Source: a virus
Virus record (IMG/VR): IMGVR_UViG_3300008261_003175
DNA length: 64,000 bases
Direction: 5' to 3' (one strand)
The translations under genes and the position numbers were made by a program. The notes beneath the pieces were generated by a model. It saw only the letters and a program-made list of their open reading frames with translations, was not told where the DNA came from and ran no database searches. Of this stretch, positions 1-64,000 are shown piece by piece. How positions within the stretch are numbered: position 1 is the first letter of the stretch; each line of letters starts with the position of its first letter.

Positions 1-2
1 AT

Positions 3-287
3 GAAAGTCTTAGTGATATTCAAAAATCTATACTAAAGCAGTATATAAATAGCATATCAGATACTAAATCACTTACTCAATATTTAAATGAGAGAGTTAT
101 TGAAGTGAAAGCTGAATTGACAAAATTGTCCAAATCAACGCCTGATAAAGTTTTAAAGATAAAGTTGCAAGAAGTGTTAAAGCTTGTAAAACCTTTAGAA
201 GAAAATAAGTCTATAAAAGACGAACAAATAGTCGGTATTCTTCAGTGTTATGACTTAATTGAAGAAATAAAAAGAGCAAATGCCTAA
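3..287 (+). CDS. hypothetical phage protein, 3' part (5' end lies outside the window)
   Basis: The frame of ORF 105..287 stays open back to base 3 (ESLSDIQKSILKQYINSISDTK...); its stop overlaps the next ATG. Confidence 0.7.
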   Translation, partial: ESLSDIQKSILKQYINSISDTKSLTQYLNERVIEVKAELTKLSKSTPDKVLKIKLQEVLKLVKPLEENKSIKDEQIVGILQCYDLIEEIKRANA

Positions 288-2061
288 AAAACAAAAATAC
301 GAATTTAATCAACAATTCGCTACGCTTAGATTAAGAGAGCCTATCAATGAGGGTCGAGTGATGTTTACGATAGATGATGAGAATATAGATAGCTTATTCA
401 ATAAACAATTTGAAGCTGATGTAGACTATATCCATGATGGTCCTGACGTATACTACGTAACGGATCAAAATGATCTTGAAAGATTCGTAGATTATGTAGA
501 AAGCATGGGATTGGATGCGGATAGAATACAGATTCAACAATACATGAAAGAAGAAGGTAGTGTAACCGGAGGTGAAGCATATCTTCCTGCTATGAACGTG
601 TCATCAAAAAAACAAAACCCTTTTAAAGAAGGCGAACAAGAATATTTTATTCAAGTAGATGTGAGAGATGCTAAAAATGCGCTTGCAATTATTGATGATT
701 CTTATTCATTAAGTAACTCTATAAAAAAGAGAGGAACAGATGTTTATACAACATTTGACGTAATGGCCGCAGAAGAGTTGATAGATTCTTTAAAGCAAAA
801 TGGAATACGTAATAAAAATAATGTTGAAGGATATGTCGAAGAAGATGTTTTATCGGGTTATACTCAAGATAAAAACTTTCGTCCTGGACACACAAAAGAC
901 ACGGGTGGATTCCAATATAAAGATCTTTGGGGATTAAATGAAGCATATACTCCATCTACAACTAACGTTGAAGAGCTAGCTAGAGTAAAAGAATTATTAA
1001 CTCAAGCGCATAGAGATAACGCATACTCAGTAATGAGTTCTTATGAATTTAAAATCAATGCACTCAGATTGCTAGTATCCCTAGAGAAAAAATACGGCAA
1101 GATATTGCCTCTTTTGCCATTCGCGATGGATTTTGTTGATTATCTCGATAAATATTTCCCAGGATTTAAAGGTAAATTTGGCCCATACAATCAAAAATGG
1201 AGATCAGTCGCAGATCATATAGAAAAAACAATGCAGTCTCAACAATCAATAGATGAAGATGCATGCTGGTCTGGCTATGAAATGGTTGGAATGAAAGATA
1301 AAGGTGGTAAACAAGTTCCAAACTGCGTGCCTGTAGAAGAATCAAAGTTTATAACTTTATCAGAAATGAATAAAATTATAGATGAAGTTTTTTCGCCTGA
1401 AGACTATAAAAAAGTACTTAAAATAATCGATAAGATAAAATATACAAATACTAGACTGTATAATGCTATATTAGATATGATGGATGATATATATCCACAC
1501 GATTACGGAGAGGTCGAAGCTCAAATGGCAATGAATGAATCTATCATTCCTGATAACATCATGAGTTTCGCTAAAAGAAAAGGAGTTACTGAGATTGTAA
1601 AACAAGTATCTCGTTGGGTACAAAAAGCAGGTAAACGCATCGTAGGAGGTACTGCTATAGGAAAAAACTATAATACGTTAATACTGGACATAACTTATCA
1701 AGGTGGAGAAATACGTATTAATTTAGAAGACAGCACAATATCTGTTAACGGTGTAGATTACATATATGATTATGATGAATTTATTGATGCATTGTCAGGA
1801 GATCAAATAAATGAAAATTATTCTCGTTTTAAGAACGAAACCAAAACTCGTACAAAGCCTGAACAATTTCATCAAGCCGTTAAATCAGTTAAGCGCAAAG
1901 TAGAAGAGATTCACAAGCTCTACGAATACATGGAGAGACTAAAATTGGAATTGAGTGAAAATTCAGATGGATTAAAATATAAAAAGTATACAGAAAACGC
2001 AATACAAAAAATTAAAGAAGCTGTAAAAGCTTTACACATAAAAACTAAAAAATTAAAATAA
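280..2061 (+). CDS. putative internal head / virion protein, modular
   Basis: 593 aa, acidic, upstream of the protease; many (I/L/M/V)-x-E sites; CWSGYEMVGMKDKGGKQVPNCVP segment of a type seen in T4-like phage proteins. Confidence 0.5.
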   Translation: MPKKQKYEFNQQFATLRLREPINEGRVMFTIDDENIDSLFNKQFEADVDYIHDGPDVYYVTDQNDLERFVDYVESMGLDADRIQIQQYMKEEGSVTGGEAYLPAMNVSSKKQNPFKEGEQEYFIQVDVRDAKNALAIIDDSYSLSNSIKKRGTDVYTTFDVMAAEELIDSLKQNGIRNKNNVEGYVEEDVLSGYTQDKNFRPGHTKDTGGFQYKDLWGLNEAYTPSTTNVEELARVKELLTQAHRDNAYSVMSSYEFKINALRLLVSLEKKYGKILPLLPFAMDFVDYLDKYFPGFKGKFGPYNQKWRSVADHIEKTMQSQQSIDEDACWSGYEMVGMKDKGGKQVPNCVPVEESKFITLSEMNKIIDEVFSPEDYKKVLKIIDKIKYTNTRLYNAILDMMDDIYPHDYGEVEAQMAMNESIIPDNIMSFAKRKGVTEIVKQVSRWVQKAGKRIVGGTAIGKNYNTLILDITYQGGEIRINLEDSTISVNGVDYIYDYDEFIDALSGDQINENYSRFKNETKTRTKPEQFHQAVKSVKRKVEEIHKLYEYMERLKLELSENSDGLKYKKYTENAIQKIKEAVKALHIKTKKLK

Positions 2062-2459
2062 TGGATAATTTCAACTTTAAAAAGTATTTAACTGAAAACA
2101 ATCTTGGACCATTCTCAAAATTTCAACAACCAAACGAAGGTAAAGTAGTTGATGTTGATAAAACATTGAGAGCATTACAAGCAGCAGTAAAATCTGGCGC
2201 TATTGTGACCATCGAAGGAGAAGAGGTTTTTAAAATGCCAATGATTAATATGGCAACATTCAAAGCCGGTGGTAGAGTTTCTCTTCCAAGAGATCCTGAA
2301 GATTTGGCATTTGCGGCTAGCGAGATTTTAGTGGATGGAGAGCCGTTAGAGTTAATATACAAAGACGCTCCTACTAGTATGCCAAAAGCGCAATCAAAAC
2401 CATTCGATACGTCTGCTTATACAGATCCAGAATCAATATACTATCGCGGAGGAGATTAA
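2061..2459 (+). CDS. putative internal head protein
   Basis: 132 aa; N-terminus MDNFNFKKYLTE ends in an L-x-E protease-type site; translationally coupled (TAATG). Confidence 0.45.
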   Translation: MDNFNFKKYLTENNLGPFSKFQQPNEGKVVDVDKTLRALQAAVKSGAIVTIEGEEVFKMPMINMATFKAGGRVSLPRDPEDLAFAASEILVDGEPLELIYKDAPTSMPKAQSKPFDTSAYTDPESIYYRGGD

Positions 2460-2469
2460 TAAATAAAAG

Positions 2470-2601
2470 ATGGCAAAAGCAATTACAAGAGGCGGAACTT
2501 CAACAAAAATAACTTTCGGTAAAAGAAAAAAAGGTAAAGCGAAAAAAAGTTTTAATAAACGCGACCATAGAGAAAAAAACTACTGCGGACAAGGCAGATA
2601 A
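2470..2601 (+). CDS. small basic protein (43 aa)
   Basis: Not in the ORF track: MAKAITRGGTSTKITFGKRKKGKAKKSFNKRDHREKNYCGQGR; fills the gap after an A-rich leader. Confidence 0.7.
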   Translation: MAKAITRGGTSTKITFGKRKKGKAKKSFNKRDHREKNYCGQGR

Positions 2602-2616
2602 CACATATTTATTAGT

Positions 2617-3951
2617 ATGAAAAACATAAGCAAACAATATCAAGATCTTTTAGAAGGTAAAATTAGCAGAGACTATTTCGTTAGAAACTGTCGTCAACAA
2701 TTTCCTCAATTCGTATCTCCTGTAACATCAGTAGATGACGCTATTAAGATTCTTAAAAGCAAGAGAATCATAGCAGAATCAATCTCAGAAAATGTAGATT
2801 ATAAAGATCCGTATGTGAAAGGATATATAGATAACGAAAATGGGCGTTCTCTTGATGATTGCCCATATGACGAGCGTAGGGCTGTCGAATTATGGAAAAA
2901 TGGTTGGATGGACGCAGAAACAGAAAAGCAAATGGATCACGATGAAGAAACATATAATAGAGAGACAGGCGGATACGGAGATCTATATAAAGAATCGTTA
3001 AACGAAGCTGAAGAAAAAACTGAAGGTCGTTGGAAAGAAGCTACGGGCCAAGGGCAATACGAAAGATTTAAAGACATGGACAATGTCAATTTTACAACTT
3101 TCTTGAGAGCTGTTGCTTTTGAAGTATCTAAAGATCCTATTATTGACGATAGCGAATTACCCGCAATCATGGATAAAGTAGCGAAAGCCATGAAAAAAGA
3201 TCCAATGGCGTACAGAGATCTTGTTATCTCTAATACAGCAGATATTGCAAAGCAAGACGAAACTCTTAAAATGAGAGAAGTTAAACCTGGCAATATGGTT
3301 GACAAAGATAACGGAATGAAAGAAATAAAAGGACAACCAAAATATAAAGCAGACAGCGCGCCAAAAACAGAATACAAGAAAGGCAAACCTGCAGGAGTTA
3401 AAGAAATGGGAGTTACTCCTAAAAAAGCTCCTGGAATCAAAGACGTAATGGACATACCAGGAAAAGAAAAGGTGCTAGATCAATTAAAAGAGTCTTTAAA
3501 AAAAAGTCTAACCGAAGACACGCATTATAAATACACTCCTGGCAAAGAAGTAGAGACTCCTATGGGAACAGGAATTGTAACTGATATAGTGGGAGGAACG
3601 ATCACAGTTCAATTAAGTAATGGTCAGCCCGCTGATTTTCAAATAAACGTTTTAGATGCTATAGAAGCAAAAAAACAGAGAGACTCTCAATTTGGAGCTC
3701 TTCCAGATTTAGGAAAAATTGGTCAAAATTGGCTGAGTAGTCAAGTCAACGAGGAGGCTAAAGATAAAAAAACAGAAAAGAAAGATAAATATAGCAAATT
3801 AAAAGAGTACTTAAAGAAAGTTCTCAAAAAAGAAGCTATTAAATTTAAAGCTGGAGGAGAGACAATATTCAAAAATAATTCTGAAGCTGGATCTTATGAA
3901 ATGGACTTAAAAAAATCTGGAGTTAAATATACAAAAACAAACGTATCCTAA
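2617..3951 (+). CDS. putative head-associated / core protein
   Basis: 444 aa, charged, repeated L/I-x-E sites; coupled to the protease gene; preceded by ATATTTAT. Confidence 0.5.
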   Translation: MKNISKQYQDLLEGKISRDYFVRNCRQQFPQFVSPVTSVDDAIKILKSKRIIAESISENVDYKDPYVKGYIDNENGRSLDDCPYDERRAVELWKNGWMDAETEKQMDHDEETYNRETGGYGDLYKESLNEAEEKTEGRWKEATGQGQYERFKDMDNVNFTTFLRAVAFEVSKDPIIDDSELPAIMDKVAKAMKKDPMAYRDLVISNTADIAKQDETLKMREVKPGNMVDKDNGMKEIKGQPKYKADSAPKTEYKKGKPAGVKEMGVTPKKAPGIKDVMDIPGKEKVLDQLKESLKKSLTEDTHYKYTPGKEVETPMGTGIVTDIVGGTITVQLSNGQPADFQINVLDAIEAKKQRDSQFGALPDLGKIGQNWLSSQVNEEAKDKKTEKKDKYSKLKEYLKKVLKKEAIKFKAGGETIFKNNSEAGSYEMDLKKSGVKYTKTNVS

Positions 3952-4583
3952 TGAATAAAGATCTTTTAATAGAATACAGCGTATTCACGCCTACGAAACA
4001 CGGATTGTCTGAAGGCACAAGAAACGGCCGCGGGAATATGATTGTTTCAGGTCTTGTACAAGCGTGCGATAAGCCAAATGCTAATAGAAGAATATATCCA
4101 TACGAAACTCTAAAACAACAGGTAGAATTGTATGTAAAAGGACCCATCGCAGAAAATAGAGCGCTTGGAGAATTAGACCATCCAGAAACTTCAGTTATAA
4201 ATTTAAAGAACGTATCTCACAATATATTAAAACTTTGGTTTGACGGAAAGAATCTGTACGGAGATATAGAGATACTTCCAACCCCTTCAGGAAATATACT
4301 TAAGCAACTATTTGCTAACAATATAACAGTCGGAATCTCTTCAAGAGCTATGGGTACTGTATCTCCAATAGGAGAAGGTCTAGTTAGAGTCGAAGACGAT
4401 TTAGAATTGATTTGTTGGGATTTCGTATCTACTCCATCTACATTTGGAGCGTACGTTAGACCAGTATCAGGAATAAACGAATCTTATAATCCATCCAATC
4501 GCGCTCAAGGCAAATACGATAGAGCAAATAGAATGGTATCAGATATAATATGCAGCATGTCAGGAGTTTGCTGCATAAACTAA
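3951..4583 (+). CDS. gp21: prohead core protease (T4 gp21-like)
   Basis: Motifs NANRRIYP, ALGELDHP, VSH, VGISSRAMG, DFVSTPS. Confidence 0.93.
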   Translation: MNKDLLIEYSVFTPTKHGLSEGTRNGRGNMIVSGLVQACDKPNANRRIYPYETLKQQVELYVKGPIAENRALGELDHPETSVINLKNVSHNILKLWFDGKNLYGDIEILPTPSGNILKQLFANNITVGISSRAMGTVSPIGEGLVRVEDDLELICWDFVSTPSTFGAYVRPVSGINESYNPSNRAQGKYDRANRMVSDIICSMSGVCCIN

Positions 4584-4722
4584 TTTTTTAGTAGTTTACA
4601 CTTTTATGTAAATACTCGGTATTTATTGTTACGATGCCTCGATTTCTATTGCGAGGCTATACAACTTAATACTTATATTGCTTCCCTCTACAATAAGCAA
4701 TCAAAACAATCAAGAAAACAAA

Positions 4723-5751
4723 ATGGAAGACATGTACAAGCAGGCGATTTTAGACGCCAAAGCAGTTCGTGCTAGCGCTATGGCGAATGCCAAAGCAACA
4801 CTCCAAGAGGCTTTCGAACCAAAAATTCAAGAAATGATTCGTTTAAAACTTTCCGAGGATTTGGAAGAGGATTACGAAGAAATGGAAGAAGGTGACACTT
4901 ACGATGAAGCTTACGCCGAAAAAGTAAAAGAAGAAGGCGAAGAGCAAATGGAAGGAGATGACACCAAAATGGACGAAGCATCATTGGAAGAAATTCTCGC
5001 TGAATTAGATGAGCTTGCAAAAAGCGAAGAAGACGACAACAAGATGATGGAAGCTGAAGATGATGAAGAAGAAACAGAAGAAGACGAAGAAGAATCAGAT
5101 GATGATTCTGAAGAGTCTGACACTGAAGATTCAGAATCTACAGAAGAAACTCCTGGAGACGACACAAAGGTGATCGATATCACTCTTGGCGATCTTAAGC
5201 AAGTGCTTCAATCTATTAACGGTGGAGACTCGGGAATGGAAGACATGGGAGGAGATGAAGAATCTGAAACTGATGATGAATCAGCTGAAGACGAAGAAGA
5301 AAACATCGACTTGCAAGAAATCCTCGACAGTCTCGAAGAAGCTAAAGACAAGGACATGAAGAAAAAAGGCATGAAAGAAAAGAAAGAAGAAAAAGACGAA
5401 GCCAAAGAAAGTTTGAAAGAAGCTGTTAAGACAATTAACATCTTGCGTAAAGAACTTAACGAGGTTAATCTTTTGAACGCTAAACTTCTTTACATGAATA
5501 AAATCTTCAAGTCTAAGAATCTTAGCGAATCACAAAAAGTAAATGTAGTTTCAGCTTTGGATCGTGCAACGAATACCAAAGAGGCTAAAAATATTTACGA
5601 GACTTTGAAAGAAAACATTTCTCAAAAGAAATCTCAAATTCAAGAGTCAAGAGGCTTCGCTTCCAATCCAGCGGGCGTAGCACCTAAAAAACCTATTTTA
5701 GAATCAGATGCTTTTGTAAGCAGATGGCAGAAAATAGCTGGTATAAAATAA
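4723..5751 (+). CDS. prohead scaffold / core protein (T4 gp22-like)
   Basis: Very acidic coiled-coil protein between protease and capsid; ATG 4723 preferred over TTG 4678; C-terminus RWQKIAGIK. Confidence 0.75.
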   Translation: MEDMYKQAILDAKAVRASAMANAKATLQEAFEPKIQEMIRLKLSEDLEEDYEEMEEGDTYDEAYAEKVKEEGEEQMEGDDTKMDEASLEEILAELDELAKSEEDDNKMMEAEDDEEETEEDEEESDDDSEESDTEDSESTEETPGDDTKVIDITLGDLKQVLQSINGGDSGMEDMGGDEESETDDESAEDEEENIDLQEILDSLEEAKDKDMKKKGMKEKKEEKDEAKESLKEAVKTINILRKELNEVNLLNAKLLYMNKIFKSKNLSESQKVNVVSALDRATNTKEAKNIYETLKENISQKKSQIQESRGFASNPAGVAPKKPILESDAFVSRWQKIAGIK

Positions 5752-5781
5752 TTTTAAAAACAAAAAACAAAATTTAAAACA

Positions 5782-7482
5782 ATGGCAAATTTAGTACAAT
5801 CTCTACTAAACGAGTCTGCTCAAACAGCATTCTCTGACCAGTTTTCAGTTGCCAACAAACTTACAAAAAAGTGGGCAAAATCTGGTCTGCTTGAAGGTCT
5901 TAGCGACCACGATCGTTCGTCTATGGCGGTGATCCTTGAAAATCAAGCAAAACAATTGGTTATCGAAACTTCTCAAACCAATGCTAATTTAAATAGTGGT
6001 GGTTCAACTTTTACTGCTACTAATGGCGAACAATGGGCTGGTGTAGCTCTTCCTTTGGTGCGTAAAATATTTGGTCAAATTGCAGCGAAAGAATTCGTTT
6101 CAGTTCAACCAATGAACTTGCCTGCTGGATTGGTGTTCTTCTTGGATTTCCAATACGGTACCTCAGGTAATCCTAACTTCCCGGTAAATACGTCTATGTA
6201 CGGTGCTCAAACTACTAACTTCGGTAATGCGGCTTCTGGCGGTCTTTATGGTGGTGGTCAGTTCGGATACTCTTTGAACTTGTTTAGTGCGTCTGTGACT
6301 TCGTCAAATGCAGGTCTATTTGTGAGCACATCAGCGGCATGGTCAGATATTAACTTTGACTCAGCTCTTTCAGCATCTATAGCGACTAACTCACTTACGA
6401 AGATAGCCATACCTCAAGCAGCATTCTCAGGATCTGATGCTAATGCAGTTAGATCATTCACAATTGCTCCTGCTGCAGCAAATGCTGTTCAGTTCGGTGA
6501 TGGTGAAGTATTATCTAATTTCACTACAGTATCTGCTTCTAGCGTAGTATTTATATTGAATAGAACAGCTCCTGCAACACCAGGTCAAAATGCCAACTTC
6601 GTTTTCTATTGGAATAAATCAACTGATTTCAACACTCGCGGTGATTTTGAAGATCGTTCAGGCGCTCCTTCAGTTCCTAACGCGTATTCACCGTCTGCAA
6701 TAAGTATTCCTGAAGTTAACGTTGGTATGAGATCAGAAACCATTTCTGCAAAAACTCGTAAGTTGAAAGCACAATGGACTCCAGAATTTGCGCAAGATCT
6801 AAATGCTTACCACGCTCTTGATGCTGAAGCTGAATTGACTGGTATCCTTTCTGAGCACGTTTCTTTGGAAATTGATTTGGAAGTTATGGATATGTTGATT
6901 CAAAATGCTCCAACAACAGAATACTGGTCAGCAAGAGTGGGTGCTACTCTCACAGTTAATGCAGCGGGTACAGTAACATATAACCCAACAACATCAACAA
7001 GTGCGGCTGGACAATACTACACTCAAATGACTTGGTTCCAAACTTTGGGTATCAAGCTTCAAAAGATTTCTAACTTGATTCACCAACGTACTTTACGCGG
7101 TGGTGCTAACTTCATGGTAGTATCTCCTACAATTGCTACAATCTTGGAATCAATTCCTGGATTCGCTGCTGATACTGACGGAGCTGCTGATACAATGAAA
7201 TATGCATTCGGCGTACAGAAAATTGGTGCTTTGAATAGCCGTTACAAAGTTTACAAGAACCCATACATGACTGAAAATGTTATCTTGATGGGCTTCCGTG
7301 GAACTCAATTCTTAGAGTGTGGAGCAGTTTACGCACCATACGTTCCATTGATCATGACTCCTCTTGTGTACGATCCAAATACCTTCACTCCAAGAAAAGG
7401 TATCATGACTCGTTACGCATTGAAGATGGTTCGTCCTGAATTCTATGGTAAAGTGATTGTGGCTGATACAAACATCATCTAA
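5782..7482 (+). CDS. gp23: major capsid protein (T4 gp23-like)
   Basis: Motifs KWAKSGLLEG, VSVQPMNLPAGLVF, AKTRKLKAQWTPEFAQDL, YAPYVPL, FTPRKGIMTRY. Confidence 0.97.
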   Translation: MANLVQSLLNESAQTAFSDQFSVANKLTKKWAKSGLLEGLSDHDRSSMAVILENQAKQLVIETSQTNANLNSGGSTFTATNGEQWAGVALPLVRKIFGQIAAKEFVSVQPMNLPAGLVFFLDFQYGTSGNPNFPVNTSMYGAQTTNFGNAASGGLYGGGQFGYSLNLFSASVTSSNAGLFVSTSAAWSDINFDSALSASIATNSLTKIAIPQAAFSGSDANAVRSFTIAPAAANAVQFGDGEVLSNFTTVSASSVVFILNRTAPATPGQNANFVFYWNKSTDFNTRGDFEDRSGAPSVPNAYSPSAISIPEVNVGMRSETISAKTRKLKAQWTPEFAQDLNAYHALDAEAELTGILSEHVSLEIDLEVMDMLIQNAPTTEYWSARVGATLTVNAAGTVTYNPTTSTSAAGQYYTQMTWFQTLGIKLQKISNLIHQRTLRGGANFMVVSPTIATILESIPGFAADTDGAADTMKYAFGVQKIGALNSRYKVYKNPYMTENVILMGFRGTQFLECGAVYAPYVPLIMTPLVYDPNTFTPRKGIMTRYALKMVRPEFYGKVIVADTNII

Positions 7483-7505
7483 TTACTAAAGTAATATAGA
7501 AAATT

Positions 7506-7535
7506 AAAGGCCCAACTTCGGTTGGGTCTTTTTTT
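7506..7535 (+). terminator. intrinsic terminator after the capsid gene
   Basis: AAAGGCCCAAC-TTCG-GTTGGGTCTTT stem with cUUCGg loop and T-run. Confidence 0.9.
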
Positions 7536-7584
7536 ATTCCTGTTAGTTCGATATTTATTCTAAATAGCTCACCAAAACTAATTT

Positions 7585-8238
7585 ATGGAAAAGCCTAAGA
7601 AAGTTTTAAAAAACGAAATAAAGTACGAAATAACTTTAAATGACGAACAGAAAGAGGCAAAGAGATTAATAAGAGAGAATCAGATAGTAATAATAACAGG
7701 TCGAGCAGGTTGCGGAAAGAGTCTAGTATCTGCTCAGACTGCTCTTGATTTTCTTTTCAAGAAAGAATGCGAAAACATATTCGTCACAAGAGCGGCCGTT
7801 GAAGTGGGTCATAGTTTGGGATTTTTACCAGGTTCTTTAGACGAAAAATTTAATCCGTATTTGGAGGCTTTTCAAGAGAATCTTGTGAAGTGTTATAATA
7901 AAGAAAAAATAGAAAACCTAATATCGGATAAAAAAGTTATAGCTTTGCCAGTTCAGTTTATTAGAGGCAAAACAGTAGATGACGTCTTGGTAGTAGAAGA
8001 AGCTCAAAATCTCACTAAAGCTGAGATGCTAGCTATTCTTACACGACTTGGAAAAAATGGTAAAATAATCATAAATGGAGATAATGAGCAGAAAGACATT
8101 AAAGATCCATATAATGGACTAAGTTACGCAATAGAGCTATCAAAAAAGATCGAAGAGATTAAATGGGTCAAACTCAAACACAATCATAGATCAGATCTTG
8201 TAGGCAAGATATTAGATTACGAATATAGCGGAAAATAA
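7585..8238 (+). CDS. phoH: PhoH-family ATPase
   Basis: GRAGCGKS P-loop, LGFLPG, FIRGKT, EEAQN, TRLG, GDNEQKD, HRS. Confidence 0.95.
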   Translation: MEKPKKVLKNEIKYEITLNDEQKEAKRLIRENQIVIITGRAGCGKSLVSAQTALDFLFKKECENIFVTRAAVEVGHSLGFLPGSLDEKFNPYLEAFQENLVKCYNKEKIENLISDKKVIALPVQFIRGKTVDDVLVVEEAQNLTKAEMLAILTRLGKNGKIIINGDNEQKDIKDPYNGLSYAIELSKKIEEIKWVKLKHNHRSDLVGKILDYEYSGK

Positions 8239-8249
8239 AAAATAAATAA

Positions 8250-9416
8250 ATGGCAAATCCACAAATATATGATGGCAGTCCTATTGCGATAAGCGGAAAT
8301 ACTCCATTTGGATTGTATGACAGCGATCCTCAATTTCAAGCCAATGGTCCTAAAGTTGCTAATTTTGTAGCAAGAAAATTAGGCTATCCTGTAATGGACG
8401 TTGAATTAGACGATTTGAATATATACGCGTGTTTCGAAGAAGCAGTATCTACATATTCTGAATTACTCTATCAATTATCTATAAAAGACAACTACTTGTC
8501 TTTGATTGGAGCTTCGACAGGATCTAATTTAAACAATCAAGTAATAGTGCCCACTCTTAATAGCGTGGTCGATATGGCAGATGCTTATGGATCTCTAGCT
8601 GGAGTTGGTGGACTAACAGAGTGGTATACGGGATCTCTAATGCTAAGCGCTAGTCAACAAGTGTATGACTTGCAAAGTTGGGGAATAAGTAACGGATATA
8701 TTCAACAAGGCGATAGAATGGTCGTAAATAGAATTTTCTACGAATCTAATCCTGCTATAAATCAATATTACGATCCTTACATAGGTGGATCTATAAATTA
8801 TCAAGGCGCAACAGAAAATTTTGGTTGGGCAAGCTATTCTCCTGGATTGAATTTTACGTTGTTTCCAATTTATTGGGACATACAAAGAATTCAAGAGATC
8901 GAAATGTCAAATCAAGTTAGAAGATCAGCTTTTACTTTTGAATTAATAAATAATAAACTTAGAATATTTCCAGTACCTGAAATTGATGGCATACCACTAT
9001 TTATTCAGTATTCTAAGAAAAGCGAAATGGCTAGCGTTGCGTCGAACAGTCCCTACTCTTCAAGTACTTCGTTGGTCACTAATCCATCTAATGTTCCGTA
9101 TACCGTAATTCCGTTCGGCCAAATAAATGGGCCAGGAAAAAACTGGATATTTGAATACACCTTAGCATTATGTATGGAGTTATTGGGAATTATTAGAAAT
9201 AAATACACAACTGTGCCAATTCCCGGAGCTGAAACTACTTTAAATGGAGCTGATCTGTCTAGCGCAGGCAGAGACATGCAAACTAAATTAAAAGAAGCTT
9301 TAAAAGGAGATTTAACTGAATTGTCTAGACAAGCTCAATTAGAAAAGCAACAAAAAGAAAACGAATCTATACAAGAAACGTTGAGTAAAGTACCACTTTT
9401 AATATACATAGGATAA
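8250..9416 (+). CDS. neck / head-tail adaptor protein (gp13-like)
   Basis: ARKLGYPVMDVEL, WIFEYTLAL...IRNKY, TLNG motifs; position after the capsid gene. Confidence 0.75.
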   Translation: MANPQIYDGSPIAISGNTPFGLYDSDPQFQANGPKVANFVARKLGYPVMDVELDDLNIYACFEEAVSTYSELLYQLSIKDNYLSLIGASTGSNLNNQVIVPTLNSVVDMADAYGSLAGVGGLTEWYTGSLMLSASQQVYDLQSWGISNGYIQQGDRMVVNRIFYESNPAINQYYDPYIGGSINYQGATENFGWASYSPGLNFTLFPIYWDIQRIQEIEMSNQVRRSAFTFELINNKLRIFPVPEIDGIPLFIQYSKKSEMASVASNSPYSSSTSLVTNPSNVPYTVIPFGQINGPGKNWIFEYTLALCMELLGIIRNKYTTVPIPGAETTLNGADLSSAGRDMQTKLKEALKGDLTELSRQAQLEKQQKENESIQETLSKVPLLIYIG

Positions 9417-9417
9417 C

Positions 9418-9909
9418 ATGGCATTATTTGGATCATCAAGAGACATAACTACTTTTAAAAGTATTTCCAAAGAATTAGTTGGAGATATTATAAGTCAACA
9501 GTGCGGTTATTATAAAGCTATGTTGTCAGACACAGTTCCAAATATATACGGAGAAGCTGCTCAAAAATATTTTATTGGACCAGTATTGTTAGATTGTCTT
9601 ATAGAAAGAGGAGATTTCTCTTTTGATCGAGAGGATTTTGGACCAGATGTTAAACGTCCAGTGACTTTTAGATTTTTAAAAGAAACTATAGTTGAAGCAA
9701 ATGTGCATCCAGAACCGGGAGATATTATAATGTACAATGAAGTTTATTATCACGCTGATAATATTAACGAAAATCAATTAATACTTGGTAAAGATCCTGA
9801 TTACACATATTCTAATGGATTAGAGAATTTTGGTTCTTCTTATTCTGTTGTTATAGTGTGTCATTACACATCTCCTGACATTCTTGGCATAACTAAACAA
9901 AGAATATAA
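9418..9909 (+). CDS. head-closure / neck protein (gp14-like)
   Basis: NIYGEA and PEPGDII motifs; synteny between adaptor and tail terminator. Confidence 0.6.
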   Translation: MALFGSSRDITTFKSISKELVGDIISQQCGYYKAMLSDTVPNIYGEAAQKYFIGPVLLDCLIERGDFSFDREDFGPDVKRPVTFRFLKETIVEANVHPEPGDIIMYNEVYYHADNINENQLILGKDPDYTYSNGLENFGSSYSVVIVCHYTSPDILGITKQRI

Positions 9910-10778
9910 TGAGCATACAAACTACTAGACCGCAAAACAAACGAGAATTCATGGATAAACTAGTAATTCCGTATGATTCTAGGTATCCAAATACAAATAA
10001 TATTTTTTCTGAGCCTTACAAAGCAGGTCAACCTGAGCAAAATAGAGCGCTAGAAGTTTCTCTAAGAAACGATTCTGACAAAGATTTTTCTATAGGAATA
10101 AAAGACATCAATGAAGCTGTGCACTACTATTTTACGCAAATTTTAAAGCTATCAGTGGTGCAAAACAACACAAAAGTCGAGGTTCCAATACTGTATGGAA
10201 ACGAAGAGAGTTGGAAATCAGTGCAAACAGACGGGTATTATAGAGATTCAAATTCAAAATTAATGGCGCCTTTATTGATGTTTAAGAGAACTAATCTAAC
10301 TCAAAATAGAGGTTTAGCAAATAAATTAGACGGCAATTACGCTAGAAACGTGCAAGTATTCGAGAGAACATTTAATCGTAGAAATATATATAGTAATTTT
10401 AATGCGATAAACAATCGAGTACCTGAAAAAGAATATGTTGTTGCTGTGTCTCCCGATTATGTTACTGTGGAGTACACCTGTATTATCTGGACTCATTTTG
10501 TAGAACAGATGGATAAACTTATTGAATCATTAAATTATGCGTCCAGAGCTTATTGGGGCGATCCCAATAGATTCCAATTCTATAGTTCTATAGAATCTTT
10601 TCAAGACGCAACAACATATAACACAGGAGACGATAGATTAATTAGAAGCAATTTTACTTTGACCTTAAACGGTTACCTAATTCCAGAAACAATCAATAAA
10701 AGTCTGTCTACTGTAAATCGAGTATATGGAGGGTCTAATATCATTTTTGGTTTAGAAACTTCTACAAATATACAATAA
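9909..10778 (+). CDS. tail completion / sheath stabiliser (gp15-like)
   Basis: VPILYG..E.W, PDYVTVEY, QMDKLIE, FTLTLNGYL pattern; synteny. Confidence 0.65.
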   Translation: MSIQTTRPQNKREFMDKLVIPYDSRYPNTNNIFSEPYKAGQPEQNRALEVSLRNDSDKDFSIGIKDINEAVHYYFTQILKLSVVQNNTKVEVPILYGNEESWKSVQTDGYYRDSNSKLMAPLLMFKRTNLTQNRGLANKLDGNYARNVQVFERTFNRRNIYSNFNAINNRVPEKEYVVAVSPDYVTVEYTCIIWTHFVEQMDKLIESLNYASRAYWGDPNRFQFYSSIESFQDATTYNTGDDRLIRSNFTLTLNGYLIPETINKSLSTVNRVYGGSNIIFGLETSTNIQ

Positions 10779-10834
10779 TTTGCTAAGAGTATAATCATCT
10801 AGCAAAGTAAGTTTTTTAATATTTATATTAGACA

Positions 10835-13800
10835 ATGAGTTTATTACCAATAAAATATAGCGATATACCGGGCAGGTCTCCATCGCTTTTGTTGATAGGA
10901 GAATTAGCGGTAAATATCGCAGATGGCAATCTCTATTACGGATCGAAAAACGGAGTGAGACTATTCTCTTTTAGTGGAAGTTCGTCTACCAATACAGGCA
11001 GTCTGTTGCTAACAGCGTCCGTTAATTTAAATACAATAACTTTTACAAAAGGCAACGGATCTACGTTTGCCATTACTGTAGACACCGGATCTGGATCTCC
11101 AGGAAGCGGAACAGTTACTTCTATAGCTACAGCAGGACTTATATCGGGAGGGACTATTACCACTACTGGTACGATCAGCACTTCTATGAATACAAATAGA
11201 CTTGTAGGTAGAAGCACAGCTGGTGTAGGTATTATGGAAGAGATTACGATCGGATCCGGACTTTCTCTTTCAGGAGGAACTCTTAGTGCTACTGGAGGTG
11301 GAGGAACATTTCCTTTTGATGGTTCTGCTGTAATTACAGGTTCCTTACTTGTATCCGGTAGTGGAATAACTATTACCGGATCACTTAATATATCAGGTTC
11401 ATTAAATGCAACATCAAGTTGGGCTATTAATGCTTTAACTTCATCAAATATACAAGGTGGAGCTGCAAATTATATACCATTATGGAAAACTGATACTAGT
11501 TTAACTAGTAGTTTTTTATATCAAAATAATAATGTATTAACAGCTCGATCTAATAGTATAGATAATGGATTAATGATTGATTTTGGAAGTAATCAATATA
11601 GAATAGGAGGTTTTGGTGCTTCTCCCTTTAATTACATAGGTATTGATCCTAATTTTACACAATTATTTGGCAGTAATGTAATCCTAGATGCATCTTCAGC
11701 TACTTTAGAAATATCCTCAGGGTTAATAAAAACAACATCTGGAGCATCAAATATTAAAGGATTAAAACTTGATTTTAATAATAACGTATATAGTTTAGGA
11801 GATACTGATGATTTAAATACTCTTACAAAAATAAAAGTAGACGAAAGTAGTCAATCTGTTATTATAACTGGCTCACTTACTACAACAGGATCAGTATTTT
11901 TTCCGTTTTTAATAGAACAATCTCAAAATAATGTTGTATTAATAGATACATCAACTGGCCAGCTTTATTACACAGCATCATCAGCAATTGGAGGAGGTGG
12001 AAGTGGAACTCCAGGTGGAACAGATCAAACAATTCAATTTAATTCAGCATCTGTATTTAGCGGCTCTGCTAAATTAAAATACGACTATACTAACAGCAAT
12101 ATAATATTAACAGGTTCATTATTAGTAACTCAATCATATATCTCTAAAGTAGATTATGTTGAGTTTACATCAGCATCAGATCAACTCACAGCAGTAGGTA
12201 GATTAGGATGGAATAATAGTGATGGTACATTAAGTTTAGGATTAAAAGGTGGTAATGTTGATCTTTTAGTTGGTGAAACTGAAGTAGCATATGTTTATAA
12301 TGCTGAGGCAACAACATTAACAAAAGGTGAAGTTGTTTTTATAACAGGATCACAAGGTAATAGAGTATCCGTTAAAAGAGCAGCAGCCTCCTCTGATCCA
12401 GTCTCTGCAGGTACATTAGGATTTGTAGCGGAACCTATAATTTCAGGTCAAACTGGATTTGTAATAACAAGCGGAGTAATAAATAAACTAGATACTTCTG
12501 CTTATACAGAAGGAGCACTAGTATATTTAAGTAGCTCAGCAGGTCAGTATACAACAGTTAAACCAGTATCCCCAATCCACGAAGTACGTCTTGGATATAT
12601 ACAAAGATCACATCCCACAGTAGGTTCAATCTACGTTAAAGTAGATAATGGATATGAAATAGGAGAACTACATGATGTATTAGATAATACAACATCTTCA
12701 TCCTATGGAGATTTACTTGTTAAAAGTGGTAGTTTATGGATTAATTCAAAACAACTAACTGGATCATACGGATTAACAGGTAGTTTAACTGTAACTCAAA
12801 ACATATCAGCAAGCTCATTTACAGGATCATTGTTTGGTACAGCAAGTTGGGCACACAGCGCTTCTAATGCTATAAATGCACAAACAGCATCCTATGTTAC
12901 TTCATCAAATGTATTTGGTCCTTATGGTTCAAATTCAATATTAAGTGCATCATTTGCTTTAACAGCATCAATAGCAACAACAGCTATAACATCATCATAC
13001 CCAATATCAGTAACAGGTAGTGGTACTACTTTATATTCTGTAAGTCCTCTTGCTAATCCTAATTTTGGTGAGGGTGCTACACATTCTATATTTTTTGGAC
13101 AAGAAGCAGGATATTTAGTATCAGACGCATATTATGCAAACTTTATAGGCAGACAAGCAGGATATACAGCATCATATGCTGAAGATTCAAATTTCTTAGG
13201 ATATAGAGCAGGATTTAATGCTACTTATGCTAATCGCTCAAATTTCTTAGGATCATCAGTTGGAAGTAATGCTACCTATGCATCTCAATCTAATTTCTTT
13301 GGTCATCAAGCCGGATTTGAAGCATATACTGCATCTAACTCAAATTTCTTAGGTTACCAAGCAGGATTTCAAGCCTATTTATCAAATGACTCAACATTTA
13401 TGGGTTATCGGGCAGGTTATTTAGCTACCACTGCAAGCGATTCAGTTTTTATAGGATACGAAACAGGCAGACAAGCCTCAAGAGCTAATAATTCTATTTT
13501 TATAGGCAGCGGATCAGGAAATGGGGCTACTAATTCTAATAATTCTGTTTTTTTAGGTTCAACAGCAGGAAAAAATGCTAGTAGCGCTCATTCTATTTTT
13601 ATAGGAACTAATGCAGGTAGTAGCACTAGTGGAGGTAATTCTATTATTATAGGTCGAGATGCAGGAAGTACTATAAGTAGTACATCAAATTCTATTTTAA
13701 TAGGTTATCAAGCTGGTAAAAGAATAACAGGCACCGGCATTGGTAATAATAACATTATTATTGGTACAAACATCACTTTACCAAACGGAACTAGTAATGC

Positions 13801-16800
13801 TGTTAATATAGGAGGCGCATTATATATAACAGGAATTTATGGAAATACAACAGGAGACCCACTAACTGGCTCATACATCGATGTACTAACACAACCTAAA
13901 GTAGGTATAGGCACATTTTCTCCATCCGCGTTATTACATATTAATCAAATAGAGAGAGGTAATCCTCAATTTATCGTCTCTAATAGGGAAAGCGGAAGCG
14001 TATTTAGAGTAGATGAAAATTCAATATTTGCACCTCAATTAAGATCTTTACCTGTAGGATCGTACGAGATAGTAGTAAGAGATACAGCCACAGGTCAATT
14101 ATACGTAGTTTCGTCTAGCAATTTTATAACCGGAAGCGGAAGCGGAACTACTCCTCCAGGCGGTGCAGATACTCAAATACAATATAATAACGGTGGAGCT
14201 TTCGGCGGAAGTAGTTATTTTATATATAATTACGTAAATAATAGTTTAAAACAAGGAAATACAATAACAGCACGAGGAGCGTATTCTCACGGAGAAGGAT
14301 GCAATACTTTTGTAGGACAATTTGGATACCATGCCTCTGATGTAACATCAGGAGTAATAACGCTTGATGTTGCGTATGGAGATGTTAAAAATACAGGGGT
14401 CGCCGAAGCTGATGGATTCATAATATTAGACGACACAGCGTATTCTAATACTTACGGTGTTAGAGCATTTACTATAGCAAGTGTTGCAGGTGGACCGCCT
14501 ACTACAATAACATTAAATAATGCGGGAATAACCACATCAGAGGCGATAATATATATACCTGGAAGAGCTGAACCTCTAAGAGCAGATATACTTTTACCTG
14601 GTGATTGCGCTCACTCTGAAGGATCGAGCTCTATAGCGTCTGGAAATGCTTCTCATGCCGCTGGTATAGAAACAAATGCATTCGGCAATTATTCATACGC
14701 AGGCGGCCAAGGAACAGTGGCAACATCTGTGGGTCAAACCGTAGTAGGTAAATACAATTTACCAAATTCTGATATCGTCAGTTACGGTAACTCTTTTATA
14801 ATTGGTAAAGGAACAAGTACAAGTGCGAGAACTAATATGTTTGAAGCTGTTCCTTCAGCAGATACTCTTACAATATCTGCATCTTATGTTGCAATTAAAG
14901 GCATACCTAGATTTGATGCACAACCTTTTCTATTGGCTTATGAAACTTCATCTGGTCAGATATACTTCTCAACAGCATCTCTTGTTGGTGGTGGTAGTAC
15001 TACAACAACATTATCACGAATAACAACAGGTTCAGTTACGGCTAGTACAAATGTAGGTACAGGAAATGTATTTACTGTTACAAGTGCTAGTATAGCAGAA
15101 TTTGCTGTAGCAGGAACTGGCGTTACAATAGGTAACGTTATAACAGATCAACATACCGTAACAGGATCTCTATCAATATCAGGCTCCACTACAATAACAG
15201 GTTCATTAAGAGTAAGAGACGGCATAACAGGATCATTGTTTGGTACTGCTAGTTGGGCTACTAATGCTTTAACTGCATCTTATGTCTTAGCAAGTAATAT
15301 TGCAGGAGACATATCAAGAATAGCAATAGGATCGGTAACTGCAAGCGTAGGAAATAGCTCAGGAAATATATTTAATATTATTAGTGGTAGTAGTACGTTT
15401 GTGAATATTACTAATAATGGCGATGTTGGCATAGGAGCCCCAGCAACTTCTACCACTAAATTACAAATATCATCTAGTACTAATCTTTCATTGGGTATAG
15501 TAAGATCTACGACAAATGCAGGTTATTTATCTTTAGATAATGCTACGTTTGCTATAGCTGTTAATCGTAATCCTGTAGGTTCTTTTATAGATACGTCAAA
15601 AGCATCATCTCAAATTAATTTATTTACAGGAGTATCTGATTCGAATATCAAATTTTATACGACTACTGCAAATAATACATTACCTAGTGAAAGAATGATT
15701 ATTACTAAAGACGGTAATGTCGGTATTAATAGAACGGCTCCGATATATACACTAGATGTAAGTGGTAGTATTAATTTTATTGGAGATACTATCGTAACAG
15801 GATCGTTTACGGTAATAACAGGTAGCTCCGTAGAATTTCAAGTTATAAATACTGGAGTTAGGATAGGTAATATAATTACCGATACTCATACTGTAACAGG
15901 TAGCTTCAATATATCAGGCTCAACAACTATAAGAGGAAATACAAGAATAAGCGGCAGTGTATTCATCAGCGGTTCATTAATACCAAACGTTAATGGAACT
16001 CAAACTTCAAGCTTTAATCTAGGATCTCCAACAGCAGCATGGAAAGCGCTTTATGTAGCAACAAGAAGTATTCACTTTGTTGATGTTGATGGAATTGAAG
16101 TAGCAAATATATCTGTAGAACCAAATGGTGGTGGTGGGAGTTTTATTAATATAGGCGATATTAGAACCTATGACGAAAATGAGTTAGCTTTTAGAGGTAT
16201 TGAAGTTGATAGACAACAAGGATTTGTTTTTTTAGGAGATTATAATAAAACTTTACCATTTCCAATATCACTTAATTTAATACCGGATGCTAATCAAAAA
16301 ATTTATACTGAAGGTTCTTCATCAGGTGAAAGTGGATTTAAAGTAGATTTTGTAAATGATCCATTCCCTAGAGTATGGTTAGGAGATTTTAATGGAACTG
16401 GAAAAAGTACATCTTTAATAATAAATGACTTTTTCCAAACAATAACTACTAGCGGTAGTTTTATAATGTCTGGTTCGTTAAATGTAACTCAAGGTATAAC
16501 AGGATCATTACAAGGAACATCATCCTTTGCTTTAACAGCATCTCATGTTTTAAATGGTGGAACATCAACAATTCCAACACAAATAGTAACTGGTTCAGTT
16601 ACAGCTAGTGTAACACTAACACAATTTAGCGTTACAAGTGGTAGTATTACTGAATTTAGTGTAGCAGGAACAGGAGTTACAATAGGTAATACGGCATCAG
16701 ATATACATAAAGTAACTGGTTCATTTAATATAAGTGGTTCAACAACAGTAAATGGTCAATTATTTCTTTCTAGATATACTAGTGCAACCGCTTTTACAAG

Positions 16801-17272
16801 CTCAACAACAACAGCTAGTTTAGCCGTTGATACAGATGGTAATGTAGTAACCTCTCCATTTTATGATAGTGGAGAAAAAACATATACTGGAACAGTAACA
16901 TGGACAGGAACGACTGCCCCATCAGGAGCAACTACTCACTCCTATCATTGGAGTCGAGTTGGAAATCTAGTAACAGTAAGGTTAAATTTAGCATACGCAG
17001 TAGCAGGAAACTCTTTAACATTAGCGTCTGCTACATTACCTACGGATTGTCCAATTCCTATTTCTCCTAGTGGCGTAACAGCGGCTAGTGAAGCAATATC
17101 TTATGGAACAGGTATTTTAGTAACTGTAAAAACAGTTCCAGCTTTTACTACTGTAGGCGCTGGTATGTCTGCATTAAGAAGAAATTCTGGAAATAATGGA
17201 TACGATATAGCTATTATAAGAGCGTCAGCAAATTACCAATATGGTTACGCAACAATACAATATTATGCATAA
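10835..17272 (+). CDS. long tail fibre / receptor-binding protein (2145 aa)
   Basis: N-terminal GELAVNIADGNLYYG fibre motif; Gly/Ser/Thr-rich ITGSL repeats; beta-helix repeats; mosaic modules. Confidence 0.85.
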   Translation: MSLLPIKYSDIPGRSPSLLLIGELAVNIADGNLYYGSKNGVRLFSFSGSSSTNTGSLLLTASVNLNTITFTKGNGSTFAITVDTGSGSPGSGTVTSIATAGLISGGTITTTGTISTSMNTNRLVGRSTAGVGIMEEITIGSGLSLSGGTLSATGGGGTFPFDGSAVITGSLLVSGSGITITGSLNISGSLNATSSWAINALTSSNIQGGAANYIPLWKTDTSLTSSFLYQNNNVLTARSNSIDNGLMIDFGSNQYRIGGFGASPFNYIGIDPNFTQLFGSNVILDASSATLEISSGLIKTTSGASNIKGLKLDFNNNVYSLGDTDDLNTLTKIKVDESSQSVIITGSLTTTGSVFFPFLIEQSQNNVVLIDTSTGQLYYTASSAIGGGGSGTPGGTDQTIQFNSASVFSGSAKLKYDYTNSNIILTGSLLVTQSYISKVDYVEFTSASDQLTAVGRLGWNNSDGTLSLGLKGGNVDLLVGETEVAYVYNAEATTLTKGEVVFITGSQGNRVSVKRAAASSDPVSAGTLGFVAEPIISGQTGFVITSGVINKLDTSAYTEGALVYLSSSAGQYTTVKPVSPIHEVRLGYIQRSHPTVGSIYVKVDNGYEIGELHDVLDNTTSSSYGDLLVKSGSLWINSKQLTGSYGLTGSLTVTQNISASSFTGSLFGTASWAHSASNAINAQTASYVTSSNVFGPYGSNSILSASFALTASIATTAITSSYPISVTGSGTTLYSVSPLANPNFGEGATHSIFFGQEAGYLVSDAYYANFIGRQAGYTASYAEDSNFLGYRAGFNATYANRSNFLGSSVGSNATYASQSNFFGHQAGFEAYTASNSNFLGYQAGFQAYLSNDSTFMGYRAGYLATTASDSVFIGYETGRQASRANNSIFIGSGSGNGATNSNNSVFLGSTAGKNASSAHSIFIGTNAGSSTSGGNSIIIGRDAGSTISSTSNSILIGYQAGKRITGTGIGNNNIIIGTNITLPNGTSNAVNIGGALYITGIYGNTTGDPLTGSYIDVLTQPKVGIGTFSPSALLHINQIERGNPQFIVSNRESGSVFRVDENSIFAPQLRSLPVGSYEIVVRDTATGQLYVVSSSNFITGSGSGTTPPGGADTQIQYNNGGAFGGSSYFIYNYVNNSLKQGNTITARGAYSHGEGCNTFVGQFGYHASDVTSGVITLDVAYGDVKNTGVAEADGFIILDDTAYSNTYGVRAFTIASVAGGPPTTITLNNAGITTSEAIIYIPGRAEPLRADILLPGDCAHSEGSSSIASGNASHAAGIETNAFGNYSYAGGQGTVATSVGQTVVGKYNLPNSDIVSYGNSFIIGKGTSTSARTNMFEAVPSADTLTISASYVAIKGIPRFDAQPFLLAYETSSGQIYFSTASLVGGGSTTTTLSRITTGSVTASTNVGTGNVFTVTSASIAEFAVAGTGVTIGNVITDQHTVTGSLSISGSTTITGSLRVRDGITGSLFGTASWATNALTASYVLASNIAGDISRIAIGSVTASVGNSSGNIFNIISGSSTFVNITNNGDVGIGAPATSTTKLQISSSTNLSLGIVRSTTNAGYLSLDNATFAIAVNRNPVGSFIDTSKASSQINLFTGVSDSNIKFYTTTANNTLPSERMIITKDGNVGINRTAPIYTLDVSGSINFIGDTIVTGSFTVITGSSVEFQVINTGVRIGNIITDTHTVTGSFNISGSTTIRGNTRISGSVFISGSLIPNVNGTQTSSFNLGSPTAAWKALYVATRSIHFVDVDGIEVANISVEPNGGGGSFINIGDIRTYDENELAFRGIEVDRQQGFVFLGDYNKTLPFPISLNLIPDANQKIYTEGSSSGESGFKVDFVNDPFPRVWLGDFNGTGKSTSLIINDFFQTITTSGSFIMSGSLNVTQGITGSLQGTSSFALTASHVLNGGTSTIPTQIVTGSVTASVTLTQFSVTSGSITEFSVAGTGVTIGNTASDIHKVTGSFNISGSTTVNGQLFLSRYTSATAFTSSTTTASLAVDTDGNVVTSPFYDSGEKTYTGTVTWTGTTAPSGATTHSYHWSRVGNLVTVRLNLAYAVAGNSLTLASATLPTDCPIPISPSGVTAASEAISYGTGILVTVKTVPAFTTVGAGMSALRRNSGNNGYDIAIIRASANYQYGYATIQYYA
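13082..13772 (+). repeat. about 17-aa (51-bp) beta-helix tandem repeats within the fibre
   Basis: Units such as SNFLGYRAG, SNFFGHQAG, SNFLGYQAG, SVFIGYETG, SIFIGSGSG. Confidence 0.8.
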
Positions 17273-17451
17273 TGAGACACATAGTACAATCTAATACAAT
17301 AGGAACAGATTTATACACGATAGTTGTAACAGATGATTGGAACGATACATTAGAAAATCATCCATCTATAGTAGAACATCCTGAATGGTTTGAAATAGTA
17401 GATACACCAATCCCAGAACAACACCAATTTTTAATTTATCAATCGTCTTAA
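17272..17451 (+). CDS. small protein after the fibre, possible fibre assembly chaperone (59 aa)
   Basis: Not in the ORF track: MRHIVQSNTIGTDLYTIVVTDDWNDTLENHPSIVEHPEWFEIVDTPIPEQHQFLIYQSS; TAATG coupling. Confidence 0.65.
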   Translation: MRHIVQSNTIGTDLYTIVVTDDWNDTLENHPSIVEHPEWFEIVDTPIPEQHQFLIYQSS

Positions 17452-17516
17452 GATAAGAATGCTTCTTACTTAAAACTATAATTTTATAAATTGCGAAATA
17501 ATTCATATATTTCAAT

Positions 17517-17915
17517 ATGTTAGTAGCAACGCAAATATCTTGGGACAAAGCCAATTACTTGTGGAGCGATTTTCAATTCGGAAGTCTCTATGCTCAATAC
17601 CTCTTAGAAACATATGGTATAACTGTAGAAGCTTCAGGCAGAGAAATCTGGAATCACGTGCTTTCTATAGAAGTAATAGTTTCCCCAGTAATTTTTGGAG
17701 GAGCAGGAGATAGCACATTGGGAATTGGCGGCAGAAAGAAAAAAGTAAAAAACAAGATAAAGCTGATATTTATAATGGGTGAAGTTCGCAAAGACGAAAT
17801 TAAAGAAGTCAACGATACTGTCTCCGCAAAATTGGTTTCCGATATACAAAACAAAATAGAGGAACAATTGCAAACTAAAATATCACTTAGCGATGTACAA
17901 ATTATTAAAGGATAA
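17517..17915 (+). CDS. hypothetical protein
   Basis: 132-aa ORF fitting the operon. Confidence 0.65.
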   Translation: MLVATQISWDKANYLWSDFQFGSLYAQYLLETYGITVEASGREIWNHVLSIEVIVSPVIFGGAGDSTLGIGGRKKKVKNKIKLIFIMGEVRKDEIKEVNDTVSAKLVSDIQNKIEEQLQTKISLSDVQIIKG

Positions 17916-18447
17916 AAACAACGAGTTTCAGTGCGAAATAAGATTAGAAGGCACAACATCGAAAAACGCAAAAGCTAGATTGTTTTTGGAAGCAGACGGT
18001 TGCGAATATGTATTCTCAGGACGCATCCAGAACGAAAGGTGCGTCATTCCAATGGGCAGATTAAAGAAATACGCAAACCTATTAGAAAGCGGAAATATCA
18101 GACTGGAGATCATCGCAGAAGACACGGTATTCACCCCATACGAGAATACTTACGAATTGGACGAAGAAAGAAAAGTGACTGTAGAAGTAATTCAGCCTGA
18201 TTATTCTATAAAGAAGCCAATAGTCGAGGTAAAAGTCGAACAACCAAAAGTTGCTAAAAAACAAAAATCCAAATTGGATCCAGTAAAAGAAATAAAATCT
18301 TATTTGCAAGAAATATCTGGATTCGATGGAACTATTAAAAGTTTTAAATCCGCTATAAAAAACGAATCGAATAAAAAATTTATAAACGTAGTTTGCGAAA
18401 CTTTTAAATTAGACAAATCAGAGGTTATCAAGCAGCTCATAAAATAA
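17893..18447 (+). CDS. hypothetical protein
   Basis: 184-aa ORF overlapping the upstream stop region. Confidence 0.7.
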   Translation: MYKLLKDKNNEFQCEIRLEGTTSKNAKARLFLEADGCEYVFSGRIQNERCVIPMGRLKKYANLLESGNIRLEIIAEDTVFTPYENTYELDEERKVTVEVIQPDYSIKKPIVEVKVEQPKVAKKQKSKLDPVKEIKSYLQEISGFDGTIKSFKSAIKNESNKKFINVVCETFKLDKSEVIKQLIK

Positions 18448-18460
18448 GTTATGAATAATT

Positions 18461-20509
18461 ATGTCAATACCTTCATTATCAGGATCTTATATTGATCAAA
18501 CGTACCAAAGGCTTGTACAAACTAACGATACAGGTACAGAGTTTGCAGACGGTTTAGGTCGAGTTATTGCTTTCGGAGGAGCCACCATCCCAGGAGGTCC
18601 AATAAATTCTTTACAATTCAACAAAGACAACACGAACTTTAGTGGTTCTGCTAATTTGACTTTTAGCGGATCAAATACCCTAACGTTAACTGGTTCACTT
18701 AATATAAGCGGATCAACTCTACAAATAGGTAATAATACACTAATTGGAAATACAACTCTATCAGGCAGTATCATAATGTCTGGATCAACTACAACTCCTA
18801 CAACACCAACAATTAAGATATATGGTGATATGGAAACGGATGGTGTGATTAAATTCATGCCAGTATCTAAAAACATAGATACATCAATATCTGCATCGTA
18901 TATATTTGTATCTGGTTCAACAAACGATTTATACTTCAGCCAAAACGGTAACGGATATAATAATGTAACTCGTCTACGTTGGTTAGAAAGTAATTTATAT
19001 ACGGGTTTATTGCATGGCGGTATCATATCGCAAGTAAATTCAAACACATATAGAATAGGAAGCGGTAGTGGTATTATTGTTGATTTGAATGTAACAGTAC
19101 CAGATGATCCGTATCCTACAGTACAATTTTTAGAATGGGGAAATTTAACTAATACTATTGATGCTTTAAGTGGATCATTTGACCAACAATTTGTTGCTAT
19201 AAATTCATCAAATCAAATATACGCTCAAGGAATACCATATAATAATGGCGATTATAATACATTAATACCAATCGGTATTGTACTCCATCAGAATAGATCC
19301 ACAATAAATGGTGTTCAGACTTTTCCAGGCGTAGCATATGGATGGAAACAAAGATCTTTTGATTTCATTAAAGCATTTGGAGCATTAAAAATATCAGGAT
19401 ATACATTATCTCAAAGCGGATCTTCTGCTAGAGGCTTATTATTAAGTGGTGGTACATCTTGGGTAGACGGCAGAAATTATACAATAAACCCAACCCAACC
19501 CAGCTATATTGAAGAAGCAGTAGGTACACCAACCTCTAAAATATTTAGATACTATCAATCAGGATCTGATTTCGTTTACAATACAAACGGTGGAGCTGGA
19601 TTCACAGACATAGACCCAACACAGTATTCAAATGCAGGTACATTAGCAACAGTAGATGCAAATAAATGGACAATACAGAGAGTATTCTATTTTCCAAATA
19701 GTGCTACAAAAGCATTATTTGTTTATTATGGAAATGCTCAATATGCAAATGAAGCTGATGCTCTTGCAGCTGTGACTACTGAAACATTTACTGAAGCACC
19801 TAACACAGCAGCTAGTGCTATTTATATCGGTTTTATGTTATTAAGACATAATGCTGATTTTAATACAGCGGCCTCCTATGAATTTTATGCTGCAGGATTG
19901 TTTAGAGGTTCTGGTGCTGGTGGCGGAGGCGGTGTAGGTGGAGGTGCAACATCATTAGCAGGATTAACTGACGTACAATTAACATCACCTACTAATGGAC
20001 AACCATTAGTATATGATACATTATCTACTAAATGGATTAATAGTAGTGCACTAACAGCATCACTATTTGGTACTGCTAGTTGGGCTACTAATTTTGTATC
20101 TGCTTCCAATTATGTTTTAAATATCGCTACTAGTTCATTTGCAACTACAGGCACAAATACGTTTATAGGAAGTCAAACAATAACAGGTAGTATAATATTA
20201 CCTACATTAGTAGAAGTAACTGATGTTAATGTAAGCTTTGCTATGCCATCTAATCCTAGTGGAATATATAAAGTTACTGCTCAAGAAGATCCCGGAACTA
20301 TAGATATGGGATCAATCATTTTCCCACCAGTAGTAGAAGGCACAAGTTTTACTATAATAGTTACTGGTAATACTAATGATGTTATTGTTTCTTCTCCATA
20401 TCCTATTAATGCAAGAAGTCAAGATGTTACCCTTCTTGGTAATCAAAAAATATATAATTTTTATGGTATAAGCGGATATTGGTACGCAGGAAGTTTAAGT
20501 TTACCATAA
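18461..20509 (+). CDS. second fibre / spike-like structural protein
   Basis: 682 aa; shares PGG..QFN..FSGS, LTGSLNISGS and SLFGTASWA modules with the long fibre; LAGLTDVQLTSPTNGQPLVYD...KWIN fibre motif. Confidence 0.75.
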   Translation: MSIPSLSGSYIDQTYQRLVQTNDTGTEFADGLGRVIAFGGATIPGGPINSLQFNKDNTNFSGSANLTFSGSNTLTLTGSLNISGSTLQIGNNTLIGNTTLSGSIIMSGSTTTPTTPTIKIYGDMETDGVIKFMPVSKNIDTSISASYIFVSGSTNDLYFSQNGNGYNNVTRLRWLESNLYTGLLHGGIISQVNSNTYRIGSGSGIIVDLNVTVPDDPYPTVQFLEWGNLTNTIDALSGSFDQQFVAINSSNQIYAQGIPYNNGDYNTLIPIGIVLHQNRSTINGVQTFPGVAYGWKQRSFDFIKAFGALKISGYTLSQSGSSARGLLLSGGTSWVDGRNYTINPTQPSYIEEAVGTPTSKIFRYYQSGSDFVYNTNGGAGFTDIDPTQYSNAGTLATVDANKWTIQRVFYFPNSATKALFVYYGNAQYANEADALAAVTTETFTEAPNTAASAIYIGFMLLRHNADFNTAASYEFYAAGLFRGSGAGGGGGVGGGATSLAGLTDVQLTSPTNGQPLVYDTLSTKWINSSALTASLFGTASWATNFVSASNYVLNIATSSFATTGTNTFIGSQTITGSIILPTLVEVTDVNVSFAMPSNPSGIYKVTAQEDPGTIDMGSIIFPPVVEGTSFTIIVTGNTNDVIVSSPYPINARSQDVTLLGNQKIYNFYGISGYWYAGSLSLP

Positions 20510-20525
20510 ATTATATTAAAATTCT

Positions 20526-20595
20526 ATATTTATATTAGACAATGAGTAGTTTAATAAGATTAAAATATTCCAAATTTCTATATATTTATAAATAA
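20526..20595 (+). pseudogene. relic promoter and 5' end of a lost fibre-like gene
   Basis: 20526..20547 is identical (22 bp) to 10819..10840; encodes MSSLIRLKYS.. versus MSLLPIKYS of the fibre, then stops after 17 codons. Confidence 0.55.
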
Positions 20596-20602
20596 ACAAA
20601 AT

Positions 20603-20869
20603 ATGACACTAACACTAATTCTATTGCTAGCTATAATTGCAACAACAATTCTAGTAGTAAACAAAAAATCAAAATCTCAAAAAGAACAAGTTTTAAAAAT
20701 CGAAGACGTAGTTCTACCTGAAGTAGATTTGTCTTCTATTCAAGAGGAAAAACCTGTAGTTGTAATAGAACAACCACAAGAGGTAACTCAACTAGCAGAG
20801 CAACAAAAAAAGAAAAGAAAGTATTACAAGAAAAAGCACCCTAAAAAAATGGACGCTAATAAAAAATAA
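20603..20869 (+). CDS. small membrane-anchored protein
   Basis: N-terminal hydrophobic helix and basic C-terminal tail; own promoter motif and terminator. Confidence 0.7.
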   Translation: MTLTLILLLAIIATTILVVNKKSKSQKEQVLKIEDVVLPEVDLSSIQEEKPVVVIEQPQEVTQLAEQQKKKRKYYKKKHPKKMDANKK

Positions 20870-20876
20870 AAAAATC

Positions 20877-20900
20877 ACTCCTCAAAACAGAGGAGTTTTT
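20877..20900 (+). terminator. probable intrinsic terminator
   Basis: ACTCCTC-AAAACA-GAGGAGT followed by a T-run. Confidence 0.6.
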
Positions 20901-20955
20901 AATTACGCAAAATACAATATATTTATTTAAAAAACCAAGTTTTAAAATCAACGTT

Positions 20956-21195
20956 ATGGGAAAAATTACAGATGAAGAATTAGGACAAATAGAATTGATA
21001 AAGCAACAGAGTTTGGAAGTTGCGTCAATTCTTGGAGAACTAACTTATCAAAAACTCAGTTTGGAAAACCAAATAGAAGAACAGAGACACAAAATAGTAG
21101 AAATAAAAAAATCAGAATCCGAACTATTTTTACAACTGAGAGAAAAATACGGAAATATCACCATAAATATCGAAACTGGGGAATTCAATCAGTAA
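20956..21195 (+). CDS. hypothetical coiled-coil protein
   Basis: 79 aa; C-terminus LREKYGNITINIETGEF; directly upstream of the sheath. Confidence 0.75.
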   Translation: MGKITDEELGQIELIKQQSLEVASILGELTYQKLSLENQIEEQRHKIVEIKKSESELFLQLREKYGNITINIETGEFNQ

Positions 21196-21253
21196 TTTGA
21201 CCAAAGCGGCGATATTTATTATCAGATCCAAAACTATAAATTAATATAAAAAC

Positions 21254-23011
21254 ATGGCTGAAACATTAATATCACCAGGAGTTTTCCTAACGGAAAACGA
21301 TATGAGTCAAATAACTCAAGGTCCAATAGCAGCAGGAGCTGCGTTGTTAGGTCCCACAGTTACAGGTCCAGTAAACATACCAACTCAAGTTACTTCGTAT
21401 TCTGAATATAAAGCGATATTCGGAGCCGCATTCGTCTCTGGAGGCACTTCTCAAGAGTATTTAACGAGCATGGCGGCTTTGAATTACTTTGAACAAGGCG
21501 GAGATTCTCTTCTTGTAACCAGAGTAGTTTCTGGAACTTATACAGCTGCAACGGCTTCTATTGGAAACTTTGCAGGCACTACGTCTTTTCAACTAGAGGC
21601 TTTATCATTTGGTGTAATAATGAATAACGCAACAGCTTCAGCGCCCTCTGGATTATTACAATCTGGATCAACGTCTAACATTCGTTGGGAAGTAGTAAGT
21701 TCAAACTCAGGATCAGGTATATTCAGCTTAATCATAAGAAGAGGAGACGATTATAACAATAGTAAAACTATTTTAGAAACGTGGAATGGACTTTCTTTAG
21801 ATCCAAATCAACCAAACTATGTATCATATATCATAGGAGACCAAACTCAAACAGTACAAACTGACGAATTTGGCAATAGTTATTTACAATATAGCGGATC
21901 ATACACAAATAAATCAAAATACGTTAGAGTAAGAGCAGTTAACACTCCAATGCCTAATTATTTTAATACAGCAGGAGTTGTAAATAGCGCTTATACGGCT
22001 TCTATGCCAAGAGTAGGTAGCGGATCTTTAAATGGAGGTTTCGCAACGGCTACAGGAAATATTTGGGGTTGTTTTAATCAAGCTGCTTTAAATTTATATG
22101 AAGCAGTACCTAATACCACATCAACAGTTAGTACAACCACAACAAATATTCAAGGCGTATTCCCTGATTCTTACACTGTTCCACTTAGTTTGTTATCGAA
22201 TCAAGACGCTTACGATTTTAACGTGATATATGCACCAGGTTTAACCATGGTTAATGCAGCTTCGACTGTAAATAGCATAATTACTTTAGCTCAAGATAGA
22301 GGCGATTGTATCGCAGTGGTTGATACAGTTGGATACGGTCAAAGCATGACACAAGCGACTACTCAAGCGCAATCGTACGATAATTCGTATGCTGCAACAT
22401 ATTGGCCGTGGGTGCAACTTAGAAGTCGAGAAACGGGAAAACTTAATTTTGTTCCTCCTTCTACATTGATCCCAGCTATTTACGAATATAACGATAAAGT
22501 ATCTGCAGAATGGTTCGCACCAGCGGGTCTCAACAGAGGAGGTCTTTCGACCGTATTGCAACCAGAAAGAAGGTTGAGCGTTAATGATAGAAACTTCTTG
22601 TACGCAGGAAAAGTAAATCCAATCGCTACATTCCCTGGAGTTGGAACGGTTGTATACGGTCAAAAAACTTTGCAATCAAAAGCATCAGCTCTTGATAGAG
22701 TGAACGTTAGAAGATTGTTGATTTCTCTTAAGAGGTATATAAAACAAATATCAAATAACCTTGTATTCGAACCAAATACAACTGTAACTAGAAATAAATT
22801 CTTGAATCAAGTTAATCCATATTTGGAATTTGTACAACAAAAGCAAGGTCTTTACGCATTCCAAGTTGTAATGGACGAAACAAATAATACTCCTGACGTA
22901 ATAGACAGAAATCAATTGGTAGGAGCTATATATTTACAGCCTACAAGGACTGCAGAATTCATTCAACTAGACTTTAACATTTTGCCAACTGGAGCATCAT
23001 TTGGACAATAA
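21254..23011 (+). CDS. gp18: contractile tail sheath protein, copy 1
   Basis: SPGV N-terminus, YWPW, WFAPAGLNRG, VNPIATFPG, GQKTL, DRVNVRRL, FEPN. Confidence 0.95.
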   Translation: MAETLISPGVFLTENDMSQITQGPIAAGAALLGPTVTGPVNIPTQVTSYSEYKAIFGAAFVSGGTSQEYLTSMAALNYFEQGGDSLLVTRVVSGTYTAATASIGNFAGTTSFQLEALSFGVIMNNATASAPSGLLQSGSTSNIRWEVVSSNSGSGIFSLIIRRGDDYNNSKTILETWNGLSLDPNQPNYVSYIIGDQTQTVQTDEFGNSYLQYSGSYTNKSKYVRVRAVNTPMPNYFNTAGVVNSAYTASMPRVGSGSLNGGFATATGNIWGCFNQAALNLYEAVPNTTSTVSTTTTNIQGVFPDSYTVPLSLLSNQDAYDFNVIYAPGLTMVNAASTVNSIITLAQDRGDCIAVVDTVGYGQSMTQATTQAQSYDNSYAATYWPWVQLRSRETGKLNFVPPSTLIPAIYEYNDKVSAEWFAPAGLNRGGLSTVLQPERRLSVNDRNFLYAGKVNPIATFPGVGTVVYGQKTLQSKASALDRVNVRRLLISLKRYIKQISNNLVFEPNTTVTRNKFLNQVNPYLEFVQQKQGLYAFQVVMDETNNTPDVIDRNQLVGAIYLQPTRTAEFIQLDFNILPTGASFGQ

Positions 23012-23029
23012 ATAAAATAAATTATTTAA

Positions 23030-25126
23030 ATGGCTGAAACATTAATATCACCAGGAGTTTTCCTAACGGAAAACGATATGAGCCAAATAACTCAAGGTCC
23101 AATAGCGGCAGGAGCCGCTCTTATAGGACCGACAGTATTTGGTCCGGTGAATATACCCACAGTAGTAACCTCTTATTCAGAATATAAAGCTCTATTTGGA
23201 ACTGCGTTCATATCAGGTGGCACTAACTATGAGTATCTAACTAGTATAGCAGCTTTAAATTATTTCGAACAAGGAGGAACATCTTTACTTATAACAAGAG
23301 TTGTATCAGGATCTTATACTCCAGCAATTGCTGAAATTCCATGCGGTATTGCTGGAAAATATGCAAATGCTTCTGCAACTCCTACATTCGATGATGGTGC
23401 GTTTTTTCAATTAACTGGCTCAAGCCTGGGTAGATTTTATGTGACTTCTAGTCGAACGCAAATAGACTCAGCTCCGAACTACTACGTTGTAACTGGAAGT
23501 ACAGCTACTTTAACTGTACAAAATATAGCAAGCAAAATAAATTCGCTATCGTCTATTTTTAATATAATAGCTACAGGCAGTTCTACTAATCTATTTTTAA
23601 CATCGAGTTTAATAGGAACAATAGGAAATAGCTTTAGATTTGTAACTGCGTCTAGCGCGACTAATTTAGTTGGTGGTGTAAATCCTAGTGCTAGTTTTGT
23701 GTTAGAAACTGTATCTGTAGGACAAGGTATGGATAATTGGGCAGGAACAGGTAGTATATCTAATCAGATATTGCCTAGCGGATCTAATATGAACATTCGT
23801 TGGGAAGTAGTAAGTTCAAACTCTGGATCTGGTGTATTTAGTTTGATTATAAGAAGAGGAGACGACTACAGTAATAGCAAAACTATTTTAGAAACATGGA
23901 ATGGTCTTTCTTTGGATCCAAACCAGCCTAACTATATAGCGGCTGTGATAGGAGATCAAACTCGAACAGTGCAGACTGACGAGTTCGGTAATAGCTATTT
24001 GCAGTTGAGTGGAAATTATAGAAACGTTTCTAGATACGTTAGAGTGAAAAGCGTAAATTATCCAACTCCTAACTATTTTGATGGTTCAGGAACTGTACAA
24101 TCAAATTATACGGCTTCTATGCCTTTGGTCGGATTGGGTTTAGCAAATGGAGCATTTTCAGGATCTCTTGGACCTATATATGGATGCTATGAAAAAGCAG
24201 CATTAAATATGTTTGAAGCAATACCAACAGTTACATCTGTTGGAACTAACGCATCAACTAATATACAAGGCATATCGGAAACAGATTATTCTACAGCTAT
24301 AAGCTTGTTATCGAATCAAGACGCTTACGATTTTAACGTCTTATTTGCGCCTGGATTAAATTCACAGAACGCAACTTCTACTATATCGAGCTTGATAAGT
24401 TTATCTCAAACAAGAGGAGATAATATTTCTATAGTAGATATGACTTCATACGGTCAAAGCATGACACAGGCCACTATTCAAGCTCAATCATACGATAATT
24501 CCTATGCAGCAGTATACTGGCCGTGGGTACAAATCAGAAGCAGAGAAACAGGCAAATTAAATTTCGTTCCAGCTTCTACTCTTATACCTGCAATTTATGA
24601 ATATAATGATAAAGTTTCTGCTGAGTGGTTTGCTCCTGCTGGATCAAATAGAGGAAAAATATCTATAGCAATCAAACCAGAGAGATCGTTAACTTTGAAT
24701 GATAGAAATTTCTTGTACTCAGGAAAAGTAAATCCTATAGCAATATTTCCAACAGACGGAGTGGTAGTATATGGTCAAAAAACCCTACAAGCAAAAGCTT
24801 CTGCTCTAGATAGAGTAAATGTAAGAAGATTGTTAATCTCTTTGAAGAGAGCAATAAAGCAAATATCAGAAAATTTGGTATTCGAACCAAATACAACTGT
24901 AACTAGAAATAAATTCTTGAACCAGGTTAATCCCTATTTAGAATACGTTCAACAAAAACAGGGGTTGTATTCTTTTCAAGTTGTAATGGACGAAACAAAT
25001 AATACTCCTGATGTAATCGATAGGAATCAATTAGTGGGAGCTATATATTTACAACCTACGAAAGTGGCAGAATTTGTACAACTAGATTTTAATATCTTGC
25101 CTACAGGCGCAACATTTGGACAATAA
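23030..25126 (+). CDS. gp18: contractile tail sheath protein, copy 2 (with extra inserted domain)
   Basis: Same sheath motifs; first 31 aa identical to copy 1; about 110 aa longer. Confidence 0.95.
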   Translation: MAETLISPGVFLTENDMSQITQGPIAAGAALIGPTVFGPVNIPTVVTSYSEYKALFGTAFISGGTNYEYLTSIAALNYFEQGGTSLLITRVVSGSYTPAIAEIPCGIAGKYANASATPTFDDGAFFQLTGSSLGRFYVTSSRTQIDSAPNYYVVTGSTATLTVQNIASKINSLSSIFNIIATGSSTNLFLTSSLIGTIGNSFRFVTASSATNLVGGVNPSASFVLETVSVGQGMDNWAGTGSISNQILPSGSNMNIRWEVVSSNSGSGVFSLIIRRGDDYSNSKTILETWNGLSLDPNQPNYIAAVIGDQTRTVQTDEFGNSYLQLSGNYRNVSRYVRVKSVNYPTPNYFDGSGTVQSNYTASMPLVGLGLANGAFSGSLGPIYGCYEKAALNMFEAIPTVTSVGTNASTNIQGISETDYSTAISLLSNQDAYDFNVLFAPGLNSQNATSTISSLISLSQTRGDNISIVDMTSYGQSMTQATIQAQSYDNSYAAVYWPWVQIRSRETGKLNFVPASTLIPAIYEYNDKVSAEWFAPAGSNRGKISIAIKPERSLTLNDRNFLYSGKVNPIAIFPTDGVVVYGQKTLQAKASALDRVNVRRLLISLKRAIKQISENLVFEPNTTVTRNKFLNQVNPYLEYVQQKQGLYSFQVVMDETNNTPDVIDRNQLVGAIYLQPTKVAEFVQLDFNILPTGATFGQ

Positions 25127-25147
25127 ATAAAAATAAAATAAAAAACA

Positions 25148-25525
25148 ATGAACGATAACACAAGAATCAGAATCGCAGTACCAGCTCACCTTTACGAGAG
25201 CGTTAAGAAACAATTAACTCTAAAAGAAGCCAAGCAAAACTTCGGTGCAGGGTATACTCCTGTAAAAGAAAAGAAAATGCCAAGCGAATCTAAACCTAAA
25301 GTTGAAGGTATGAAATCTTCTAAAGCTCAAAAAATGGAAGGAGAAAAAACAGAAAAAACCATTGAAGAGAGATTAGGTCTTTTGGAGAAATTGGTTAAAG
25401 CAATGTCAAAAGGCAAATCAAAAAAGCAAGAGGGAATGGAAGACGAAATTGGCTACGAAGCAGGAGAACAACACCCAGACGATAAACCAGGAATACCAAA
25501 ATCTTTGGCAGGCGAAAAAGATTAG
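25148..25525 (+). CDS. hypothetical charged protein, possibly head-associated
   Basis: 125 aa with LYE, LKE and KME sites. Confidence 0.6.
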   Translation: MNDNTRIRIAVPAHLYESVKKQLTLKEAKQNFGAGYTPVKEKKMPSESKPKVEGMKSSKAQKMEGEKTEKTIEERLGLLEKLVKAMSKGKSKKQEGMEDEIGYEAGEQHPDDKPGIPKSLAGEKD

Positions 25526-25599
25526 TCTGAGAAAAAATAAAAACGTAATATTTATTATTACATAACAAAATTAATAAAACAATATAAATTATAAATAAC

Positions 25600-26085
25600 A
25601 TGCCAGTATTGGATCCAAATGAAATCATGTTTACAGCTTTTGAACCTACTGTTAATAACAGGTTCATCATGTATATCGACGGCATTCCGTCCTACTTGAT
25701 TAAAAAAGCTGATGCTCCCGGTATTACTTTAAACGAGATCAAGATAGATCACATGAATGTATACCGTAAGTTGAAAGGAAAAGCGGAGTGGAAGGACTTG
25801 AGTCTTTCTCTTTACAACCCGATTTCTCCTTCCGGTCAACAAGCCGTTATGGAATGGGTGCGTTTGCATCACGAGTCAGTAACTGGAAGAAACGGTTACT
25901 CAGACTTCTACAAGAAAGATTTGAACTTGTCGATCATCGGTCCTGTTGGAGATGTTGTATCTGAGTGGATCATCAAAGGAGCATTCATTAAAGAAGCGTC
26001 TTTCGGATCTTACGATTGGTCTAACTCAGATCCTACTGAATTGGCAATCTCAATCGGAATGGATTATTGTATTTTGAACTACTGA
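25600..26085 (+). CDS. gp19: tail tube protein (gp19-like)
   Basis: FEP..NRF, KGKAEWKD, VMEW, YKKD, W.IKGAF pattern; follows the sheath genes. Confidence 0.9.
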   Translation: MPVLDPNEIMFTAFEPTVNNRFIMYIDGIPSYLIKKADAPGITLNEIKIDHMNVYRKLKGKAEWKDLSLSLYNPISPSGQQAVMEWVRLHHESVTGRNGYSDFYKKDLNLSIIGPVGDVVSEWIIKGAFIKEASFGSYDWSNSDPTELAISIGMDYCILNY

Positions 26086-26135
26086 TGCTTAATTATTAGA
26101 ATATTTGCATACTTAATTACTAACGAACTAAAAAG

Positions 26136-26162
26136 AAAGCCTTCCACTTGGAAGGTTTTTTT
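26136..26162 (+). terminator. intrinsic terminator after the tube gene
   Basis: AAAGCCTTCC-ACTT-GGAAGGTTTT plus T-run. Confidence 0.8.
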
Positions 26163-26209
26163 ATGCGGGAAACTTTAATAGTTTATATTTATAAATAAAC
26201 AAATAATTT

Positions 26210-26965
26210 ATGACACATCAAGGTTTTACACTTCCCACAGAAACGGTAAAATTACCATCAAAGGGACTAGTTTACGCAAAAGAAAATCCCCTATCCTCAG
26301 GAGAAATAGAAATGAAATACATGACAGCCAAAGAAGAGGATATTTTAACAAATCAAAACTATATATCGCAAGGCATAGTTTTTGATAAACTGTTTCAATC
26401 AATGATCGTTAGCAAAATTAACTACGACGATTTGATCGCAGGAGACAAGAACGCTATTCTCATGGCAGCAAGAATTTTAGGTTATGGAAAAGATTATCCC
26501 ATTACGTATCCTAATCCTGAAAATGGCAAGAACGAGGAGTTCGTGGTTGATTTAACAAGATTTGATCACAAAGAAGTAGATTTTTCTATATTCAATAACA
26601 AGAATGAATTCGAATATACTTTGCCAAAATCAGGAAACACTGTTACTTTTAAATTATTAGATGGATCTGACGATAGAACGATAGAGAGAGAAATAAAATC
26701 TCTAAAAAAAGCAAATATATCTAACGAAATGACTCTTAGATTAAAACAGCAAATTCTATCTATAAATGGAAATCCTGATAAAAAAATTATTAGAGAATTC
26801 GTAGACACAGGGCTTCTAGCGGCAGATGCTTTAGCTCTTAGAAAATATATCAAAGAAATATCTCCGGACATCAATATGACGTTTACGTTCGTCGGATCTA
26901 CAGGATACACAGAGGAGGGTGTATCTTTGCCAGTTGGACTTTCCTTTTTTTACCCTCAACTCTGA
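26210..26965 (+). CDS. baseplate hub assembly / tail assembly chaperone (gp26-like)
   Basis: LPSKG, MTAKEEDIL, R...YG.DY motifs; ends GLSFFYPQL; lies between tube and tape measure. Confidence 0.75.
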   Translation: MTHQGFTLPTETVKLPSKGLVYAKENPLSSGEIEMKYMTAKEEDILTNQNYISQGIVFDKLFQSMIVSKINYDDLIAGDKNAILMAARILGYGKDYPITYPNPENGKNEEFVVDLTRFDHKEVDFSIFNNKNEFEYTLPKSGNTVTFKLLDGSDDRTIEREIKSLKKANISNEMTLRLKQQILSINGNPDKKIIREFVDTGLLAADALALRKYIKEISPDINMTFTFVGSTGYTEEGVSLPVGLSFFYPQL

Positions 26966-27230
26966 GTATAGAAAAAACGTATTTGAGTCGATTCACGATA
27001 TCGTATTTCATGGAAAAGGAGGATACGATTGGCAGACTGCGTACAATATGCCCATTTGGCTTAGACGATTTACTCACAAATCTATATCGGACTTTTATGC
27101 AAAAGAAAAAGAAGAGTACGAAAAACATTCTGGAAAAAAGAAAATCGATCCAAATAATCCAATAAAAGAAAATTTACCAAATGTAAATGTTCCAGATTTT
27201 GTTTCTAAATTAAAATCCTCAAAAAAATAG
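26919..27230 (+). CDS. downstream chaperone frame (gp51-like), probably reached by frameshift
   Basis: YNMPIWLRRF motif; no good independent start; overlaps the upstream ORF in the +1 frame across a T7 run at 26945..26951. Confidence 0.6.
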   Translation: MYLCQLDFPFFTLNSEYRKNVFESIHDIVFHGKGGYDWQTAYNMPIWLRRFTHKSISDFYAKEKEEYEKHSGKKKIDPNNPIKENLPNVNVPDFVSKLKSSKK

Positions 27231-27269
27231 TTTTGCAAAATATTTATATGAAACGAACTATTAATATAA

Positions 27270-29651
27270 ATGGCAGAAAATAGTAATAATCCTCAGCAGT
27301 CAGCAGCAAATGCGGCTAAATTTACGAAACAGCAATTTGAAGAGTTAAGGGTCTTATCTAAAAAACTTGGAGATGAGTTAACAGAGAGTTTTGAGCAATA
27401 TACAAAAAGAATGCCGACTGAACAAGCATTAAAAGATTTACGATCAATGCGTAAAGAAGTTAATGATATGCAAAGCGATTTTGGCGGAGCGGTTAGAATT
27501 TTTAAAGACGCTGTAAAAGAATTCAAAAAGGGAGATCAATATCTACATGATTCTGTTAGTGCCATGAAAAAATTGTCAGACGTTGCAGAAGAATTAAGAA
27601 ATGACCAATCGGGAATAACACAACTGCATCAAAAAGATTTATCTAAAATAATAGAAAAAATTCAAAAGCAGCAACTTCAGTTAACATTGGCTAATAAATT
27701 TGGAAAATTATCAGAAGCTCAAAAAAAAGAAAATGAGAATACTCTAAGATATACTGATTTAATATTAAAAGGTGCGCAACGAAGATTAGCAGAAGAAAAA
27801 GATATAGAAAAAAGAATGGGTATAGCTGGAGTCGCAATGAAAGGATTATCTACGGCTTTAGATAAATTCGGAATGGGCGGCTTACTTCAAATGGATCAGA
27901 TCTCTGAAAAAATGGACGAAGTCGCAAGGGATGGAGGCAGCAAGTGGAAAGTATTGGGAGCCGGGTTAAAAGAATCTTTTAAGTCCGTAGGAGAAGCGTT
28001 AAAAGATCCAACAGTGCTTATAACAGGCATATTCGGTATGCTAAAGGGCATAGTAGATCTAGCATTAAAATATAGAGATCTTCAATTTGAAACAGGCAAA
28101 GCTTTGGGAATGGGAGTGACCGAAGCAGGAAAACTTAGATCAGAATTTAGGCAGATTGCACAAGCAAATAATGATCTGGGTTTGACAGCAGGTCAGTTAG
28201 TTGAAACATACGGTCAATTAAATGATCAGTTGGGTTTTATGGGTCCTACGAATGCAGAATTTCTAACAACTACTGCTGGTATACAAAGAAGAATAGGCGC
28301 TTCAGCAGAGCAGATGGAAAGACTTCAAGCTTTTGCTATGGGCGCTCATAAATCTCTACAAGCAACCTACGCCTCGGTTGTAAATTCAGCTAAAGCAATG
28401 GGAGCAAGATTGAAATTGAACATGTCAGAAAAGCAAATTCTTGATGGCATTAGCAAAGTTTCCGCTGGGGTTCTTTTAAACATGAAGGGAAATATTCCTG
28501 CACTTGCAGCCGCTGTTGTTCAAGCCAAAAAACTTGGCACAACTCTAGACGAAATAAATTCTCAAGGAGAACAAATGCTAGATTTTGAAAGTAGCATGCA
28601 GAAACAGATGGAGTTTCAATTGTTGACTGGTAAAGAAATCGATCTATCGAAAGCTAGGGAACTAGCGTTAAACAACGATACGGTTGGGTTAATGCAAGAA
28701 TTGAATAGATTGGGTTTGAGTCAAACTGAATACGAAAAAATGAACTTCGAGCAAAGAAGATCGTATGCTGAATTACTTGGATTATCTAAAGATAAGGTAG
28801 AAGAAATATATCATCAACAAAGTTTAACGAACGAATTAGGAAAGGAAGCGGGAGAACAATTAAAAGCAGAGTATGATGCTAAAGGAAATTTAATAGGTCA
28901 ACAATCAGCAGCCGATGCTTTAAAAGCCTCTGCTCAAGAAAAGATGACAGCCGCTATAGAAAACATGAAAGAAAAATTAGGAGAAATGCTACAACCTGTA
29001 GCTAAATTAGCAGAACAGTTTTTAGGATGGATAACTAATATAGACAATTTAAAGATGGTATTAGCTGGAGTTCTTACGATAATGGGAGCAATTGGTGTAA
29101 GAGCGATGTTTGTAGGAGCGCAAAAAAAGCAACAATTAGCTACAGAATTACAATTGAGAGCGCTTAATACACAGATGATAGCGCAGGCAGCAGTAATACA
29201 AGCAAAAGCGACAGGGCAAGTAGTTAGTCAAGAAATGGCCGCCACTGCAGCAGGAAAAACAGCAGTTATGAATGCGGCGAACGCGGGAGCTTCCGCTACC
29301 GCAGGAGCCGGTTATCTAGGTCCAGGAGCTTTAGCCGTGGGATTGGCAGTCGTAGGCGGTTTAATGATGATGATAAGTAGTATGGGAGGACCAAGTAAAA
29401 AACCTTCTGCGCAATCAATATCAGCGAGTCTTCCATCTGAAATGTCAAAACCAGTAAATGCAGCAGCTGCAAGCGCTGAAAGCGCAAAACAACTTGGTGG
29501 CGCAGATGCGAATAAATCAAACTGCTCAAACGTTAAAATAAATCTATATCAAGATCCAGTTACAGGCACTACGATAAAATCTACAATTAACGCTGACGGA
29601 AGAGCGAGTTACGACGTAACAAAAAATATAAACCCAGCTCAAAATAAATAA
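27270..29651 (+). CDS. tape measure protein
   Basis: 793 aa, Ala/Gln/Lys/Glu-rich helical protein with hydrophobic segments; canonical position. Confidence 0.8.
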   Translation: MAENSNNPQQSAANAAKFTKQQFEELRVLSKKLGDELTESFEQYTKRMPTEQALKDLRSMRKEVNDMQSDFGGAVRIFKDAVKEFKKGDQYLHDSVSAMKKLSDVAEELRNDQSGITQLHQKDLSKIIEKIQKQQLQLTLANKFGKLSEAQKKENENTLRYTDLILKGAQRRLAEEKDIEKRMGIAGVAMKGLSTALDKFGMGGLLQMDQISEKMDEVARDGGSKWKVLGAGLKESFKSVGEALKDPTVLITGIFGMLKGIVDLALKYRDLQFETGKALGMGVTEAGKLRSEFRQIAQANNDLGLTAGQLVETYGQLNDQLGFMGPTNAEFLTTTAGIQRRIGASAEQMERLQAFAMGAHKSLQATYASVVNSAKAMGARLKLNMSEKQILDGISKVSAGVLLNMKGNIPALAAAVVQAKKLGTTLDEINSQGEQMLDFESSMQKQMEFQLLTGKEIDLSKARELALNNDTVGLMQELNRLGLSQTEYEKMNFEQRRSYAELLGLSKDKVEEIYHQQSLTNELGKEAGEQLKAEYDAKGNLIGQQSAADALKASAQEKMTAAIENMKEKLGEMLQPVAKLAEQFLGWITNIDNLKMVLAGVLTIMGAIGVRAMFVGAQKKQQLATELQLRALNTQMIAQAAVIQAKATGQVVSQEMAATAAGKTAVMNAANAGASATAGAGYLGPGALAVGLAVVGGLMMMISSMGGPSKKPSAQSISASLPSEMSKPVNAAAASAESAKQLGGADANKSNCSNVKINLYQDPVTGTTIKSTINADGRASYDVTKNINPAQNK

Positions 29652-29654
29652 GCC

Positions 29655-31448
29655 ATGGCGTTAATAGAATTACTAAATAATAAACCAGATTTTTTCTACT
29701 ATTACGGAGGATCTGGTAATTTTACTCAAAAAAAATTAGAGTATAGTAAAGATAGACCGGGCGGAGGTAGTTCTGGTCTTCCTTACATAAAATTTGGTAT
29801 AGATCCAGATAACGCATCTGATGATCTAAAAAAATATTTTAAATCTAATGCGTACGGATTGGATTTTCCAATACGCGGAGGATCAATAGAATTCAATACA
29901 GAGGCTAACACAACTACCCCATCAAATACTATAGATAAGCAAAGAATACAAGCTTTCATGAAAGACAATCCTCGTGGAGAAATCTTTTTATTAAAGCAAG
30001 TAGGTCTTCAATTATCCAATCCTAAAATACAGACAGGAACAGAACTTTTTTCTATTAATACGAATCAAGTATTTCCATTGCTAGAGAACACTAGAGTTTA
30101 CAATAGAGGCAAAAATACACTAGCTCAAGTAGGAGTACAAGGCACCGGGATCAGAGCGACGAGAGTGGGAATAATTCCTTTTAATCCTATTCAGAATTTT
30201 TATGAGAATACTGTATCTAAGGAAATGCTTATGAGTAACGAAGAAGCTGTATCAAATAATAGATTGCTGATATTGAATAGTTTAAAAATGGTTCAAGAGT
30301 CAAGCAGAGAATCTGTTAGAGTTTCTTTTGCGAAAGAAGCAAAACAAATAAGTCAACTTGGTATAGCTTACAATAGAAATATACTGTTCGAATATCTAGG
30401 AGGGCCAGGATCAGTATACGGAATAGGCAGAACAACTGTGAGAAGATCAAAAAGTTCAGATACTACAAAGGCCATAGAAAGTCCTGTTCCGATGACTACA
30501 TTAGCTATGAGTTATGAAAAAATTAGAAATCAAAATTCAGCTAGACCTCAAGGAGATCTAAGAATCAGCGACTATCAAGATTTTAGATCTAATATAGATG
30601 ACTATTCTGGAAAAAGATTGCGAAATTGGGATAATAAATCTGATTCGTCCGAAAGAATAGATATAAGATTTTTTGATAGCACAGGAAAAGTAGATAAACT
30701 AAACAGTTTCATGCCGTATTTTCAAAGAGACAATTCTTCAACTCCTTGGCAAGACGGTACAGCTCCTGATGATCTAATAAAATTTGGTTTTGAGTGCATA
30801 AGCAATGATAAAAAAAATGAATCAACTTTTATTCTTTTTAGAGCGTTTCTGGGTTCGATAAGCGATAACAATCAAGCGAGTTTGAATGCCTTTAAATACA
30901 TGGGCAGAGGAGAGAGTTTTTACACATACGGAGGATTTGATAGATCTATATCATTCGGTTTCAAAGTAGTTGCGATGTCTCGAGAAGAATTAATACCTAA
31001 TTACGAAAAGTTAAATTATCTAATTTCTCAAACATATCCAGATTATCATCCTGTAACAGGAATAATGAGAGCTCCTCTAATAAAGCTCACAATAGGAGAT
31101 CACTTGTCAAGCGTACCCGGATTTTTGGAGTCTGTAAATATGACTATTGATCAAAATTCACCTTGGGAAATTGAAGACGGAGTTCAGTTGGCGCATTACA
31201 TAGACGTTACGGTTTCGTTTAAACCTATTTTCAAAGAACTTCCACAAAGATCTACAGATGGAAAGAACAATACGAGTATAATATCAGCTATTTTACCGAA
31301 CAATAATCTTTCTCCTGTTGATAATAATCAACTTTCACCCGTTGTGACAAGCGCAGAGAGAATTACATTTGAAAGACCTACTATTTCAACAGCTTTAGCA
31401 GTGCCTCCTTCTACAATAAATTTTGAAAATATAGTTAGAGCGCTATAA
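29655..31448 (+). CDS. baseplate / tail-tube initiator protein
   Basis: C-terminal tube-like fold (YMGRGESFYTYGGFDRSISFGF, APLIKLTIGD, PWEI). Confidence 0.6.
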   Translation: MALIELLNNKPDFFYYYGGSGNFTQKKLEYSKDRPGGGSSGLPYIKFGIDPDNASDDLKKYFKSNAYGLDFPIRGGSIEFNTEANTTTPSNTIDKQRIQAFMKDNPRGEIFLLKQVGLQLSNPKIQTGTELFSINTNQVFPLLENTRVYNRGKNTLAQVGVQGTGIRATRVGIIPFNPIQNFYENTVSKEMLMSNEEAVSNNRLLILNSLKMVQESSRESVRVSFAKEAKQISQLGIAYNRNILFEYLGGPGSVYGIGRTTVRRSKSSDTTKAIESPVPMTTLAMSYEKIRNQNSARPQGDLRISDYQDFRSNIDDYSGKRLRNWDNKSDSSERIDIRFFDSTGKVDKLNSFMPYFQRDNSSTPWQDGTAPDDLIKFGFECISNDKKNESTFILFRAFLGSISDNNQASLNAFKYMGRGESFYTYGGFDRSISFGFKVVAMSREELIPNYEKLNYLISQTYPDYHPVTGIMRAPLIKLTIGDHLSSVPGFLESVNMTIDQNSPWEIEDGVQLAHYIDVTVSFKPIFKELPQRSTDGKNNTSIISAILPNNNLSPVDNNQLSPVVTSAERITFERPTISTALAVPPSTINFENIVRAL

Positions 31449-31464
31449 AATAAAAAATCAACAA

Positions 31465-31773
31465 ATGATTAATAGGTATCAAAATACGAAAGTAACTAAA
31501 ACAGAAAAAGAAGGAAACGAAATATACGTAAATAGCGTGTATCCCGATATACCCTATTCTAATTCTGATGTGTATGTAATAACAACACTGGGAGACAGAT
31601 TGGACATATTCGCCAATAACATATATGGAGATACAAATTTGTGGTGGATAATAGCTTCGGCAAATCAGTTACCAGGCGATTCTCTTGTGCCTCCTATAGG
31701 CATACAATTAAGAATACCTACAGATGTACAACCTATTTTAAACGCTTATAAATCCATAAACATAATTAGATAG
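31465..31773 (+). CDS. LysM-like baseplate wedge protein (gp53/tail protein X-like)
   Basis: GDRLDIFANNIYGDTNLWWIIASAN...QLRIP. Confidence 0.85.
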   Translation: MINRYQNTKVTKTEKEGNEIYVNSVYPDIPYSNSDVYVITTLGDRLDIFANNIYGDTNLWWIIASANQLPGDSLVPPIGIQLRIPTDVQPILNAYKSINIIR

Positions 31774-31774
31774 T

Positions 31775-34700
31775 ATGCCAGAAGGAATGTCAAGTAAGAT
31801 AGGAAACGTTTTTGGTGTAGAGATACCACGTAACCTACAAATACAACTTAAACAGAGAAAGCTAGCAGTTGCAAAGGGAGACGTTAAAAATAATATGGTT
31901 AATGCTGGAGAAATTAGAGACAACGAAACCTTAAAGTATCTAGCGAATAAATCTTCTTGGGTAAGATTGGTTTCCTCTATCAATATATCTAGTAAAGAAG
32001 ACCTAACATATTTTCAAAAATACTTTCCCAATTTAAATATTGACAAACCAGATTCTCTAGCTAAAAACTTTGTGCTATTTGCAGGAACATCAAAATACAA
32101 TACAGCTCAAGTAGCAGATATAAATTCTCCAACTGGCTTTAAAAGTACGGCAAATTATCAACTTAGATCTGGTATAGAGGCGGATGGCGCATATAATATA
32201 TTGGGAGATGCTGAGTGGGAAAGCTATGGAGCAAGACCGATGCCTGGTATAACAGATGTAAAAATAGAAACTATGGGAAAGCTAGGATCTGTTAGATCGG
32301 CTACCATAAGTTTTAATGTCTGGGACAAATATCAATTAGACGTTATAGACGCGCTTTATTTCAAAATGGGATATACTATGTTTTTGGAATGGGGTCACGC
32401 TGTTTACTACGATAAAAAAGGCGATGTACAAACTTCAACCTATTCAATAGTAGATCCTTTTGCTGAAAATATAACTAAAGAAGAGCTAGCTAGACAGATA
32501 GCAGAAGGAGTAGAAGATACCAATGGAAACTACGACGGAATGTTGGGAATGTGCACCAATTTTACTTTTGATTTAAATAAAGAGGGAGGATTTGATTGCA
32601 CAATAAAGTTAATAGCGCTTGGAGGTCTTGCTGATTCTATAAAAATAAATCAATCAAAAAACCTTTCAGAAGACATAAAAGCTGAGCTTGGAGTGCTTGT
32701 TCAAAAAATAAACGCAGACTCTAAACAAAAAGCCAAAGAAGAGTGGCTAAGGCAAAATCAATTTGCGATAGAAACTAGAAACGCTGAAATAGCTGAAAAA
32801 ACAAAAGAAAAACAGGACGCTATTACAAAAGCACAAGCAATATCAGCGGCTAATTTAAAAGGAAAACCTATTCGTACCATAATTGCAGAAGTTTATAAAG
32901 GCATGACTGTGGGTGGTAGAAAAGATCAATTTCAAACAGAGGCTCAACAAAACGCAATGACTGTGCTTGGATCTCAAGGAACAAAAGGCACTTTTGTAGT
33001 ATACGATAAAATATACAATACTACATCAAAAACTGGTTTTGAGCAATCAATAATCTATCTTGATAAGGGATTCGTTTTAATGGATACCGAAGTAGAAACC
33101 AGAGATGATAGTCCAATAAAAAATTCAGATAATTTCGAAAACATAGTTTTAAATACTAAAGTTTTAACTTCTATATTTGAAAGATCAACAGATGGATTTA
33201 AAAGATTAATTCCAAGACCATTACAACAAAAAGCAACAGAGGATATAACAGCCATGGTTTCTAATGGCAAGATTCTTATTAGGGGATATTATCTCTCATC
33301 GACAAACAAAAAATTTTATTACGCATTATCAATAGATTCAGTAGACGCAAATGGAATAACAATTGCTAATAACGATATAATGTTATATCAAACTGGTCGA
33401 TTATTTAATGATGCAAGTAAGACAATAGTAGAAGCGGGTTTACAGAAATGGCTTGATATAATAAAAGCTTATAAGGATGGATATTCTCGCAATCCTGCAA
33501 ACGTTGTAATAGATTTTACGGCAAACCTTCCAGGGGGTCATGTTTGGAATTATGTTGAAGGGGGTTTTTCAAAAACCACCTCTGTACCCGTAAATGGTAC
33601 AAATAATAGCGTAGACGCTAATATAGGCATAGATGTAAGATACATAGACTATACTATAAATTTAGGATTCGTTGAATTGGATATAAAGTCAGAAGAAACT
33701 GCAAATATACAAGCTGGAGCCGGTGGTATTACGTCTCAAACTGCGCCAACTGTTTCGAAAAAACTGGGATTCAAAGTAAGCCTTACATGTTTCGATCCAG
33801 ATATAGTTTCTACTGTAAAATTAAAAGCCGGGGGAAATAATGCTATAGGTAGTGCAGAATTTGAAAAGTTACAAAACGAATTGATCGCCTCGCAATCTCA
33901 AGCTGAAGCACAAACAATAGAAGTTCCTAAACAAATAGAAGTACCAGAAATAAAAATTGAAGAAGTTACAGCTGACGAAGCAACTAAATATCATTCTAAT
34001 TTAGAATATTTTTTAAGAGCTATACAAATACACTCCATAAATAAAACAATATCTACACAAGGATCTAGAACTGCTATAGTTGATTTGGAAGAGAGCGATT
34101 TCATATACAAGCTAATGGCCAAGGGGTTTATACCTCCTGATGTAATAAAAGAATTTTCTAACTCAAAAGGAAGCAAACTTCCTGATAAATGGAAAATAAC
34201 AAATCTAGATAACATATCTGGTTACGATCAAAGACAAAAAACAATATATTCGTTTGCGTCTTATGGATTCAATCATAATCTTATGTCTAGACCAAACTAC
34301 ACTATAGATCAAATTGAAGGCATTCCTCAACATGATTTTTATAACATGTTTCAGTCGTATCTTCCTCCTTTTGAGCCTATTAACAGTTTAGTAAAAGACG
34401 TAAAAATAGGCAGACCTGTTTATATAAAATTAAGCTTATTACTTTTCGCCATAAATCAAATGTGTTTATTGTACGATAGTCCCGATAAAAAAAATGGAGA
34501 TATGTCCCCAAAAGAGCAGTTTCCGATAATGTATCTGGATTTCAATAGATTAACCAATACGTGTTTAACAGAGCCTGCTCAGTTATCAACAGATCCGTAT
34601 AAATTCTTAATAGAATTTAGGTGTAGTAACGATGAATATTTAAAATTGTTTGCCGGCGCTGTTAGTGGAATAGAAGATGAATCAACTGTTCCAGGAGTGA

Positions 34701-36280
34701 TTGACAACATATTAAATAGATTAGGTCAGGGAGGTTTATTCAAACCAGAACAACAAGATACTCTATCTGAGGCTTTACCTGCTTTTAAAGACGTAAGTAA
34801 TATGAATGGAGAAGCGGCGTACACTGGATATTTTATGAATGCACTAGTTAATGTGGACTATCTATTAGATCTTTGTAAAAAATTCTCAAAAGAAGACGAA
34901 TCAGAAAGCGTTTATTTAAAACCGTTTCTGCAACAGTTAATATCGGATATGGGCAAAAGCTTAGGAGACATAAACTTCTTTAGATTAGCGTACAACGATC
35001 AATCTAATTGCATGTATATCACAGATGATCAAGTTCGTCCTCTTCAATCAGGAGAAAGCTACATACCTCTTGTAGACACTACTGCTTATGAAACAACTTC
35101 TGAACTGCCAGTTTTTGGAAAATACAGTATAGCAAAATCTCTATCTATAAAAACAGAAGTCAGTAGCAAACTGTCTAATATGTTGGCAATATCCGCTAAC
35201 TCAAAAAGCAAATCTACAGCTGGTAAAGACGCGACGCCTTTCGGAGTGTATAATGTTAATTTTGTTGATAGATATAAAAAACAAGCTTTAGAAATAGCAG
35301 ATGAAAGAGATCTAAAATCGCCTAACGAAATAAGCAATGCTTTGTTTTTTAATGGGTTCGTTAAATCTATGTTATCGTCGACAAATCCTTCTGTAGATGA
35401 TGTATCTCAAGCCACAAACTATTACATAGATAGAATGAATAAAAGAAAGTCTATAAATCCAGCCACAAAATCATCAGCGATGATACCTGTATCTGTCAAT
35501 ATAACTTTCGAAGGCATATCTGGATTTTATATGGGACACGCTTTTACTATACCTGAACAGTTATTACCGTATGCGTATACTAGACAATCCGTTTTAAGTA
35601 ATGGATCAATTCCAGCAGGAAAAAGAGTAGGTTTTGTGGTTGTAGGAGTTGATCACACACTTCAAGATAATCAATGGTTAACGAATCTAAGAGCTAATAT
35701 GATATTCTTAAAAGATACTCAAGATTTTAGAAACGTCGCAGGCATAAATAGAAATCCTCTAACACAAGGCAGCGCTAATACGTCAACGTATCAATCGACC
35801 GCTGGAGTTTCCGGAACCAATGGAAATTTACCCGCCTCTGATCTAAAACCAATAGGAATAGGTAATTATAAACTACAAATCGATGCCGCTGATGCTTTTA
35901 TAAGAATGGCAGACGCAGCGAGAGCAAAGGGCATAACTCCTGCATTAAATGGCGGGTATAGAACTTTTGAAACTCAGGATAGCATATTTGATTGGGATTT
36001 ATACGTTAACACAGGGGGAAGTAGATCTGACACAGCACAAAATTACAACAAAAATGCACTGAGGAAAAAGAAAGGAACAAATGGTGAAACCGCAGTAGCA
36101 TTTCCAGGACGTTCTAATCACGGTTGGGGTAAAGCTATTGATGCGGCTGGCGCAGAGTGGCAGAAGTTTATAAGAAATCACGGAGTAGAATATGGATGGT
36201 CGTGGTACGAAGGAAGATCAGTAGATGAACCTTGGCATTTTACATACGATCCAACTCAAACAAAAACTTGGCCTATATAA
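31775..36280 (+). CDS. baseplate hub-like protein with C-terminal M15 (VanY-like) Zn peptidase
   Basis: N-terminal PMPGIT / LEWGH / NYDGMLG hub-type motifs; C-terminal GYRT..Q, SNHGWGKAID, EPWHF. Confidence 0.75.
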   Translation: MPEGMSSKIGNVFGVEIPRNLQIQLKQRKLAVAKGDVKNNMVNAGEIRDNETLKYLANKSSWVRLVSSINISSKEDLTYFQKYFPNLNIDKPDSLAKNFVLFAGTSKYNTAQVADINSPTGFKSTANYQLRSGIEADGAYNILGDAEWESYGARPMPGITDVKIETMGKLGSVRSATISFNVWDKYQLDVIDALYFKMGYTMFLEWGHAVYYDKKGDVQTSTYSIVDPFAENITKEELARQIAEGVEDTNGNYDGMLGMCTNFTFDLNKEGGFDCTIKLIALGGLADSIKINQSKNLSEDIKAELGVLVQKINADSKQKAKEEWLRQNQFAIETRNAEIAEKTKEKQDAITKAQAISAANLKGKPIRTIIAEVYKGMTVGGRKDQFQTEAQQNAMTVLGSQGTKGTFVVYDKIYNTTSKTGFEQSIIYLDKGFVLMDTEVETRDDSPIKNSDNFENIVLNTKVLTSIFERSTDGFKRLIPRPLQQKATEDITAMVSNGKILIRGYYLSSTNKKFYYALSIDSVDANGITIANNDIMLYQTGRLFNDASKTIVEAGLQKWLDIIKAYKDGYSRNPANVVIDFTANLPGGHVWNYVEGGFSKTTSVPVNGTNNSVDANIGIDVRYIDYTINLGFVELDIKSEETANIQAGAGGITSQTAPTVSKKLGFKVSLTCFDPDIVSTVKLKAGGNNAIGSAEFEKLQNELIASQSQAEAQTIEVPKQIEVPEIKIEEVTADEATKYHSNLEYFLRAIQIHSINKTISTQGSRTAIVDLEESDFIYKLMAKGFIPPDVIKEFSNSKGSKLPDKWKITNLDNISGYDQRQKTIYSFASYGFNHNLMSRPNYTIDQIEGIPQHDFYNMFQSYLPPFEPINSLVKDVKIGRPVYIKLSLLLFAINQMCLLYDSPDKKNGDMSPKEQFPIMYLDFNRLTNTCLTEPAQLSTDPYKFLIEFRCSNDEYLKLFAGAVSGIEDESTVPGVIDNILNRLGQGGLFKPEQQDTLSEALPAFKDVSNMNGEAAYTGYFMNALVNVDYLLDLCKKFSKEDESESVYLKPFLQQLISDMGKSLGDINFFRLAYNDQSNCMYITDDQVRPLQSGESYIPLVDTTAYETTSELPVFGKYSIAKSLSIKTEVSSKLSNMLAISANSKSKSTAGKDATPFGVYNVNFVDRYKKQALEIADERDLKSPNEISNALFFNGFVKSMLSSTNPSVDDVSQATNYYIDRMNKRKSINPATKSSAMIPVSVNITFEGISGFYMGHAFTIPEQLLPYAYTRQSVLSNGSIPAGKRVGFVVVGVDHTLQDNQWLTNLRANMIFLKDTQDFRNVAGINRNPLTQGSANTSTYQSTAGVSGTNGNLPASDLKPIGIGNYKLQIDAADAFIRMADAARAKGITPALNGGYRTFETQDSIFDWDLYVNTGGSRSDTAQNYNKNALRKKKGTNGETAVAFPGRSNHGWGKAIDAAGAEWQKFIRNHGVEYGWSWYEGRSVDEPWHFTYDPTQTKTWPI

Positions 36281-36292
36281 AAATAAATTAAG

Positions 36293-36940
36293 ATGGCACT
36301 AAGATATTATCCTCTATCAAAAATAAAAGCTAATCAAAATTCCACTGGACTGGAGTATTTGTTAGATGGCAAACCATACACTGGAAAATACTATACAACT
36401 TTCGATGGAAAGGCATTTACTGGTGCAAATCCAGTAATTGGAACAAATCAACTTCTACAAAAAATGCCTCTCCCATCCAGAACCTATAATGAGGAAGTAT
36501 CAAATTTACCAAATGATGTAAAATCTAGGTTAGAAAATAATACGAAGTCTAACACCTTAGCTGAACCAAATAGTCAATTAAAAGATCGACCAACAGCATA
36601 TCATTTGAAGTTAATTGAAGATGACTATAAAAAGGGATATATAATAAGATATTTCACTAAAAAAGTCAATTCCCCAGGATACGTAATAGAAATATCGCCT
36701 TACGAATACTCAATGATACAAAACGGAACAGTGCCTTATGACATTTCTTTTTGGCAAATTTTAGAAATATTTTGGAAATTGACAGGCCCATTAAATAGAA
36801 AAGTTGTATCAGAGTATAATATTAGAGCAGGCATAATAGACACAAACAAGCGATTAATAGAAAATGCCAATAAGACATTTATTGGAATAAAAGAATTTAT
36901 TGGAGAGGATTATGCGAAATATGCTAAGCCCACAGAATAA
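36293..36940 (+). CDS. hypothetical protein, baseplate region
   Basis: 215-aa ORF at the end of the tail operon. Confidence 0.7.
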   Translation: MALRYYPLSKIKANQNSTGLEYLLDGKPYTGKYYTTFDGKAFTGANPVIGTNQLLQKMPLPSRTYNEEVSNLPNDVKSRLENNTKSNTLAEPNSQLKDRPTAYHLKLIEDDYKKGYIIRYFTKKVNSPGYVIEISPYEYSMIQNGTVPYDISFWQILEIFWKLTGPLNRKVVSEYNIRAGIIDTNKRLIENANKTFIGIKEFIGEDYAKYAKPTE

Positions 36941-36994
36941 ATAAATTTTTATTATTCGCTTTTATTGGTTATTTTGGATCTAAATTAAAAGGTT

Positions 36995-38293
36995 ATGTAT
37001 TTTGTTGTAGAACATATCGATCAGCTGTCTCAAATGACGCCAAGCGATTCCTGTTTCATTCAGGCGATACCTCTCAACGACAACTATCATCCAAAATTAA
37101 GCTCACTCTCACTAATATACTACAATGACTTTAAAAAAGGATATATTTTCGTAGTGAACCACTCTGAAGGCTTTCACTTAGAACTAGATAGGATAGAAAC
37201 ATTCATAAGTCAACACAAGAAAGTTTACGTATTAGATAAGAAATTCCATTCATATTTTCTCAATACAGAAAATTACATAGATTTGCAATTTGTTAATATG
37301 AATCAAAGTGGCAAGTTCGAAGAGTTTGATTGCAATACTGTAGTACACAGAGACTTCTACCAGAAGTATCCAGAAGATCCCAATCTAAACAGAATAATTC
37401 CCATAAGCAAACACTATGAGAAATGTGAATGCCTGTTAAATAAGCTCCTACATCTTCTGGAGTTAGAGACAAATGTAGAAATGGAAGAGAGATTGGTGAA
37501 AGCATATAAAAAAGTAGAGGAGATTGGAATTGCTATAGACGAAATATCGTTTAATAAAATCTACAAGCCTAATATAGAAGATTATTCAATAAAAAATGAA
37601 TTAATATATGGATCTTACAATTTGTATAATGTTACTGGCAGACCAACAAATGCTTTTAATGGAGTTAACTTCTTGGCTATACCCAAAGATCAAGAGCATA
37701 GAAAATGTTTCGTTCCAAAAAATGATTTGCTCGTAGAATTCGATTTCGATTCTTATCACTTAAGATTGATTGCTCAATTAACAGGATACGTATTTCCTGA
37801 CGGTAAATCAATACATGTGCAATTAGGAAAGCAATATTTCAAAACATCAGTTCTTTCAGAAAAAGAATACAAACTCTCAAAAGAAATTACCTTCAAACAA
37901 CTTTACGGAGGAATAGAAGAGCAATACAAAGAAATTCCTTTTTTTGCTTCACTAAGTAATTATATTGAAACGGAATGGAAAAAATACAATACATTTGGAG
38001 CAGTAGTCTTGCCGACAGGGAGGACAATAAAGAAAACACAGGGGCTGAGCAAGCTGCAACTATTCAACTACATAGTTCAAAACATGGAGACAAAACAAAA
38101 TGTAGAAAAGATAGAAGCGCTGCAAGAATATTTAGAAGATAAAAAAACAAAATTGATATTAATAACTTACGATTCTTTTCTTTTTGATTTTTCTGCTGAC
38201 GATGGCAAACAAACACTGATCGATATAAAAAACATACTCCAACAAGGAGATATGATTGTTAAACACAAATACGGGAAAGATTACTCTTTCTAG
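36995..38293 (+). CDS. divergent family-A DNA polymerase-like protein
   Basis: TGRPTN, motif A DFDSYHLR, motif B SKEITFKQLYGG, NYIVQ, motif C YDS; only 432 aa with no clear exonuclease motifs. Confidence 0.75.
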   Translation: MYFVVEHIDQLSQMTPSDSCFIQAIPLNDNYHPKLSSLSLIYYNDFKKGYIFVVNHSEGFHLELDRIETFISQHKKVYVLDKKFHSYFLNTENYIDLQFVNMNQSGKFEEFDCNTVVHRDFYQKYPEDPNLNRIIPISKHYEKCECLLNKLLHLLELETNVEMEERLVKAYKKVEEIGIAIDEISFNKIYKPNIEDYSIKNELIYGSYNLYNVTGRPTNAFNGVNFLAIPKDQEHRKCFVPKNDLLVEFDFDSYHLRLIAQLTGYVFPDGKSIHVQLGKQYFKTSVLSEKEYKLSKEITFKQLYGGIEEQYKEIPFFASLSNYIETEWKKYNTFGAVVLPTGRTIKKTQGLSKLQLFNYIVQNMETKQNVEKIEALQEYLEDKKTKLILITYDSFLFDFSADDGKQTLIDIKNILQQGDMIVKHKYGKDYSF

Positions 38294-38328
38294 TAAAAAC
38301 TACATATTTATAAACGGAAACACAGGTT

Positions 38329-38751
38329 ATGGAAGAAATACTATACTTACACCAACTAGACATGTCGAATAAACTTTTTTGTACCTTTTCTCCAAAAGAT
38401 CAAATAGACGAAAAACTTGCGGAAATAAATAAAGAGTACAAAATACTTTACGGTAAAATATTTGTCCTTTCTTCACCAGAATCTGATGAATATCTTTGCA
38501 CATACAACATAGAACCAGAAAACAAGGAAACTAGAATCCTACCAAATACAATCCTTTTGCACAGAAAAAAGGAAAGCAACACACTCTACACAATTAATGC
38601 GTTGAACATATTGATCAAATCGATCAACAACGGAGTTTTAGATCCTACATTTCCAATACCTTGGAAAGAATACCAAAACAGTGTCCTTTTGACACAAGAT
38701 TCCAATTTGAGAAGATTAAATACGTTGATACACAAAATTGTCACCGTATAA
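38329..38751 (+). CDS. hypothetical protein
   Basis: 140 aa; preceded by ATATTTAT. Confidence 0.7.
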   Translation: MEEILYLHQLDMSNKLFCTFSPKDQIDEKLAEINKEYKILYGKIFVLSSPESDEYLCTYNIEPENKETRILPNTILLHRKKESNTLYTINALNILIKSINNGVLDPTFPIPWKEYQNSVLLTQDSNLRRLNTLIHKIVTV

Positions 38752-38804
38752 TTGAATTTTTTTTATTCAAGAAACAGTTATATATTTAAAAAAACAATTA
38801 AGTT

Positions 38805-39623
38805 ATGGATTTATCGAGTTTAAAAAACAGGTTAGCCGCGTTGCAAAATCCGCGCGGAGGGCAAAAGAAGGACTTTAGCCTAACGATTTGGAAGCCTACA
38901 GTAGGTAAGCATTCAATCAGAATCGTTCCTTCTGCCTACAACAGGCAGAATCCTTTTAAGGAAGTATTCATTCACTACGGAATCGGGAACAAAATGATGG
39001 TGTCTCCAAGCACCTTCGGTGAAAAAGATCCAATTATTGAATTTGCACAGGGTTTGAGAAAATCTAGCGAAAAAGACAATTGGTCTCTTGCAAAAAAATT
39101 GGAACCAAAATTAAGAGTATTTGTCCCTGTAATTGTAAGAGGTGAAGAGGACAAAGGCGTTAGACTTTGGGAATTTGGTAAACAAGTTTACATGGATTTG
39201 CTTTCTCTCGTAGAAGACGAAGACGTAGGCGATTACACAGATCCTATTCAAGGTAGAGACATCACTGTCGAAACTTCTGGAAAGGAAACAACTGGATTGA
39301 TGTACAACACATCTACAGTTCGTGTTAGAACCAAAATCACGCCTCTTTCTGAAGATGCTGATAGAGTTAAATTGTGGTTGGAAACTCAACCCGATCCAAC
39401 GACTCTGTTTAAGCGCTTCTCTTACGAAGAAATGAAAGCCGCTTTGCTATCTCACCTTCATCCTGAGGAAGAGATTAAGCAACAGGCTGATTCTGTAGAA
39501 GAGAAAGAAGACGTTGGAGATTTGCCTTGGCAAACACCAGCTCCTTCCGCAGCAAAGTACTCACTTAACACACAAAAATCCAACATTGATTCCAAAATCG
39601 ATGATTTATTTGGAGATTTGTAA
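38805..39623 (+). CDS. single-stranded DNA-binding protein (gp32-like)
   Basis: IWKP..G...IRIVP, LWEFGKQVY, DP..GRDI motifs; acidic tail ending DDLFGDL. Confidence 0.8.
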   Translation: MDLSSLKNRLAALQNPRGGQKKDFSLTIWKPTVGKHSIRIVPSAYNRQNPFKEVFIHYGIGNKMMVSPSTFGEKDPIIEFAQGLRKSSEKDNWSLAKKLEPKLRVFVPVIVRGEEDKGVRLWEFGKQVYMDLLSLVEDEDVGDYTDPIQGRDITVETSGKETTGLMYNTSTVRVRTKITPLSEDADRVKLWLETQPDPTTLFKRFSYEEMKAALLSHLHPEEEIKQQADSVEEKEDVGDLPWQTPAPSAAKYSLNTQKSNIDSKIDDLFGDL

Positions 39624-39634
39624 ACCACTCACAA

Positions 39635-39666
39635 GTCCCCTCTAAATCGATAGAGGGGATTTTTTT
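39635..39666 (+). terminator. intrinsic terminator
   Basis: GTCCCCTCTA-AATCGA-TAGAGGGGAT plus T-run. Confidence 0.85.
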
Positions 39667-39677
39667 AAAACAAGTTT

Positions 39678-40754
39678 ATGGCAAAAGCAACAAAAACAGT
39701 TAACGCAACCGTGTCCCAAGCGATAAAGGGAAATTTCAATTTAGATAGTTTTAAAAAGTCCAAAAACTTGAGTTCTACATCTGTTAAATTCAAGGATCAA
39801 AAGTGGATCCCGCTATCTACAGCATTTCAAGATGCATTACAAATACCAGGGATTCCTATTGGACACATTACGTTATTAAGAGGTCACTCAGATACAGGAA
39901 AAACAACAGCTCTATTGGAAGCAGCAGTTTCTTGTCAAAAAATGGGTATTCTGCCAGTTTTCATTATCACAGAGATGAAATGGTCATGGGAGCACGCAAG
40001 ACAGATGGGACTACAATTCAACGAAGTCGCAGACTCTGACGGTGTAGTATCCGATTACAATGGATTCTTTATATTCGTAGATAGAGAAAAACTAAACTGC
40101 ATCGAAGACGTATCAGCTTTCATAGCAGATATTTTAGATGAACAAAAGAGGGGCAATCTACCTTACGATTTGTGCTTCTTCTGGGATTCAGTAGGATCTA
40201 TTCCTTGCAGAATGAGTTTAGAGAAATCTACGAACAACAACGAATGGAACGCAGGAGCAATGAGTCAGCAATTTGGTAACTTTATCAATCAGAGAGTTAT
40301 CCTATCCAGAAAAGAAAGTCAACAATATACAAATACCATGGTTGCAATCAACAAAGTTTGGGTCGCAAAACCTGAAACTATTATGAGCCAACCTAAATTG
40401 TGTAATAAAGGCGGAAATACTATGTACTTCGATGCTTCTTTGGTTATTACATTCGGTAATATTGCTTCCTCAGGAACAAACAAGATCAAAGCGACCAAAG
40501 GAGGTAAAGAAGTCGAATTCGCTAAGCGAACAAAAATAAGCTGCGATAAGAATCACGTAACTGGGGTTACAGCGGTAACAAAAGTTATTATGACAGTTCA
40601 CGGATTCATCTTTGACGATAAAAAAGATCTAGATAAGTACAAATTAACTCACGCTGATGAATGGAGTCAAGTGCTCGGTTCTGGACCTTTCGAAGTAATT
40701 GAAGAGGTAGAAGATTCTACAATTAAGGCTGACATATTTGATAACGAAGATTAA
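39678..40754 (+). CDS. RecA/UvsX-like recombinase
   Basis: GIPIGHITLLRGHSDTGKT Walker A; WDSVGS Walker B; KGGNTMYF. Confidence 0.85.
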   Translation: MAKATKTVNATVSQAIKGNFNLDSFKKSKNLSSTSVKFKDQKWIPLSTAFQDALQIPGIPIGHITLLRGHSDTGKTTALLEAAVSCQKMGILPVFIITEMKWSWEHARQMGLQFNEVADSDGVVSDYNGFFIFVDREKLNCIEDVSAFIADILDEQKRGNLPYDLCFFWDSVGSIPCRMSLEKSTNNNEWNAGAMSQQFGNFINQRVILSRKESQQYTNTMVAINKVWVAKPETIMSQPKLCNKGGNTMYFDASLVITFGNIASSGTNKIKATKGGKEVEFAKRTKISCDKNHVTGVTAVTKVIMTVHGFIFDDKKDLDKYKLTHADEWSQVLGSGPFEVIEEVEDSTIKADIFDNED

Positions 40755-40763
40755 TAAAAAATT

Positions 40764-41777
40764 ATGAAAAAAGATTTCCAAGATATTTTTGACTCTCTAA
40801 AAGATGAGAAGTTGGATCTATCAGTAAACAGCAGAGTTCTAATCCTTGATGGATTGAACACATTTTTAAGGTGTTTTGCCGTAATAAGACACATAAATAT
40901 CTCTGGAAATCCCATCGGTGGATTAACGGGATTCTTGAGATCGCTATCTTATATGATGGGTCTCGTTAAGCCCACTAGAGTCATAGTAGTTTTCGATGGA
41001 CAAGGTAATTCTACAAACAAGAAGTATCTTTATCCAGAATACAAAGCAAATAGAGGTCACACAAGAGTAACTAATTGGGATGCCTACGAAAATCACGAAG
41101 AAGAGTCTGAATCAATGAAAGCTCAACTAGTGAGATTGGTAGAGTATCTCAAGCTGTTACCTATTGATTTGTTAGTTATAGACAAGATTGAAGCAGACGA
41201 CGTTATTGGACATTTGGCTCAAACAATAGATGGCAAAGTGTGGATAGCTTCATCAGATAGAGATTATCTTCAATTGGTTTCTGACAGAGTAACAGTATTC
41301 TCACCAACAAAAAAGAAGTTCTACGATCAGCAAATGGTGCTTAATGAGTACGGAGTCACTTCTCAAAACTTCTTAACACAGAAAGTTCTACTTGGGGACA
41401 GCGGAGATAACGTCCCTGGAGTTAAAGGCTTAGGCTCTAAGACATTGATTAAGTTATTTCCCGAACTCTCTGGCGAAGACGAGGTGAGCATAGAAGAGAT
41501 ATTAGATAAATGTAAAAAAGAAGATAAAAAGCTGCATTCAAGCATACTTGCTTTTGAGAGACAGCTTCATATTAATAAGCAATTGATGAACTTAAAAGAA
41601 ATTAATATACCAGCGGAAGCACTCGAAGAAATAAATAGTCTTATACTTAATCCGAATAAAGAGATGGATTCCCTGGAATTTGTAAAATTATACAATGAGG
41701 ATAACTTAGGTAATTCTATAAACAACATACAAGCGTGGTTGTTCAATAATTTTAAAACGATTCAACATTATAAATAA
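40764..41777 (+). CDS. 5'-3' exonuclease / flap endonuclease (PolI N-terminal domain, T4 RNase H-like)
   Basis: ILDGLN, VVFDG, YPEYKANR, EADDVIG, SSDRDYLQL, GDSGDNVPGVKGLG. Confidence 0.93.
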   Translation: MKKDFQDIFDSLKDEKLDLSVNSRVLILDGLNTFLRCFAVIRHINISGNPIGGLTGFLRSLSYMMGLVKPTRVIVVFDGQGNSTNKKYLYPEYKANRGHTRVTNWDAYENHEEESESMKAQLVRLVEYLKLLPIDLLVIDKIEADDVIGHLAQTIDGKVWIASSDRDYLQLVSDRVTVFSPTKKKFYDQQMVLNEYGVTSQNFLTQKVLLGDSGDNVPGVKGLGSKTLIKLFPELSGEDEVSIEEILDKCKKEDKKLHSSILAFERQLHINKQLMNLKEINIPAEALEEINSLILNPNKEMDSLEFVKLYNEDNLGNSINNIQAWLFNNFKTIQHYK

Positions 41778-41794
41778 AAATAAACAAACAAGTT

Positions 41795-43186
41795 ATGCAG
41801 CAGGATGAAAAAAAGGTTTTGAATACACTTACCGCTTACGGAGCGGGATTTCAAATCAAAGTTTTAAGCAGTCTTTTAAAGCACAAAGAATTTCTACAAA
41901 CAATCAACGATGTAATCTCACCAGAGATGTTCGATAATCCCAGTTCTCAATGGATCGTATCGCAAATCTTGAAGTGTTATTACAAGTATCACGCTACACC
42001 AAGTTTAGATTATCTACAAATAGAAGTAAAAAAGATCGACAACGAAGTGCTAAAAGTTAGTGTAGTAGATCAAATCAAAGAAGCTTACAAAGCCTCTAAC
42101 GAAGACCAAGAATATGTAGAGCAAGAGTTTAGTAACTTCTGTAGAAATCAACAATTAAAGAAAGCGTTACTAACATCAGTTGATCTTTTAGGTAAAGGAC
42201 AATACGAAGACATTAGAATACTTGTAGATCAAGCTCTAAAAGCAGGTCAAGACAAGAATCTGGGACACGAATACGACAAAGACGTTGAAACACGTTATAG
42301 AGAAGAAGAGAGAGCAGCTATCGCTACTCCTTGGAATCATGTTAACGAATTGCTTATGGGAGGACTTGGAGCGGGGGATCTTGGCATTATATTTGGTAAT
42401 CCAGGCGGAGGTAAATCTTGGATGCTCGTAAACCTTGGAGCAGAAGCAGTTAGGCAAGGTAAAAATGTTGCTCACTACACACTAGAACTTTCTGCAGATT
42501 ATACAGCAAAAAGGTATGATTCTCTATTTACAGGAATTGATTTCCAAGATCTGTCTAAGAACAGACCAGCTATTGAAGACGCAGTTTCTAAATTAGGAGG
42601 AAGATTGATCGTTAAAGAGTTTCCAATGGGTAAAACTACTCCTCAATCGATCGAGAATCACATACAGAAGTGTAAAGATTTAGATTTTGTACCAGACGTT
42701 ATCATTATTGACTACGTAGATCTATTGTCTTCTAGAAGAAAGTCTGCAGATAGAAAAGAAGAGATCGATGATGTATACACGCTAATTAAAGGAATGGCAA
42801 GAGAACTTAAGATGCCAGTATGGACAGTATCTCAAGTAAATAGAGCAGGCGCAAAAGATGATGTTATAGAGGGAGATAAAGCCGCTGGATCTTATAATAA
42901 AATGATGATTGCTGACTTTGCTATGTCGCTGTCAAGAAAGAGACAGGACAAAGTTAATGGAACAGGTCGTATTCACATTATGAAAAACAGATTCGGAGCA
43001 GACGGAATGACATACGGATCGCAGATTAATACTCACAATGGATCTATCAAAATAGACAAAGACGAGATTGCTGAAGATCAATTGACTTTCGATAGCGGTA
43101 GTCAACCAAATGGATTCGCAAATAGTGGATTCAACAACAACGAGAGAAGTTATTTAAAAAATAAATTTTACGAATTGGGATTGTAG
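41795..43186 (+). CDS. replicative DnaB-family helicase (gp41-like)
   Basis: GNPGGGKS, YTLEL, IIIDYVDL, WTVSQVNR, MKNRFG. Confidence 0.92.
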   Translation: MQQDEKKVLNTLTAYGAGFQIKVLSSLLKHKEFLQTINDVISPEMFDNPSSQWIVSQILKCYYKYHATPSLDYLQIEVKKIDNEVLKVSVVDQIKEAYKASNEDQEYVEQEFSNFCRNQQLKKALLTSVDLLGKGQYEDIRILVDQALKAGQDKNLGHEYDKDVETRYREEERAAIATPWNHVNELLMGGLGAGDLGIIFGNPGGGKSWMLVNLGAEAVRQGKNVAHYTLELSADYTAKRYDSLFTGIDFQDLSKNRPAIEDAVSKLGGRLIVKEFPMGKTTPQSIENHIQKCKDLDFVPDVIIIDYVDLLSSRRKSADRKEEIDDVYTLIKGMARELKMPVWTVSQVNRAGAKDDVIEGDKAAGSYNKMMIADFAMSLSRKRQDKVNGTGRIHIMKNRFGADGMTYGSQINTHNGSIKIDKDEIAEDQLTFDSGSQPNGFANSGFNNNERSYLKNKFYELGL

Positions 43187-43238
43187 TAAATTTCGTTTTA
43201 TTTTAAAGCAGCATATTTATTGATATAAATTAAACACT

Positions 43239-43451
43239 ATGAATTTCATAATTGATAAATTCAAAAAAGCTGGAAAAGGCGATAGCTTTAGAAACAACGA
43301 AAAATCTGACAAGTATAACGATAAGATCGCTCAACTTAATAGTTTAGGATCTGATCAATATTCAAAAGTCAATACTAATAGCCTTAATAGAATTAGTAAG
43401 ACTACTGCAAGTCCAACTAGTACTGATGGTGGTACTCTTCCAGGTGCTTAA
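43239..43451 (+). CDS. hypothetical protein
   Basis: 70 aa preceded by ATATTTAT. Confidence 0.55.
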   Translation: MNFIIDKFKKAGKGDSFRNNEKSDKYNDKIAQLNSLGSDQYSKVNTNSLNRISKTTASPTSTDGGTLPGA

Positions 43452-43570
43452 TTAGTAATTACCCCTAAAATTTATTGAAAACAAAAAATCTCATTAATTT
43501 GAGAAATGCTAGTCTATTGACTTTAAAATAGGCTAAATGGAATCGTCATATCAAAAATCTATATAAAAAA

Positions 43571-45478
43571 ATGAATAAAGACACAAAAACGCCTTGGGGA
43601 GAAATTGGTTACATAACTTTCAAAAGAACATACGCAAGAAGATTAAAAGAAGACGATCCTAACTCAAAAACTGAAGAATTTTCAGAAGTTATCAAAAGAG
43701 AAATAGAAGCATCAGAAAAGCAATTAAAAGTAGGTTTCACAGAGCAAGAAAAGCAGAGATATTACGATTTAAGAAGTCAATTGAAGTTTTCTACAGCAGG
43801 CAGATTTATGTGGCAATTAGGCACAAAAACTGTTGATAAATTGGGTTTGCCATCTCTTCAAAATTGTGCATTCACTGTAGTTAATAGTCCCATTAGACCA
43901 TTTACATGGACTTTTGAAATGTTAATGTTAGGCAGCGGAGTAGGGTATAATATTCAAAAGCATAACGTTTATCAGTTACCTAAATTAAAAGGCAAAATTA
44001 AGATCGAAAGAAAAGATACTAAAGACGCTGACTTTATCGTACCTGATTCAAGAGAAGGTTGGGTTAAATTGCTTGGAAGAGTGCTCAAAGCTCACTTCTA
44101 CGGTGGAGAAGGATTCTCGTATTCTACAATTTGCATAAGATCAAAAGGCGCATTGATTAAAGGATTCGGTGGAACTGCATCAGGTCCAGAAGATCTTTGT
44201 TGGGGCATTAGCGAGATAAGCAAAATACTTAACTCAAGAGCACACAAAAAGCTCAGACCTATCGATTGCCTTGACATTATGAATATCATTGGTTTCGTTG
44301 TAGTGGCAGGAAACGTACGCAGATCAGCTCAGATCGCTATTGGAGATTATGATGATTTGGAATATCTAAAAGCAAAAAGATGGGATCTAGGATCTATTCC
44401 AAACTGGAGATCTATGAGTAACAACTCTATCGTATCTCCCGAAAACATAGAAGATTTGCCAAATGAATTTTGGGAAACTTACAATCAAGGAGAGCCTTAT
44501 GGTCTAATTAATCTTGAATTATCCAGAACGGTTGGTAGAACGGGAGAAACTCAATATCCTGATCCAGACGTAGAAGGATTTAATCCATGCGCTGAGCAAT
44601 CTTTAGCTAACTTTGAAACATGTTGTTTAGCTGAGATCTATCTTCCAAATATAGAAAATCCAGGAGAATTAAAAGAATCTTTGATGTATGCATATAGAAT
44701 GTGTAAACACTCTTTAGCATTACATTGCTCTCTTAAAGAAACAGAAACTGTAGTAAATAAGAACATGAGAATGGGTATCGGTATGACTGGTATCTTACAA
44801 GCTACAGAAGAACAAAGATCTTGGTTGAAAGAAGCATATGTTTGGTTGAGAGAATTTGATAATGCGTATTCTGATGCAAAAGGATTTCCAAGAAGTATCA
44901 AATTGACAACAGTAAAACCAAGCGGTACATTGAGCTTGCTTGCAGGTGTAACTCCTGGAGTGCATCCAAATCCTGCTGGACCATTCTATATTAGAAGAGT
45001 AAGAATATCTAGTCAATCTCCATTAATTGGAGTATGTAAAGATCATGGATTTCCTTTAGAATATCAGAGAAATTTTGATGGATCTGAAGACAAATCAACA
45101 ATGGTCGTATCATTTCCTTGCAAACTTCCTGAAACAACTCCAGTTGCAGCAGACTTCGATTGGAAGACTCAAATGGATATGATTAGGAAAATGCAAGCTG
45201 AATGGTCAGATAATTCTGTTAGCTGCACAGTTTACTACAGAAAAGAGGACATCGAAGACATCAAAGCATACCTAAAGGAACACTTTAGACACGAGATGAA
45301 AACTGTATCTTTCTTGTTGTACTACGGTCACGGATTCGATCAAGCTCCTTACGAAACAATAACCAAAGAGCAATACGAAGAATTGGCGAGTAAAACAAGA
45401 CCAATTACGTCTATCGAAGTAAAAGAAGACGAGATAGAACTTCAAGATTGCGCGACGGGGGCATGTCCGATAAAATAA
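43571..45478 (+). CDS. nrdJ: class II (adenosylcobalamin-dependent) ribonucleotide reductase
   Basis: LQNCAF, GNVRRSA, NPCAE, TTVKPSGT, C-terminal CATGACPIK; no nrdB alongside. Confidence 0.9.
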   Translation: MNKDTKTPWGEIGYITFKRTYARRLKEDDPNSKTEEFSEVIKREIEASEKQLKVGFTEQEKQRYYDLRSQLKFSTAGRFMWQLGTKTVDKLGLPSLQNCAFTVVNSPIRPFTWTFEMLMLGSGVGYNIQKHNVYQLPKLKGKIKIERKDTKDADFIVPDSREGWVKLLGRVLKAHFYGGEGFSYSTICIRSKGALIKGFGGTASGPEDLCWGISEISKILNSRAHKKLRPIDCLDIMNIIGFVVVAGNVRRSAQIAIGDYDDLEYLKAKRWDLGSIPNWRSMSNNSIVSPENIEDLPNEFWETYNQGEPYGLINLELSRTVGRTGETQYPDPDVEGFNPCAEQSLANFETCCLAEIYLPNIENPGELKESLMYAYRMCKHSLALHCSLKETETVVNKNMRMGIGMTGILQATEEQRSWLKEAYVWLREFDNAYSDAKGFPRSIKLTTVKPSGTLSLLAGVTPGVHPNPAGPFYIRRVRISSQSPLIGVCKDHGFPLEYQRNFDGSEDKSTMVVSFPCKLPETTPVAADFDWKTQMDMIRKMQAEWSDNSVSCTVYYRKEDIEDIKAYLKEHFRHEMKTVSFLLYYGHGFDQAPYETITKEQYEELASKTRPITSIEVKEDEIELQDCATGACPIK

Positions 45479-45651
45479 AAGAACACATAGATTACTATAC
45501 AGATGAGCAGTCTGGGCTTATGGTCCTCACTGCTCATTTTCATTTATCACGTGGATTTTGTTGTGGAAACAAGTGTCGTCATTGTCCGTACGAACCCAAG
45601 CACTTGAAAGGTAATACTGAGATCGACGAGAAACATAAATTAGAAACCTAA
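45448..45651 (+). CDS. small Cys-rich protein (DUF5522-like)
   Basis: YY...G.MVLTAHFHLSRGFCCGNKCRHCPY. Confidence 0.75.
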   Translation: MRDGGMSDKIKEHIDYYTDEQSGLMVLTAHFHLSRGFCCGNKCRHCPYEPKHLKGNTEIDEKHKLET

Positions 45652-45686
45652 GCAAATAATATTTATATTTGAATAAACACGCAGTT

Positions 45687-45899
45687 ATGACATTTACAAT
45701 TACTACTGAGAATTTATATCTAGCGATCATTGCGCTTTTTATGATAATACAAATTTATCAGTGGAAAGCAATATACAAAATAAAGTCTGAAATAGATAGC
45801 GTTTGGAAGCAAATACATTTACTCACAGTTAATGTAGCTGCAGAGATTCTAAAACTTAAAAAAGATCCAGATGAAAAAACAAAGCAAGAATCTGCGTAA
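45687..45899 (+). CDS. small membrane protein
   Basis: Single TM helix followed by a coiled segment; ATG 45687 preferred over TTG 45669. Confidence 0.6.
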   Translation: MTFTITTENLYLAIIALFMIIQIYQWKAIYKIKSEIDSVWKQIHLLTVNVAAEILKLKKDPDEKTKQESA

Positions 45900-46080
45900 A
45901 AAAGAATCTGAGGGATTAGGAGACACAATAGCTTATTTAACAGAGCTGCTAAAAATAGATAAAGCTGTAAAAGCAGTTACTGAAGCCATGGGTATAGAAG
46001 ATTGCGGTTGCGAAAGAAGAAGAGAGGCATTGAACGAAATGTTTCCTTACAAGAAAGACGAAGAGAAGAAAGAAAATTAA
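45871..46080 (+). CDS. hypothetical protein
   Basis: GLGDTIA...DCGCERRREALN...FPY motif. Confidence 0.7.
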   Translation: MKKQSKNLRKKESEGLGDTIAYLTELLKIDKAVKAVTEAMGIEDCGCERRREALNEMFPYKKDEEKKEN

Positions 46081-46100
46081 ATCAATTATATTAAATAGTT

Positions 46101-48407
46101 ATGCAAGAAAAAAGTTACGTATTAGTCGATAATCTCGACAAGTTAAAAGCCATGATCTCTGAAATCAAATCGAGCGATCTCATCGCATTCGATACAGAGA
46201 CAAACAGTCTGAATCCAAGAAAAGGTAAAATTATTGGATTCAGTATCAGTACAAAACCAGGCTCTGGTTACTATCTTCCAACAATGATCTTCAAAGACGG
46301 AGAGCTGATAGATAACTCTATCGAAGACAAAAACTGCCATGAAATAGCAGAGAAGTCAATAAAGCTTCTAATCGGTAAAAAGCTCGTGATGCACAATGCA
46401 AGTTTCGACTGTCGCTTCGTTAAAGCTTTCTATGGCGTAGATCTTGTGCCAAGTCTTTACGTAGATACCGTTTTATTGGTTCACACAGTTAACGAAGAAG
46501 GCGCTGGATTTGGCTCTGGTAGTCCATTCGGACTGAAGTCTATCGCTAAACTTATACAGAAAGAGATTGGTCTCGATGTAGAAGCTGAAGCAAACGAAGA
46601 GCAGATAGAACTCAAGCAGTCTATAAAAGCCAACGGTGGTCAGATCACTAAAGAAAACTACGAGATATGGAAAGCAGATATCGAAATACTTAGTAAGTAT
46701 GCTGCAGCTGATACTGATCTTACTCTTAGAATATACAATCATTTCATGGAAGTGCTTAGATCAGAGGGTCTTGAACAGTTTTTCTTCGAAGACGAAGTTA
46801 TGCCTCTTTACAGAGAAGTTACTATTCCTATGGAAGAGAAAGGCGTAAAGCTGGATATGGATCTAATCAGACAAGCTAAACAGGATATTCAGGTAGAAAT
46901 GAAAAATAGAGCTGATTCAATCATTAAGGCTTTGCTTTCCGATTCAAGGGTGCAGCAATGGGTGATTCTCAAAGCGATGGATACCTATCCTCCCAATCAC
47001 AAAGGCACATTTGCACAGAGATTGGTCGAAGAGTTGAATTTGAATGTACCAAAGTCTGAAAAGTCTGGTAAGTACAGCATCACTCAAGCAAATGTTTCTA
47101 GGTTGCCTGAATCTGCTGCCAAAAAGTTTCTCTTAAGTGGAGACAAGAATCTTCTCGAAGAAGACATAATCATCAAGATTTGCGTAAAACTTTGGAAAGA
47201 AGACAACGATGGCAAGTTTTTCAATATTCAATCTAGAGATCACTTGGGTGAAATAGCTTTCGGAGTACTTGGTATAAAGCCTCTTTCTTCTACCGCAAAA
47301 GGCAAAGCGCAGTTCGATGACAACTTTATCGAATCTATCATGGAAAATCATGAGTGGGCCAAGAATCTACAAATCTACAATCGTCTACTCAAGATTAGTT
47401 CCACTTACATCGATCGTTTCTTGGAAGGCGAAGAAGACGGTCGCTATTATTTTTATTACAAACAGCACGGTACGGTGTCCGGTCGTTATGGTTCTGATGC
47501 TCAACAGTTGCCTAAAGTAAAAGAAGAAGGCGACGACGATCCAATCGTTCTTAAATACAACAACTTGGTTAGAGCTTTCTTTATTCCTGACGATCACAAC
47601 ATATTCATAGATTGTGATTACGAATCTCTAGAGCCGCATGTGTTCGCACATGTATCTGGTGACGATGGTCTTAAAGACATCTTTAGAAACAACTGGGATT
47701 TCTATTCTACCATCGCCATCAAAACCGAGAAGCTTGACCAATACTCTCCAGACAAGAAAGCTGACAATTATCTTAGAAAGCTTGCACCAGCCGTTAGAAA
47801 CAAAGCAAAAGCCTACTCTCTCGGTATACCTTATGGCATGGGAGCTTATGCTCTTGGCAAGAATATCAATGTTCCCACCAAAGAAGCTCAAAAGCTTGTA
47901 GATGGTTATCTAAATGGATTTCCCGAATTGAAAAGTTGGATGAAACGTTCAGAGAACGATGCTCGTGAATTCGGATATGTCAAGACTCAGGTTGGTCGAA
48001 TCAGACATTTGCCCAAAGTAAAAAAGATCTACGATGCTCTTGGTGACGCTATGCTAGACTGGAATACAAAACGTCAATTGGAATATGAATATGGCAAAGA
48101 AAAGATCTTGAATCTTTCAAGAGACTTCATAAATGGTCTAAACAATGCTAAAAACGTGCAGATACAAGGCTTATCGGCGTCTATAGTTAATAGAGCTGCA
48201 TTGGCAATCAACAGAGAACTTATCAATCGAGGCATTAGAGGCTGGGTTTGTGCTCAGATACATGATCAGATCATCGTAGAAGTCGATCACGATCGAGATA
48301 AAGAGTGCGCTCAATTGGTTAAAGATCTAATGGAAAACACTACTAAATTAAGCATCGCTCTTAAAGCTCCTCCTGAGATTGCAATCAACTTTCGTGACGG
48401 CCATTGA
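46101..48407 (+). CDS. polA: family-A DNA polymerase with 3'-5' exonuclease
   Basis: AFDTET, HNASFD, YAAADT; GTVSGR; DYESLEP; RNKAKAYSLGIPYGMG; IQG; IHDQ. Confidence 0.95.
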   Translation: MQEKSYVLVDNLDKLKAMISEIKSSDLIAFDTETNSLNPRKGKIIGFSISTKPGSGYYLPTMIFKDGELIDNSIEDKNCHEIAEKSIKLLIGKKLVMHNASFDCRFVKAFYGVDLVPSLYVDTVLLVHTVNEEGAGFGSGSPFGLKSIAKLIQKEIGLDVEAEANEEQIELKQSIKANGGQITKENYEIWKADIEILSKYAAADTDLTLRIYNHFMEVLRSEGLEQFFFEDEVMPLYREVTIPMEEKGVKLDMDLIRQAKQDIQVEMKNRADSIIKALLSDSRVQQWVILKAMDTYPPNHKGTFAQRLVEELNLNVPKSEKSGKYSITQANVSRLPESAAKKFLLSGDKNLLEEDIIIKICVKLWKEDNDGKFFNIQSRDHLGEIAFGVLGIKPLSSTAKGKAQFDDNFIESIMENHEWAKNLQIYNRLLKISSTYIDRFLEGEEDGRYYFYYKQHGTVSGRYGSDAQQLPKVKEEGDDDPIVLKYNNLVRAFFIPDDHNIFIDCDYESLEPHVFAHVSGDDGLKDIFRNNWDFYSTIAIKTEKLDQYSPDKKADNYLRKLAPAVRNKAKAYSLGIPYGMGAYALGKNINVPTKEAQKLVDGYLNGFPELKSWMKRSENDAREFGYVKTQVGRIRHLPKVKKIYDALGDAMLDWNTKRQLEYEYGKEKILNLSRDFINGLNNAKNVQIQGLSASIVNRAALAINRELINRGIRGWVCAQIHDQIIVEVDHDRDKECAQLVKDLMENTTKLSIALKAPPEIAINFRDGH

Positions 48408-48446
48408 TAATAATTTGTGCATATTTATTAGTATAAATAAAAAAAC

Positions 48447-49412
48447 ATGAAACCATTCGACTACAACAAGTATTTAAATAATAATCCTCTCTTAAAAGAA
48501 AGCATTAACGAAGCAACAGTAAGGGATCTAATAAAGCCTCTAAGAAGCAAACTCGAATCCATGGGATACGAAGTAGATGTGGATTCTTCATTCGGATTTC
48601 CATTAATTGAAGCGTTTAAAACACTGCCAGACGGAAGTATACTGAGAATGACTGTTCAACCTTCAGAAGATGAGATACAGAAAAAAATAGATCAACCTGT
48701 AGCGGGAGAGACAATAGATGCGAGTTTTACTTTGTGGACAACTAAAGTCACAAAGAAGCTTTTTGGTTTGTATAAGCAAAAGAGTCGTCATATGCAAAAT
48801 CTTCCTGATGAAGCAGGCATAAATATAGATTTGGGAACTGGAATGTTCGATATTCCTGTAGAACAATCTGTAGAAAAAGTGATCAGCTTGTTGAAAAAAG
48901 CAGAGCAGAAAGTTGGCGCTGGAACTCCAACAAGACAAATGACTGGCGATCCCGATGTTGATTTTATGGGTGAAGCAATACAAAAAGAAAAAGATATTGA
49001 AATTGATATAGATTCAGCTGAACAAATAACACTAAAAGGAAAAGAATTGGATTCTGATAAATTGGGAACTAATAAAAAATACAGAGATATTATCTTAAAA
49101 GCTCCTGATAAAGCATTCATGTATAAAGGAAAACCTGTAAGCATTACTGCGGTTGATCTAAATGATGGATCTGTAGACGAACCAAAGATATATTTGACCG
49201 TATTAAACGAATCCACTAAGACAATTCAAACATTAAAGTCAACAAAGCCAGGAGACAAATTAACTTTAGTGTTAGATGATGATTCTACAGCAACTGTAGT
49301 AAGAGTTGGCACCAATAAAAATGGCGAACCTACATTTAAACACATAAAAAATAATAAAGAAGTAGGAACTGCATCTGCATTATCTGCATCTCACATCAAA
49401 TCAGTTAAATAA
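48447..49412 (+). CDS. putative internal head protein
   Basis: N-terminus MKPFDYNKYLNNNPLLKESINE resembles that of 2061..2459; own ATATTTAT motif and terminator. Confidence 0.5.
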   Translation: MKPFDYNKYLNNNPLLKESINEATVRDLIKPLRSKLESMGYEVDVDSSFGFPLIEAFKTLPDGSILRMTVQPSEDEIQKKIDQPVAGETIDASFTLWTTKVTKKLFGLYKQKSRHMQNLPDEAGINIDLGTGMFDIPVEQSVEKVISLLKKAEQKVGAGTPTRQMTGDPDVDFMGEAIQKEKDIEIDIDSAEQITLKGKELDSDKLGTNKKYRDIILKAPDKAFMYKGKPVSITAVDLNDGSVDEPKIYLTVLNESTKTIQTLKSTKPGDKLTLVLDDDSTATVVRVGTNKNGEPTFKHIKNNKEVGTASALSASHIKSVK

Positions 49413-49459
49413 AATAATCGTCCTGCTACCCTAGGACTGCCTATCTAGACCATAGGTGC

Positions 49460-49489
49460 AAGCTTGACCCCGTAGGTTGAGCTTTTTTT
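49460..49489 (+). terminator. intrinsic terminator preceded by two further hairpins
   Basis: AAGCTTGACC-CCGTA-GGTTGAGCTT plus T-run. Confidence 0.7.
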
Positions 49490-49556
49490 ATGTCACCAAA
49501 AACATAAATTTTTTCAATATTCCAAAATTATCTATATTTATAGATAAATAACAAGA

Positions 49557-50056
49557 TACGGTAGGTCTTGGTTACGAAAAACAATTATTAATCGCTCACC
49601 TGATGGGAGCACAAAACTTAAAAAAATGACACAATACTTAAACAGATGGGCAATGGACCCTTTAGACATCGTATGGAAAAATTTCTTCGATGGATCATCA
49701 ACATTCAACACGCTTCAACAAAAAATCAACTATCCCGTTGATATTTACGAAACAGAAAAAGGGTTGCGATTCGAGCTCGCCGTAGTCGGACTGGAAAAAT
49801 CAGATCTTGACATTACAGTTGACGGTGATACGCTAAGGATTTCCCACGAAAAAGCAGAACAAGAAGAAGAAAAAAATTACATTCAAAGAGGCATCACTAG
49901 AAGGTCTTTCGATCTTGCATGGAAAGTGGCTAGCAAGTTCAACTTGAACAAGTTAAACGCTGAAATGGACAAGGGACTACTCGTAATAGACGTTCCTTAC
50001 ACAGAATCAAAAGAGCCTAAAAAAATCACAATCAAGTAAAAACCAGGCCTACCGTA
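49557..50056 (+). repeat. inverted repeat enclosing hsp20 (long-range RNA helix)
   Basis: 49557..49573 TACGGTAGGTCTTGGTT pairs with 50041..50056 AACCAGGCCTACCGTA: 16 pairs, one G-U, one bulge. Confidence 0.75.
49626..50039 (+). CDS. small heat-shock protein (Hsp20 / alpha-crystallin)
   Basis: YPVDIYE, ELAVVGL, YIQRGITRRSF, AEMDKGLL. Confidence 0.93.
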   Translation: MTQYLNRWAMDPLDIVWKNFFDGSSTFNTLQQKINYPVDIYETEKGLRFELAVVGLEKSDLDITVDGDTLRISHEKAEQEEEKNYIQRGITRRSFDLAWKVASKFNLNKLNAEMDKGLLVIDVPYTESKEPKKITIK

Positions 50057-50063
50057 ATTAGTT

Positions 50064-50255
50064 ATGAGTTTATTCAATAAAGAAGTTTTGAAGATCAACG
50101 ATTCACTATTCATCGTAAAAAGAGTGATACGTGCAGAGTATTGCAAAGACGTAGAGATTCTAAAGAAATGGGCAGATGCAGACATCGCATTTAGAAAAGA
50201 GGATTTAATATACTTCTGCGAAGCGATAATAGATTTAGAACCAGAAACAATTTAA
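50064..50255 (+). CDS. hypothetical protein
   Basis: 63-aa ORF in the chaperone operon. Confidence 0.65.
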   Translation: MSLFNKEVLKINDSLFIVKRVIRAEYCKDVEILKKWADADIAFRKEDLIYFCEAIIDLEPETI

Positions 50256-50270
50256 AAACAAAATAAGCAT

Positions 50271-50564
50271 ATGAGTAGTAAATTAAAACCAATGAATGGC
50301 AACGTCATTCTCAAGCCGATCGATTCCCAAGAGGAAACATTTGGCAACATCATCATCCCAGATTTGGGAAAAGAGCGTCCTGAAATGGCAGAAGTAGTGT
50401 CTATAAGTCCCACTTACAATTGGCACAACGGAGACTATGTTAAAAGTAATTTGGAAGTTGGAATGAAAGTACTTATTCCAAAAATGGGAGGTATGAAAGT
50501 CACAATTGACGGCGAAGACTATTTCATCGCAAAAGAATCAGAAATTTTATCACAAGTAATTTAA
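50271..50564 (+). CDS. groS: co-chaperonin GroES
   Basis: LKPMNGNVIL, GNIIIPD..KE.P, VG.KVL, DGEDY...ESEIL. Confidence 0.93.
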   Translation: MSSKLKPMNGNVILKPIDSQEETFGNIIIPDLGKERPEMAEVVSISPTYNWHNGDYVKSNLEVGMKVLIPKMGGMKVTIDGEDYFIAKESEILSQVI

Positions 50565-50574
50565 AAAACAGATT

Positions 50575-52197
50575 ATGTCAACACAGAATTTATCAGGAAA
50601 AGAATTAAAAGAAAAGTTGCTAACTGGAATCCAGAAGTTGAACCAATCGGTTTCTTCTACGCTTGGACCAGGAGGTCGTACAGTTCTAATCAAAGAACAA
50701 ACAGGTGAAGTTAAAGTTACAAAGGACGGTGTTTCCGTTGCTAAAGCGTTCCACAAGTTGGAAGACGAAGTAGAAGATTTGGGGGCACAGCTTGTAAAGC
50801 AAGTAAGTATCAAATCCGCAAACGAAGCGGGAGACGGTACGACCACTTCTACTATCTTAGCGACCAAAATGGTCGAAGAGGGTTTGACTCTTATTCACCA
50901 AGGAGTTAACGCAGTGTCTGTTAAAAAGCAGATCGATGCAGCAGTAGAAAAAGCAGTAAAGAAAATAAAAGATATGGCAATTGATGTCTCTACAGAAGAG
51001 CAAATCAAACAAGTTGCTACAATCTCAGGTAATAACGATACTGAAATTGGAGAACTTATCGCTACAGCAATCGAAAAGGTTGGCCGCGAAGGAGTTGTTA
51101 CTATCGAAGAATCAAAAACTGGAGAAACTCAATTGGAAGTTGTAGAAGGTATGCAGTTTGACAGAGGTTACAAATCTCCATACTTCACTACCAACAACAC
51201 AACCATGCAAGCAGTATTGGAAGATCCTTTCATTTTCTTGTATGATGGTAGAATCTCTACAGCTCAAGAGTTGTTGCAAGTGTTAACCAAAGCAAACTCA
51301 GAAAACAAACCAGTACTTATCGTTGCTGAAGACATCGGTGATGAAGCCTTAGCAACTTTGATTGTAAACAAGATGAGAGGCATTGTTCAAGTCTGCGCTG
51401 TTAAAGCACCGGATTTTGGAGAGAGAAAAACTCTTATCATGGAAGATATTGCTATCCTTACTGGTGGACAAGTACTTTCAAAAGACAAAGGACACAAGCT
51501 TGACAAGATCGCACCAAATCAACTTGGCGAGTTCTTGGGAAGAGCTAGAATGGTTACAGTTAGCAAAGATCAAACCACCATCATCGATGGCAAAGGAGAC
51601 GAAATTTCTATTACTAATCGTTCTAACGAAATCAAAGAACAGATCGAAAAAGCAACCTCTTTCTACGAGAGAGAAAAGTTACAAGAAAGACTTGGTAAGT
51701 TGATCGGTGGAGTTGCTATCATCTCTGTAGGCGGAGATTCTGATATCGAAATCAAAGAGAAAAAAGATCGTGTTGAAGATGCACTTTTTGCAACTAAAGC
51801 AGCTCTTTCCGATGGCATCGTACCTGGCGGTGGAATTGTACTCTACGATGTGCTTGATTGCTCTGAAGACAACAACGACAAAGGATTGCAGATCGTTAGT
51901 ATGGCATGCGCAGCTCCTTTCATCAAGATTCTTGAGAATGCAGGAAACGATAAGTGGTACGCAGTTGCTCACGAGATTCACACTTCTAAATTGAAGAACG
52001 CTACCTATGATGCTAAGAACGGCAAAGTTGTTGACGCATTCGAAGCCGGTATCATTGATCCAGCTAAGGTTGTTATCACGGCTCTTAAAAATGCAGCTTC
52101 TGTTGCAGGAACTATCCTAACCACAGAATCGGTTGTGTTTGAGAAAGCTGACAAGAAAGCTGACGATGGAGGAATGAATCCAATGATGGGTATGTAA
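50575..52197 (+). CDS. groL: chaperonin GroEL
   Basis: TLGPGG, TKDGVSVA, AGDGTTT, EGMQFDRGYKSPYF, KAPDFGERK, IIDPAKV. Confidence 0.97.
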   Translation: MSTQNLSGKELKEKLLTGIQKLNQSVSSTLGPGGRTVLIKEQTGEVKVTKDGVSVAKAFHKLEDEVEDLGAQLVKQVSIKSANEAGDGTTTSTILATKMVEEGLTLIHQGVNAVSVKKQIDAAVEKAVKKIKDMAIDVSTEEQIKQVATISGNNDTEIGELIATAIEKVGREGVVTIEESKTGETQLEVVEGMQFDRGYKSPYFTTNNTTMQAVLEDPFIFLYDGRISTAQELLQVLTKANSENKPVLIVAEDIGDEALATLIVNKMRGIVQVCAVKAPDFGERKTLIMEDIAILTGGQVLSKDKGHKLDKIAPNQLGEFLGRARMVTVSKDQTTIIDGKGDEISITNRSNEIKEQIEKATSFYEREKLQERLGKLIGGVAIISVGGDSDIEIKEKKDRVEDALFATKAALSDGIVPGGGIVLYDVLDCSEDNNDKGLQIVSMACAAPFIKILENAGNDKWYAVAHEIHTSKLKNATYDAKNGKVVDAFEAGIIDPAKVVITALKNAASVAGTILTTESVVFEKADKKADDGGMNPMMGM

Positions 52198-52216
52198 AAT
52201 AAATCAGTTACAAATT

Positions 52217-52242
52217 AAAGAGCGCTTTCGGGCGCTTTTTTT
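52217..52242 (+). terminator. intrinsic terminator
   Basis: AAAGAGCGCT-TTCG-GGCGCTTTTT plus T-run. Confidence 0.85.
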
Positions 52243-52309
52243 ATGCTCTTAAAAGATATATTTCCCCAAAAGGAAACTATTTATTATTATTACATATAAA
52301 CTAAAAGTT

Positions 52310-53260
52310 ATGGCAAAATACGCAATGGTTAGCATCATGGGAAACGTAGGCACCACCCTTAATTCACAAGGAGGTTCGTATGGTTTAATTGCTACTCGAA
52401 TGGTTCGAGACTATTTCCCACAAGATCAAATAGACGTGAATCCAAAACCCAATACTTGGAAGGACTACGATGCTCTCTTCGTTTGTGAAGGAGTAAATTT
52501 CATGGAAGGCTCATTCAATGTTCCCGGTGGACCTCAACCCGAGCACTACGAAAAGATGCAAGCAATTGCAGATTACAAAGGCATCGTAAAGTTCATCAAC
52601 AAAGAGTTCGACTTCGAAGGCTTCAACAAGAGAATCAAGATTGAGAATGCTGAATTTCCTGTTGGAAACTTGGTGAATCTATTCATGGACTACGGAAAGC
52701 AGACAAGAAAAGCTGTTATATCCGATTCTCATGGTCTTAGCGTTTGGAAACCCAAGTACACGCTTGATTTCACTCCTGGTAGAACGCTACACGGCTTCAT
52801 GAACAGAGTAACTCCTAAAGAGATAAACGAAAAGTACGATGAAGTAACGCTCTACTTTGGCAACATAGATCTTCGTTTCCATCTGATGAGACAAGTAGAT
52901 CCAATTTCTGCAACCATAAATCTATTTACGAAATACGTAAACCTCGCAAAAGAGTTAAAAAACTGCACGCTAGTAGAACTACTACCAGTTGAACACGAAA
53001 GCAGAAAGATTCCTGGCACAGGTCTCTACAAAAAGCAACCGTTCTTTGGCACAAGAGAAGAGAGAATGAGATTGAGAAAAGTCGCTAACAAAATTATGAA
53101 CGAATCTGGACTCAAAGTTATTCAGTGGCCAGAAGAGTGGATCGATACAGACGGTATGAAAATGCTAGATATTCTAGAGCAAAAAAGTTCTGTCCACTTG
53201 CGCCCGAAAAACTATCCATACTTAAACGAATTATTACATGTTCCTCAACAAAGCAACTGA
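52310..53260 (+). CDS. SGNH/GDSL-like fold protein, putative DNA-modification accessory enzyme
   Basis: ISDSH (block I-like), FGNIDLR (block III-like), SVHL (block V-like); overlaps the PLP-enzyme gene. Confidence 0.45.
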   Translation: MAKYAMVSIMGNVGTTLNSQGGSYGLIATRMVRDYFPQDQIDVNPKPNTWKDYDALFVCEGVNFMEGSFNVPGGPQPEHYEKMQAIADYKGIVKFINKEFDFEGFNKRIKIENAEFPVGNLVNLFMDYGKQTRKAVISDSHGLSVWKPKYTLDFTPGRTLHGFMNRVTPKEINEKYDEVTLYFGNIDLRFHLMRQVDPISATINLFTKYVNLAKELKNCTLVELLPVEHESRKIPGTGLYKKQPFFGTREERMRLRKVANKIMNESGLKVIQWPEEWIDTDGMKMLDILEQKSSVHLRPKNYPYLNELLHVPQQSN

Positions 53261-54122
53261 TCAATCGAACCTTGATCTAGCAAACGGTAAAGATCTACAA
53301 TACTATTTGAATCTTACTGCAGACTACAAACATGATTTCACTTTCACTATCAAAGATATTGATGGATTCAAAGTGATTGATGATGGAGAATACGAAGCTG
53401 GGACAAAAGCCAAGTTTGCTGACTTTATGATTTCCCAAGTGAAAGAAGATGCTTTGGTTTATGTTGCTCCACGTGTGGGTATGGCGCCTTTGTCTCTCTG
53501 TTATTTGGCAAAGAAATACAATAAGAAATTATATCTATTTATGCCATCTTCAAAAGAAGCGAGTCAGCACCAATTGCTCGCTATAGAAAGAGGAGCTATT
53601 CCGATATTCGTAAGAATCGCAGCGATGCCAACAGCAAATATATATGCTAAACGTTTTGCAGATACTATAGGAGCAAAATTTCTTCCATTTGGACTCAAAA
53701 CGGAAATGGTAGTAGCAGGTGGCGTGAGAGTTATACATGATTGCTTAGCAGATAAAAATATAGATACTTTGTGGTCAGTGTTTTCAACAGGAGTGCTGTC
53801 CAGAACGCTGCAGATTGCACTTCCTAATACGAACTTTAATGCTGTAGCAGTTGCAAGAAATATTCAGCCTGGTGAGCTCGGAACAGCTCAGTTTTACACA
53901 TATGATAAACCATTCTTAAAACCAGCAAGAACAATTCCTCCATTCGACTGCATAAGCACATATGATGCAAAAGGTTGGGAAATAATGAAGCAACAAGGAA
54001 AGCCTGGAGATTGGTTTTGGAATGTAGCAAAAAGTACGCCGAAACCGACAATAAACCCAAAAGATATAGATTCTCAAAGAGAGTGGAATGACATGAAAGA
54101 TGTGCTTCGTTATTCGAAATAA
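53238..54122 (+). CDS. PLP-dependent enzyme (fold type II, cysteine-synthase-like)
   Basis: GTKAKF (putative Schiff-base Lys), LVYVAPRVGMAP, SVFSTGVLSR phosphate loop, YDAKGW. Confidence 0.65.
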   Translation: MFLNKATDQSNLDLANGKDLQYYLNLTADYKHDFTFTIKDIDGFKVIDDGEYEAGTKAKFADFMISQVKEDALVYVAPRVGMAPLSLCYLAKKYNKKLYLFMPSSKEASQHQLLAIERGAIPIFVRIAAMPTANIYAKRFADTIGAKFLPFGLKTEMVVAGGVRVIHDCLADKNIDTLWSVFSTGVLSRTLQIALPNTNFNAVAVARNIQPGELGTAQFYTYDKPFLKPARTIPPFDCISTYDAKGWEIMKQQGKPGDWFWNVAKSTPKPTINPKDIDSQREWNDMKDVLRYSK

Positions 54123-54140
54123 ATCAATTAAATTATAGTT

Positions 54141-54296
54141 ATGAATATAGACAAAGACGCGCTTTACGAACTCTACATGAAGAAGGTGAATCAGATCGCA
54201 GAAGACTGCGATTGGGTAACTAGTTTCGGTCCAGAAGAGATAGTGTACATGATAGCAAACATTATAGAAAACAATCCGCACCTAATAAGTGAATAA
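54141..54296 (+). CDS. hypothetical protein (51 aa)
   Basis: Not in the ORF track: MNIDKDALYELYMKKVNQIAEDCDWVTSFGPEEIVYMIANIIENNPHLISE. Confidence 0.6.
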   Translation: MNIDKDALYELYMKKVNQIAEDCDWVTSFGPEEIVYMIANIIENNPHLISE

Positions 54297-54693
54297 GAAA
54301 AGAAAGAAGCCCGATCTAGTAGTGTGGAGCGAAGAGCGAGGTTACTATCCTAGAGACCTAACTTACGGTAGTAATCTCAGTGCTCCTGTTATAAAGGTAG
54401 ACGACGTGATAGGGTGGAGACAATCCAAAGTTCAAGAAGTAAACGATCAGCTTAAAAGTCGATACGAAGAGCTGATGGCAGAAGCAAACAAACTAATGGA
54501 AGAGTACAATTGGAACGATATGATGTATACCAAAGTTGAATATTCGTTTCAACCCATTGTCGGTCACGTATATCATTTGTACATGAGAGAAGACGAAAGT
54601 CTTTTTTTATCGATAATTAGTCCACAAGAATGGAAAATTAAACATATTGGAAGTTTTAGATTAGATTCAACTAATAAATGGATAAAAATATAA
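54289..54693 (+). CDS. DUF2452-like protein
   Basis: YSFQPIVGHVYHLY...FLSIISPQEW...GSFRLDS. Confidence 0.6.
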   Translation: MNKKRKKPDLVVWSEERGYYPRDLTYGSNLSAPVIKVDDVIGWRQSKVQEVNDQLKSRYEELMAEANKLMEEYNWNDMMYTKVEYSFQPIVGHVYHLYMREDESLFLSIISPQEWKIKHIGSFRLDSTNKWIKI

Positions 54694-55004
54694 AAGTTAT
54701 GAGTATATTACAACAAGCACACAAAATAGTATTCGAAAGAAACGAAGAGAAAGAACGCATGTACGGTCCTTTCGAAGAAGGCATGGAGCAAGCTGCAAAA
54801 ATAGCTTCTTTGCTTTCAAGAAAAGACATCACTGCTTTCGATATGTATAACTGCATGCTCGCTCTAAAGTTATCTAGAGCTTCGTACAACTACAAAGAGG
54901 ACAACTATCTCGATGCAGTTGCTTACATGGCATCGTTAAACGAATACCTAAAACCAAAACAAGATGAAAGTAAAATTAGTAAAAAAAGTAAAAGCTCCAA
55001 GTAG
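54678..55004 (+). CDS. DUF6378-like all-alpha protein, possible nucleotide pyrophosphohydrolase
   Basis: IL..A..IV..R...YG, LKLSR...EDNYLDAVAY. Confidence 0.55.
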   Translation: MDKNIKVMSILQQAHKIVFERNEEKERMYGPFEEGMEQAAKIASLLSRKDITAFDMYNCMLALKLSRASYNYKEDNYLDAVAYMASLNEYLKPKQDESKISKKSKSSK

Positions 55005-55395
55005 AGGCACGTCTGTAAGCGCAGGGTTAGATTTTTTTGTACCTGACGATTTTAAAGCGACAAAAGTTTGGCCTGGAAAAGCGGTTTTGATTCCATCAGG
55101 CGTTAAAGCACAAGTTCCAGAAGGTTATGCGTTAGTCGCATTCAATAAATCAGGTATAGCTACAAAAGAAGGTTTAGTAGTCGGCGCTTGCGTAGTAGAC
55201 GAAGATTACGAAGGAGAGATTCACATTCACATGATTAATGTTGGCGACAAAGTAGTCGACATTATTCCAGGACAGAAACTAGTACAATTTGTATTATTAC
55301 CAGTAAATTATCAAAACGTAGAAATAGTAAATGAGTTACCTAAAAGACAATCAGAAAGAGGAGAAGGTGGATTTGGAAGTACGGGACTCACATAA
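54964..55395 (+). CDS. dut: trimeric dUTPase-family protein
   Basis: SAGLD, NKSG, VVDEDYEGEI, LVQ, RGEGGFGSTG. Confidence 0.9.
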   Translation: MKVKLVKKVKAPSRGTSVSAGLDFFVPDDFKATKVWPGKAVLIPSGVKAQVPEGYALVAFNKSGIATKEGLVVGACVVDEDYEGEIHIHMINVGDKVVDIIPGQKLVQFVLLPVNYQNVEIVNELPKRQSERGEGGFGSTGLT

Positions 55396-55810
55396 ACAGA
55401 TCAAACTCGATAGAGTTTTCATGAACATAGCAAAAGAGGTGGCCACTCTGTCTCACTGCAACAGATCCAAAGTCGGAGCTGTTATAGAGTTGGACGGAAA
55501 CGTTGTCTCTTTTGGTTTCAATGGCACTCCAAAAGGCATGCCGAATTGTTGCGAAGACGAAAACAACACCACTTTGCCATATGTAATACACGGAGAATCA
55601 AATGCCATTCTCAAAGCTGCAAAAACGGGACACTCGACAAAAGGCGGCACACTCTATTTGACTCTTAGCCCTTGTTTGGACTGCGCGAAACTTATTCTGC
55701 AATCGGAAATAAAAAGAGTTGTATATTTGGAAGAATACAGAGACCCAACAGCAATACAATTTTTAAGTCAATTTATAAACATAGAGAAGTATGAACAAAG
55801 CAATATATAA
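55331..55810 (+). CDS. dCMP deaminase
   Basis: VGAVI, GFNGTP.G, HGESNAI, TLSPCLDCAK; true start probably slightly downstream. Confidence 0.92.
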   Translation: MSYLKDNQKEEKVDLEVRDSHKQIKLDRVFMNIAKEVATLSHCNRSKVGAVIELDGNVVSFGFNGTPKGMPNCCEDENNTTLPYVIHGESNAILKAAKTGHSTKGGTLYLTLSPCLDCAKLILQSEIKRVVYLEEYRDPTAIQFLSQFINIEKYEQSNI

Positions 55811-56450
55811 TCAAGAGTTTAGAAATGCAACTCATGCATTCGAATCCTTGTTCACTCATGTAAATGTATTAGGAGAAGACTTCGCAAACACTCGAGCAAG
55901 ATTCAATATAAGCTTTAGTTTGCTTGACCCAAGCGACAAAGTCGTTACGACTCCTCAAAGAAAGTTTAATGTCGATTACGCAGAATACGAGTGGTTATGG
56001 TATAAATCTGGCAACAGAGATGCAACTGAAATATCAGAAAGAGCAAAAATCTGGAAACAAATGATGGTTCCCGATACCGCAGAAGTAAATTCTAATTACG
56101 GATATTTCTGGAATAAAAACAATCAGTTAGACAGAGTAATCGAAGATCTTAAAACCAACAAACAAACTCGTAGAGCAATTGTTGTTCACTATGACATAAA
56201 CGAATTAGACAGATACAAATATGATACTCCTTGCAACGACGTACTAAACTTCTACGTTAAAGACGACAAATTAGAATTAACAGTATTTGCAAGAAGTATA
56301 GATCTGGTTTTTGGTTTCTGTAACGATCAGTATACTTTTGCCAAACTTATGGAGTATGTATCAGAACAAACAGGTTATCCAGTAGGCGCAATGCACTGGT
56401 TTATCACTAATCTCCACATTTATCCAAGACACTACAATCTATTATCATGA
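55791..56450 (+). CDS. thymidylate-synthase-family enzyme of dCMP hydroxymethylase (T4 gp42) type
   Basis: VNSNYG, TRRA, DTPC, RSIDLVFGFCND (Asp at the base-specificity position), LHIYPRH. Confidence 0.75.
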   Translation: MNKAIYNQEFRNATHAFESLFTHVNVLGEDFANTRARFNISFSLLDPSDKVVTTPQRKFNVDYAEYEWLWYKSGNRDATEISERAKIWKQMMVPDTAEVNSNYGYFWNKNNQLDRVIEDLKTNKQTRRAIVVHYDINELDRYKYDTPCNDVLNFYVKDDKLELTVFARSIDLVFGFCNDQYTFAKLMEYVSEQTGYPVGAMHWFITNLHIYPRHYNLLS

Positions 56451-56908
56451 TTTTAAATAGACAGTTTTTAGAGTCTCAATTGGCCAAAGAATGGCCCAAT
56501 AAATACAATTGTTACCAGTGGTGGAGAAGGTATGTATCAAGAAATACTTTACCAAAGAAAACACCTTTGTACGAAAAGATAATTCACGGAGATTATGATT
56601 CGTCAACTTATTTGTATCAAGCTGATCACGAAATACATTTGTTATCTGATAAGCTGCAGAACGTAAAGCATCCAGATGAAGCCCATGACATCACCAGTTT
56701 GTTTATGGAAAGGAGACGAAGGCTATTAATAGATTACGAAAAAGAAGAGTCCAACTTAATGAGGGAGCTCAAGAGCGACTTCGTAAAGACATTTAAAATA
56801 GATAAAAAGCTACTAGAAAGTATTATGGAAACATTCGATGGTACGCTAGTAGAATTGTATAACCACATAAAAAATAAAGATTATGATTCAAGTAGGCTCA
56901 GTAATTAG
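56447..56908 (+). CDS. hypothetical protein
   Basis: 153-aa ORF, ATGA-coupled. Confidence 0.7.
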   Translation: MILNRQFLESQLAKEWPNKYNCYQWWRRYVSRNTLPKKTPLYEKIIHGDYDSSTYLYQADHEIHLLSDKLQNVKHPDEAHDITSLFMERRRRLLIDYEKEESNLMRELKSDFVKTFKIDKKLLESIMETFDGTLVELYNHIKNKDYDSSRLSN

Positions 56909-57125
56909 GTGCATTAGAGGTGCAGAAGGCGTTTTAAACGAGGGACAAGAATACACAGTATTGCAAATCACTCGAAAAGGAAATTTTATAATCGAAGAAG
57001 TCAATTCCCCATTTGGATACGATTGTTTCGATAAGACTCGATTCGAAGACACGGGCACAACAGTAGATACTGAAATGCGAGAGTATTTTTCCGAGTACGA
57101 ATTAGAAGAAATCTTCGGTGAATAA
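56883..57125 (+). CDS. hypothetical protein
   Basis: 80-aa ORF with an SH3-like beta pattern. Confidence 0.6.
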   Translation: MIQVGSVIRCIRGAEGVLNEGQEYTVLQITRKGNFIIEEVNSPFGYDCFDKTRFEDTGTTVDTEMREYFSEYELEEIFGE

Positions 57126-57220
57126 ATTTTTACGAACCCAAAAAATAAATGCAACGAATATGAAATATTGTTGTATATTTATTATATCATTAACAATTTA
57201 ACTAAACAAAAACAAAACAA

Positions 57221-57391
57221 ATGAAAAAGTTTTTAGCAATCGTTGCGGTATCTGCATTATTAATCTCTTGCGGTGGCGCTTCAACCACAGAAACAACAAC
57301 AACAACTACAGATTCTACAGTAGTAAATGCTGACTCAACAACAGTATGCGCAGATTCAACAAAATGCGATACTACTAAAGCAGCTAAGTAA
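57221..57391 (+). CDS. small Thr-rich lipoprotein (56 aa)
   Basis: Not in the ORF track: MKKFLAIVAVSALLISC|GGASTTETTTTTTDSTVVNADSTTVCADSTKCDTTKAAK; signal peptide II with lipobox. Confidence 0.8.
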   Translation: MKKFLAIVAVSALLISCGGASTTETTTTTTDSTVVNADSTTVCADSTKCDTTKAAK

Positions 57392-57399
57392 TTTAGCAT

Positions 57400-57522
57400 A
57401 TCGGAGTGGCGGAATTGACAAATACCGGAAATTAGTCAAGCGTTAGACGTATAGCAGATTTCGTGCTGCTAGGGATTAGGAGTAATCCTCCCGTGGAGGT
57501 GCAAACCCTCTCTCCGATACCA
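57400..57522 (+). ncRNA. aberrant class-II tRNA-like RNA (pseudo-tRNA)
   Basis: Acceptor stem ATCGGAG/CTCCGAT + A-CCA; TGGCGGAA..TAGACG D-arm with inserted hairpin; long variable arm; T-arm GGAGG-TGCAAAC-CCTCT; no U33. Confidence 0.7.
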
Positions 57523-57525
57523 CAT

Positions 57526-57597
57526 TGCGAGATAGAGCAGTGGTAGCTCGGTTGGCTCATAACCAACAGGCCGAAGGTTCAATTCCTTCTCTCGCTA
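57526..57597 (+). tRNA. tRNA-Met(CAT), initiator-like
   Basis: Full cloverleaf; GTTGG-CTCATAA-CCAAC; 1:72 mismatch and A11:U24; CCA not encoded. Confidence 0.9.
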
Positions 57598-57602
57598 CAA
57601 TT

Positions 57603-58010
57603 AAGTTGCCGTTCTTTGACATATAGGAGAAATAAAACATGGATACACAAACAGCATTTGGTTTAGGTATGCTTGTAGTAGTTGCTATCGGAATGTTGAT
57701 AGCAATTGTTATAGGTATGCTTAAGGTAAGTCATTTGGAAGCAGAGCTGGCTGATACACAAACCAGCATAACAAAATATCTCGAAAACATTGAGCGACAC
57801 TTATCGGATCTACATCGAGGATTAGATGATAGGATTAGTAAGGAAATTCAATATCTAGAAACAAACGATACAAGCAATCTGCAACACGTGCATCGAAGAA
57901 TGGATGACATTATGTCAGAGATTGACTCTCGATTCGACAAGTTCGAAAATAGAATTACAAAGAAACAAATTTTAAAAGACTAAAATAAAATAGTCGAAGA
58001 ACGGTAACTT
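57603..58010 (+). repeat. 18-bp inverted repeat enclosing ORF 57639..57983 (long-range RNA helix, boxA-like arm)
   Basis: AAGTTGCCGTTCTTTGAC (57603..57620) pairs fully with GTCGAAGAACGGTAACTT (57993..58010); both DNA mismatches are G-U pairs. Confidence 0.85.
57639..57983 (+). CDS. membrane-anchored coiled-coil protein
   Basis: N-terminal TM helix then heptad repeats; AGGAG upstream. Confidence 0.75.
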   Translation: MDTQTAFGLGMLVVVAIGMLIAIVIGMLKVSHLEAELADTQTSITKYLENIERHLSDLHRGLDDRISKEIQYLETNDTSNLQHVHRRMDDIMSEIDSRFDKFENRITKKQILKD

Positions 58011-58030
58011 TAAAAGATCTTTTACATTAT

Positions 58031-58443
58031 GGGCCTGTTTTTGGCATTTGATCCGGATGCAAATGGTAATATCACACGCAGAGGCATGGTTCTAATCCTC
58101 TTTAATACTTGAACAAAACTATAAACGACAACAAAAAATCTCGTCAAGAAATCGGTGCATCTATTATCAACATGGCTTTTGCTAATGTAGCTGTAGCTGC
58201 ATAAGATCTAAGGATCTTTTCTTTCCCTGACAACTTGGGTGAAACAGTAAGTTGTAATCAGGTTTTCTTAGTTGGACCAGTTAATCAACTGAGTGGTGGA
58301 GCGTTCTAACTTTGGTTAGTTCCCTAACTACGGTGCAAATAACGACGGGGGTTCTCCCTCTTGATCGTCATTAGTACTAAGCGTGTGAGACGTTGATATT
58401 ATTGTTTCTTTCGGAGACACGAGTTCGACTCTCGTCAGGTCCA
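58031..58443 (+). ncRNA. ssrA: tmRNA
   Basis: GGGCCTG/CAGGTCC-A acceptor with G3-U70; T-arm ACGAG-TTCGACT-CTCGT; tag frame 58127..58204 ending AVAA-stop. Confidence 0.9.
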
Positions 58444-58537
58444 CAGAAAAATTAAAAAAGGTGATCTTATACCAAAGGACTGGGTAAAAGGTCGAAACAT
58501 GAAATAAGTCCATATTTTTTAACAAACACAAACAATT

Positions 58538-59068
58538 ATGAAAAAAACAGTATTGCTATTAGCAGTAATTTTGGGATCACTCTCATTGACAACTGTAAGT
58601 GCTCAAAAAAATTCCGCAATTCTAAGTGGAACGGTATCTTACACAAAAGCAACTGATGTTAAAGCATCTTATGGTATCAATCCTTTGATAGGATATTTCG
58701 TAACAAACAAAGTTGCAGTAGGCGTATTAGGTGGATTCGAAAAGATCGATTCTGAAAATGAATCAACATCAGTTGGAGTATTCGGCAGATGCCATTTTTT
58801 GAACATCGGTAAAAATTGCGTAGTATTCTCACAAGTAGACGTAACTACAAATTCAGTAACTGAAGCTAACGTAAAAACAAAGTCTACTAATGCAAATTTA
58901 GGATTTGGTGCAAATTACATGATTACAAAGAAACTAGATCTTACTATGCAAGTTGCTGATTTGGCGAACTACGAAAATTCAAACTCTAAATCAGTTTTCA
59001 CATTGGGTTTTGCTGGGATCAATAATCCTTTCTCGGCTTCAAAGTTCGGTGTGATTTATAAATTCTAA
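58538..59068 (+). CDS. outer-membrane beta-barrel protein (small, about 8-stranded)
   Basis: Sec signal ending VSA|Q; alternating amphipathic strands; C-terminal GVIYKF beta-signal. Confidence 0.8.
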   Translation: MKKTVLLLAVILGSLSLTTVSAQKNSAILSGTVSYTKATDVKASYGINPLIGYFVTNKVAVGVLGGFEKIDSENESTSVGVFGRCHFLNIGKNCVVFSQVDVTTNSVTEANVKTKSTNANLGFGANYMITKKLDLTMQVADLANYENSNSKSVFTLGFAGINNPFSASKFGVIYKF

Positions 59069-59115
59069 ACAGTACTTATATCGCTTACCGTAAGATTAGC
59101 GTATGAGTCAATATT

Positions 59116-59142
59116 GGCAGTCAGCAATGGCTGCCTTTTTTT
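59116..59142 (+). terminator. intrinsic terminator
   Basis: GGCAGTCA-GCAA-TGGCTGCC plus T7. Confidence 0.88.
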
Positions 59143-59226
59143 ATGTTTACGCATATTTATACTTGAACATATTAATCAGTTATAGAAATTGTTGCGTATT
59201 AATAAACAATTTTAAATAACAGTAGT

Positions 59227-59502
59227 ATGACTTTTAAAAAATGGATTATCCAACTCTTCAAAGATGAAAGAGGATCGGTATCAATCAAACCAGTAGTAGC
59301 ATTCATCGGCGCAATGTTCTTATGCGTAACGATGATAATCAATTCATTCTCCCACGAAGATTTCAAACCAGCAGATGCTTTAGTTGAAGCAGTAATGATT
59401 ATTACTTGCATTGGATTAGGTGCTGACAGTATTGACAAGTTCTCTCACAAAAAAGTTGCGGAAACAACAACTCCAGAAGAACCTCAACCCCCAGTAGAAT
59501 AA
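59227..59502 (+). CDS. two-TM membrane protein, holin/antiholin candidate
   Basis: Two hydrophobic helices; first gene of the unit that ends in the endolysin. Confidence 0.5.
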   Translation: MTFKKWIIQLFKDERGSVSIKPVVAFIGAMFLCVTMIINSFSHEDFKPADALVEAVMIITCIGLGADSIDKFSHKKVAETTTPEEPQPPVE

Positions 59503-59503
59503 A

Positions 59504-59803
59504 ATGGCAAAGAAATCAACAGTAGAGACAGTTGCAGGTACTGTAAAGCCGCCAATCTCTTTTAAAGAGTTCGCGAAGGAACCTGTAAAGGGCTTAATGT
59601 TTATATGCATTATAGCAGTAGGTTATCTATACGTTGATATTAAAATGACTAACTCAGCAACACAAAAGCAATTAAATGAAAAAATTACTGTACTGGAAGC
59701 AAAAGTTGATCAACTTACTGACCAACTTAGAAAATCAGACAGTACGCTTTCAGCGGCAGCTTCAAAAATAGCAGTCCTTCAAGAACTAGGTAAAATCAAA
59801 TAA
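59504..59803 (+). CDS. single-TM coiled-coil protein, inner-membrane spanin candidate
   Basis: TM GLMFICIIAVGYLYV followed by a long heptad region. Confidence 0.45.
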   Translation: MAKKSTVETVAGTVKPPISFKEFAKEPVKGLMFICIIAVGYLYVDIKMTNSATQKQLNEKITVLEAKVDQLTDQLRKSDSTLSAAASKIAVLQELGKIK

Positions 59804-59804
59804 A

Positions 59805-60923
59805 ATGAAAAACCTATCAAAAGAGGAGCTGTTAAGTAGAATGGAGGCGATAAACAGGAGCAACGCCCTTATCTACTTTGATCTTAACGGAAAAATTTTA
59901 GGCGTTAATTCGATTTTTCTGACAGCGATGGGGTATGGAGCAGAGGAGCACGATGAAATTATCGGTAAACACCACAGTATTTTTGTATGTGAAAACTATG
60001 CAAGATCTGTAGAATACGAAAAGTTCTGGGATATACTAAGAAGCGGTAAGTACTATAGTGGAGAATTTGAAAGAAGAAAGAGAGACGGTAGCCTCATCAG
60101 CCTACAAGCGACCTACAATCCTATTTTTGATGATAGCGGTAAGATTACTAAAATAATGAAAGTAGCTACTGACATCACTGCGATTGTGGATAGTAAAAGA
60201 CAATTAGAAGCAATTAACAGAAGTACCGCAAGTATTACTTTTAATGCTGGTGGGTTTATTTTAGATGCGAATGATATGTTTTTAGAAGCAATGGGATATA
60301 AATCTAACGAGAGAAATCAAATAATAGGAAAGCATCATAGCATTTTTGTAAATTACGAATATTCAAAATCAGATGACTACATTAAGTTTTGGAAAAGATT
60401 GAACAGCGGAAAGTTTTTTAATGGAATAGTCGAAAGAAGGAAAATAGATGGTTCTATTATTTATTTACAAGCAACCTACAACCCTATCTTTGATAGCAAA
60501 GGAAACGTTACAAGTATAATTAAAATCGCTACTGACGTCACTGAAGCAATAAATAGTAAAAAAGAAATTGATTCCCTATCAGCGAATTTGCAAGTAGAGT
60601 TAGATAATTCAAAGAAGCTCAAGGATTCAATCGAAATAGAAAAGAATGCCGCTTTAAACGATTTAGATGTAATTATAAAAAAAGGACAAAGCGAATTAAT
60701 AAAAGTGATTGTTAAATGTGCTTTGGCGGTAATTATAGGAGTAGGTGTTGTTACAACTATGCTGTATTGGATGGCAATGGCTACTGGTAAAGAGACGCAG
60801 ATAATTGGATCAACTTGGAGTAACATGTTTAGTGTATTACTAACAAATGCCTTTTCAATAGTTGGTACAATCATGGGCATTAAGTATGCAACACAAGACG
60901 ATAAAAAAGATAAAACAAAATAA
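59805..60923 (+). CDS. tandem PAS-PAC sensor protein with C-terminal two-TM anchor
   Basis: Two repeats of EAINRS...N..FL.AMGY...IIGKHHSIFV...FW..L.SGK...G..ERRK.DGS.I.LQATYNPIFD..G...K.ATD; coiled coil; two TM helices; charged tail. Confidence 0.88.
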   Translation: MKNLSKEELLSRMEAINRSNALIYFDLNGKILGVNSIFLTAMGYGAEEHDEIIGKHHSIFVCENYARSVEYEKFWDILRSGKYYSGEFERRKRDGSLISLQATYNPIFDDSGKITKIMKVATDITAIVDSKRQLEAINRSTASITFNAGGFILDANDMFLEAMGYKSNERNQIIGKHHSIFVNYEYSKSDDYIKFWKRLNSGKFFNGIVERRKIDGSIIYLQATYNPIFDSKGNVTSIIKIATDVTEAINSKKEIDSLSANLQVELDNSKKLKDSIEIEKNAALNDLDVIIKKGQSELIKVIVKCALAVIIGVGVVTTMLYWMAMATGKETQIIGSTWSNMFSVLLTNAFSIVGTIMGIKYATQDDKKDKTK

Positions 60924-60924
60924 T

Positions 60925-61320
60925 ATGAAATTAACAAATGTATTACTAGCTTGTTTGATAGCAGGATGCACAAAAAACTCAGAAGTGCCTACCTCAGTGA
61001 TAACTACAACTGATAGTTTAATTGCTGTGAGTGATAGTATTGCAGCTAACGCAGAGCGCTCAGGTCAAATACTTGATTCAGTAACAACAGCTACAACTGA
61101 AAAGGTAACAGATAATGTTCAGGTATTAACCAATACTATTACAAATTACGAGACTAAAATTAAGGCTGCTACTAAAACAATAACTGTAGAGAAGATCATA
61201 CATGATACAGTTTACATAGAAACTAAAAAGAGCTTCTGGGGTAAGACTAAAACAAGTGTAACTACAAAATCAGATAGCACTCTTAATCAATTAGAGGTTA
61301 TAGATACAACACAACAATAA
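60925..61320 (+). CDS. lipoprotein, outer-membrane spanin candidate
   Basis: Start re-assigned to 60925: MKLTNVLLACLIAGC lipobox; Thr-rich with many D-S/T-x motifs. Confidence 0.65.
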   Translation: MKLTNVLLACLIAGCTKNSEVPTSVITTTDSLIAVSDSIAANAERSGQILDSVTTATTEKVTDNVQVLTNTITNYETKIKAATKTITVEKIIHDTVYIETKKSFWGKTKTSVTTKSDSTLNQLEVIDTTQQ

Positions 61321-61323
61321 TTT

Positions 61324-61656
61324 ATGTTCAGTTCATCTTCAGTTGCGATAATGATAGCAGGGGTTGCGATATCACTACTCTTTATATGTGCTGCATTATT
61401 CTTCGTTTATAAGTTATTTGCTAATAATGCTCAAGAAGTATTAGTTAGATTCATACTACTCATCTTTACAGCATTGGTTGGAGTATGGGTAGTAGATAAA
61501 GTAATAGCTTTTAAGGTCAATTTACTATCAGAACAACAAGATGGACAACTATTTGATTTAATCAAGACACTCATACTGATGATATTCAGTTATTATTTCG
61601 GAACTAAAAACACAAACAAAGATGAATGTACAGAAACTAAAGGGACACATTCCTGA
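61324..61656 (+). CDS. three-TM holin candidate
   Basis: Three hydrophobic helices, IFSYYFG, charged tail; overlaps the endolysin start. Confidence 0.55.
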   Translation: MFSSSSVAIMIAGVAISLLFICAALFFVYKLFANNAQEVLVRFILLIFTALVGVWVVDKVIAFKVNLLSEQQDGQLFDLIKTLILMIFSYYFGTKNTNKDECTETKGTHS

Positions 61657-62221
61657 CACAGTTATAGCTCAGATACCTGACGTTATGGCTAAATTTGAAA
61701 TCAACACGCCACTTCGCCTAGCCCACTTCCTAGCACAGTGCGGACACGAATCAGGTGGATTCAAAGTTGTAAACGAAAACCTAAACTACAGTGCTAAGGG
61801 TTTGTTAGGGGTATTTAAAAAGTACTTCCCTACAGGAGCTAAAGCAGCATTGTATGAGCGCAAGCCAGAAAAGATCGCTAACCTAGTTTATGGTGGTAGA
61901 ATGGGTAACGGACCTGAAACATCAGGTGAAGGATTCAAATTCCGTGGCCGTGGTTATATCCAATTAACAGGCAAAGACAACTACAAAGCATTTGATGCAG
62001 TTGTACCTGAGAACTTACTAGAGACTCCGGAGCTAGTTGCTACGAAGTATCCACTACTATCTGCCGCTTGGTTCTTCCATAAGAACGGCTTACATAAGAT
62101 TGCTGATGGTGGAGCTACAGATATTGTGGTGACTAAGGTAACAAAAAGAGTAAACGGCGGAACAATTGGTTTAGCCGATAGAATTAAGCACTTCAAAGAA
62201 TATCACGCTTTATTAGCATAA
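61622..62221 (+). CDS. GH19 (chitinase-like) endolysin
   Basis: RLAHFLAQCGHESGGF, ENLNYS, FRGRGYIQLTGKDNY, SAAWFF, VNGG..GL.DR; no signal peptide. Confidence 0.93.
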   Translation: MNVQKLKGHIPDTVIAQIPDVMAKFEINTPLRLAHFLAQCGHESGGFKVVNENLNYSAKGLLGVFKKYFPTGAKAALYERKPEKIANLVYGGRMGNGPETSGEGFKFRGRGYIQLTGKDNYKAFDAVVPENLLETPELVATKYPLLSAAWFFHKNGLHKIADGGATDIVVTKVTKRVNGGTIGLADRIKHFKEYHALLA

Positions 62222-62246
62222 AATTAATCAATGTTCGTAAAAAATT

Positions 62247-62278
62247 AGGAGACCAAATAAATAAAGGTCTCCTTTTTT
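62247..62278 (+). terminator. intrinsic terminator after the endolysin
   Basis: AGGAGACC...GGTCTCCT plus T-run. Confidence 0.75.
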
Positions 62279-62309
62279 ATTTTATAGATTATATTTAAAA
62301 TAAAAACAA

Positions 62310-62630
62310 ATGGCCTGTCACACTATTTTTATGAAAGATCAAAAAGAGTTTTTCCTTCGTATGAAGGAAAGAGATCCTGAGATTATTTTAAAAATGGTGA
62401 AATGCGTTTTAAGCGCTCATAAAAGAAAGGTTAATAAATTAAATATCTTTGAAATCGTGTTTAAAGACACAACATACATGATATTTGCGATGGAAAAATC
62501 TGAATTTAAAAACTTTTTAGGAAACTGTTTACAAGACATGATTAATATAGAAGAGTACGAAATATGCGCGCAAATCAAAAAGATAATAACCAGAAATACT
62601 AGAAAAAAGAAAGCGTCTACTGAAGAATAA
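62310..62630 (+). CDS. hypothetical protein
   Basis: 106 aa; UVR-like EEYEICAQIK C-terminal helix. Confidence 0.65.
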   Translation: MACHTIFMKDQKEFFLRMKERDPEIILKMVKCVLSAHKRKVNKLNIFEIVFKDTTYMIFAMEKSEFKNFLGNCLQDMINIEEYEICAQIKKIITRNTRKKKASTEE

Positions 62631-62669
62631 TATTTCTAGTTTTAAAAAATAAATATTAGATTAATAGTT

Positions 62670-62810
62670 ATGAAAAAGCTCCTAAGAAATTTAGATTTTT
62701 GGTTTGAATATTATGTAGGTGTTCATCTTACGAATGCAAAGAATCTAGCAAAATGGCACGATTATATTATAAACAAATACCCAGAAAAATTCAATAAAAA
62801 ACAAAAATAA
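62670..62810 (+). CDS. hypothetical protein (46 aa)
   Basis: Not in the ORF track: MKKLLRNLDFWFEYYVGVHLTNAKNLAKWHDYIINKYPEKFNKKQK; TAATG-coupled to the next gene. Confidence 0.6.
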   Translation: MKKLLRNLDFWFEYYVGVHLTNAKNLAKWHDYIINKYPEKFNKKQK

Positions 62811-63046
62811 TGGAACAACAACAAGTCAAATTAAATATTTCTTTAGATAAAACTGAAGGAGTAGTATGCGAAGTCTGTGGAAATCAAACTTTTCAAGAAG
62901 CTCTAATAATTAGAAAAGCTTCTAAGTTTTTAACAGGAACCGCTCAAGACGCAATAGTGCCTATTCCTACTTTCTCTTGCACCAAATGCGGTCACGTTAA
63001 CGAAGAATTTCTGCCTCAAGAACTAAAATCAAAAGAAGAAAAATGA
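62810..63046 (+). CDS. small zinc-ribbon protein
   Basis: CEVC...CTKC. Confidence 0.7.
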   Translation: MEQQQVKLNISLDKTEGVVCEVCGNQTFQEALIIRKASKFLTGTAQDAIVPIPTFSCTKCGHVNEEFLPQELKSKEEK

Positions 63047-63303
63047 TAAAAGATTTAGAAGTGATAACTTACGACAGTTCAAATTCCAGAACTGTACTAA
63101 AAGCAGATTCTATAGTTGATTCTATAGTAGACAAATTCATAGACAGATCTAGAGTAGGAAAAAAGAAGTACGGCACTAATTTAGATCGAACAGATTTGAG
63201 TTTAGAAGCATGGATTGAACATGCTTTAGAGGAACATATGGATGCGATACTCTACTTACAAAAAATTAAATCAGTTATCGGTGGCTCCAAAACAAAATTA
63301 TGA
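63043..63303 (+). CDS. small all-alpha protein, possible MazG-like NTP pyrophosphohydrolase
   Basis: R...G.KKYG..L...W..HA.EE.MDAILYL. Confidence 0.5.
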   Translation: MIKDLEVITYDSSNSRTVLKADSIVDSIVDKFIDRSRVGKKKYGTNLDRTDLSLEAWIEHALEEHMDAILYLQKIKSVIGGSKTKL

Positions 63304-64000
63304 TATAGATTGGGCAACTCAGAAAGGAATTAGTTATTCTCAGTACTCTTTATATAAGCAATGTCAATTTCGATGGTACTTACAATACGCAAAAAAGATC
63401 AAGGTTTTTGAACCTTCGATGCATCTTGTTTTCGGTACTGCATTCCACGAAACTCTACAGGAGTATATTAGAGTGATGTACGATCAATCAGCGAAAGCCG
63501 CGAACTCATTAGATCTGGAAACATTCTTGAAAGAGAGGATGTTAGAGAGCTACAAAGAAATCTACGACAATAACGGTAACATCCACTTCGCAAAACCAGA
63601 CGACTTCAAAGATTTCATCACTGATGGAGTTATTCTGTTAGATTGGATAAAATCCAAGAGAGCAAGGTATTTCACCCTCAAAAGCGTAGAGCTAAAAGGC
63701 ATAGAGATACCAGTAAAAGGCCTCATAACAGAGGATGCTCCAAGCATATTCATGATTGGATCTATAGATTTAGTTTTTTACGATAAAAGAGATGGTAAGT
63801 ATACTATCTACGATATAAAAACTTCTACAAGAGGTTGGTCAGAAATGGACAAAAGAGATCAAACCAAAATCAATCAGATTCTTTTATATAAGCACTACTA
63901 TTCTAAATTAATAAAAGTAGACTTAGATAAGGTAGATGTGAAATTCTTTATAGTAAAAAGAAAGCCTTACGAAAATCCTGATTTTCCTACCCATAGAGTG
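63281..64000 (+). CDS. PD-(D/E)XK nuclease (AddB/RecB-like), truncated by the window end
   Basis: Not in the ORF track; GTG start; ISYSQ...C..RWYLQY, FGTAFHETL, IEIP, GSIDLV, DIKTS, QILLY. Confidence 0.85.
   Translation, partial: MAPKQNYDIDWATQKGISYSQYSLYKQCQFRWYLQYAKKIKVFEPSMHLVFGTAFHETLQEYIRVMYDQSAKAANSLDLETFLKERMLESYKEIYDNNGNIHFAKPDDFKDFITDGVILLDWIKSKRARYFTLKSVELKGIEIPVKGLITEDAPSIFMIGSIDLVFYDKRDGKYTIYDIKTSTRGWSEMDKRDQTKINQILLYKHYYSKLIKVDLDKVDVKFFIVKRKPYENPDFPTHRV

Follow-up and report, generated by a model that had tools for sequence, protein, structure and literature searches.

A membrane hairpin joined to sensor domains in phage lysis cassettes: a candidate regulator of lysis timing

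A 372-aa protein encoded in the lysis cassette of a large uncultured phage (P0121, 59805–60923) carries two PAS domains followed by a coiled-coil stalk and a two-helix membrane hairpin, and the evidence leans, by a little, towards its being an accessory, sensor-coupled regulator of lysis timing. With it the phage would probably tune the bursting of its host to an intracellular signal, and we know of no studied phage that tunes lysis by an intracellular sensor-hairpin protein. A first-pass annotation of the same DNA had stated that no lysis system of this kind has been described, and this held: neither the literature searched nor 50,697 deposited phage genomes contained a comparable lysis protein.

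Organization of the lysis cassette

The window, i.e., the whole 64,000-nt stretch of DNA that was analyzed, is a contig of a myovirus-type phage with genes for a major head protein, two tail sheaths, a tape measure protein, RNR, DNA polymerase and GroEL. The cassette consists of six close-packed genes (59227–62221) flanked by two terminator-like hairpins, with the gene order A91, B99, PAS-PAS protein, lipoprotein, E110 and GH19 endolysin; these, and all other features located below, are on the + strand. The junctions A91/B99, B99/PAS and PAS/lipoprotein are of the same type, a stop codon, a single base and then ATG. The upstream hairpin (59116–59142; 8-bp stem with 5 GC pairs, followed by a T run, T7) ends an outer-membrane-protein gene and marks the 5′ boundary of the cassette, while the downstream hairpin (62247–62278; 8-bp GC-rich stem, 11-nt loop and T run) marks its 3′ boundary. 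The latter was read from the sequence by eye, as the automated scan took loops of up to 8 nt and therefore missed it. With terminator-like hairpins at both ends, it is plausible that the cassette forms a single transcription unit. Such a unit had been proposed to run from 59153 to 62247, and while its terminator stands, the promoter at 59153 was dropped because the motif CATATTTATAC is not enriched in the window (4 occurrences with up to one mismatch versus 2.9 expected). A scan for sigma-70-type promoters found fewer sites in the window than in shuffles.

All six of the ORFs first annotated are present, with minor corrections to the start of the lipoprotein and to the number of transmembrane (TM) segments in E110. 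By ORF and TM analysis, A91 (59227–59502) is a 91-aa, two-TM protein with an acidic, proline-containing C-tail, and is a holin candidate without a match in Pfam or PHROG. It is the commonest neighbor of the PAS-hairpin gene (52 of the 87 phage loci compared), but was rejected as an obligatory partner of the hairpin, as the A91 family is far more widespread (at least 482 IMG/VR loci, most without the hairpin gene) and the hairpin gene is present at only 12 of 80 A91 loci. A complex prediction for the hairpin and A91, run without controls, scored 0.00, which speaks neither for nor against a contact. B99 (59504–59803; 99 aa) has one TM segment and then a coiled coil, an i-spanin-like layout, with only weak coiled-coil matches in Pfam; its relatives are found in cassettes both with and without the PAS gene. 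The lipoprotein (60925–61320) has the lipobox LIAGC and an o-spanin-like position, is 131 aa long when its ATG is corrected from 60922 to 60925, and gave no significant family match in Pfam or PHROG. E110 (61324–61656; 110 aa) has two strong hydrophobic segments, a third that is weaker, and a charged C-tail. Its 3′ end overlaps the start of the endolysin gene by 35 nt, and it is the best-placed candidate for a canonical holin in the window; relatives of E110 occur near the hairpin gene at 10 loci. The endolysin itself (61622–62221; 199 aa) belongs to GH19 (phrog_181, 1.8e-67; Pfam Glyco_hydro_19, 2.9e-6), and no N-terminal hydrophobic segment, signal or SAR segment was found in it.

The PAS pair

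Pfam profiles matched P0121 with two domains each for PAS_9 (9.4e-25) and PAS_3 (1.3e-23), and no domain besides PAS was found, in agreement with the earlier statement that the protein lacks a kinase, MCP, GGDEF or DNA-binding output; nor was any enzymatic output recognized. The MCPsignal profile (PF00015) gave no match at E values up to 0.1. Many homologs are labeled methyl-accepting chemotaxis protein by JGI because the PAS pair is common to true MCPs. The AF2 model (overall pLDDT 89) shows two PAS folds, with block-mean pLDDT values of 81–97 over residues 11–250 and 86–97 across PAS-A, and profile and fold thus both place the protein, twice over, in the PAS superfamily. PAS-A (residues 6–123; 59820–60173) is putatively of the flavin type, and is followed by PAS-B (residues 125–244; 60177–60536).

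The pair shares 40–49% identity with the PAS-PAS units found in bacterial MCPs and in GGDEF-EAL proteins, and was clearly acquired from cellular signaling proteins. Among solved structures, the sequence of PAS-A matches MmoS (3EWK, 5e-12) and NifL (2GJ3, 5e-8), residues 140–247 match the PAS domain of Aer (8DIK, 1.1e-5), and LOV2 is also among the matches of the pair. The top Foldseek match of P0121 is again MmoS (3EWK, 1.5e-16); among viral structures, a phage histidine kinase matches best (2.5e-27). W75 of PAS-A aligns with a tryptophan of NifL that we take to be a residue of the FAD pocket, and PAS-B keeps the same FW motif. Both the nearest relatives and the tryptophan are therefore of the kind found in FAD-binding redox PAS domains (NifL/MmoS/Aer type), and the description of the pair as a chemoreceptor or redox type is upheld. 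Either haem or flavin had been suggested as the ligand. The nearest solved relatives point to flavin as the putative cofactor, since the closest sequence relatives are all flavin PAS domains, whereas haem is less favored, although the haem proteins DosP and FixL are also among the fold matches. FAD has also been predicted for the PAS pairs of BdlA and McpS (PMC8694187). The only strong match from the phage collection (MT836939.1, 42% identity) was discarded as a phage relative, as this high-GC contig is bacterial and codes for a PAS-PAS-MCP protein of 675 aa.

The membrane hairpin

In the AF2 model, residues 246–327 (60540–60785) form a single unbroken helix, which is predicted to run as a cytoplasmic coiled-coil stalk into TM1. 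After a 4-residue turn, a second helix (residues 332–371; 60798–60920) carries TM2 and a lysine-rich C-tail. An invariant Asn lies mid-membrane, and TM2 has a face of small residues. Among 57 distinct proteins TM2 is identical at 20 of 20 positions, and the stalk is of fixed length, with no indel between residues 48 and 367. Lysine-rich stretches precede TM1 and follow TM2, so that by the positive-inside rule the hairpin would be N-in/C-in. Two TM helices and a charged C-tail had been read as class II holin topology, and the modeled helices and lysine-rich flanks bear this out. No Pfam or PHROG family, of class II holins or otherwise, reached threshold with the hairpin. There are weak matches to phrog_1544 (0.0042 for P0149 and 0.094 for the window's protein), and of 20 hairpins, 4 matched the Pfam family Phage_holin_9 below threshold (best E 0.029), which is a lead only. 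Class II holins are small (about 60–150 aa) and required for endolysin release, while P0121 has 372 aa and its gene is absent from related cassettes that are otherwise complete.

A tblastn search with the hairpin protein P0131 gave no match in the 50,697 phage genomes. In 185,579 species genomes the hairpin had 8 matches, all of them on short MAG contigs from eight phyla, and the nearest Atlas clusters are 100% viral. To judge from these searches the hairpin occurs in phages only, no cellular or cultured-phage relative having been found.

Distribution of the family and its sensor domains

An exhaustive search with residues 248–372 gave 102 representative proteins, and in these the hairpin tail follows, in the same polypeptide, PAS-PAS, a single PAS domain, GAF (2.5e-17) or an unnamed N-terminal domain. 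Short forms that consist of the coiled coil and hairpin alone also exist (e.g., P0160, 97 aa). At two loci (L145 and L090) the gene order is kinase, receiver, hairpin protein and endolysin; the kinase has the architecture GAF-PAS-PAS-HATPase_c, its second PAS domain shares 52% identity with the window's PAS-A (6e-39), and the receiver gene lies upstream of an unfused hairpin protein. Elsewhere, a GAF-fused hairpin gene is followed by genes for GH19 and glucosaminidase. At the level of domain order, then, the hairpin is seen as the last element behind varied sensors, whether a fused GAF or single PAS domain or a GAF-PAS-PAS kinase with its receiver. With 158 IMG/VR loci, and with close relatives that by themselves form over 120 clusters at 90% identity, the family is widespread in environmental phages, and proteins that are 80–87% identical are found in very different surroundings, replication modules included. 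Freshwater Bacteroidota are the most likely hosts.

Linkage to endolysins and optional presence

The anticipated linkage of PAS-plus-two-TM homologs with endolysins was observed: an endolysin gene lies within 3 kb of the hairpin gene at 69 of the 87 phage loci, and at 27 the two genes are separated, on either side, by no more than 50 nt, although these counts and the associated binomial p-value overstate independence because the loci come from related phages. Endolysin genes number 82 in 452 kb within 3 kb of the hairpin gene, compared with a single one in 578 kb at distances of 3–10 kb. Four families are represented (GH19, Phage_lysozyme at 3.8e-43, Peptidase_M15_3 at 8.6e-22 and PG_binding_1 lysins), and adjacency is kept across about twenty gene arrangements. 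Such conservation supports a functional membership of the PAS-hairpin gene in lysis cassettes. Linkage alone gives no function, and lysis regions are common landing sites for late-expressed accessory genes, both of which count against a regulator. So do the 18 of 87 loci that have no endolysin within 3 kb, at some of which (L002, L006, L018 and L023) the hairpin gene is found among replication genes.

That the gene is a late accessory membrane sensor with no part in lysis timing (acting, for example, in host respiration, envelope physiology or superinfection exclusion), and that the lysis region is merely tolerant and late-transcribed, is improbable: it would suit the optional and mobile nature of the gene, the loci without a nearby endolysin and the cellular derivation of the PAS pair, but hitch-hiking would not hold a gene at most 2 kb from endolysins of four non-homologous types, nor is it easily squared with the near absence of endolysins 3–10 kb away, the gene order in which an unfused hairpin protein is flanked by a phage receiver and an endolysin, or the GAF-fused hairpin that also precedes lytic enzymes.

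The PAS-hairpin gene is an optional, accessory component of lysis cassettes. The related cassette L092 has the order A91, B99, lipoprotein, membrane protein and GH19 without it, with a single base between the stop codon of B99 and the start of the lipoprotein gene. Most loci, the window included, hold other, better-placed holin candidates, among them a Phage_holin_4_1 (Pfam) protein at 17 loci, and lipoprotein-plus-C-terminal-TM proteins are present at 12. The first-pass suggestion that P0121 may be a holin or antiholin was not supported.

It is accordingly unlikely that P0121 is the primary holin, of class II type with its own cytoplasmic sensor, in which the state of the PAS domains would set oligomerization of the hairpin and so release the soluble GH19 endolysin. 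The N-in/C-in layout with its lysine-rich C-tail would fit, as would the short forms, the Phage_holin_9 lead and the position directly upstream of a soluble endolysin at many loci. At L027, L060 and L024 a soluble endolysin has no membrane protein near it other than the hairpin protein, and at these loci and L054 there is no other credible small membrane ORF within 3 kb; the first three fit a true holin better than a regulator. Against this, the gene is optional in otherwise complete cassettes (L092 and A91 loci), the classic holin slot of the window is held by E110, and no holin family reaches threshold. Known holins evolve fast, unlike a TM2 that is absolutely invariant across divergent phages.

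Proposed mode of action

As a regulator of lysis timing, P0121 would read a cytoplasmic signal through its PAS pair, most likely the redox or energy state via a flavin. The stalk would pass the resulting conformational change into TM1, and the hairpin would in turn act on the inner membrane, altering its state and making the holin fire earlier or later. The holin candidates beside the hairpin differ between phages (A91, E110, Phage_holin_4_1 or none) while the hairpin is near-invariant, and for this reason an action independent of the holin is favored over binding to one holin family. The favored form is self-assembly of the hairpin into a small depolarizing lesion, which would trigger any holin, since a drop in proton-motive force fires all canonical holins. 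Only tentatively, and at well below even confidence, might this be extended to the whole family, with the hairpin as a phage-only output device in which the sensors gate depolarizing self-assembly, a universal holin trigger tied to host redox or energy state.

Comparison with known systems

Lysis inhibition in T4 involves the holin T and the antiholins RI and RIII (PMC11413866, PMC8385771), and TeaA/ArrA of ICP1 is a phage accessory system for lysis timing (PMC7182436). Like these, P0121 would be a phage accessory protein that affects holin timing in a signal-dependent manner and is dispensable for lysis itself. In T4, superinfection is detected by RI on the periplasmic side, where this protein binds a domain of one specific holin, whereas the sensor of the P0121 family is cytoplasmic (a PAS pair, GAF or kinase-receiver relay) and tied to its own hairpin, covalently so in P0121 and its GAF and PAS variants; the proteins have no sequence relation to those of T4 or ICP1. 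The lysis regulator gp143 of phiKZ acts from the cytoplasm on a class III holin (PMC12894885). It too is an extra gene in a jumbo-phage lysis cassette that acts from the cytoplasmic side on holin timing, but is soluble, has no sensor domains and binds the cytoplasmic domain of the holin, while P0121 is predicted to be membrane-embedded and has recognized sensor domains.

The S68 pinholin of phage 21 and its antiholin S71 are about 70 aa in length, lack a sensor and work with SAR endolysins; oligomerization of one S68 helix is under the control of the other. Class II holins and pinholins such as S68 share with P0121 the two TM segments, the (predicted) N-in/C-in topology, the charged C-tail and a gene adjacent to that of the endolysin; P0121 differs in its 372 aa, soluble endolysin partner and lack of a holin family match. 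The connection between stalk and TM1 could nonetheless drive an S68-like helix switch. MmoS, NifL, Aer and BdlA/McpS provide the best sequence and fold matches to the PAS pair and likewise have tandem PAS domains followed by a signaling helix, but their output is a kinase, NifA binding or an MCP signaling domain, where that of P0121 would be a membrane hairpin. LytSR controls the LrgAB/CidAB holin-like proteins in Staphylococcus (PMC4830213). This system links signal transduction with membrane proteins of the holin/antiholin-like kind and with the energization of the membrane, as would be the case for P0121. It differs in being cellular and in acting by transcription of separate genes, while in the P0121 family the protein is fused to its sensor or directly relayed.

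Significance

Lysis timing sets burst size and phage fitness. To our knowledge, the only well-understood case in which phages adjust it to a signal is T-even lysis inhibition, with ICP1 as a second, and in these systems it is superinfection that is sensed, on the periplasmic side. If the proposed role is correct, the P0121 family would provide the first case of classical intracellular sensor domains in a lysis-cassette protein, and phages would be connecting PAS, GAF and even complete kinase-receiver relays to a dedicated effector in the membrane. Such a sensor-gated switch, about 90 residues long and open to exchange of its input domains, would also offer a compact means of controlling lysis. 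In lakes, the family could shape both the timing and the amount of host biomass release.

Lysis Cassette and Surrounding Contig

The contig is that of a large contractile-tailed phage, with genes for a major head protein, two sheath paralogues, tape measure, RNR, DNA polymerase and GroEL. The sheath genes are adjacent (21254–23011 and 23030–25126, + strand; phrog_23, about 1e-69 each), the phage-encoded GroEL-type chaperonin lies at 50575–52197 (+; phrog_5725, E 4.5e-149), and the structural region includes a 2145-aa ORF (10835–17272, +) with no PHROG match at E 1e-5. A full-length tmRNA gene (58031–58446, +; Rfam RF00023, 75.5 bits, E 5.4e-29), the tag peptide of which ends in AVAA according to ARAGORN, is found 0.8 kb 5' of the lysis cassette. 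The segment 57424–57598 holds an Rfam-confirmed tRNA-Met (CAT) at 57526–57597 (+), and immediately 5' of this ARAGORN flagged an unusual tRNA of 99 nt whose anticodon has four bases; it lacks Rfam support and may be either spurious or an interrupted tRNA. Just 5' of the cassette, and closed by a terminator of its own, is a gene for a secreted 176-aa protein (58538–59068, +) that weakly matches an outer-membrane beta-barrel domain (OMP_b-brl, E 8e-4). Low GC, a short DNA match between the endolysin and Flavobacterium phages, and MAG contigs from Lake Mendota hint at a host among freshwater Bacteroidota.

The cassette consists of six + strand genes between terminator-like hairpins at 59116–59142 and 62247–62278. 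A91 (59227–59502; this and two other small membrane proteins are named by their length in aa) has two TM segments, and B99 (59504–59803) a TM followed by a coiled coil. They precede the 372-aa PAS-PAS protein (59805–60923) and a lipoprotein with the lipobox LIAGC (ATG at 60925), and at each junction among these four genes a single base separates the stop codon from the next ATG. E110 (61324–61656), with two to three TM segments, overlaps by 35 nt the start of the 199-aa GH19 endolysin (61622–62221; phrog_181, 1.8e-67; Pfam GH19, 2.9e-6), which has no signal segment of any kind. All six genes of the first-pass annotation, its signal-less endolysin and its terminator at 62247 were thus recovered, but the promoter motif that it proposed at 59153 is not enriched in the window.

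Architecture and Sensor Type of the PAS-PAS Protein

Pfam detected two PAS domains in the 372-aa protein and no other domain, bearing out the earlier statement that kinase, MCP, GGDEF and DNA-binding outputs are absent. The AlphaFold2 model (mean pLDDT 89) places PAS-A at residues 6–123 and PAS-B at 125–244, followed by a single unbroken helix (246–327), in which a cytoplasmic stalk continues straight into TM1, a four-residue turn, and a second helix (332–371); TM1 and TM2 form a membrane hairpin. Since the cytoplasmic ends are flanked by lysine-rich segments, both termini should, by the positive-inside rule, be intracellular.

The nearest solved proteins by sequence are the FAD sensors MmoS (5e-12), NifL PAS1 (5e-8) and Aer (1.1e-5), and then a LOV domain, while Foldseek ranked MmoS first (1.5e-16), before DosP, LOV-PAS, NifL and FixL. 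PAS-A keeps a Trp aligned with that of the NifL FAD pocket, and the FW motif is also kept in PAS-B. The nearest cellular proteins, at 40–49% identity, are poly-PAS chemoreceptors and GGDEF-EAL proteins, so the original comparison with BdlA-like chemoreceptor repeats was fair. FAD has been predicted for the BdlA/McpS-like PAS group (PMC8694187) and, together with the FAD-sensor relatives, this makes flavin the better guess of the two cofactors first suggested, haem or flavin. One deposited relative, MT836939.1 (labelled Bacteriophage sp.), is probably not phage DNA, as it is a high-GC, bacterial-looking contig with genes for a 675-aa PAS-PAS-MCP protein and for GGDEF-EAL proteins.

Linkage to Lysis Genes

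Close homologues in metagenomes form more than 120 clusters at 80% identity or more, and 158 IMG/VR loci carry homologues. Synteny with endolysins, a check proposed at the outset, was analysed in 87 loci, the window included: an endolysin lies within 3 kb of the gene in 69 and within 50 nt in 27. Endolysin genes number 82 in the 452 kb less than 3 kb from the gene, compared with one in the 578 kb lying 3–10 kb away (binomial p 2e-28, only indicative as the loci are non-independent). The linked endolysins belong to four families, GH19, Phage_lysozyme (3.8e-43), Peptidase_M15_3 (8.6e-22) and PG_binding_1 lysins, and the PAS gene is upstream, downstream or one to three genes removed, in about twenty arrangements. 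Because linkage persists when the enzyme type changes, ancestry alone does not readily account for it. Of these loci, 17 have a canonical Phage_holin_4_1 protein and 12 a lipoprotein with a C-terminal TM, the layout of a unimolecular spanin.

The Hairpin as a Separable Module

An exhaustive HMMER search of 1.84 billion representative proteins with residues 248–372 returned 102 proteins, in which the coiled coil and hairpin are preceded by a PAS pair, a single PAS, a GAF domain (2.5e-17) or an unnamed N-domain of about 70 residues; one 97-aa protein (P0160) has almost no N-terminal part. A GAF-fused hairpin gene is followed by GH19 and glucosaminidase genes. At two loci, L145 and L090, an unfused hairpin protein with the unnamed N-domain, possibly a receiver-docking site, is encoded by the third and final gene of a kinase-receiver-hairpin unit adjoining one or two endolysins. 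The L145 operon (6224–10260, – strand) specifies a GAF-PAS-PAS-HATPase_c histidine kinase, a stand-alone receiver and the hairpin protein; in that of L090 (239–4263, +) the kinase is a 299-aa HATPase_c protein. PAS-A of the window is 52% identical to the second PAS of the GAF-PAS-PAS-HATPase_c kinase (6e-39), and among viral proteins a phage histidine kinase gives the best structural match to the model of the window's protein (2.5e-27), so that the latter looks like a one-piece version of the relay.

The hairpin matched no family in Pfam or PHROG, and a search of 50,697 deposited phage genomes found no relatives. The 185,579 species genomes gave only eight matches, all on short MAG contigs from eight different phyla, and these are taken to be mis-binned phage DNA.

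Across 57 distinct PAS-hairpin proteins, mean pairwise identity is 0.86 in PAS-A, 0.79 in PAS-B, 0.72 in the stalk, 0.78 in TM1, 0.88 in the loop and 1.00 in TM2, where all 20 columns are invariant, and there are no indels across residues 48–367. The wider hairpin family retains ten invariant loop/TM2 positions, including a mid-membrane Asn and a Gly-x-x-x-Gly pair. The constant stalk length and invariant TM2 would fit a mechanically coupled switch.

Holin or Regulator

The PAS protein was originally read as a candidate holin or antiholin, and we lean towards an accessory, sensor-coupled regulator of lysis timing. The PAS-hairpin gene is optional in lysis cassettes, as locus L092 lacks the PAS gene but has A91, a close B99 relative, a lipoprotein (starting one base past the stop of B99), a membrane protein and a similar GH19. 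The A91 family comprises at least 482 IMG/VR loci, and only 12 of 80 sampled carry a hairpin gene; in several, A91 is immediately 5' of GH19. This two-TM family (sampled as L092–L171) is very common in environmental phages and has no family in Pfam or PHROG; a recognisable endolysin lies close by in only about one-third of its sampled loci. Such optionality, and the occupation of the classic holin slot in the window by E110, make it rather unlikely that the hairpin protein is the primary holin, but that part of the original proposal is kept alive by four loci (L027, L060, L024 and L054) where the hairpin gene is the only credible membrane ORF within 3 kb; in two of them (L027 and L060) a soluble endolysin is directly 3' of it. 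For the regulator, action independent of any one holin family, for example as a sensor-gated depolarising lesion, would be favoured because an invariant hairpin is accompanied by varying membrane neighbours.

Signal-responsive lysis control is known from T4 RI/RIII with holin T (PMC11413866, PMC8385771) and ICP1 TeaA/ArrA (PMC7182436), but there superinfection is sensed from the periplasm, by proteins unrelated to the PAS-hairpin protein. In phiKZ, the soluble protein gp143 regulates lysis from the cytoplasm by binding a holin (PMC12894885). Searching the literature for holins or antiholins that carry sensor domains, PAS or other, gave nothing relevant, in line with the first-pass remark that no described lysis system of this kind was known. 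The PAS-hairpin system would represent signal-dependent lysis control, a known principle, built from an undescribed membrane module.
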